Assembly (NCBI RefSeq): GCF_000148385.1 | Contig: NC_014537.1 | Coordinates: 1,350,001 to 1,382,000 of the forward strand | Source: Vulcanisaeta distributa DSM 14429 | Lineage (GTDB): Archaea > Thermoproteota > Thermoprotei > Thermoproteales > Thermocladiaceae | Reading direction: 5' to 3' | Length of the DNA stretch: 32,000 nt | In this document: positions 1 through 32,000 of the stretch, piece by piece | Layout: each line of letters starts with the position of its first letter | Position numbering within the stretch: the stretch's first letter is position 1 | The notes under the pieces: model-generated | Databases searched by the model: none | What the model was told of the DNA's origin: nothing | The model's input: the letters and a program-made list of their open reading frames with translations, nothing else | Position numbers and translations under genes: made by a program

Positions 1-1
1 C

Positions 2-1525
2 AGTACTGTATGTATACCATCAGGCACGTACAGTCTCATTATACTGAATGTGACAATAATGGAGACCGGCGGTCCTCAGTACGATAGGGCATTCTACATA
101 TTCGCCAATGGAGTACCAGTATTTTGGGGTTCAACGCAGGAGATACTGAATTCATCGGCTTGGTCTGACCTAACAATCTTTGAGAACATGCTCTCCGGCT
201 CATGCATAACCTTCAAGGCGTTACTACCCAATTGGATTGTGCCAAGCATAGGCGTCACAGGCTATTACATAGTCAACGTGACACTTTATCTATACCCAGG
301 GCCTGAACCCAACGGCTTACCTAATTACTTCATACCAATTGCGCCTAATTCCTATGGGGTATCCCTAATAGGGCTTAATCCATTCCATGATAAGGTAACG
401 TTAATAACAAACATACCCAGTGGGACGTATAGGGCTGTGCTGCTCATGTACATGGAGGGCGGTGAATTAGATGAATTCTGGTACACGAATGAGCCTGCCA
501 CCCGCGAACTCCTTGTTTACTATAATAATTACCTGGCTGCCGTCTTTAACCCATTCGAGACCATATACACTGGAGGTATTGACCCATTCATGTGGAAGCC
601 TATGCCATCAATAAACACATTGTCATTTCATAACCCATACATGGCCGACATAACGCCATTACTTGCTACGGGCATTAACGACGTTAATATTACATTGACT
701 ATGACGAACCTATACGAGGCATACGAATTGACGGGACTGCCCTACTTCACCTGGACAGTATCAGGAGTACTCATGCTATGGGTTAACGAATCGAACCCAA
801 TGGTTAGTGGTCAATTAATAACTGCATACTCAAGCTTCTACGATTCCGGACCTATCTTCTCAACAACATCCACGGGCTTAACAGAATATATGGAGTATGG
901 CAATTATACGCTGAATTACGTATCGAGACTAGTCTTTGAGCACGGCATTGAAGTGGCATCCTTCGAGCAGTCCGGCGTGTTTAATGCCTATCAATTATTT
1001 AATGTTGTAATGGAATATGGTATATTAAGCGAGAACTTCACTGAGTCATCATCTGAGAACATAAATGGCGCCGACCTATTCACAATGAGCCTCGCCTATA
1101 AGTACCCAATAATATTTAACGTAACCGCCTACGTAACACCACTGGCGCCGCCAACCTCATACCCATACCCAGCCGCGTATATTCAGTATGCCACCGTTAA
1201 CCTAGGGATGGACGCACATGAACACTACTCATTACCGGGCATGGACTATAAGACTGACGTACTCGAGTCCCTTAACTCCTACGGCTTCATGAACCTGACC
1301 CTACAAATAATCAATCCGTACGGAGGCGCAGTAGTCACTGGAATATCCGGCAACTACGCTAGGACAAGTAAGGACTTAATAGCTGTGCACACATACTCAT
1401 ACCCAACGGGTATATCCAGTTACCTAGAGAAGTTCAGTGCGTTAGCGATATCGCCAAATGCCACGGACTTAATCGGTTATTATCAATACGTAATGCTGAG
1501 GTTAATGAGAATAGGCAGCGGCTGA
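2..1525 (+). CDS. Secreted/surface glycoprotein, possibly PNGase-A-like (peptide N-glycanase A family); 5' end cut by window edge
   Basis: The reading frame is open from base 2, with no stop before the GTG at 50 used by the ORF track, so the gene probably starts upstream of the window. There are many N-x-S/T sequons. The blocks GGPQYDRAFYIFANGVPVFWGSTQE and YMEGGELDEFWYTNEP resemble the conserved PNGase A blocks as I remember them. The family call is from memory only. Confidence 0.5.
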   Translation, partial: STVCIPSGTYSLIILNVTIMETGGPQYDRAFYIFANGVPVFWGSTQEILNSSAWSDLTIFENMLSGSCITFKALLPNWIVPSIGVTGYYIVNVTLYLYPGPEPNGLPNYFIPIAPNSYGVSLIGLNPFHDKVTLITNIPSGTYRAVLLMYMEGGELDEFWYTNEPATRELLVYYNNYLAAVFNPFETIYTGGIDPFMWKPMPSINTLSFHNPYMADITPLLATGINDVNITLTMTNLYEAYELTGLPYFTWTVSGVLMLWVNESNPMVSGQLITAYSSFYDSGPIFSTTSTGLTEYMEYGNYTLNYVSRLVFEHGIEVASFEQSGVFNAYQLFNVVMEYGILSENFTESSSENINGADLFTMSLAYKYPIIFNVTAYVTPLAPPTSYPYPAAYIQYATVNLGMDAHEHYSLPGMDYKTDVLESLNSYGFMNLTLQIINPYGGAVVTGISGNYARTSKDLIAVHTYSYPTGISSYLEKFSALAISPNATDLIGYYQYVMLRLMRIGSG

Positions 1526-1559
1526 TGAATTAATTAGGGCTAGAAATTCAAAGTCACAA

Positions 1560-1583
1560 CGAATTAGAAATAATTCTAATTCG
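1560..1583. repeat. Perfect 10-bp inverted repeat CGAATTAGAA-ATAA-TTCTAATTCG (hairpin or operator) just downstream of the glycoprotein gene
   Basis: Read directly from the sequence: positions 1560-1569 are the reverse complement of 1574-1583. It lies 35 nt after the stop at 1525 and about 55 nt before the next ORF. Confidence 0.6.
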
Positions 1584-1636
1584 AAACATAATTAATTAAT
1601 GCATATAAGGACATTGTTGTATAAGCATAATGGAGT

Positions 1637-1897
1637 ATGAATAAGACATTGGTTATTATAATTATGTCATTTGCAATATTGACAGTAATACTGGTAATGC
1701 TCACGCTCATTTACGGTATACCTGCAAAAACACTAAAACTACTCTTTATTGCCTTATTACCAGAAATAGAACGAACATACATACCTTCCACATGTCCCTA
1801 TTACGATGGTTATTGGTTCACAAACAATTATAACATTGCCACGATATTGAGATTAGGAAGTAACTCAATAATCGTTGGTAAGAACTCGATCATATAA
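1637..1897 (+). CDS. Hypothetical small membrane-anchored protein
   Basis: It has an N-terminal hydrophobic segment (LVIIIMSFAILTVILVMLTLIYGI) and sits in an AT-rich region. No family was recognised. It may be the 5' part of a frame-shifted gene (see findings). Confidence 0.4.
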   Translation: MNKTLVIIIMSFAILTVILVMLTLIYGIPAKTLKLLFIALLPEIERTYIPSTCPYYDGYWFTNNYNIATILRLGSNSIIVGKNSII

Positions 1898-1983
1898 TAG
1901 GTATTGATTACTCCTCTAAAGATACGTACACCTTCATAGTAAATAAGCCAAGAGGGGTATTAATATTCACGTACTTCCCAGGA

Positions 1984-2334
1984 ATGCTCTCACCAATCAT
2001 AATGCCTAATGTCAGTGGTACTATAAAAATTATGATCATAAACTCAACCCTATACTTAGCAGTAAATTCAAGCAAACCACTGAAACTTACTTACTCCTAC
2101 CTACCATACTCATTGGGTAATTACGTAAATATGTGCATAGACTCCCTAGCATGTATACCGGCGCATAATGTGTATGATGGGTATGTGTATGTCTACGTAT
2201 TCTTCATAGAACGAACATTAAATCAGAATCCGACATTAGGTATATACCTTATGTCGAACTGCATACTTTACGACCTAAGCAATTGTAACTATCACAGTAA
2301 AACGGTCTACATATACTTCAACAGGAATAGTTAA
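1984..2334 (+). CDS. Hypothetical protein (sequon-rich, probably extracellular)
   Basis: ORF only, no family recognised. Its frame stays open upstream to 1882 without a start codon. Confidence 0.4.
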   Translation: MLSPIIMPNVSGTIKIMIINSTLYLAVNSSKPLKLTYSYLPYSLGNYVNMCIDSLACIPAHNVYDGYVYVYVFFIERTLNQNPTLGIYLMSNCILYDLSNCNYHSKTVYIYFNRNS

Positions 2335-2427
2335 GGTCATTCGTGACCCCATCATCACCAGGTCAGTGGCGGCACAACCCAATCACTAAAGATAACCAGC
2401 ACAACTGGGTAATTAATCCTTAAGTCG

Positions 2428-2808
2428 TTATCCACTCATTAATTCTCTGATTAGGTTCTCGATTTTATTAATGGCGTAACTAACCTCATCTGGTTCGTAA
2501 ACGCCTTCGTAAAATGCCTCATCATGGAGAGTCCTCATTAAATCGCTGTATAATGCCCTTAAGTCTTCGCGACCAATCTCTCTGAGAATCCTCCTACGTT
2601 CACCGTGGTTCCTGGGGATTACCCCAGTCTTTCCGTAAATGAATGCGTTTATGGCTATGATTAATGCGAGGAATGCCTTGTCTGCTGCATTCCTGTATAG
2701 AAGCATATCCTTTAACCTGAGAGCTTTATCAAGCTCCTCCTTGGCATAGTTTAGAACCTCCAGCGCACTCATGAACATGGCACTCAAGGCATTACTCGAC
2801 ATCCCCAA
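2428..2808 (-). CDS. PaREP1/HEPN-like helical protein (divergent paralog)
   Basis: The segment LYRNAADKAFLALIIAINAF parallels the (Y/T)RNAAGKA(F/Y)Q motif of the three other paralogs in the window. A later RTLHDEAFYEG segment aligns with their LHQYQYNG block. Confidence 0.55.
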   Translation of the reverse strand: MGMSSNALSAMFMSALEVLNYAKEELDKALRLKDMLLYRNAADKAFLALIIAINAFIYGKTGVIPRNHGERRRILREIGREDLRALYSDLMRTLHDEAFYEGVYEPDEVSYAINKIENLIRELMSG

Positions 2809-2943
2809 GGCAAATTACTCATTGCGGTTTAAATAACTATCAGCCCTCCAGGTGCTCATCACCGCCTCTGGTGTCCCGACAGCCATCATCACCCATTAAT
2901 CCATTGCGTGGTAGCTTTATAAGGCGTTAGCAATGGTTACTCC

Positions 2944-3654
2944 GTGGTCAAGGTCTTTGTTGGAACGTCAGGGTGGCTCTACGACTGGAACCAGGATTCG
3001 ACCTTTGATTGGTATGTAAGGAACTCCGGGCTTAATGCCGTTGAACTCAATGCATCATTCTATAGATTCCCATTCAGGAACCAGGTGGCTTCCTGGGCTA
3101 GGAAGGGCGCTGGACTTAGGTGGGCTGTTAAGGTTCATAGGTACATAACCCACGTTAAGAGACTCAAGGAAGATGCCCTGGACACCTGGCGTAGGTTTAG
3201 GGACTTGTTTCAACCGCTTGATCCATACATAGATTTCTACCTATTTCAAATGCCCCCATCCTTCGCCTATAATGATGAGAGTATGGAGAGGATTAGAACA
3301 TTCGCCAGGGAAACAGGACTTGGCGCTAGGCTTGCCATTGAATTTCGCCACAAGAGCTGGTTCGGCAGTGAGGACGCCATTAATGAACTGAGGGGCTTAG
3401 GCATTACCGTAGTGTCTGTTGACGAGCCTGGTGTTACGTGGGTTAGGAGTACAAATGGCATTATTTATTTGAGGCTTCACGGTAGGACTGATTGGTATAT
3501 GTATGACTATGGTGAGGATGAGCTTAGGGACCTAGCGATTAAGGCTGTCTCCCTCAATCCTAATGCGATTTACGTGTTTTTCAATAATGACCACTGGATG
3601 CTTGAAAATGCCAGGAAGATGCTGGAGATACTAAGGGGATTAACAGGGGAGTGA
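2944..3654 (+). CDS. DUF72 (YecE-like) family protein
   Basis: DUF72 blocks are present: VGTSGWLYDW, NAVELNASFYRFP, LFQMPPSF, AIEFRHKSWF, LRLHGRTDWYMYDYGEDEL and IYVFFNND. The start is GTG, with a TATA-like gctttataagg about 20 nt upstream. Confidence 0.9.
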   Translation: MVKVFVGTSGWLYDWNQDSTFDWYVRNSGLNAVELNASFYRFPFRNQVASWARKGAGLRWAVKVHRYITHVKRLKEDALDTWRRFRDLFQPLDPYIDFYLFQMPPSFAYNDESMERIRTFARETGLGARLAIEFRHKSWFGSEDAINELRGLGITVVSVDEPGVTWVRSTNGIIYLRLHGRTDWYMYDYGEDELRDLAIKAVSLNPNAIYVFFNNDHWMLENARKMLEILRGLTGE

Positions 3655-3655
3655 G

Positions 3656-4861
3656 TTACCTGCTCGCCCTTGACAGCATTAATAGCCCTATGATTGCTAA
3701 GGTCACGCCGACGGCCATCATCACCACCATGCCTAAACCCATGGGGCTTATTAATCCAACGATCATTGGCGCCCAACCACCAATTAACAAGCCCCAGTTA
3801 TAGGATACGCCTAGCCCGCTTGCCCTGTATTGAACATCGAATTTATCAATTAATACGTATGGCACGAGACCCATCGCGAAGTTCTCGATGAACGCCAATA
3901 TTACCAGGTTTATGAAGTTTGGATATAGCAATAGGGCAATTGGTGCGTAGGCCAGTGAAATCATTAACGTGCCTATTATGAACCACCTATAACTAATTGC
4001 CAGGGCTAATGGACCAGCGAGGAGGACGGCTATTACTGCGGCTATTGTCGAGATTAGCATGACACTGGGTATTATGCTCGCTGCACCGATGACCTTTAGG
4101 AAGTCTGAGTATATCAGGTATGTGGAGTAGTAAATTGTCAGTAACCCACCCGTGAATAGTATGCCGTACCCAAGCCATGCACCTCCACGCTTGAATAACA
4201 ACGTCAGCGGGTTTGCCTTGGGCCTCGACCATAATGGCGACTCTACAAGCCTGCTCCTAATTATGAAGGCTAGAACCGCCACTACAGCTCCAGTACCCAT
4301 GTATATCCTCCAGCCATAGGCATTGAAGGGTATTGGCCCCATGTAGGTTAGGAACATGACATTGACCATTGTTGCTATGACAACCCCTATTGGGTAGCCA
4401 CTCTGTACGAATGCCGAAGTCACCTCCTTCCCCCACCTACTCCATTCCATAATCATTGCCGTACCAGGGCCCCACTCACCACCTAGGAATACTCCCTGGA
4501 GAAACCTTAACGCCAGTAGGGTTAATGGCGCGAGTACGCCTATGACTGCGTAAGTCGGTAATAGCGCTATTACTAGGGCTGATAGGCTGTAACCGAGGAC
4601 AGTTATTAACAGCCCAACCCTCCTACCAAACCTGTCACCCACGTAACCCATGATAACGGAGCCAAGCGGCCTACCAATAAGCGTAGCCACTAGCGTCGAT
4701 AAGCCACCAAGTAGGGAGTATGGTCCAGGGAAGAATAATTCGCCAAGTAACGGCATTATCGGCGTAACCAGAAGTGCGTCGTAACCATCCATGACCCAAC
4801 CAAGGTAGGCACTAATGATAGCCCTACGCCTAATAGACTCAAGGCTTCCCTGAATACTCAT
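3656..4861 (-). CDS. MFS transporter (metabolite:H+ symporter-like)
   Basis: It has about 12 hydrophobic segments and the MFS loop motif GYVGDRFGRRVGLL. Confidence 0.85.
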   Translation of the reverse strand: MSIQGSLESIRRRAIISAYLGWVMDGYDALLVTPIMPLLGELFFPGPYSLLGGLSTLVATLIGRPLGSVIMGYVGDRFGRRVGLLITVLGYSLSALVIALLPTYAVIGVLAPLTLLALRFLQGVFLGGEWGPGTAMIMEWSRWGKEVTSAFVQSGYPIGVVIATMVNVMFLTYMGPIPFNAYGWRIYMGTGAVVAVLAFIIRSRLVESPLWSRPKANPLTLLFKRGGAWLGYGILFTGGLLTIYYSTYLIYSDFLKVIGAASIIPSVMLISTIAAVIAVLLAGPLALAISYRWFIIGTLMISLAYAPIALLLYPNFINLVILAFIENFAMGLVPYVLIDKFDVQYRASGLGVSYNWGLLIGGWAPMIVGLISPMGLGMVVMMAVGVTLAIIGLLMLSRASR

Positions 4862-4916
4862 ACGCTAACCAGGTACGTATCGGCTATTTAAGCTATTTGC
4901 TATTTCGTACCATGTA

Positions 4917-5858
4917 TTATATTGAGAGAGGTGGGTATATTCGAGCTATTATCATTGATACTATGAAGATTATTAAAAGGATTAACCTGACACTGAAGGG
5001 ACCAGCCCACAGATTCCTAAGCTCCCTCCACCTACTTCTGACCACGTTCTCATCACCACTGAGTAACGGACCCGCCAATCTCAGTGTGCGTGGAATAAGT
5101 AATAACGATACCAGTGAAATGTAGGGTAAGTAATGCAGGATTGCTGAGATCACGATGGCTAAGTACATGAGGGCTATTGATGTGTAGACTACGTACCTCG
5201 TATTCCTAATGCCCACGAGTAATACAAGCGTTATCTTACCCACAGTCCTGCACGCATCAATCTCTAGGGCGCCTGAGCCGATTAGTATTAATAGCGTAAA
5301 TAATCCGTTTGGTATACCGACGATTAATGGTGCTGGGTTTGCGTAGATGCCCGTCTGGACGATGTACGAGCCCCAGGTAACGAGAGGCCCCATGGCAAGT
5401 GCCGCAAGCACCTCGCCATAGCCCCTATAGTGGAATTTCAATGGTGGTATGCTGTAACCAACGCCAATTATTAAGCCGGCCATGGCTAGTATTAACACGG
5501 GCAAACCCACTAGGGTAAAGAGGTAAACCCCCGCCATAAAGGCTATCGCTAGGAATACATAACCTACGGTAATAACATCCCTAGGGCTCAATTTAAGGTC
5601 TATTATTGGGTGAGGTCTATGGGAGAAGCCACTGGCCCTGTACAGTATGTCTACGCCACTTAGGTAATCGTAATAGTCATGTACCAGGTTAACCCCTGCC
5701 TGGGCCAGTAGTAGAGCCGCCAGCGTTATTACGTAGATTATTGGATTGAACCTATCATTTAAGTACCAGGCCAATGCGGTGCCTAGGGTCACGGACGAGA
5801 AGGCGCTCGTTAACGTTGTCGGGCTGAATGACATTAACCAGGTCTTAATACCCATCAT
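4917..5858 (-). CDS. UbiA-family aromatic prenyltransferase (MenA-like)
   Basis: A polytopic membrane protein with the Asp-rich motif NLVHDYYDYLSGVD and a second EIDACRTVGKITL block typical of MenA/UbiA enzymes. Confidence 0.8.
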   Translation of the reverse strand: MMGIKTWLMSFSPTTLTSAFSSVTLGTALAWYLNDRFNPIIYVITLAALLLAQAGVNLVHDYYDYLSGVDILYRASGFSHRPHPIIDLKLSPRDVITVGYVFLAIAFMAGVYLFTLVGLPVLILAMAGLIIGVGYSIPPLKFHYRGYGEVLAALAMGPLVTWGSYIVQTGIYANPAPLIVGIPNGLFTLLILIGSGALEIDACRTVGKITLVLLVGIRNTRYVVYTSIALMYLAIVISAILHYLPYISLVSLLLIPRTLRLAGPLLSGDENVVRSRWRELRNLWAGPFSVRLILLIIFIVSMIIARIYPPLSI

Positions 5859-5936
5859 ATCATGATAGCCACGAATACATTTTAAGGATTTCCATAGAGG
5901 AAACCGTTATTTGCCCCAATATGCGTTGTTCTTTAG

Positions 5937-7364
5937 GTGGCTATTAAGGACCTCAGAACCTTCATTAGGGCCCTGGAGGAAAGGAGGGACCTCGTCAGGA
6001 TAAGTGAACCACTTAGTGTTGATCTCGAGGTTGCTGCATTACTGAGGGAGTTGATGTATAGGGGTGGTCCTGCCGTAATAATCGAGAGGACCAGGGAGGG
6101 CACATTGCCAATAGTCGGCAATCTATTTGGTAAGTGGGATAGGGTGATGCTCGCCATGGAAGGTAACGACCCAGAGACCGCAGCCTCTAAATTAACGGAC
6201 CTACTAAATCTTAGGATTCCCCAGGGATTGTTCGACGCCTTAAAATCCCTGAATGAGTTGAGGAGGTTTTCGCAGTACTTCCCTAGGAGTGTTAATGATG
6301 GGCCAGTTAGGGAGGTTGAGTGGAGTAACATTGATTTAACGAAGATACCTGCCATCAGGCAGTGGGTTCATGAGCCTGGTAGGTTCATTACCTTTGGGAT
6401 AACGTTCGTTAAATACGGCAACTACAGGAACTTTGGCTACTATAGGCTGCAGGTGGTTGGTAGGGATAGGTTCGTGATGCATTGGCAGCCTTGGCGCAGG
6501 AGTGCAATGTATGGAGAGCTTAGTGAGAAGGCGGAGGTTGCTGTTGTCTTTGGTCCTGACCCAGTGACGATGCTTATGGCAGGCATTTCAATACCGCATC
6601 CACTGGATAAGCTCCTGGTCACTGGGGTGCTTAGGGGCGAGGGTGTTGAGTTGGTGAGAGGTTCGACCGTGGATGTTGAGTACCCAGCAAATGCGGAGTT
6701 GGTTATCGAGGGTGAATTGACCGGTGAATACGTTAGGGAGGGACCGTTTGGCGACCACGTGGGTGTTTACTCAATAGCCAAGGAGTACCCTGTGGTTAAG
6801 GTTAAGGCCATTTACTCTAGGAGGGATCCCTTGATACCCGTCACGGTCACTGGGAGGCCTGTGCTCGAGGATGGGAACATAATTAGGTTTGGAACGAGGG
6901 TTGTGAAACCCCTCCTAAAGCAAATACTCCCTGAGCTGGTGGATATTGAAATACCGCCCGAGGGCTTGGGCTACGTAATCATTACATCGATTAGGAAGAG
7001 GTACCCTGGACACGCCAGGAGGGTTATGACGGCATTATGGGGCTTAGTACCTGTACTGGGTAAGGTCGTGATTGTGGTGGATCATGACGTGGACGTCAGG
7101 GATTGGGGTCAGGTAATGTACGCGGTGGCTGCTCACGTTAATCCATCGAGGGACATACTCATAATTGATAATTACCCAGTGGAGGAGCTCGACCCATCAA
7201 CGCCAGTTCCAAACCTGGGTAGTAAGGTTGGCATTGACGCAACTAGGAAGCTCCCCGAGGAGTATGGTGGTAAGGAATACCCGATGGATGTTACGGCGCC
7301 TAGCGACGTAATTGACAGGGTTAGGAGGATCGTGGATTCAATCATGGGCAGGTCAAGGAATTGA
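5937..7364 (+). CDS. UbiD-family (prenyl-FMN dependent) aromatic acid decarboxylase
   Basis: The N-terminus DLRTFIRALEERRDLVRISEPLSVDLEVAAL, the length (475 aa) and the GPFGDHVG block are typical of UbiD. The start is GTG. It is divergent from the UbiA-family gene. Confidence 0.9.
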   Translation: MAIKDLRTFIRALEERRDLVRISEPLSVDLEVAALLRELMYRGGPAVIIERTREGTLPIVGNLFGKWDRVMLAMEGNDPETAASKLTDLLNLRIPQGLFDALKSLNELRRFSQYFPRSVNDGPVREVEWSNIDLTKIPAIRQWVHEPGRFITFGITFVKYGNYRNFGYYRLQVVGRDRFVMHWQPWRRSAMYGELSEKAEVAVVFGPDPVTMLMAGISIPHPLDKLLVTGVLRGEGVELVRGSTVDVEYPANAELVIEGELTGEYVREGPFGDHVGVYSIAKEYPVVKVKAIYSRRDPLIPVTVTGRPVLEDGNIIRFGTRVVKPLLKQILPELVDIEIPPEGLGYVIITSIRKRYPGHARRVMTALWGLVPVLGKVVIVVDHDVDVRDWGQVMYAVAAHVNPSRDILIIDNYPVEELDPSTPVPNLGSKVGIDATRKLPEEYGGKEYPMDVTAPSDVIDRVRRIVDSIMGRSRN

Positions 7365-7402
7365 CGATATGCATATTTAGGGCTTAAGACAGTAACTGGG
7401 TA

Positions 7403-8236
7403 ATGAGGGCGTGCATAATCGGTTTAGGTAGGATGGGTAGGGGTATGGCTATTAATCTCGTTAGTAGGGGCCACGTGGTCTACGGCTATGACATCAATAA
7501 GTCCATATATGCAGCCTTAAGTAATGCCGGTGTGAAGACTGTGGATAGTGTGGGACAGTGCGGTGATGCTGATTACGTAGTCCTCGCATTACCCACTGGT
7601 AGGGAGTCTGCCCAGGTACTGAGTGAATTAAGTACTAACGCTGTGATAGTAGACACAACCACGATGAGTCTGGCGGAGCTTGAGCAGGTACTCTCCATAG
7701 TCCGTAACAGGGGGTTTAGGTACATAACCGCCAGGCTTGAAGGTGGGCCGAAACAAGCCGAGAGCGGATCTCTCGTGATGTTTATTGGTGGTGATGAGCA
7801 ATTGTATAAGCAGTCAGAGGAATTCCTTAGGCAATTGGGCACCCCGATCTACATTGGCACCCACGAGCAAGCCACATTACTTAAGTTAATCAGTACGTCA
7901 ATAATCATAGCCAACACCATGATACTAGCCGAACTATCACCGTTGATGAAGGATGTTGGTCTAGACACGAATACCCTAGTCAAGGCGCTAAGCATGAGTG
8001 GAGCCGACTCGGCGCAGTTAAGGGCTAGGCTACCCTGGATACTAAGCGGTAACTACCCAGAGTCCTTCTCAATAGACCTCGCGAAATACGTGATTGACGA
8101 AACAATAAAGCACTCAATGAGTAAGGGCAGGTCATTACCAATAATGACCATAATCGATAAACTCCTTGAGATAGCCAGGAGTGAAGGTAAAGGGAGGGGA
8201 GACTTCTCCGAAGCGGCCGAGATCCTAAAGAAGTAA
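7403..8236 (+). CDS. NAD(P)-dependent beta-hydroxyacid dehydrogenase (3-hydroxyisobutyrate/6-phosphogluconate dehydrogenase-like)
   Basis: N-terminal Rossmann motif IIGLGRMGRGMAINL; size and overall pattern fit the HIBADH family. Confidence 0.85.
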   Translation: MRACIIGLGRMGRGMAINLVSRGHVVYGYDINKSIYAALSNAGVKTVDSVGQCGDADYVVLALPTGRESAQVLSELSTNAVIVDTTTMSLAELEQVLSIVRNRGFRYITARLEGGPKQAESGSLVMFIGGDEQLYKQSEEFLRQLGTPIYIGTHEQATLLKLISTSIIIANTMILAELSPLMKDVGLDTNTLVKALSMSGADSAQLRARLPWILSGNYPESFSIDLAKYVIDETIKHSMSKGRSLPIMTIIDKLLEIARSEGKGRGDFSEAAEILKK

Positions 8237-8287
8237 ATTCTGAAGTGCAAGGATGCATTACGTTAAATCCTTAACCGGAGCGCCCGG

Positions 8288-8887
8288 CTAATCCTTTTTC
8301 AATAAGTTAATTATAGACCGTATTTCGCCTTCGGAATTTAATACCTCATTGACATTGCCGGATTTAGAAATTAAAATACCCAGGTCGTGATAAAAGTCAT
8401 GCAGGTTAGGCCAGTAATCAATACCTCCTAGACCCAACACATCTCTATATTTCCAGACCACATACATTGCCAGGTAAGCCTTCTTCTTACTATCCTCATT
8501 CCCGCTTTCACTCTCCAGGAGCATCATTATTAATTTATCACGTTGTTTATCCCTAAGCATCCCTTGGACAACTTCGAAGATCAACTCATCAATGTTCCTA
8601 TGATTCAAATAATGCATTATAGCTCCATTACATGAAATACCCCTTGCATCACCATCAAGCAATACATGAACCTCAATCTTAATATCGGGCTTATCTTGAA
8701 TAATCGTATTAACCCGTTCACATACATTATCCTTACCGCCGCCCTCGCATATACAGGTATTCTCAGACTCTCCATAATAGCAATCATATTTAATACCATC
8801 GCACTTCCTCAAAGTCCTAATTCCTAAAAGGCCAAGGATAAATTTAAGATCACTTTTACCCTCCACGAAAATTATCCGCTTAATCAT
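8288..8887 (-). CDS. TOPRIM-like (DUF4435/OLD C-terminal-like) putative nuclease
   Basis: IIFVEGKSDLKF carries the TOPRIM glutamate. It is followed by CEGGGKDNV and a VLLDGDA (DxD) motif. The likely start is the ATG at 8887-8885, which forms an ATGA overlap with the upstream ATPase stop. The ORF track starts two codons earlier at a TTG (8893). Confidence 0.6.
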   Translation of the reverse strand: MIKRIIFVEGKSDLKFILGLLGIRTLRKCDGIKYDCYYGESENTCICEGGGKDNVCERVNTIIQDKPDIKIEVHVLLDGDARGISCNGAIMHYLNHRNIDELIFEVVQGMLRDKQRDKLIMMLLESESGNEDSKKKAYLAMYVVWKYRDVLGLGGIDYWPNLHDFYHDLGILISKSGNVNEVLNSEGEIRSIINLLKKD

Positions 8888-9933
8888 AGGCAATTACCCC
8901 TTAAATCCTCATTAAGCTCCCCAACTCTTCTACTTGCCTCCCTACCATCGTAAATCCTCAATAAGCCCCTTGCGTTACTTTCAATTACTAACAATTCATC
9001 TAAATCCACATTATTTAACATTGCATTAAGCATTTCGCTACTTTGCGTAGTGATTATCCACTGAACATCCTTAGTATCACTCATTAATTCAGCAACCTTA
9101 TTCATTAACCATGGATGCATATGTAACTCCACATTATCATACATCACTATCTCCCTCGATGCGGCAAGGACCATTAATGCCAAGCCTAAGTAACCACTGC
9201 CAAGATACTGTATTGGCCTCTCCCCATCCTTCACAACAAAGACTATGTTATGCTTATCAAACTCATCCGGCTTAAGCCCCATGAAACTTATCTCAACACC
9301 CTCGAAGACCTTATTAAACAGTTTAATGGCTTTGGCGTAATCAACAATCTTCATTAATGAACCAATGAATTGCGGTGTTAATGGATTGGGCGTTGATAGT
9401 GCTATGAAGTCGTAGTTAACGCCATCAATCTTATTAACAGTAATATTAATGCTGTATTGAACTTGCTGTGGAAACATGCTCACCGGTATTACGTCAACCC
9501 TGAGGAAACCCCTCTTGTTTCCTTTTTCAGCAATTGCAGCCTTGGTGAATGGGTTCACAGGCATTAATGGTTGTGCTGAAAATGATGGCTGTTGAAGCTT
9601 AATTAGTTCTTCAATACTTGTGGTCTTGACCTCCACGTCATCAACCATGAGCTTGAATCCGTCGTTCAAGAGCCTATAAAGCCAAAATTCATCCATCCTA
9701 AGGGTTGAAGCCACGGTAAATAGGGATTGTGCACGACTTGGGTCAGTCAGCATCAGTAATGATGCTGCTAATGCCTCGAGTATTGAGGTTTTAAATGAGC
9801 CGTTGCAGCCGGTCAATACGTTAACTCTGCTAAGTGTAAGCTCATTATTTAAACCGCCAGATTTGCCTTTAACACTAACATTAAACTTTCTTCTCCTAAT
9901 CTCCTCAATCATGATCCTCTTAATATGAGCCAT
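8884..9933 (-). CDS. ABC/SMC-like ATPase (AAA_15/AAA_21-type) with substituted catalytic motifs
   Basis: P-loop LTGCNGSFKTSILEAL; signature-like YLGSGYLGLALMVL; Walker B IVMYDNVELHMHP (family-typical DE is DN here); H-loop IITTQSS (usual H is Q). A GAGGT Shine-Dalgarno-like element lies 5-9 nt before the ATG. Confidence 0.7.
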   Translation of the reverse strand: MAHIKRIMIEEIRRRKFNVSVKGKSGGLNNELTLSRVNVLTGCNGSFKTSILEALAASLLMLTDPSRAQSLFTVASTLRMDEFWLYRLLNDGFKLMVDDVEVKTTSIEELIKLQQPSFSAQPLMPVNPFTKAAIAEKGNKRGFLRVDVIPVSMFPQQVQYSINITVNKIDGVNYDFIALSTPNPLTPQFIGSLMKIVDYAKAIKLFNKVFEGVEISFMGLKPDEFDKHNIVFVVKDGERPIQYLGSGYLGLALMVLAASREIVMYDNVELHMHPWLMNKVAELMSDTKDVQWIITTQSSEMLNAMLNNVDLDELLVIESNARGLLRIYDGREASRRVGELNEDLRGNCL

Positions 9934-10068
9934 TAAACCTCACACAATTAAAGTAGTATCATTATGCTATACTATAAAGTTTTAATCCTAACCTTAATCA
10001 TAACTATGCCGTATTTCACGATCATACTCATCTCTTAATCTTAGAAAGCGTCGAAACGATGACCGTGT

Positions 10069-10176
10069 TGGTGCCGGGGCCGGGATTTGAACCCGGGCCC
10101 CCTTGCGGGGACGGACTTTAAGGTTCCCTGCGGAATCTCCAGGCCCGCGCCTTGGACCTGGCTCGGCCACCCCGGC
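10069..10176 (-). tRNA. tRNA-Ser (anticodon GGA), class II, with an approximately 19-nt anticodon-loop intron and encoded CCA
   Basis: Hand fold of the minus strand. Acceptor GCCGGGG/CCCCGGC. Three-bp D stem. Anticodon stem CGGGC/GUCCG. Loop CUGGAG[intron AUUCCGCAGGGAACCUUAA]A. Long variable arm CCCCGCAAGGGG. T arm CCGGG-UUCAAAU-CCCGG. Discriminator A, then CCA. Confidence 0.85.
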
Positions 10177-10200
10177 AAACCAACAAACCATTAACTGCGA

Positions 10201-10206
10201 TTTAAA
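10201..10206 (-). promoter_or_regulatory. TATA box (TTTAAA) for the tRNA-Ser gene
   Basis: It lies 25-30 nt upstream of the tRNA 5' end at 10176 on the minus strand, which is the canonical archaeal promoter spacing. Confidence 0.5.
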
Positions 10207-10221
10207 GCTTTCCTTCATGGA

Positions 10222-11112
10222 CTATGTCCTTACCATCGACCTTTCGATCTCCAATTCCTTCCTAAATATTGATAGTGCATGATCTATATCATTGAGCGGT
10301 ATTCCTAATAATTCAATTGCTCTCTTATTACTTAGGCTACTGTCCCTTGGTCTTCGGGCTTTGTAATTAACATCACTTAGCTTTATTGGTTTTATTAACT
10401 CCTCGTTAAATCCGAAGTGTCTGGCTATGGCCTTTGCGAACTCATACCTACTTAGTCTTGGTCCAACTACGTGTATTATTCCGCTAAATCTCATGTCTAA
10501 TAACTTCACGAAGGCTTCACCAATTATTGTGTTTAATGTTGGTGATGACCACTGATCAGTTATTGCCGTGACCACCTCACCCCTCATCAACTTCTCGACC
10601 ACGGTCTTGCCAAAGTTGGCTCTCCCTGGCCCCGTGCCATAAATCCAGGCAACCCTAATTATGGAACCACCCAATGCTCTTGTGATCTCCTCCGCCATTA
10701 GCTTTGTTAATCCGTAATAATTAACGGGTCTTGGCGCATCATCCTCCGAGTACATACCCCTCTCACCATCAAATACGTAGTCCGTGGATAGGTAGTAAAT
10801 GGCCGAGCCGCTCCTATACGCAGCAGTGAGCAAGTCCCTGCTGGCCACCACGTTAACCCTATAACAAAGCTCTAGCTGCTCCTCGCACTGGTCGACGTTG
10901 CCTATTGCGGCCATGTGTATAACCACGTCGGGCTTATAATCGTTAATTAATCTAGCGGAATCCCTGGTTATGTCGGCCTTAACCACGGTGACGCCGGGTA
11001 TGTTGATGGGGTGCTCATTATAGGTGCCAATAACCTCATACTTATTAACTAGGCTAATGGCTGTTTTATACCCAGGTGATGAACTAACACCAGTAATTAA
11101 TACGATCATCAT
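10222..11112 (-). CDS. rmlD: dTDP-4-dehydrorhamnose reductase
   Basis: N-terminal nucleotide-binding VLITGVSSSPG, the RmlD block YLSTDYVFDG, and a length of about 296 aa. Confidence 0.85.
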   Translation of the reverse strand: MMIVLITGVSSSPGYKTAISLVNKYEVIGTYNEHPINIPGVTVVKADITRDSARLINDYKPDVVIHMAAIGNVDQCEEQLELCYRVNVVASRDLLTAAYRSGSAIYYLSTDYVFDGERGMYSEDDAPRPVNYYGLTKLMAEEITRALGGSIIRVAWIYGTGPGRANFGKTVVEKLMRGEVVTAITDQWSSPTLNTIIGEAFVKLLDMRFSGIIHVVGPRLSRYEFAKAIARHFGFNEELIKPIKLSDVNYKARRPRDSSLSNKRAIELLGIPLNDIDHALSIFRKELEIERSMVRT

Positions 11113-11213
11113 GAATAAATCAAGTCAATTATTTATAAGGAATTTCAGGAAAGGCTTATGGTATGGTCTTACGATTATTAATGAGTAAGGTTAATTAAAC
11201 CACAGGATTACTA

Positions 11214-11300
11214 AGTAGGTTGAGGGAGGACTCGAGAGCCGTGAAGCCCACGGCCCGATGAACTGTCGCTCCTCCGGAGCGGCCACACTCCTTACCTACT
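11214..11300. ncRNA. Candidate structured small RNA of unknown class (strand undetermined)
   Basis: A GC-rich island inside a 327-nt AT-rich divergent intergenic region. AGTAGGT (11214-11220) pairs with ACCTACT (11294-11300). AGGGAG (11223-11228) pairs with CTCCTT (11288-11293). Internal hairpins are GCCGTG-AAGCC-CACGGC (11238-11254) and CGCTCC-TCC-GGAGCG (11267-11281). Confidence 0.3.
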
Positions 11301-11439
11301 CATCCTTTATTGTCATGCATTGCTCATAAACGTGCCTTAACTCATTATTAATGCGTTAATCTCAGTATGTGAAGGTTATGGTTTGGTTTCTCGACTAAAA
11401 TATTTATTGGGGTACTATAAATAATTTGGGGTTACCCAA

Positions 11440-12525
11440 ATGTTATTTAGTATCGAACCTAAGAGCAGGAGAGAGGATCTCTATGATTTTAATCATGAAC
11501 TGGAAATGCTTATGAGGTTCTTAAGGAGTTCGAGGTTAACGTTAGTTACTGGCCTTAGGAGGACTGGTAAGACATCGCTATTAAAGGTTGCACTTAATGA
11601 GGCTGGCATTGATTATGTATACGTAGACGTCAGGCTTAGCTTGTACGCAAGTTACCGTGACGTAATTGACTTATTCATACAGGCACTTAATGAACTTCTG
11701 CGTAGGAGGTCCTCGATTAGGGATAAGATAATTAATGCACTTAGAGGTATCGAGGGCCTAAGGATTTCCGTTAACCCGCCTGAAATTTCGGTTAGGTTTA
11801 GGGGTAAGCCACGGGTTAGTGTTGCCGACCTGCTCATTAGGCTTAATGAGGTTGGTGGGCCTGTGATAATAGCGATTGATGAGGCCCAGGAGTTGAGGAG
11901 GGTTAATTGGCTTAGGTTTGATAGGTTATTTGCTTACATCTTTGATAACTTGCCGAACATAAGGCTGGCACTATCGGGTTCGCAGGTCGGTCTCCTTTAC
12001 GACTTCCTTGGGCTTCACGACCCGAAGGCGCCACTCTTCGGTAGGGCGTACGTGGAGGTTAAGACGAGGAAGCTAAGCCCTGACGAGTCTCTCGACTTCC
12101 TTGAGCGAGGCTTTAACCAATTAGGCATTAACTGCCCTAAGAACGTCCTCGAGAGGGCCGTGGAGACTTTCGATGGTATTATTGGTTGGTTAACGTACTT
12201 CGGCTATACATACTCAATGAGAAGGTCTGCTGACTTTGATGAAATAATGAAGGATGCGGTACAATTGGCGCTTAATGAGTTACGAAACCTAGTTTCCTCG
12301 CTTAGGAGTGTTAGGTATGCCGTGATTTTAAGGGTGTTGGCTAGGGAACCAATGCCCTGGAGGTTAATTAAGCGTAGGCTTGAGGATTATGAAGGCAGGG
12401 AAATAAATGCCGCAACGGTTTCCGAATTACTGGGTAATCTAGTGGACCTGGGCATTGTCGAGAAGGCTGATGATTACTATAGGATTTCCGACCCAGTGTA
12501 CAGGCTCGCTGCCGAGTACCTGTAA
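11440..12525 (+). CDS. Archaeal ATPase family protein (Arch_ATPase, AAA+ with C-terminal wHTH)
   Basis: Walker A GLRRTGKTSLLK and Walker B IIAIDEAQEL. The C-terminal winged-helix-like tail (VSELLGNLVDLGIVEK) is typical of the PF01637/DUF234 architecture. Confidence 0.8.
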   Translation: MLFSIEPKSRREDLYDFNHELEMLMRFLRSSRLTLVTGLRRTGKTSLLKVALNEAGIDYVYVDVRLSLYASYRDVIDLFIQALNELLRRRSSIRDKIINALRGIEGLRISVNPPEISVRFRGKPRVSVADLLIRLNEVGGPVIIAIDEAQELRRVNWLRFDRLFAYIFDNLPNIRLALSGSQVGLLYDFLGLHDPKAPLFGRAYVEVKTRKLSPDESLDFLERGFNQLGINCPKNVLERAVETFDGIIGWLTYFGYTYSMRRSADFDEIMKDAVQLALNELRNLVSSLRSVRYAVILRVLAREPMPWRLIKRRLEDYEGREINAATVSELLGNLVDLGIVEKADDYYRISDPVYRLAAEYL

Positions 12526-12563
12526 GGGTTTAATACGGGCTGTGATTAATACCATCACTACCA

Positions 12564-13715
12564 ATGGACCTAATTAAGTACTTGGAGTTCAAGGAGAGGC
12601 TGAGGAATAGGTTGGAGAATGAGTTGAGCGAGGAGTCGATAGAGAGGGCGAGAAGAGATCCGCATGCAAGGAGGTATCCAAGGCCGTGCGGCATGACGAT
12701 ACACACGGGGGTAGGCTGCACGTACTCATGCACCTACTGCTACATCTACGACATGGGGTTCCCGCACAGGGCCGTGCCATACCCACTAAGCGGTAAGGAA
12801 TTGCTCTATGCATTGACACTAAACCCGTATGTGGTGCTTGGGCCTGGTGGTACGATGCTTGCCATCGGCTCCGTGACCGAGCCCTTCCTACCTGAAACCA
12901 GGGAGAGAGCCCTTGAGTATATCGAGGTCCTGGGCCCACTTGGTAATCCGCTACAGATCAGCTCTAAATCCGTCCTTAGCGATGATTACATAATTAGGAT
13001 CAGGGAGCATGCGCCACGCATTAGCTTTCTCGAAACTGTGGTGTGCCTTAGGGATTGCAGGAAGATAGAGCCCCTGGCACCAGACCCGGTGGATAGGCTG
13101 AGGTTCGCGGGTAGGCTCGTTAAGGCTGGAATAAACGTTTCCCTATTCATAAGGCCAATAATACCCGGTATAACCGATAGGGACGCCCGCGAAATACTGT
13201 CAATGGCGAGGGAGCTTGGTGTGAGGTCTGTGGTGCTTGGTACGCTTAGGGTTACCGCGGGCATCTATGAGAGGCTTAGGGCCGTTAGTATTGACCTAAG
13301 CCTTAGACTACCAGGTAGTAAGTTGGGTAAGGAGCAGGTACCAATTAGAGCCAGGGATTTGAAGGATAAAATATCGTCAATCGCCCGTGGGATGGGCTTT
13401 AGGGTTTATGAGTCAGCATGTGGAGCTAATATCGAGGCTTCTGGACTGGGGTGTTACGCCTGTAAGTGGGGGCCTTGTGGTGATATGAGTAAGTTGCCTA
13501 ATATGGACGCTAATGAGGTTAATGAGTTTATTAAGCACTTAGGTTATTCCGGGCATGTTGAGCAATTAAGGGATAACAGAATCGTTATTAGGCTTGATAG
13601 GGGTGATGCACGTAGGGTTGAGGCCTTGCTCAGAGAATTGCTTAGGCGTGAGGTCATTATTAGGGGTTTCGCAAGGCATCGTTGCTTAGGTAGTATATGC
13701 AGTGATTTTGATTGA
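12564..13715 (+). CDS. Radical SAM protein (SplB/COG1533-like)
   Basis: CxxxCxxC cluster motif in GVGCTYSCTYCYIYD. It starts 38 nt downstream of the ATPase on the same strand. Confidence 0.8.
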   Translation: MDLIKYLEFKERLRNRLENELSEESIERARRDPHARRYPRPCGMTIHTGVGCTYSCTYCYIYDMGFPHRAVPYPLSGKELLYALTLNPYVVLGPGGTMLAIGSVTEPFLPETRERALEYIEVLGPLGNPLQISSKSVLSDDYIIRIREHAPRISFLETVVCLRDCRKIEPLAPDPVDRLRFAGRLVKAGINVSLFIRPIIPGITDRDAREILSMARELGVRSVVLGTLRVTAGIYERLRAVSIDLSLRLPGSKLGKEQVPIRARDLKDKISSIARGMGFRVYESACGANIEASGLGCYACKWGPCGDMSKLPNMDANEVNEFIKHLGYSGHVEQLRDNRIVIRLDRGDARRVEALLRELLRREVIIRGFARHRCLGSICSDFD

Positions 13716-13819
13716 CCAGGTACTTAATGGGTGGATTGCGGTCCGTAAGTTAGTGATTATTACAATGGCTGCCACCTTAAAGTAAGGCAAATTAATTCAT
13801 AAATACATAGTGTATTAAC

Positions 13820-14299
13820 ATGCAGGAGTTGCCTAAGCCTTGGTTTGACCTTGATGGTTATAGGAGGACTAGGTTGCTTGAGGCTAGGTATGAGGCTGAG
13901 TTGGCTAGGAGGTTCCTTGATGAAGGGTTGACTAGGAACGCGGCTGGCAAGGCTTATCAAGCATGGAAGGCTCTTGTGGCTGCATTTGCGGCTGAGAATA
14001 GAGATAAGCTTAAGGATGTATTTAAGGGTGTGGTTAGGCTGAGGGGCAATAGGGTTATTAATAAGGTTGACTGGATCATCGCCTTAATGCCAAGCAATGC
14101 GCTGAAGCGGGTATCGCAGGTGATAGGCGGTGACATTAATGTATATACAAACCTAGCAATAATGCTTCATCAGTATCAATACAATGGGCCGGATAAACAG
14201 GGAATACTCAGCCAGTACTGGGATGATGAATCGGCTAAGGCGGACATCGTGCAGTTATTAAGCGTTATTGACAGGTTATTACGTGAGAAAGGAATCTAA
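13820..14299 (+). CDS. PaREP1 family protein (HEPN-like helical protein)
   Basis: Motifs TRNAAGKAYQAWKALVAAFAA and LHQYQYNGPD are shared with the paralogs at 26304-26813 and 31244-31726. Confidence 0.8.
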   Translation: MQELPKPWFDLDGYRRTRLLEARYEAELARRFLDEGLTRNAAGKAYQAWKALVAAFAAENRDKLKDVFKGVVRLRGNRVINKVDWIIALMPSNALKRVSQVIGGDINVYTNLAIMLHQYQYNGPDKQGILSQYWDDESAKADIVQLLSVIDRLLREKGI

Positions 14300-14369
14300 G
14301 TACCTTTGCTTTCCTCGAAACCACCCTCATTTAAGCATCGTCTCATGTGCGGTAATAAAGGCTTAAATA

Positions 14370-15836
14370 ATGCGTGGACGTGGTTTTACAGTGTCTTCGT
14401 TTAAGTACTCGGACGTTTACAGGATTGTGTATCCAAGGAGGCATGAGGGTATTTATAAGAACCGTGGCGATAATCCCTGGGTATCAATAAGGATTAGGCA
14501 GGGTGTCGGTCGTGACCCAAGCAAGTGGTTTTCGAACCAATTAAGGGTTATTGCCGAGGTCAGTAAGGTTTACGGTGATGGTAGGGCCATGCTCGGCACC
14601 AGGGGTGATATTGAGATCTTCAAGGTCGATTTCAGACTTTTCGATGAGGTAGTAGCCAAGCTTAAGGAGGTCGGCCTTGACCCAAGGGACTCCTGCGGAA
14701 ACTCTGTTAGGAATCCAATACCGTGCACCTCCCAGTTCTGCCCATATGCCCACATAAACGCTGAGGCGTTGTCCACATTCATAGGCGATTACTTTAGGTA
14801 TAGGAGTGAGTATGAGCAACCCTCGTTACCTCACAGAATTAAGATATCAATTTCGGCGTGCGAAAGGGCTTGCGCGGTGCCCGTTGCCCAGGACATAGGC
14901 ATTGTGGCCAAGCCCAATGGTAAGTTCGACGTGTACCTGGGCGGTGGAATAGGTGAGCACGCCTTCAGCGCTAAATTAGCCTTTACTGACGTTGATGCGG
15001 AGGATTTACTACCAATCTGTGTGGGTGTTGCCGAGGTCTTTAGGAGGTCTGGCGAGAGGAGGGGATTCAAGTGGGTGGTTAAGTTACGTGGTCTTGATAA
15101 GGTTAAGGAGGAGGTTATGGCAATAGCCAGGGAGATCAAACCTAAGCTACCCAAGCCGCCCGATTTGACTCCAAGGTTCATTAAGTCAAGGATTGTGAAG
15201 GTCCCATACCCAACTGGCTGGGTTACCGCTGATGAATTGATTAAGTTGGCTGATGTGGCTGAGAGGTATGGGTTTGGCTACGTACTATTATTTAATAACC
15301 AAAGCGTCTACATACCAATCCGTGAGGGGGTCAATAAGATTGAGGAATTGAACAATTATGAGATTAGGGATCCAGGGCCCATATATCCCGAGGGCCCAAT
15401 AACCGTTGCATGCCTAGGGAATGAACTATGCCCACCAGGCCTAATAGACACCACCGGGCTCGGCCGTAAAATACACGTACACTTAAGTAGGCTCAATGAG
15501 CCAATTAGGGTCGGCATTAGTGGGTGCACGCATGATTGCGGCATGTCGTGGGTCTCGGACATAGGTTTCGAACCATTTGGTTCTAAGACGAGGATCTTGA
15601 TAACAATGGGTGGTTCACCGACGGCCCTGGGCTTTGTCATTGGCACGGTTGACCCAGGGGATGCGGAGCTCGCGGCGCAGGTTTTACTTGAGATGTATAG
15701 GGAGTCAGGTGTTCGTGGGGTTAGGGACTTCGTGACTAAGGTTGGCGTTGATACTATTAGGAGCGAGCTGGTTAAACGTGCGCCTTCCTTTAAACCGCCG
15801 GATAAGGACATTAGTATTGTTTTTGGGCCTGACTAG
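14370..15836 (+). CDS. Siroheme/[4Fe-4S] nitrite/sulfite reductase family protein
   Basis: Two NiR/SiR half-domain repeats are present (QLRVIAEVSKVYGDGRAMLGTRGDIEIF and ELIKLADVAERYGFGYVLLFNNQSVYI). Cys motifs are SACERAC in the first half, and a canonical C-x5-C (ACLGNELCP) plus C-x3-C (SGCTHDCG) in the second half. Confidence 0.75.
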   Translation: MRGRGFTVSSFKYSDVYRIVYPRRHEGIYKNRGDNPWVSIRIRQGVGRDPSKWFSNQLRVIAEVSKVYGDGRAMLGTRGDIEIFKVDFRLFDEVVAKLKEVGLDPRDSCGNSVRNPIPCTSQFCPYAHINAEALSTFIGDYFRYRSEYEQPSLPHRIKISISACERACAVPVAQDIGIVAKPNGKFDVYLGGGIGEHAFSAKLAFTDVDAEDLLPICVGVAEVFRRSGERRGFKWVVKLRGLDKVKEEVMAIAREIKPKLPKPPDLTPRFIKSRIVKVPYPTGWVTADELIKLADVAERYGFGYVLLFNNQSVYIPIREGVNKIEELNNYEIRDPGPIYPEGPITVACLGNELCPPGLIDTTGLGRKIHVHLSRLNEPIRVGISGCTHDCGMSWVSDIGFEPFGSKTRILITMGGSPTALGFVIGTVDPGDAELAAQVLLEMYRESGVRGVRDFVTKVGVDTIRSELVKRAPSFKPPDKDISIVFGPD

Positions 15837-15884
15837 CCTATGGAGAATATGCTTTAAAGCATTGTTTACTTAGTTCTTCGGCTT

Positions 15885-16727
15885 ATGATTATTGAGGACT
15901 TACCTGCATTATTAACAGCCGTTATCTGGGCCTGGGCATCAATAATGTATGGAGACTTCATGAAGAGGATGCACCCATTGACGGTGAACTTCCTCAGGAT
16001 GCTTTATGCCTCAGTAGTACTCCTAATCCCGGCAATGGTGCTGGGGCTTAATTACGGAGCCATATGGGGCTCCCTGAGCGGCTTGCTTTCGCTCGTCATT
16101 GGCGACTCACTATACCTATTCTCAATAAACTACTCAGGCGTCTCAATAGCCGCACCAGCATCCTACACCTACATACCATTGACAGTGTTATTCGCGGTAT
16201 TCCTAGGCGAACCACTGACAATAACGAAGCTAATGGCCAGCATATTATTAATACCTGGCGTCTACCTACTATCCCGCGGTGGTGGTTCAAGGAGGGAAAT
16301 TAAGGGTTTATTCCTCGGGCTCGCCGCGGCCGTTGCATGGTCGGCGGGTCAAACAATGATTAAGATTGCCGATATTGCTGGGTTAAATCCCATTTCCATA
16401 GCCTTCACGAGGGTTGCAGCGGCCGGTATCGTACTATTCATGGTTAATCGCCTCACAGGAAGTAACATTGCTAAGGCCGTTAGGGAGACGGTACGTAGTT
16501 ACTTACCCATTATCGCCGTACTTGACCTGGGCCTTGGCGTTGCCCTGTTCGCCCTTTCAATGGATTTAATAGGCCTTGGGCTTACTGTGATACTGACGGG
16601 CTCCATGCCGTTGATAGCGCAGGTCATGTCAAGCATCATGGGTAGGGAGAGGTTCAGTATTGTTAAGTTCCTCGGTGCATTAATAATAGTGGTGGCAATA
16701 ATACTAGTAATGTTGAGTTGGCCCTAA
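15885..16727 (+). CDS. EamA/DMT-superfamily transporter
   Basis: About 10 hydrophobic helices in two similar halves, 280 aa. Confidence 0.8.
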   Translation: MIIEDLPALLTAVIWAWASIMYGDFMKRMHPLTVNFLRMLYASVVLLIPAMVLGLNYGAIWGSLSGLLSLVIGDSLYLFSINYSGVSIAAPASYTYIPLTVLFAVFLGEPLTITKLMASILLIPGVYLLSRGGGSRREIKGLFLGLAAAVAWSAGQTMIKIADIAGLNPISIAFTRVAAAGIVLFMVNRLTGSNIAKAVRETVRSYLPIIAVLDLGLGVALFALSMDLIGLGLTVILTGSMPLIAQVMSSIMGRERFSIVKFLGALIIVVAIILVMLSWP

Positions 16728-16799
16728 AGCTCCTCAATATAAAGCTGGAAATTGAAGGAAAAACAGGGTTGATTTTAAGGGGATGCCCTCTCTAACCTA

Positions 16800-17216
16800 T
16801 CATGATGTTTTAGCTGGTTTACCTGTTATCCCGTACTTCTGAGCCCACTCCTCAAATACCTTTTGCTCCTCTGGCGTTAACTCATGACTGAACCTATACC
16901 ACCCATCCTTCTTCCTCGCGGTCTCAGGTGATTCGGGGGTCTTCCATATGCAGTTCACTGGGCATACGGGTATGCAGGAGAAATCATCATAACATAGGTC
17001 CCATATTAGCCTCGCCTTACCATTCTCATCAAGCTCCCATGCCTGGTATGGGCACACACTTACGCACGCACCACAGCCAATACATATGTCCTGATCATCA
17101 ATAACCCTTATGTACTTCCTTAGCTCCTCAGCAGGCTTTCTCTGAGCCATGGCTGGTCTTAGTAGGATTACCTCTCCCCTTTTATACGGATTACTATTGA
17201 GACTATCGTACGTCAA
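16800..17216 (-). CDS. 4Fe-4S ferredoxin-domain protein with a C-terminal extension
   Basis: CIGCGACVSVCP, plus a second atypical cluster motif CYDDFSCIPVCPVNC. It lies 80 nt downstream of narJ on the same strand. An alternative start at MAQRK is possible. Confidence 0.75.
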   Translation of the reverse strand: MTYDSLNSNPYKRGEVILLRPAMAQRKPAEELRKYIRVIDDQDICIGCGACVSVCPYQAWELDENGKARLIWDLCYDDFSCIPVCPVNCIWKTPESPETARKKDGWYRFSHELTPEEQKVFEEWAQKYGITGKPAKTS

Positions 17217-17253
17217 TTCACGTAAGAAGTCTCAATTACTTTTCCGTTCTCAC

Positions 17254-17282
17254 CGTAAAAATAAATAATCTATATTTTTACG
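17254..17282. repeat. Perfect 10-bp inverted repeat CGTAAAAATA-N9-TATTTTTACG between narJ and the ferredoxin gene
   Basis: Read directly: 17254-17263 is the reverse complement of 17273-17282. Confidence 0.6.
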
Positions 17283-17295
17283 AGAAACTGATCGC

Positions 17296-17808
17296 TCATC
17301 GCTCAATTTCACTTAGCATGATCTTCACGGCATTGAGAAGGTGGATGTAAGGATTTTCCTGGGGCATGTTCTTCCTTATTTTATCAATGACATCGCTTAG
17401 TATATTTACTAAATGCTTGAACTGGGTATCCTTTATGCATTTATTGTTGCATTTTGCTATGAACCTAAGTATTGTTGGTATGTAGTCGGGTAATTCACTC
17501 CTGTTATAATTAAATCCATACTTATTGTAAAGCTCCATTAAGCTTGCCAGGAACAAACCCCTCTTACTTCTATCGCCATAAACGTGGTATGATAGGTAAA
17601 GATTAGTTTTACTTGACATGTCGAAGGTTTCCACGTAAATTTCTTGCAAATAGTAAAGATCACGGCTTAATACCTCCCTTATGAAAATTTCAATCTCCCC
17701 AATACCATAACCATCATTGACGCTCATTAATTTTAAATCACTAATTAACCTAGCCGTTGGGTATTCGAGCAGATCCGCGATTAATTCAAGGATCGACTGC
17801 CTATTCAT
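17296..17808 (-). CDS. narJ: Nitrate reductase assembly chaperone (delta subunit)
   Basis: LLEYP, YVETFD and SELPDYIPTILRFIA match the NarJ/TorD-family blocks of E. coli NarJ (LLEYP, YSELFD, ELPDHLPLYLEYLA). It overlaps narH by 8 nt. Confidence 0.8.
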   Translation of the reverse strand: MNRQSILELIADLLEYPTARLISDLKLMSVNDGYGIGEIEIFIREVLSRDLYYLQEIYVETFDMSSKTNLYLSYHVYGDRSKRGLFLASLMELYNKYGFNYNRSELPDYIPTILRFIAKCNNKCIKDTQFKHLVNILSDVIDKIRKNMPQENPYIHLLNAVKIMLSEIER

Positions 17809-19333
17809 TGAAGGCCTCCCTACTGATTCTTATCTTTATCTTACCATTACTAATAAATTGATTTCTTAATTCAGGCACAGCCTCCTTAAACTGATCATAC
17901 CCACACATACCCTGCTCCGAATAGGCATTAAGCATGTTCTCCTTATGTGACTTAGGTATTACGAACCTATCCTCATACTTAGCAATAGCCAACAGCCTAT
18001 ACATTTCAAGTACGTCTTGCTCCGTTAATCCAACCTCCTTAAGCGCATCCTTATTAGGGCTTTTAAGCTCAAGGCTCCTCATGTAGATCCTCATCGCCAA
18101 TAACCTCTTAAGGGCATTACGTATTAACTCCTCATTGCCCGCAGTAAACATGCTTGCTAAGTACTTAATGGGTATCCTTAATGAATCAATTTTCGGAAAT
18201 ACATCCTCCGGCGCTACCTCACCTAACTCCTCACCACCAAACAGCCTGAGCACGGGGCTTAGTGGTGGTACGTAAAATACCATGGGTAGGGTCCTATACT
18301 CCGGGTGTAGTGGGAAGGCTATGCGCCACTTTTTAACGAGCTTATAGGTTGGTGATCTTTGGGCAGCCTCTATCCAATCATCCCAAATACCATTATCCTT
18401 AGCCAACTTTATAACCTCCGGATCACTTGGATCAAGTATTATCGATAATTGAGCATCCACCAATTTCTTTGGGTCGGGTTCAGAGGCCGCCTTCAGTACG
18501 GAATCGGCATCATAAAGCAATATTCCAATATACCTAATCCTGCCAACGCATGTTTCCGAGCATACCGTAGGTAGTCCATTCTCAATCCTTGGGTAGCAGA
18601 ATGTGCACTTCTCAGCCTTATGGGTCTGCCAATTAAAGTATACCTTTTTGTACGGGCATGCCGATACGCAGAATCTCCAACCGCGGCATCTTCCCTGGTC
18701 AACAAGCACAATGCCATCCTCCTCCCTCTTATAGATGGCGCCTGACGGGCATGCGGCAACGCATGGCGCGTTAAGGCAATGATTGCATATCCTGGGCAGG
18801 TAGAACATGAACGTCCGCTCAAACTCAAGTTTAATCTCCTCCTCAAGACTTGCCAAATTAGGGTCTTGGGACGCTATTTCCGGTGAGCCTGCAAGGTCAT
18901 CATCCCAATTAGGACCCCACCTAACCTCCACTTCATCACCTGTTATTAATGACCTTGGTTTAGCAACAGGTTGCTCACCCTGTTCAGACTCTATTAGTCG
19001 TTCATAATCATAGGTCCAAGGCTCGTAATAATCATCAATAGTAGGTAGGTATGGGTTATAGAATATCCTCAGCAATCTTGAGATCTTACCGCCAATCCTA
19101 AGCCTAAGCCTTCCATTTCTCAACTCCCAACCACCCTTATATCTCTCCTGATCCTCCCAACGCCTCGGATACCCAATACCCGGCCTTGTCTCGACATTAT
19201 TCCACCACATGTACTCCGCACCCGGTCTATTAGTCCAGGTATTCTTGCACGTTATACTACACGTATGGCAGCCAATGCACTTATCGAGGTTCATGACCAT
19301 GGAGATGTGGGCCAGGACCCTCATCACCATCAC
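17801..19333 (-). CDS. narH: Respiratory nitrate reductase beta subunit (Fe-S)
   Basis: MNLDKCIGCHTCSITCKNTWTNRPGAEYMWWNNVETRPGIGYP is nearly colinear with E. coli NarH, and further Cys clusters are present. The GTG/ATG start overlaps the narG stop. Confidence 0.95.
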   Translation of the reverse strand: MMVMRVLAHISMVMNLDKCIGCHTCSITCKNTWTNRPGAEYMWWNNVETRPGIGYPRRWEDQERYKGGWELRNGRLRLRIGGKISRLLRIFYNPYLPTIDDYYEPWTYDYERLIESEQGEQPVAKPRSLITGDEVEVRWGPNWDDDLAGSPEIASQDPNLASLEEEIKLEFERTFMFYLPRICNHCLNAPCVAACPSGAIYKREEDGIVLVDQGRCRGWRFCVSACPYKKVYFNWQTHKAEKCTFCYPRIENGLPTVCSETCVGRIRYIGILLYDADSVLKAASEPDPKKLVDAQLSIILDPSDPEVIKLAKDNGIWDDWIEAAQRSPTYKLVKKWRIAFPLHPEYRTLPMVFYVPPLSPVLRLFGGEELGEVAPEDVFPKIDSLRIPIKYLASMFTAGNEELIRNALKRLLAMRIYMRSLELKSPNKDALKEVGLTEQDVLEMYRLLAIAKYEDRFVIPKSHKENMLNAYSEQGMCGYDQFKEAVPELRNQFISNGKIKIRISREAFNE

Positions 19334-22300
19334 CCCAACCTCCTAATTATCACAACCTCATCTCTCTGGGTACCGACTGGGCCGTAGTAATTAACCGCCC
19401 AACTTAATTGGGCATAACCACCGATCATGTGCGTCGGCTTAACCCTAACCCTAGTGGCACTGTTATGGGTACCACCCGGCCTATTAGTCAGTTTGGACCT
19501 ACCGACATTCACAGTCCTCTCTTGGGCATGATACATGATCACGGTACCCCTCGGAACTCTTATCGACGTGACAGCCCTAGCCACGATTACACCATTCCTA
19601 TTAATCACCTCGACCCAATCATTATCCTTAATACCCACCTCCTTCGCATCATCGCTATTAATCCAAATAACGGGACCCCCTCTAAATAGCGTTAGCATTA
19701 TTTGATTATCCATGTATGTTGAGTGTATCTGCCACTTACCATGCGGCGTCAAGTAACGTGCAACCAAGTACTTACCACTAATGCTAGGTCCCTCACCGCT
19801 ATTAAACGGTACCTGGACAACGGGAGGTTTATACGTCGGTAGCTGCTCCCCAAACTCTATGATCCACTCATGATCCAGGTACACGTGCTGCCTACCCGTC
19901 AACGTCCTCCAAGGCACTAAGTCCTCCACATTTAATGCAAATGGCGTATATGGCCTCTCCTCAGATTCCTTACCGCTCCAAATAGGTGTCCTTAACACCC
20001 TCCTTGGTTGGTAGGATAGATCACTGAAATGTATCACCACCTCTCTTTGATTTTCCACAATATGCGTTAAGTCAATACCAACCCTACCACTAAGCGCCTT
20101 GTATGCCTTATACGATGCCTCGCCATTAGTCGTACTAGATAAATGCAGTATTGCCTCAGCAACCTGATAATCCCTAACCAATAGTGGGTGACCGTGCTCG
20201 TCAATCCCATTAAGTCTACCGACTCCCTCATACTCCTCCCTGGCACTCCACGTAATACCCTTAGCACCTATTGAATCCTTAATTAGGGGACCAAGTGTGA
20301 TCATCTTATGGTACACATCGCAGTAATCACGCTCAACAATAACAATGTTCGGGCCAGACCTATTGCCCAGTTCACCAGGCGTATCATGCAGTAACGGTAC
20401 AGCAATCACATCCTTGACCTTGCCTAGGTATTTGCACGCCATCTCACTGAATTTCTTGGCTAACGCCACGAATATGTCCCAATCAGCCTTAGCCTCCCAG
20501 GGTGGTGGTATGGCCTGGTTAAATGGATGTATAAACGGATGTAGGTCCGTGGTGCTTAGGTCATTCTTCTCATACCAGGTCGCCGCAGGTAGCACTATGT
20601 CTGAGTATAGCGCTGATGTGCTCATCCTGAAGTCAATCGTGACCACTAAGTCAAGCTTTCCTATGGGTGCGGGTTCACGCCAATTGACGAGCTTAGGCTT
20701 TATCAATCCCTCCTTAGCCATCACCGAATTATCTGTGCCTAGTAGGTGCTTGAGTACGTACTCATGACCCTTACCACTCGAGGCGAGGAAGTTAGCCCTC
20801 CACATGAATAATACCCTTGGGAAGTTTTCCGGTGCGTCGGGATCCTCGACAGCGAACCTTATGTTACCCCTCGTAAGTCCTTCCTTTACGTACTTAATAA
20901 CCTCCTCATCACTCCTTGCCCCAGCCTTGGTGGCTTCATCATAGAGTCTTATTGGATTGATGTTGAACTGTGGATAGAATGGTAACCACCCATTCTTGAC
21001 CGCAATAACGTTATAGTCCACTGGATGCTCATACTCGGGGTTAACGGCAACCTTACCCATGCTTAGGTCCTCATACCTATATTGGTCACTGTGTATGTAG
21101 GACCATGACGTGGTGTTCTGGAGCCTTGGTGGTCTAACCCAATCCTGGGCGAAGGCTATGTGGGACCAGGAATCAAGGGGCCTAACCTTCTCTTGACCCA
21201 CGTAGTGCGCCCAGCCACCTCCATTAACACCTATGGTTCCGAGCAGCATAAGCATTGTTATTATCGCTCTATAAATGAGGTCTGAGTGGTACCAATGGTT
21301 AATGCCTGAGCCTACGATGACCATAGACCTACCCCCAGTCAACTCAGCATTCCTAGCGAACTCCCTCGCAACCCTAATTGCAACCTTCCTATCAACACCC
21401 GTTATCATCTCCTGCCAAGCCGGCGTAAATGGCTTAGGATCATCATAACTTGATGGATAATCACCAGGTAAGCCCCTGTTGACACCTACATGGGCAAGCA
21501 GTAGGTCGTAGACAGTCGTGACCAGTAAGTCCTTATTACCAATACTCAATCTCTTAACGGGAACTCCCCTGATGATTGGTATTGGCCCCTTATCATCAAA
21601 AACGTAGGTCTGAACCAATACTATATCATCATGCATGCCCAATAATGTTAACGCAGGATCTATGGGTTTACCCGTTATTGAGTCCTCGAGCTTAAGGTTC
21701 CACCTACCCTCATTACTCCACCTAAATCCAATACTACCATTGGGGATAGCTAACTGCTTAGTATTTAAGTCAAGGACTACGGTCTTCCACTCCGCATTTG
21801 GTACATTCAGCCCTAAGTCTGAAGCCCTCAGAAACCTACCCGGTATGTAGGAATCTCCACTCCTCTCTAATACTACTAAGAACGGTAAGTCTGTATACCT
21901 CTTAACGTAGTTTATGAAGTAATCCACCTGCCTATCCACGTAGAACTCCCTCAATATGACGTGAATCATCGACATAGCCAAGGCAGCATCAGTGCCGGGC
22001 TTAGGCGCTATCCATAAGTCTGCGAATTTTGTAACGTCGGTATAATCCGTGGTCACAACGACCACCTTCGTACCTCTATACCTGGCCTCAGCTAGGAAGT
22101 GGGCGTCTGGGGTCCTCGTCATGGCTATGTTCGTGCCCCAGACAATTATGTACATTGAGTTGAACCAATCAGCACTCTCATGCACGTCAGTCTGCTCACC
22201 CCATACCTGTGGTGACGCGATTGGTAGGTCCGCATACCAATCATAAAAGCTTAGCATCACACCACCTATTAACTCAAGGAATCTCGACCCAGATGAGAAG

Positions 22301-22908
22301 CTTACCATGGACATTGCGGGTATTGGCGTGAAGCCAAATATTCTATCTGGCCCGTAGGTCCTTATTGTGTATATCAGCGCCGCCGATATTAATTCGAGGA
22401 CCTCATCCCAGGAAGCCCTAACAAAGCCGCCCTTACCCCTAGCTGACTTATACCTACTGGCTAACCCTGGGTTTGTGACTATGTACTCCCAAGCCCTCAC
22501 GGGATCCCCTGTCTTCGATATCGCCTCCCTCCATAGCCTCATGAGCTCACCCCTAACGTATGGATGCTTGATACGTAATGGGCTGTATATGTACCACGAG
22601 AATGACGCACCCCTCGGGCAGCCCCTCGGCTCGTACTCAGGCATGTTTGGTCCATTGGTTGGGTAATCAACCGCCTGATGCTCCCAAACCACTATACCAT
22701 CCTTAACATAGACCCTCCAGCTACATGAACCTGTGCAGTTAACGCCGTGTGTCGACCTAACCACCTTATCATACTGCCAGCGATTCCTGTACAGGTCCTC
22801 CCAAGCCCTATCCGCATTATCCAACTCACTCCATCCATTGTTAAACCTCTCTCTGGGCAGGAAGTGCCTGAAGACCTCCTTAATGAAGTTGGCCTTAGGC
22901 ATGGACAA
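19330..22908 (-). CDS. narG: Respiratory nitrate reductase alpha subunit (Mo-bisPGD), cytoplasmic type without a Tat signal
   Basis: [30 protein letters not shown]...[14 protein letters not shown] closely parallels the E. coli NarG FS0 region. 1192 aa. The track start is a TTG at 22908; an ATG at 22902 (MPKANF) is an alternative. There is no RR motif at the N-terminus. Confidence 0.95.
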   Translation of the reverse strand: [1192 protein letters not shown]

Positions 22909-23602
22909 TCACCTCGGGCCTCCTGGCCCTTCTGTATATTATCCAAGCCCTCCTCAGATAGAATATTGGGTAGCTCCACACGTGGACTAACCTGGTGAAT
23001 GGCCACACGAGGAATAGTATGTACGCGAAGATTATGTGGAGCTGGAACGTTATTGGCACGCCAACCATATAGTTGGAGTTGGGCTGTAGTATGAGGACAG
23101 ACCTCAACCACGCGCCAATAGTTGACCTGTAGGGGAATGGGTGTACGAATATGTCGTATATCAGCGTGTTGTAGAGCCCGAGAGACATGATTATCAGTAT
23201 TAGCACAAGCACGAGTATGTCAGTGACATCACTGGTCTTCCTAACCCTGGGTATGAGGAGCCTCCTCAGGAAGAGTATCCAGGCACCGAAATAAGCAACA
23301 AGTCCTGACACACCGCCCAGTACTATGGCGACCTTATGATACTCCTCACTAGCTATCCCCATGGCCTGGGTAACGCTGGGCGGCACGAGTAGACCCACTA
23401 TGTGGCCAAGGATCACAATTAGTATGCCCCAGTGGAAGAGCTGAGAACCAATGTTCAACCAACGCTTCTCAAGCAATTCACTGGACTTTGATGTCCATGC
23501 ATACTGGTCAACCGCATACCGATACACGTGACCCCCAATGAAGACCACAATGACTATGTAGGGAAGAGAGACCCAAAGAACCTCGTCAAGCGGCGTTACC
23601 AT
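22895..23602 (-). CDS. narI: Respiratory nitrate reductase gamma subunit (dihaem cytochrome b)
   Basis: LFHWGILIVILGHIVG and FQLHIIFAYILFLVWPFTRLVHVWS match the NarI haem-ligand helices. A GGTGAT Shine-Dalgarno-like element lies before the ATG. It overlaps the narG start. Confidence 0.9.
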   Translation of the reverse strand: MVTPLDEVLWVSLPYIVIVVFIGGHVYRYAVDQYAWTSKSSELLEKRWLNIGSQLFHWGILIVILGHIVGLLVPPSVTQAMGIASEEYHKVAIVLGGVSGLVAYFGAWILFLRRLLIPRVRKTSDVTDILVLVLILIIMSLGLYNTLIYDIFVHPFPYRSTIGAWLRSVLILQPNSNYMVGVPITFQLHIIFAYILFLVWPFTRLVHVWSYPIFYLRRAWIIYRRARRPEVIVHA

Positions 23603-23611
23603 GACATCACC

Positions 23612-24937
23612 CTAATGTCCCTTATGCCTACGTTCGTAGGAATAAAGTATTATCCCGAAGATCACAGACAACGCGCCAAACACTGTATAGATAATGAACC
23701 CAAGTGCGTAACCCACGTGGCCGTAAATAGCAACGAAGGCCGCCATGGCAGGTGGTATCAACAATCCACCGGCTGAGCCCAGGCCACCGACCCAGCCAGT
23801 GGCACCACCCACGGCCTCTGGAACGTACTTAGGCACCAACTTAAACACAGCGGCGTTAGCTATGCCCATGCCGATGGCCATGATAATCGTCCCGATGGCA
23901 CTGAGGGTAAAGGTATGGCTTAGCATCATGATTACGCTACCAACGACTAGGACTACGTATGAGACAATGGCCACCTTCTCACCACCCCACTTATCGCTGA
24001 ACCAACCGCCTGGTACCCTCATCAGCGCCGTAAGGAGGGAGTAAACGATGCCGGTCATGAGACCGGCCATTGCAATACTCAGTGATAGGTAGTTAGTCCA
24101 ATATGTTGGCAGCCACTCAGTGAGTGCCTCAAACCCACCAAAGGATATGAAGTACATTACGACTAAGAGCCATGTACGCCAAATCCTGGCAGACTCGCCT
24201 AGGCTCTTAACGGCTGAACCACTGGGTATTAACTCCTCACCAAGCTCCTTAGCCATGCCCACGGCATTATCACGGTTAACCCTCCTAACTAGCTGGAAGT
24301 AGTAGGCGTCGTAACCAATCACGGCGAATATCACGGTCATGACCACCAGGAATACCAACCACGCCGTGTACGCGCCAACCAATCCAAGGCTTGCCAACGC
24401 ATACGGTAGTATGGCCGTGAATATTCCCGGCGCCGCATTACCAAACCCAGCAAAAGCACCCAACGCAAAGCCCTGGCGCTTTTGCGGGAACCAGTAGGAC
24501 ACGTAAGCTATTCCCGATGCAAATGTCGATATTCCCGTGCCAGCAACAGCACCAAAGAGCATTAGAAGTGCGTAATCCAGGACATGCGATGTTACGGCAC
24601 CGGTCAATATCGCATGTAGGGTCAGGATTAACCCAATCATACCGACTACGGCAATGATTAACTGCGTCAGTATTATCCTCCTACCACCAACATTATCAAC
24701 AAGTGCGCCAAAGGGTATTCTAAGTAGGGCGCCCGTTACCAACGGTATTGCAACCAGCCAGCCAACCTCAACAATATTTAAGTGAAGTAGCGGCGCCACG
24801 GTGTGGACCGTTATACCAAATAACGCAACTGCGGCAAACCCTGCAAAGAATGCTACAGTACCAGCTATAAGACCTGTCGTGGGGCTTCCACGAATGCCAT
24901 ACCTCTCTAGTATCTCCTTACGCCTAGGCATGCCCAT
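23612..24937 (-). CDS. narK: MFS nitrate/nitrite transporter
   Basis: 12-TM MFS protein with glycine-rich NNP-type signatures FAGFGNAAPG and GWVGGLGSAGG. It is the first gene of the nar operon. Confidence 0.85.
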   Translation of the reverse strand: MGMPRRKEILERYGIRGSPTTGLIAGTVAFFAGFAAVALFGITVHTVAPLLHLNIVEVGWLVAIPLVTGALLRIPFGALVDNVGGRRIILTQLIIAVVGMIGLILTLHAILTGAVTSHVLDYALLMLFGAVAGTGISTFASGIAYVSYWFPQKRQGFALGAFAGFGNAAPGIFTAILPYALASLGLVGAYTAWLVFLVVMTVIFAVIGYDAYYFQLVRRVNRDNAVGMAKELGEELIPSGSAVKSLGESARIWRTWLLVVMYFISFGGFEALTEWLPTYWTNYLSLSIAMAGLMTGIVYSLLTALMRVPGGWFSDKWGGEKVAIVSYVVLVVGSVIMMLSHTFTLSAIGTIIMAIGMGIANAAVFKLVPKYVPEAVGGATGWVGGLGSAGGLLIPPAMAAFVAIYGHVGYALGFIIYTVFGALSVIFGIILYSYERRHKGH

Positions 24938-25049
24938 ATATGATTTTTCGACCTTTTATTTTTTTCCTAAAATAGGAAGAACCAAAATACTTTGATAAAT
25001 ACCGTGCATATTGATATGAATTTAAATAATTATAAAAATATATAAATCA

Positions 25050-25067
25050 ATGCATAAATATGCATAA
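25050..25067. promoter_or_regulatory. Tandem ATGCATAA repeats at 10-bp phasing in the narK/hemerythrin divergent promoter region
   Basis: ATGCATAA occurs at 25050-25057 and 25060-25067. A third TGCATA is at 25005-25010, and TTGATA occurs at 24992 and 25011. Confidence 0.35.
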
Positions 25068-25183
25068 TAATTCAATCACGACCTCGTTAAGGGCTCCTGT
25101 GACGTTTTTCGTAAGTGTGTGCGTGCATTGTCACGAAATTAAATTATTTAATTATCCTCCAGCTGTCTCACATCTGATTGCGT

Positions 25184-25729
25184 ATGGTTATTAGGGTTAA
25201 TACCGCGTACGTGATTGATAATTTAATTAAGGATCATGATGTTATCCTTGAGTCACTTAAAGTCCTTTATAAGATAGTGAATAGCGATAACCCTGACGCC
25301 AGGGACCTTGAGTTTTTAATAAGGTTCTTTGATGCATTTATTGATAAGTGCCATCATGCTAAGGAGGAGTACATATTGTTCCCATCATTGAACCTGAGGT
25401 TATTTCCATTTGAGGGTAGCCCCGTTTATGTCATGGTTACCGAGCACGGCATTGCCAGGTACTTGATAAGGATAAGCGAGGAACTACTCAGGATATGGAT
25501 TGATAATAAGGATGAGGGTGCAAGGCAGGCATTAATAGATCACCTAAAGCTCCTTGCGGACCACCTTACACAGCATATTAGGAAGGAGAACGATGTGTTG
25601 TTCCCTGGGTCACTGGCATTGGATACGCTAGAGAGTTCGAGAACCGTTGAGGATATTGAGAATGAGACAGGGCATGAGAAGTGGGTTATGGAGATTAATG
25701 AGTTAAAGAAGAAGTACGGCATTACCTAA
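25184..25729 (+). CDS. Hemerythrin-like (HHE cation-binding) domain protein
   Basis: His/Glu ligand pattern: KDHDVILESL, CHHAKEEYILFP, TEHG, HLTQHIRKENDVLFP. The ATG at 25184 is preferred over the TTG at 25178 used by the ORF track. Confidence 0.8.
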   Translation: MVIRVNTAYVIDNLIKDHDVILESLKVLYKIVNSDNPDARDLEFLIRFFDAFIDKCHHAKEEYILFPSLNLRLFPFEGSPVYVMVTEHGIARYLIRISEELLRIWIDNKDEGARQALIDHLKLLADHLTQHIRKENDVLFPGSLALDTLESSRTVEDIENETGHEKWVMEINELKKKYGIT

Positions 25730-25734
25730 ACAAC

Positions 25735-25763
25735 CGTGAAAAAGCTCAATTTTTCGTGAAAAA
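25735..25763. repeat. Direct repeat CGTGAAAAA x2 (20-nt register) enclosing a GAAAAA/TTTTTC hairpin, just after the hemerythrin stop
   Basis: CGTGAAAAA occurs at 25735-25743 and 25755-25763. GAAAAA (25738-25743) is complementary to TTTTTC (25750-25755). The T5 run fits an archaeal terminator. Confidence 0.5.
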
Positions 25764-25950
25764 TATACTTAAAATTATTTAATTACACTACTTAACTTCA
25801 CTTTTCTTAAGGTATTTCCATTAATTTCTAAAAATTTCTAATATTAATGTTTAGTCTCTTTGTAGTATTAATAACCTCCTTAGGCACCTCATAGATGCCA
25901 AATACCTACCCTACCTTAAATACTATCTATTCCACATTATTGTTCTAAAT

Positions 25951-25965
25951 TTTGACTAAGTCAAA
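25951..25965. promoter_or_regulatory. Perfect 15-bp palindrome TTTGACTAAGTCAAA, candidate operator upstream of the wHTH gene
   Basis: Every position pairs around the central A at 25958. It lies 37 nt upstream of the ATG at 26002. Confidence 0.5.
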
Positions 25966-26001
25966 TTTAATTAACGTAGCTCTGCAACTAATTCATACCC
26001 T

Positions 26002-26307
26002 ATGGATGGACTCACAGACAAGGACATTGCCGTACTTATGCACCTGAAGAGGGCTAATGTGGATTATGGCAAGTCAATAGCCATTAACACGGGTATTCCG
26101 CTCGAGGAGGTGTTGCAGATTCTCGATAAGCTTGAGTCGATGGGCTTAATTGAGAGGGTCAGGGGTGGTAAGACGCTCAAGAGGAGTGTTGCTAAGTTTA
26201 AGCTTAGTAATGAGGTTCGTAAGCACCACGTCTATTACAGGCTCTCAAGGCGCGGTGAGTTACTGGTTAGGAGCCTTAGGAGAGGCGGCAAAGCCCAGGG
26301 AACCTAG
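26002..26307 (+). CDS. Small winged-helix DNA-binding protein (MarR/ArsR-like, archaeal)
   Basis: HTH-like GKSIAINTGIPLEEVLQILDKLESMGLIERV followed by a basic wing region; 101 aa. Confidence 0.65.
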   Translation: MDGLTDKDIAVLMHLKRANVDYGKSIAINTGIPLEEVLQILDKLESMGLIERVRGGKTLKRSVAKFKLSNEVRKHHVYYRLSRRGELLVRSLRRGGKAQGT

Positions 26308-26813
26308 CCGGAGTGCTGGATATTGGTTAGTGATGATATTATCTTTTTACCACCCTCGATTATTGTTGCAATGTCCTGTCTAACTATGTCGAGGTCCAGG
26401 TAACGACTCAGTGAACCCTCCCTATCAAGCCCACTATATTGGAATTCATGTAGGTCCAGGGCTAACTCCGTCAGTAACACCACGTCACTGCCGTATTTAC
26501 GGCTTGGGAGTGTAGCCACCTTCTTCATGCGTATCGTGGGCATCGTGGCTATTACGTAATCGACAGCCTCAACCCTAACCCTCTCCTTAAGCCTAACGAA
26601 GCCCCTGAACTCACCTGCCAATTCGCTACGTGAGTTGGCGGCCAGGACTGCTAGGACAGCCTTCCAGCCCTGAAATGCCTTACCCGCGGCATTCCTGTAC
26701 AGCCTATTCTTTAGGAATTCCTCCGCCAACTCAAGCTCGTAGAGTGCCTCTTTGGCCCTGGCCTCAATATACTTGTTAATGTCCTTCCAGGGATGAGCTA
26801 CGTGTTCTTCCAT
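26304..26813 (-). CDS. PaREP1 family protein (HEPN-like helical protein)
   Basis: YRNAAGKAFQGWKAVLAVLAA and LHEFQYSGLD. Its 3' end overlaps the convergent wHTH gene by 4 nt. Confidence 0.8.
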   Translation of the reverse strand: MEEHVAHPWKDINKYIEARAKEALYELELAEEFLKNRLYRNAAGKAFQGWKAVLAVLAANSRSELAGEFRGFVRLKERVRVEAVDYVIATMPTIRMKKVATLPSRKYGSDVVLLTELALDLHEFQYSGLDREGSLSRYLDLDIVRQDIATIIEGGKKIISSLTNIQHSG

Positions 26814-26903
26814 CTTTAGCCTGAAAGCGCCTGGGCATGGCTATAAATGCCTTTATTCATGGTTACTAGCAAGGTTTATCTAATCCCGTGCTTTACTCAA
26901 TCG

Positions 26904-27410
26904 ATGGTTGAGTACGCGCTTAAGCCCATTGGCTATGTTGAGGTCGGCCTCCCAAGGCCTAATGAGCCGGATAGAGGTCGATACGCCACTAGGTATGACT
27001 TCATTGGCGTTGTTAGGGTTTATGATGAGTACGTGGATGGATTGCTGGGACTTGAGGAGTACTCCCACGTAATGCTCATTTACATATTCCATGAGCAGAG
27101 GGAGGTCAGACTCAGGGTTAGGCTGAAGGGAACGGATAAAGAGGTCGGCATATTTGCCACTAGATATCCGTTAAGGCCAAACCCCATTGGTCTATCGGTG
27201 CTGGAGCTCGTTAAGGTTGAACCACCCAGGCTGTGGTTGAGGGGTCTCGACGCCTGGACAGGGACTCCCATACTTGACATTAAGCCCTATGACTACTACG
27301 ACGTTGTTAAGAAGCCGAGGGTTCCCAGGGAATTTGAGGAGGAGTGGGTGAGGAGCTATATTGAGAAGGGGTATGGTGAGAAGGTTCCATGGCTGGGCCC
27401 GTGTCCCTAA
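26904..27410 (+). CDS. TsaA/TrmO-family protein (tRNA m6t6A37 methyltransferase-like, UPF0066)
   Basis: LKPIGYVE, YSHVMLIYIFHE, GIFATRYPLRPNPIGLSV and GTPILDIKPY are the family blocks. The start at 26904 (MVEYALKPIGYVE) is preferred because the track start at 26847 overlaps a TATAAAT element. Confidence 0.85.
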   Translation: MVEYALKPIGYVEVGLPRPNEPDRGRYATRYDFIGVVRVYDEYVDGLLGLEEYSHVMLIYIFHEQREVRLRVRLKGTDKEVGIFATRYPLRPNPIGLSVLELVKVEPPRLWLRGLDAWTGTPILDIKPYDYYDVVKKPRVPREFEEEWVRSYIEKGYGEKVPWLGPCP

Positions 27411-27450
27411 TGCCCTAAGGGTTGTTAATCCCGTAAGTACTACCTTATCG

Positions 27451-27684
27451 ATGGGCCATGTACGGATCAATGCCAAGGTCAGTAATGCCGACTTGAGTAG
27501 GGTTATTGAGGTTGATAGGTCTAGGGCGTGGGTTGAGATTGAGGGTAGGGGTGAGATTGTGCCTGTGCTTGTGTCGGGCATAATCGATAAGGTCTTGATC
27601 GGCGTAACCACGCTCGAGGTTCTCGAGCTTGAGGTTGACCCAGTGACTGGTAAATTGAGGGAACGTACACCACTGCTTTATTAA
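27451..27684 (+). CDS. Small retropepsin-like (clan AA aspartic protease fold) protein lacking the D-T/S-G motif
   Basis: The C-terminal VLIGVTTLEVLELEVDPVTGKL resembles archaeal retropepsin-like proteins as I remember them. At 77 aa it has no DTG/DSG. The internal ATG was chosen because the longer ORF overlaps trmO by 50 nt. Confidence 0.35.
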   Translation: MGHVRINAKVSNADLSRVIEVDRSRAWVEIEGRGEIVPVLVSGIIDKVLIGVTTLEVLELEVDPVTGKLRERTPLLY

Positions 27685-27704
27685 CCCTGATGTGCTAAGA
27701 TACC

Positions 27705-28331
27705 GTGGTTTTAAAGGTATTCCTTGAGGCTCATAGGAGCGATTGCAGGGTTCAAAACGCACTCAAGGCGCTTAATCTAGACTTTAGCATAGCCAGGGTC
27801 AATGTGGGTGATGAGGTATCAACGCACTTAGTTAAGTTGGGTAAGCCCGTGAATAGGGACTTACTTAATTACCTGAGGAGGAGTGGGCTTAGGATTAACG
27901 TGATTGATGAGGAGACCCTGTGGGTCTCAGCGCCGAGTTGTAGCGCCTGTAGGGCGTTAAGTAGGGCTGGGCTTCTTGTGGAGGGTGGTAAGCCGGGTAA
28001 TGAGGACTCCATTGTTTATACTGTGCTCTCACCAGGCATTAAGCGGTTAAGGATGAGTATTAGGCAGTTGAGGTCTAGCGGTGTTAAGGTGAGGGTTCTT
28101 GACATGGAGCAATTGCCCATGCCGAGTCCCACGGAAAGGCAGTTGGAGGTCCTACTCCTTGCGTATAAGATGGGGTATTTCGATAGGGAGGTTAACCTTA
28201 AGGAATTGGCTAAGCAGCTTGGCTTGTCAATATCTACGGTTAGTGAGTTACTTAGGAAGACTCTTAAGAAGGTTGTGACGCACTATTTTGAGGAGATCGG
28301 CATTACCATTGATGAGGATAGACCTAAATAA
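27705..28331 (+). CDS. Bat-type HTH_10 transcriptional regulator with an N-terminal Cys-containing domain
   Basis: The C-terminal PTERQLEVLLLAYKMGYFDREVNLKELAKQLGLSISTVSELLRKTLKKV matches the HTH_10 (bacterio-opsin activator type) pattern. N-terminal cysteines are at RSDC and SCSAC. The start is GTG. Confidence 0.75.
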   Translation: MVLKVFLEAHRSDCRVQNALKALNLDFSIARVNVGDEVSTHLVKLGKPVNRDLLNYLRRSGLRINVIDEETLWVSAPSCSACRALSRAGLLVEGGKPGNEDSIVYTVLSPGIKRLRMSIRQLRSSGVKVRVLDMEQLPMPSPTERQLEVLLLAYKMGYFDREVNLKELAKQLGLSISTVSELLRKTLKKVVTHYFEEIGITIDEDRPK

Positions 28332-28701
28332 CCTCGTAATCAAACCCATACCTAACCTTTAAGTACTCGGCGAGTGCCACGGCATTATTACGTAACTTAT
28401 CCCTAGTGGCATAAAGTAGGGTTACGGCACCATTACCACGTATTATACTTAATAATTTGCTTAAATCGTTAATATTTCTATCAAGCTCACTCCAATACTT
28501 AAGCCTAAACTCATCCCATTTGGCAGGGTCATGGTTAAACCAACGCCTCAACTCGTCACTCGGCGCTAAATCCCTTAACCACACGTCTATCCTAGCCCTC
28601 TCACGACTTAAGCCCCTGGGCCATAACCTATCAACAAGTACTCTAACGCCATCGCTGAGGTCGGGCTCATCATAAACACGTTTAACCTTAATTCTCATCA
28701 T
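28324..28701 (-). CDS. DUF488 (YeaO-like) family protein
   Basis: RIKVKRVYDEPDLSDGVRVLVDRLWPRGLSRERARIDVWLRDLAPSDELRRWFNHDPAKWDEF is near-consensus DUF488. The start is probably at the MMRIKVK methionines rather than at 28719. Confidence 0.85.
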   Translation of the reverse strand: MMRIKVKRVYDEPDLSDGVRVLVDRLWPRGLSRERARIDVWLRDLAPSDELRRWFNHDPAKWDEFRLKYWSELDRNINDLSKLLSIIRGNGAVTLLYATRDKLRNNAVALAEYLKVRYGFDYEVI

Positions 28702-28773
28702 TAGTACTATAAGATTCATTATGGTACTTATTAATAGTAAATCAAAGTATTTCTATGATGATCATGGAAAACC

Positions 28774-28790
28774 AGTTTTAATTTTTAATT
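28774..28790. repeat. 17-nt direct repeat AGTTTTAATTTTTAATT (copy 1)
   Basis: Identical to 31725-31741. It lies in the gap between the qNOR stop and the DUF488 start. Confidence 0.6.
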
Positions 28791-28814
28791 AATTAAGAAC
28801 TAAGGACGATAGTA

Positions 28815-31034
28815 CTAGGACCTGCTCACACCCAAGGCTTCAAGTAATGGTTTGCCCAATGCCTTCCTAAATCTAAGGAGCATTCCAAATATAACTATGG
28901 CGAAGCCGAGCGCTGCGACTAAGTCGCCAATCATCCTAAGCCAAACGAATTCATCAACTAATGGCAACTCCCAGAAGCCAGGATGACCACTTGGTGTTAT
29001 TATAGTCTTTATGAACCAATAGCCGTACTTAAGCTCATACATGAACTGTAGCACGCCTAGGGGTACTAATGATAGCAATGCCTGGAGGTAGAAGCCAACA
29101 CCTATGATAATGGCTGCCCACCTCATGTACTTAAGATCCCTATCACTAAAGCCACCAGATAATGCGAATGCAACCACCCACATCATTATGCTGGGTAAGC
29201 CGTAAGCCAGTGGGAAGGCTAAGTGGGCGTGTGCCATTGTGGTTTGTGCGTCATGTAGGAAGTAATTGAGTAGGGGTAGGTTTATGAGGCCGGCGCCAAA
29301 CGCCACAACGCCTATACCACCGCCAATACCCGCGACTAGGGCATAGGTTACAATGGTCTTTTGAAGCTCAGTCCTAATTTCGCCCCTACGCCACAGCAAT
29401 ATTACATAAATTATTACAAAACCCAGCGGTATTGCCTCGAGGGTGCTCATGACGGCCCCCACATACATCCAGAAGGTGGGTAAACCATTGAAGTAGTAGT
29501 GGTGCGCGGTCCCGATCATGCCGGTGATTATTTCCAGGGTGGCGTCCATACCCGCGACTACGGTGCCCAACTTAGGCGGTATTAAGCCGGCTACGACGAG
29601 GAGCACGACTGTGACTGTAACCACTATGGGCGGCCAAAAGCCTTCGACAAACGCATGTATTGTCATCCACCTGAAGTACTCATCCACTTGGAAGTCAGGC
29701 CAGGGTTGTATGATTGGCAGTGCGCCTATGAAGGCGCCGGCCGCCGTACCTGCTATGGCTATTGATAGTATCTTTGCGAAGGGCTTCAATGATTCAGGCG
29801 CTGTTCTTGATGCCCTACTCCATAGGTATGATACGTAGCCCAGTATCGCCGTTATTAGTATTAGCCATAAAGTGCCCTGGGTCGTAACATCTCTCCCCTG
29901 AGCCCCTATTATGAACCACCAAGGCGCTGGTATTAACTGGAGGTAGCTCGCCCATATACCGAGCAACGTGCCGATTGAGACCAATACCCCAATGACCAGC
30001 ACCGTGAGTACTTGTCTCCTACTCACACTTAGTCCGAAGTATGGGAATACGAAGAAGGAAAAGGCAATCCAGGTTACTGCAATCCAAAGTACGGCAAGAG
30101 TATAATGAAGCGCCCTACTGACGTTGAAGGGTAGTATTGGTATGAGGTTTATGCCGTATAATGATGTGTCTACGTATAAATGCATTGTATAGGCGCCGAG
30201 AAGCCCCTGAATCCCGAGGGCTATTCCAGCAAGTAGGAAGGCGATTAAAGTGAGTCTTTGCGCATCGTTGGGCGATGGCAATTGTATGCTTAACCTCGGC
30301 TCATTCCAATAATCCATTAGCTTGAGTACTACGTAGCCCGCCATGGGCATTACAGTGAGCATTATTGTAAATAACGTGATCCAGGAGGCGTAGGTAACAT
30401 TGGCCGTAGGCTCAATTAGGCCCGGCATATATGGGAAACCGTTGGTATAACCCTGCATTGCAATCATGAAGCTCCACGTGAAGTAGGCGACTAAATCCTT
30501 GACAACGGTCTCATTAGTTATTAGGTCGGGCTTCAACCTAAACTGCTCAGATGCAGGTCCAAGCATCCAGGAGTAGAACTTGACGGCATTGTAGAATCCC
30601 TGGGCGAACTCATCACTAACAACGATTACATCGCCCTTAGGCGTTGGGTCCGCCTTAATTGGCATTAAATCCTGCCTTATGATGGCCATGGCACTTGCAT
30701 TGTCCTGAGGCACGGCGTCAAAGCCCAGGTAATGCGCGGCGGTATCCTCGTAAATCCTCAGGGTGTATGATGTGAAGTCAATACCGAAGTAACTCCCCAT
30801 GCCTAGTATTGATCCGTAATCCATAAGCCCATACTTCTGGAAGTAGTACTTGCCCATGACCACATCATTGTAAGTAAATAATACAGTACCATTCTCAGTA
30901 ACCACGGCTGCGGGTATTGGCGGTAAATGCGTGAACGTATACCACGCCATAATGCCGTAAGCCACGTAGACGAGTATCGTAACCATAAGCACGACCCGAG
31001 GCCATACTGAGTTACGCCCGGCCATGGTGATCAA
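28815..31034 (-). CDS. norB: Quinol-dependent nitric oxide reductase (qNOR, haem-copper oxidase superfamily, long single-subunit form)
   Basis: 739 aa. An N-terminal TM helix plus an extracytoplasmic domain is fused to a 12-TM core. Histidine ligand blocks are GTAHHYYFNG and TMAHAHLAFPLAYG. Confidence 0.9.
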   Translation of the reverse strand: MITMAGRNSVWPRVVLMVTILVYVAYGIMAWYTFTHLPPIPAAVVTENGTVLFTYNDVVMGKYYFQKYGLMDYGSILGMGSYFGIDFTSYTLRIYEDTAAHYLGFDAVPQDNASAMAIIRQDLMPIKADPTPKGDVIVVSDEFAQGFYNAVKFYSWMLGPASEQFRLKPDLITNETVVKDLVAYFTWSFMIAMQGYTNGFPYMPGLIEPTANVTYASWITLFTIMLTVMPMAGYVVLKLMDYWNEPRLSIQLPSPNDAQRLTLIAFLLAGIALGIQGLLGAYTMHLYVDTSLYGINLIPILPFNVSRALHYTLAVLWIAVTWIAFSFFVFPYFGLSVSRRQVLTVLVIGVLVSIGTLLGIWASYLQLIPAPWWFIIGAQGRDVTTQGTLWLILITAILGYVSYLWSRASRTAPESLKPFAKILSIAIAGTAAGAFIGALPIIQPWPDFQVDEYFRWMTIHAFVEGFWPPIVVTVTVVLLVVAGLIPPKLGTVVAGMDATLEIITGMIGTAHHYYFNGLPTFWMYVGAVMSTLEAIPLGFVIIYVILLWRRGEIRTELQKTIVTYALVAGIGGGIGVVAFGAGLINLPLLNYFLHDAQTTMAHAHLAFPLAYGLPSIMMWVVAFALSGGFSDRDLKYMRWAAIIIGVGFYLQALLSLVPLGVLQFMYELKYGYWFIKTIITPSGHPGFWELPLVDEFVWLRMIGDLVAALGFAIVIFGMLLRFRKALGKPLLEALGVSRS

Positions 31035-31243
31035 TATTTACTCACGTTTTAGTTATTAATATCGTAACAACCCAAATAGTTTGACGGTACATAATGATCA
31101 TTAATGTTTAGATTTATATTTAACATTATTCAAATATATACATTTAAATAATAAGTGCTTAATCGAAAGTATGGCTCATTTAATTGATTAGAGTTAATGA
31201 TAAGGCTTTTATTGAGGGATGGCATTACCTTAGATATAAGTTC

Positions 31244-31726
31244 ATGTTGCCTGGGCAACTTGGTAAGCCTCGGAAGGATCTACGGGCATACATTGAGGCC
31301 AGGAGAGCTGAGGCTTCGGCTGAGGTTAGGTTAGCATTAAGGCTGTTGGTTGAGGGTTACACCAGGAACGCCGCCGGTAAGGCGTTTCAGGCATTTAAAT
31401 CATTGCTTGCCGCATTGGCCGGTGAGAGGAGGGAGGAGCTTCGCAATAGTATTAAGAATGTTGATAAGGTAATAGCCTACATGCCCACCTCCATGATTCG
31501 CGATGTGGGTAAGTTACTTGGCCTTGAGAAAGAGTCCCTGCTTGCGTTGGCGCTTCATCAGTATCAATATAATGGTGTTGATCCCGAGGGTATCATGAGC
31601 ATATATACGTCAAGGGACGCCGCAATGAAGGACATATGCAACTTACTGGATAGTGTGGTTAGGGTTCTGGGGGATGAACCATTAAAGCAGGAATTAAGTA
31701 ACGTGTGTGGGTCCTTTCAAGGATAG
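31244..31726 (+). CDS. PaREP1 family protein (HEPN-like helical protein)
   Basis: TRNAAGKAFQAFKSLLAALAG and LHQYQYNGVD. The start at the ATG at 31244 aligns with the N-termini of the paralogs; the ORF track uses a TTG at 31184. Confidence 0.8.
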   Translation: MLPGQLGKPRKDLRAYIEARRAEASAEVRLALRLLVEGYTRNAAGKAFQAFKSLLAALAGERREELRNSIKNVDKVIAYMPTSMIRDVGKLLGLEKESLLALALHQYQYNGVDPEGIMSIYTSRDAAMKDICNLLDSVVRVLGDEPLKQELSNVCGSFQG

Positions 31727-31741
31727 TTTTAATTTTTAATT
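31725..31741. repeat. 17-nt direct repeat AGTTTTAATTTTTAATT (copy 2), also a T-rich terminator-like tract
   Basis: Identical to 28774-28790. It starts inside the PaREP1 stop codon. Confidence 0.6.
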
Positions 31742-31762
31742 TTAAATGTTAGGACCTCGCAC

Positions 31763-32000
31763 CTAACTAACCATTGGAACCTCCTCAGGCGCAACTTCGT
31801 CCGGCATGAACCTATTAGTTAGTACGTGGCCCCTCCTCAAATGCTCGAGAGCCTCCTCAAGGTCAAAGATTGGGTGCTTACAATCAATACAGTAAACCCA
31901 GCCAAATGTTGACAATGCCTCCCTCAACCGATTCTCGGCATCCTTCGAGAAGCGACTATGCTTAGCACCCTCCTCCTTAGTGACTATGCGATCCTTAAGG
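31763..32000 (-). CDS. Hypothetical protein, C-terminal fragment (gene continues beyond the window)
   Basis: My own translation of the minus strand gives an open frame from the window edge to the stop at 31765-31763: ...LKDRIVTKEEGAKHSRFSKDAENRLREALSTFGWVYCIDCKHPIFDLEEALEHLRRGHVLTNRFMPDEVAPEEVPMVS*. It is not in the ORF track because it has no start codon. No family was recognised. Confidence 0.45.
   Translation of the reverse strand, partial: LKDRIVTKEEGAKHSRFSKDAENRLREALSTFGWVYCIDCKHPIFDLEEALEHLRRGHVLTNRFMPDEVAPEEVPMVS

What the first reader, a model, noticed from the sequence alone, without database searches (positions are those of the whole stretch)
8288..9933. Two-gene ABC-type ATPase + TOPRIM module (split OLD / PARIS / Gabija-like) with substituted catalytic residues, beside tRNA-Ser
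**Gene pair.** Two minus-strand genes are translationally coupled through an ATGA overlap at 8884-8887.

**Upstream product.** It has the layout of AAA_15/AAA_21 ABC-like ATPases: N-terminal strand, P-loop, signature-like LGSGYLGL, Walker B, H-loop.

**Downstream product.** At about 199 aa, it carries the TOPRIM hallmarks: a conserved Glu in FVEGKSD, a GGGK turn, and DxD in LLDGDA.

**Known parallels.** ATPase+TOPRIM is the architecture of OLD-family nucleases, Gabija GajA (fused form) and PARIS AriA/AriB (split form, with a DUF4435 TOPRIM effector). All of these are bacterial anti-phage systems. I am not aware of a characterised hyperthermophilic crenarchaeal counterpart.

**Unusual motifs.** The ATPase motifs are atypical at three positions at once. 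The P-loop is GCNGSFKT (F where the family has G). Walker B is DN instead of DE. The H-loop is Q instead of H. This pattern suggests a nucleotide-binding sensor or scaffold rather than a fast hydrolase.

**Context.** The pair is visibly more AT-rich than its neighbours: my hand counts of single 60-nt lines give about 33-42% GC inside, against about 47% in the adjacent dehydrogenase gene. It is wedged between a housekeeping gene and a tRNA gene, which fits an accessory islet.
Basis: partly seen in the sequence, partly recalled or inferred. Interest (0 to 1): 0.8.

Follow-up and report, generated by a model that had tools for sequence, protein, structure and literature searches.

The report
Split ATPase-like plus TOPRIM nuclease islet
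A small two-gene cassette in the hot-spring archaeon Vulcanisaeta distributa pairs a catalytically crippled ABC "ATPase" with a TOPRIM nuclease; it is strain-specific and resembles bacterial anti-virus modules such as OLD, PARIS and AbiL, but belongs to none of the named families.

Summary
Window 8884..9933(-) encodes a 349-aa AAA_21/AAA_15 ABC-type ATPase. Window 8288..8887(-) encodes a 199-aa protein that overlaps it by ATGA. An intron-containing tRNA-Ser(GGA) lies 138 bp upstream.

The small protein is a TOPRIM domain plus a helical domain. The AF2 model has pLDDT 92, and its two best PDB fold matches are OLD-nuclease C-terminal regions. E9, G51/K52 and D78xD80 are conserved. Its sequence scores against OLD-like_TOPRIM, DUF3226 and DUF4435 all fall below the curated cut-offs.

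In all 14 relatives checked, the ATPase has Phe/Tyr in the P-loop and Gln for the H-loop His. The Walker B Glu is Asn, or Thr in one relative. These look like conserved family traits rather than decay.

The pair is a rare family found only in Thermoproteales and Sulfolobales: 16 hits among 1.84 billion representative proteins. The two genes are adjacent in 15 loci, each with different flanks. Three other Vulcanisaeta genomes share the flanking synteny but lack the pair. GC is 39.6% against 46.3% for the window.

My best reading is an accessory OLD-like split module, probably for defence or abortive infection. A non-hydrolysing nucleotide-binding subunit would restrain or license the nuclease. 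I rate it a new variant of a known kind, of moderate interest.

The parts
8884..9933 (-). ABC-type (AAA_21/AAA_15, SMC/Rad50/PtuA-like head) ATPase-like subunit, 349 aa. Motifs: P-loop GCNGSFKT (res 42-49), signature-like LGSG (244-247), Walker B D266-N267, D-loop/ELHMHP, H-loop position Q297, invariant C-terminal EDLRGxC.
   Evidence: Pfam AAA_21 scores 38.2 bits, above the gathering score of 27. The AF2 model has pLDDT 87. Foldseek matches SMC, Rad50 and PtuA heads at E 2e-9 to 6e-7. Family conservation is shown.
8288..8887 (-). TOPRIM plus helical-domain protein, 199 aa, the predicted metal-dependent nuclease effector. Key residues: E9-G10..D13 after beta1, G49-G-G-K52-D53 after beta2, D78-G-D80 after beta3, N98-L-D100-E101 at the start of the first helix of the helical domain, and D132-S-K134-x-K136.
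   Evidence: The AF2 model has pLDDT 92.4 and pTM 0.89, with TOPRIM strand/helix order. Foldseek top hits are 6njv (E 1.1e-3, prob 0.99) and 6nk8_B. Pfam OLD-like_TOPRIM scores 20.4 bits, DUF3226 18.5 and DUF4435 16.3, all below their cut-offs. Invariant residues are listed.
8884..8887 (-). ATGA stop/start overlap coupling the two genes.
   Evidence: Read directly from the sequence. The same tight junction, overlapping or directly abutting, appears in Pyrobaculum, Thermocladium, Stygiolobus, HS-7, Saccharolobus MAGs and metagenome loci.
9934..10071 (-). AT-rich leader between the tRNA 3' end and the ATPase start. A TTTATA at 9978-9973 and GTGAGGT at 9944-9938 are read as a possible archaeal TATA box and ribosome-binding site (inference only).
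   Evidence: Sequence. This 138-bp stretch has no counterpart in the three Vulcanisaeta relatives.
10072..10176 (-). Intron-containing tRNA-Ser(GGA). It marks the landmark and hot-spot border of the islet and is not part of the module.
   Evidence: Rfam RF00005 at 44.3 bits. Conserved at 83-99% identity in relatives L007-L009.
8237..10071 (.). Strain-specific islet: the whole dehydrogenase-stop to tRNA-3'-end interval, 1.83 kb.
   Evidence: Collinearity with L007, L008 and L009 stops at window position 8229-8239 and resumes at 10066-10069. The same interval is 133 bp in L007. In L008 and L009 it is 1.69 kb of unrelated cargo.

Best explanation
The two genes form a self-contained, horizontally mobile module of the 'ABC-ATPase + TOPRIM nuclease' (OLD-like, split) kind. 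It sits in a variable slot next to tRNA-Ser in Vulcanisaeta distributa.

Shown:
- The large subunit has an SMC/Rad50/PtuA-type ABC head.
- The small subunit has a TOPRIM fold followed by a helical domain, with the full acidic and lysine motif set conserved.
- The genes are always adjacent and co-inherited.
- The pair is sporadic and strain-specific.

Inferred:
- The two proteins form a complex.
- The ATPase-like subunit keeps the P-loop Lys/Thr, the Walker B Asp and the signature motif. It lacks the catalytic Glu (Asn or Thr instead), the H-loop His (Gln) and the second P-loop Gly (Phe or Tyr). It would therefore bind nucleotide, or act as a scaffold, without meaningful hydrolysis.
- In that state it holds the TOPRIM nuclease inactive until a virus-related cue releases or activates it. 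The cue could be a viral trigger protein or a fall in nucleotide levels.
- The nuclease then cuts nucleic acid with two metal ions and arrests the infected cell. I lean slightly to DNA nicking or cleavage, as in OLD and GajA, over tRNA cleavage, as in AriB.

Rough confidence by step: architecture and identity 0.85, defence or abortive-infection role 0.6, non-hydrolysing sensor mechanism 0.35.
For: ATPase fold and family.

TOPRIM fold:
- The model has pLDDT 92.4 with beta1-E, beta2-G and beta3-DxD topology.
- The top two PDB hits are OLD C-terminal regions.
- Seven of 14 family members hit OLD-like_TOPRIM and seven hit DUF3226; four hit Toprim.
- Distant member P0025 passes the OLD-like_TOPRIM gathering score, 24.3 against 23.2.

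Conserved residues: over 16 sequences down to 30% identity, G51, K52, D78, D80, D132, K134 and K136 are invariant, and E9, G10, D53, N98, L99 and D100 are nearly so. These positions parallel the BpOLD catalytic set E400/E404/D455/D457/T506-E508/K562 (PMC6755086) and AriB E26/D30/D88/E90 (PMC11464382).

Pair conservation: 15 loci have the ATPase directly upstream of the TOPRIM gene.

Substitutions as a family trait: GCNG[STA][FY]KT and QW..[ST]TQS occur in every locus checked, and Walker B is D-N in the members examined except for one D-T. PDB entries of PtuA include the engineered Walker B D-Q version of the same motif.

Accessory status:
- The pair is absent from three Vulcanisaeta genomes that share the flanks.
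- GC is low.
- Flanks elsewhere carry PaREP1, PIN/VapB, MazE and transposase remnants.

Precedent: GajA has no ATPase activity, and its ATPase-like domain senses nucleotides (PMC8136825).
Against: - No experiment exists for this family.
- Sequence similarity of the window's small protein to every TOPRIM model is below the curated thresholds. Foldseek E-values are marginal (1e-3 and 8e-3) with TM 0.41-0.45.
- I could not inspect model coordinates or a residue-level superposition. The mapping onto OLD catalytic residues therefore rests on sequence order and predicted secondary structure only.
- A bulky Phe/Tyr at the P-loop Gly position could abolish nucleotide binding altogether, which would make the subunit a pure scaffold.
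- Defence is inferred from architecture and context. No known defence genes such as CRISPR or R-M genes flank the pair in the window. No virus or plasmid copies were found.
- No att repeats or integrase mark the islet.
Confidence: 0.6

Rival explanations
1. A selfish toxin-antitoxin (addiction) module with no antiviral role. The TOPRIM protein is the toxin and the ATPase-like protein a type II-style protein antitoxin. The module persists because losing it kills the cell.
For: The operon is tightly coupled and two-gene. In other genomes it sits among PIN/VapB and MazE loci and PaREP1 genes. Pfam describes AAA_21 as 'putative AbiEii toxin, Type IV TA system'. PARIS itself is described as behaving like a type II TA system (PMC13064643).
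Against: TA and abortive-infection defence are not mutually exclusive. All characterised ATPase+TOPRIM pairs (PARIS, AbiL) protect against phage. A 349-aa ABC head with conserved nucleotide-pocket residues is elaborate for a plain antitoxin.
Confidence: 0.2
2. A housekeeping DNA-repair, chromatin or cell-cycle factor of the RecF/RecN/Rad50 or Cran1 type.
For: Weak N-terminal hits to SMC_N, RecF and Rad50. The best Foldseek hits include SMC and Rad50 heads. Cran1 shows that an archaeal OLD-family protein can have a cell-cycle role (PMC12796447).
Against: The pair is absent from three Vulcanisaeta relatives with conserved flanks. Only 16 relatives exist among 1.84 billion representatives. Flanks differ in every genome. 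There is no coiled coil. The ATPase catalytic residues are substituted, whereas those of Cran1 are canonical. Cran1's own dataset lists a different Stygiolobus protein and no Vulcanisaeta, Thermocladium or Pyrobaculum entries.
Confidence: 0.05
3. The small protein uses the TOPRIM fold for binding rather than cleavage, as RecR does. Alternatively, the cassette is a decaying, non-functional remnant whose ATPase is simply dead.
For: Three catalytic ATPase residues are substituted. TOPRIM sequence scores are sub-threshold. Degraded copies exist: the P. ferrireducens fragment P0023, the partial L030 copy and the solo ATPase in L004.
Against: The same substitutions are kept across members sharing only 30-70% identity, with intact ORFs in 14 or more loci. 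That indicates purifying selection, not decay. All metal-ligand-type acidic residues and two lysines of the small protein are invariant.
Confidence: 0.1

Closest known systems
PARIS (AriA/AriB; 'class 4' split OLD-like system)
   Same: It is a two-gene operon with the ABC ATPase of the AAA_15/21 kind first and a separate TOPRIM nuclease second. The E..(+4 acidic)..DxD/E metal-site layout matches (AriB E26/D30/D88/E90; PMC11464382). A sequester-and-release logic is plausible here too.
   Different: AriB is a 35-kDa DUF4435 protein. Here DUF4435 scores 16.3 bits against a cut-off of 27, and PADLOC AriB gives E 8.5e-3. AriA is 55 kDa with helical and coiled-coil insertions and needs ATP hydrolysis. 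Here the ATPase is 349 aa with a beta-rich insertion and has N, Q and F at the catalytic positions. PARIS is reported as restricted to bacteria (PMC12796447). This family is found only in Thermoproteales and Sulfolobales.
OLD-family nucleases, especially class 2 C-terminal regions (BpOLD 6NK8, XccOLD 6NJV) and GajA of Gabija
   Same: These are the best structural matches of the small protein. They share the TOPRIM plus helical domain layout, with an acidic residue at the start of the first helix and a conserved Lys in a later helix. GajA's ATPase-like domain does not hydrolyse ATP and acts as a nucleotide sensor (PMC8136825), which is the closest functional precedent for the substituted ATPase here.
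   Different: Those proteins are single fused polypeptides of about 580 aa with canonical Walker B Glu and H-loop His. Gabija needs an adjacent UvrD-like GajB, and none is present here. The sequence score to OLD-like_TOPRIM is below the cut-off for the window protein.
AbiL (AbiLi/AbiLii) and RloAB-type two-gene ATPase+TOPRIM systems
   Same: The split architecture is the same. The PADLOC AbiLi model (340 positions) aligns over nearly the whole ATPase, residues 34-307, at E 6e-10. AbiLii is also reported to superpose on OLD 6NJV (PMC13064643).
   Different: The small protein gives no AbiLii or RloB hit. Those systems are bacterial. No degenerate ATPase motifs are reported for them.
Cran1 ('class 5' OLD family, Sulfolobales)
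   Same: It is a crenarchaeal ABC ATPase plus TOPRIM protein.
   Different: It is fused, vertically inherited and essential. It has canonical ATPase motifs with measured ATPase and nickase activity, and it is apparently not a defence protein (PMC12796447). The present pair is split, sporadic and motif-substituted. Stygiolobus caldivivus carries both, as separate genes.
PADLOC candidate PDC-M38 (A+B), MADS mad3/mad4, and Pfam DUF3226 / PDB 2P62 (PH0156)
   Same: The ATPase hits PDC-M38A at 1.6e-10 and MADS3 at 2.4e-5. The small protein hits mad4 at 2e-4. Distant family member P0027 hits PDC-M38B at 2e-7. The family profile weakly matches archaeal PH0156 (VEGKTD..GK..DVD; E 0.12).
   Different: All hits are weak or partial. 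The other MADS genes are absent. The PDC-M38 hits are split between the window ATPase and a distant member's partner. I found no paper mentioning PDC-M38 or DUF3226.

Membership tests
OLD-like ABC-ATPase + TOPRIM superfamily (broad sense) | ABC-type ATPase head of the AAA_15/AAA_21 kind | tested here: met
   AAA_21 scores 38.2 bits against a gathering score of 27; AAA_15 scores 30.8 against 32.1. Foldseek matches SMC, Rad50 and PtuA heads at E about 1e-9 to 1e-7.
OLD-like ABC-ATPase + TOPRIM superfamily (broad sense) | TOPRIM domain with an invariant Glu after beta1, a Gly after beta2 and a DxD after beta3 | tested here: met
   The motifs sit at the predicted strand ends in a pLDDT-92 model and are conserved in 16 sequences. 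The top PDB fold hits are OLD C-terminal regions. Caveat: Pfam OLD-like_TOPRIM scores 20.4 bits, below the gathering score of 23.2, for the window protein, and 24.3 for distant member P0025.
OLD family classes 1-3 and 5 (P2 Old, GajA, retron-associated, Cran1) | ATPase and TOPRIM fused in one polypeptide | tested here: not met
   There are two ORFs with an ATGA overlap. The genes are also split in all 15 related loci.
OLD family (catalytically active ATPase, e.g. TsOLD, Cran1) | Canonical P-loop GxxxxGK[ST], Walker B D-E and H-loop His | tested here: not met
   The corresponding residues are F47, N267 and Q297, as aligned to PtuA. They are conserved family-wide.
PARIS (AriA/AriB) | The effector is a DUF4435 (PF14491) TOPRIM protein of about 35 kDa | tested here: not met
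   DUF4435 scores 16.3 bits against a gathering score of 27. Only 1 of 14 family members hits it. PADLOC AriB gives E 8.5e-3. The protein is 199 aa, about 23 kDa.
PARIS (AriA/AriB) | AriA-type 55-kDa ATPase with helical insertions, whose ATP hydrolysis is required | tested here: not met
   The ATPase is 349 aa. The PADLOC AriA hit covers only residues 236-303. The insertion is beta-rich. The Walker B Glu is absent.
PARIS (AriA/AriB) | Activated by viral anti-restriction proteins; the effector cleaves tRNA | not testable with these tools
   This needs biochemistry and virus challenge.
Gabija (GajA/GajB) | Adjacent UvrD-like helicase GajB | tested here: not met
   The flanks are a dehydrogenase gene and tRNA-Ser. 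No helicase sits next to the pair in the related loci either. The only one seen is a DEAD-box gene 2.5 kb away in L019.
AbiL (AbiLi/AbiLii) | AbiLi-type ATPase | tested here: inconclusive
   PADLOC AbiLi gives E 6e-10, aligning residues 34-307 to profile positions 21-298 of 340. No curated threshold is available, and PtuA models score slightly better.
AbiL (AbiLi/AbiLii) | AbiLii/RloB-type partner | tested here: not met
   The small protein and its family give no AbiLii or RloB hit at E <= 1 (window protein) or <= 0.1 (family).
Septu / retron PtuAB | PtuA ATPase with an HNH nuclease PtuB partner | tested here: not met
   NCBIfam PtuA scores 36.4 bits against a cut-off of 500. The partner is a TOPRIM protein, not an HNH nuclease.
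MADS (mad1-8) | MAD3 ATPase and mad4 together with the methyltransferase and other MADS genes | tested here: not met
   MADS3 scores 23.7 bits against a cut-off of 420. mad4 gives E 2e-4. No methyltransferase or other MADS genes lie in the islet.

The most novel reading that the evidence does not exclude
This is a previously unclassified, crenarchaeon-specific class of split OLD-like immune module. Its ABC subunit would be a naturally hydrolysis-dead, 'EQ-mutant-like' nucleotide or trigger sensor. It would gate a compact TOPRIM nuclease and provide abortive-infection immunity against viruses of hyperthermophilic archaea. It would be a mechanistic hybrid of PARIS (split, sequestering) and GajA (nucleotide sensing without hydrolysis).
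Probability: 0.3. Interest if true: 0.6.

Novelty: new variant of a known kind. Interest (0 to 1): 0.45.

Why it matters
ABC-ATPase plus TOPRIM modules (OLD, Gabija, PARIS, AbiL, retron effectors) are a major theme in bacterial immunity. In archaea, the only characterised OLD-family protein (Cran1) turned out not to be a defence protein, and split 'class 4' systems are reported as bacteria-only.

This cassette is a compact, split, sporadically distributed archaeal relative. Its ATPase active site is systematically disabled by evolution. If it works as proposed, it would give a natural test of whether ATP binding alone, without hydrolysis, can regulate a TOPRIM effector.

It would also provide a tractable candidate antiviral system for Sulfolobales model organisms, because orthologues exist in Saccharolobus, Acidianus and Stygiolobus. 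Current PADLOC, Pfam and NCBIfam models assign the pair to no named system, and its TOPRIM partner scores below every curated cut-off.

Tried and rejected
- ARAGORN found no tRNA. It was superseded by Rfam, because the gene carries an intron.
- The family profile (A3) found no PDB sequence at E <= 10. The extended profile (A6) found only a non-significant match to PH0156/2P62.
- BFVD viral folds gave nothing meaningful.
- Neither subunit has a relative in IMG/VR viral contigs or PLSDB plasmids.
- I looked for att-like direct repeats of the tRNA 3' part bounding the islet and found none, only short chance repeats.
- I looked for a conserved third gene. The retropepsin-like aspartyl protease genes near the pair in Pyrobaculum and in the Saccharolobus MAGs do not cross-match and are absent from the other loci. 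Other neighbours are locus-specific.
- I considered a RecF/Rad50/Cran1-type housekeeping role and rejected it on distribution.
- I considered membership of PARIS, Gabija, Septu or MADS and rejected each on its defining features (see the membership table).
- Literature searches for PDC-M38 and DUF3226 returned nothing. The archaeal 'dark matter' paper does not mention Toprim or OLD pairs.
Full report
**1. What is in the sequence**

The window comes from Vulcanisaeta distributa. Both proteins match NCBI entries from a 2,374,137-bp contig at 100% identity.

The stop codon of the first and the start codon of the second share ATGA at 8887-8884.

ARAGORN reported no tRNA. Rfam finds one at 10072..10176(-), scoring 44.3 bits against a gathering score of 29. 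Read directly, it has an anticodon loop CU-GGA-GA, an intron of about 19 nt and a long variable arm. It is therefore an intron-containing tRNA-Ser(GGA), 138 bp upstream of the ATPase start.

The pair is 39.55% GC against 46.3% for the window. That puts it in the lowest 1.7% of same-size windows. Its GC3 values of 0.40 and 0.43 are the lowest of 29 ORFs, and the adjacent dehydrogenase gene is 48.3% GC.

**2. The large subunit**

Pfam AAA_21 is above threshold at 38.2 bits against 27. AAA_15 is just below at 30.8 against 32.1. PADLOC gives weak hits to many ATPases of two-component defence systems:
- PtuA, E 4e-12
- PDC-M38A, E 1.6e-10
- AbiLi, E 6e-10, covering almost the full length
- AriA, E 1e-9
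- GajA, E 7e-7

NCBIfam scores are far below every equivalog cut-off.

An AF2 model (pLDDT 87, pTM 0.89) has an ABC head with a beta-rich insertion rather than a coiled coil. Foldseek matches SMC, Rad50 and PtuA heads at E 2e-9 to 6e-7.

A profile alignment to PtuA chains in the PDB lines up three motifs:

| This protein | PtuA | Position affected |
|---|---|---|
| GCNGSFKTS | GNNGKGKTS | second P-loop Gly becomes Phe |
| YDNVELHLHP | IDEIELHLHP | Walker B Glu becomes Asn |
| IITTQS | IITTHS | H-loop His becomes Gln |

The same PDB set contains engineered D-Q versions of the PtuA Walker B motif.

The three substitutions are conserved. In every related locus examined, from both Thermoproteales and Sulfolobales, the P-loop is GCNG[STA][FY]KT and the H-loop position is Gln. 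Walker B is D-N, with one exception of D-T in the most distant member. K48, T49, D266, the LGSG signature-like motif and a C-terminal EDLRGxC motif are invariant.

**3. The small subunit**

Sequence evidence is weak but consistent. For the window protein, all hits cover only residues 3-82:
- OLD-like_TOPRIM, 20.4 bits (gathering score 23.2)
- DUF3226, 18.5 bits
- DUF4435, 16.3 bits (gathering score 27)

Across 14 family members, seven hit OLD-like_TOPRIM, seven hit DUF3226 and four hit Toprim. One distant member, P0025, passes the OLD-like_TOPRIM cut-off at 24.3 bits. PADLOC gives mad4 at 2e-4, AriB at 8.5e-3, weak GajA hits for 8 of 14 members, and PDC-M38B at 2e-7 for distant member P0027.

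The AF2 model is confident, with pLDDT 92.4 and pTM 0.89. It shows TOPRIM topology:
- beta1 (residues 4-8) is followed by E9-G10
- beta2 (44-48) is followed by GGGK(D)
- beta3 (72-77) is followed by D78-G-D80
- beta4 (90-93) follows
- an all-helical domain spans residues 99-196

The two best Foldseek matches in the PDB are the C-terminal regions of class 2 OLD nucleases: 6NJV (E 1.1e-3, prob 0.99) and 6NK8 (E 8e-3, prob 0.98). Everything below them is generic Rossmann-like small GTPases.

In a 16-sequence alignment reaching down to 30% identity, G51, K52, D78, D80, D132, K134 and K136 are invariant. E9, G10, D53, N98, L99 and D100 are nearly invariant. By sequence order and predicted secondary structure, this parallels two known catalytic sets:
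- The BpOLD set: E400, E404 at +4, D455xD457, T506/E508 at the start of the first helix of the helical domain, and K562 in a later helix (PMC6755086).
- The AriB set: E26, D30, D88 and E90 (PMC11464382).

I could not inspect coordinates, so this mapping is an inference.

**4. Distribution and linkage**

The small-protein family is tiny. A word-indexed search found 4 proteins and a profile search found 14. An exhaustive HMMER pass over 1.84 billion representatives found only 16 at E <= 1e-3.

Named sources are Vulcanisaeta distributa, Thermocladium modestius, two Pyrobaculum species (one copy degraded), Acidianus infernus, Stygiolobus caldivivus, Sulfolobales archaeon HS-7 and Saccharolobus MAGs. 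The remainder are unnamed metagenome or MAG sequences.

In 15 loci the ATPase gene lies directly upstream of the TOPRIM gene, overlapping or abutting it. One locus has a solo ATPase (L004). Two carry TOPRIM fragments (L030 and P0023). Identities of the two subunits to the window proteins rise and fall together, which indicates co-inheritance.

The flanks differ in every genome. They often carry PaREP1, PIN/VapB, MazE, transposase remnants or other AAA ATPases. No third gene is conserved. No copy was found on viral contigs or plasmids.

**5. The islet test**

Three other Vulcanisaeta genomes (JCM 11217, JCM 16159, JCM 11216) are collinear with window positions 1375-8239, covering UbiD and the dehydrogenase. 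They match again at the tRNA, 10066-10215. None encodes either protein.

The interval from dehydrogenase to tRNA-Ser differs among the four genomes:
- JCM 11217: 133 bp
- The other two relatives: about 1.69 kb of unrelated cargo encoding a predicted membrane-anchored protein
- The window: 1.83 kb carrying the pair, with even the tRNA-proximal 138 bp unrelated to the relatives

The slot is therefore a replacement hot spot and the pair is strain-specific. No att-type repeat or integrase was found, so the insertion mechanism is unknown.

In other hosts the pair's GC tracks the host, from 30% to 57%, and is lower than the flanks in 7 of 11 loci.

**6. Interpretation**

The architecture is that of the split ABC-ATPase plus TOPRIM systems (PARIS, AbiL, RloAB), which are relatives of the fused OLD and GajA nucleases. 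Membership of each named family fails on a defining feature:
- DUF4435/AriB and AriA size and insertions (PARIS)
- Fusion and an adjacent GajB helicase (Gabija)
- An HNH partner (Septu)
- Equivalog cut-offs (PtuA, MADS3)
- Fusion, essentiality and canonical motifs (Cran1)

The recent OLD-family survey states that classes 3 and 4 are restricted to bacteria. The held text of its dataset lists no Vulcanisaeta, Thermocladium or Pyrobaculum entries. Its Stygiolobus caldivivus entry is a different, class 5 protein (PMC12796447).

I therefore read the pair as a new, crenarchaeon-restricted variant of a known kind.

The conserved loss of the catalytic Glu and His, together with retention of the Lys/Thr, Asp and signature residues, suggests nucleotide binding or scaffolding without hydrolysis. 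The closest precedent is GajA, which has no ATPase activity and uses its ATPase-like domain to sense nucleotides (PMC8136825).

The proposed mechanism is that the ATPase-like dimer restrains the TOPRIM nuclease until a viral cue or nucleotide depletion releases it. This is inferred, not shown. An aromatic residue at the P-loop Gly position could instead abolish nucleotide binding altogether.

**7. Verdict**

Membership in any named system is not supported.
- The sensor hypothesis is plausible but untested.
- Interest is moderate. The architecture itself is familiar. The archaeal restriction, the compact size and the evolutionarily fixed 'dead' ATPase site make it a worthwhile experimental candidate.

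Noticed in passing
window 10072-10176 (-): The tRNA-Ser(GGA) carries an intron of about 19 nt next to the anticodon and encodes its CCA end. ARAGORN missed it entirely, while Rfam scored it at 44.3 bits.
   Followed up: partly
window 10216-32000 vs L007/L008/L009: Collinearity with the three Vulcanisaeta relatives also ends about 40 bp beyond the 5' side of the tRNA. Their next genes, a 177-aa protein and a polyprenyl synthetase, have no blastn match (E <= 1e-10) anywhere in the window. The window instead has an RmlD-like reductase (10222-11112), an ATPase_2+MCM_C-wHTH protein (11440-12525), a radical SAM protein and a PaREP1 gene (13820-14299). The tRNA-Ser therefore sits at a two-sided synteny break.
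   Followed up: partly
L008 6877-8440 and L009 (same slot): In two relatives the dehydrogenase to tRNA-Ser slot holds different cargo. These are minus-strand ORFs of 300 aa (N-terminal hydrophobic anchor) and 147 aa, possibly one frameshifted gene. They are 78-83% identical between the two strains and have host-like GC (0.456). L007 keeps only a remnant of about 90 bp around the start of that gene.
   Followed up: partly
window 8288-8887 (-), residues C36, C47, C56, C86: Four cysteines are conserved in nearly all close family members (C86 invariant; C36, C47 and C56 at 90% or more). In the three most distant members, three of them (C47, C56, C86) are replaced together. This suggests two disulfides or a metal site specific to the core clade.
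   Followed up: no
window 8884-9933 (-), residues C43 and C348: The ATPase has an invariant Cys inside the P-loop (GCNG). It has a second invariant Cys as the last or second-to-last residue, within an invariant EDLRGxC tail. I have no explanation for either.
   Followed up: no
L001 7014-7811; P0023: The Pyrobaculum sp. 3827-6 partner has a Pro/Gln-rich C-terminal extension of about 70 aa (265 aa in total). The Pyrobaculum ferrireducens homologue (P0023, 156 aa) lacks the whole TOPRIM N-terminal half and looks like a decayed copy.
   Followed up: no
L004 4120-6933: A metagenomic contig has a solo copy of the substituted ATPase with no TOPRIM partner. It lies next to a VapB gene and a second ATPase with a canonical motif (VGPNGAGKS; AAA_15/SMC_N), amid three PaREP1 genes and a PIN gene. 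This looks like an archaeal defence or TA island.
   Followed up: no
window 1500-2250, 17250-17750, 24750-26250, 30750-31250: Other low-GC patches (0.33-0.38) exist in the window. One covers the NarJ-like chaperone gene 17296-17808 (GC 0.368) inside an otherwise ordinary narGHJI-type nitrate reductase cluster (17296-23602). Low GC alone is therefore not specific to foreign DNA here.
   Followed up: partly
PDB 2P62 (PH0156, Pyrococcus horikoshii): The extended family profile weakly matches this structural-genomics 'hypothetical protein' (E 0.12). The shared motifs are VEGKTD, GK and D-x-D. This match, together with the recurrent DUF3226 Pfam hits, may point to a wider uncharacterised group of small archaeal TOPRIM proteins.
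   Followed up: no
L001 7797-8141 (-); L020 4025-4387 (-): Small retropepsin-like aspartyl protease genes (PF13650/PF13975) lie next to the pair in Pyrobaculum and in the Saccharolobus MAGs. They do not cross-match at E 1e-3 and are absent from the other loci, so this is probably coincidence.
   Followed up: yes
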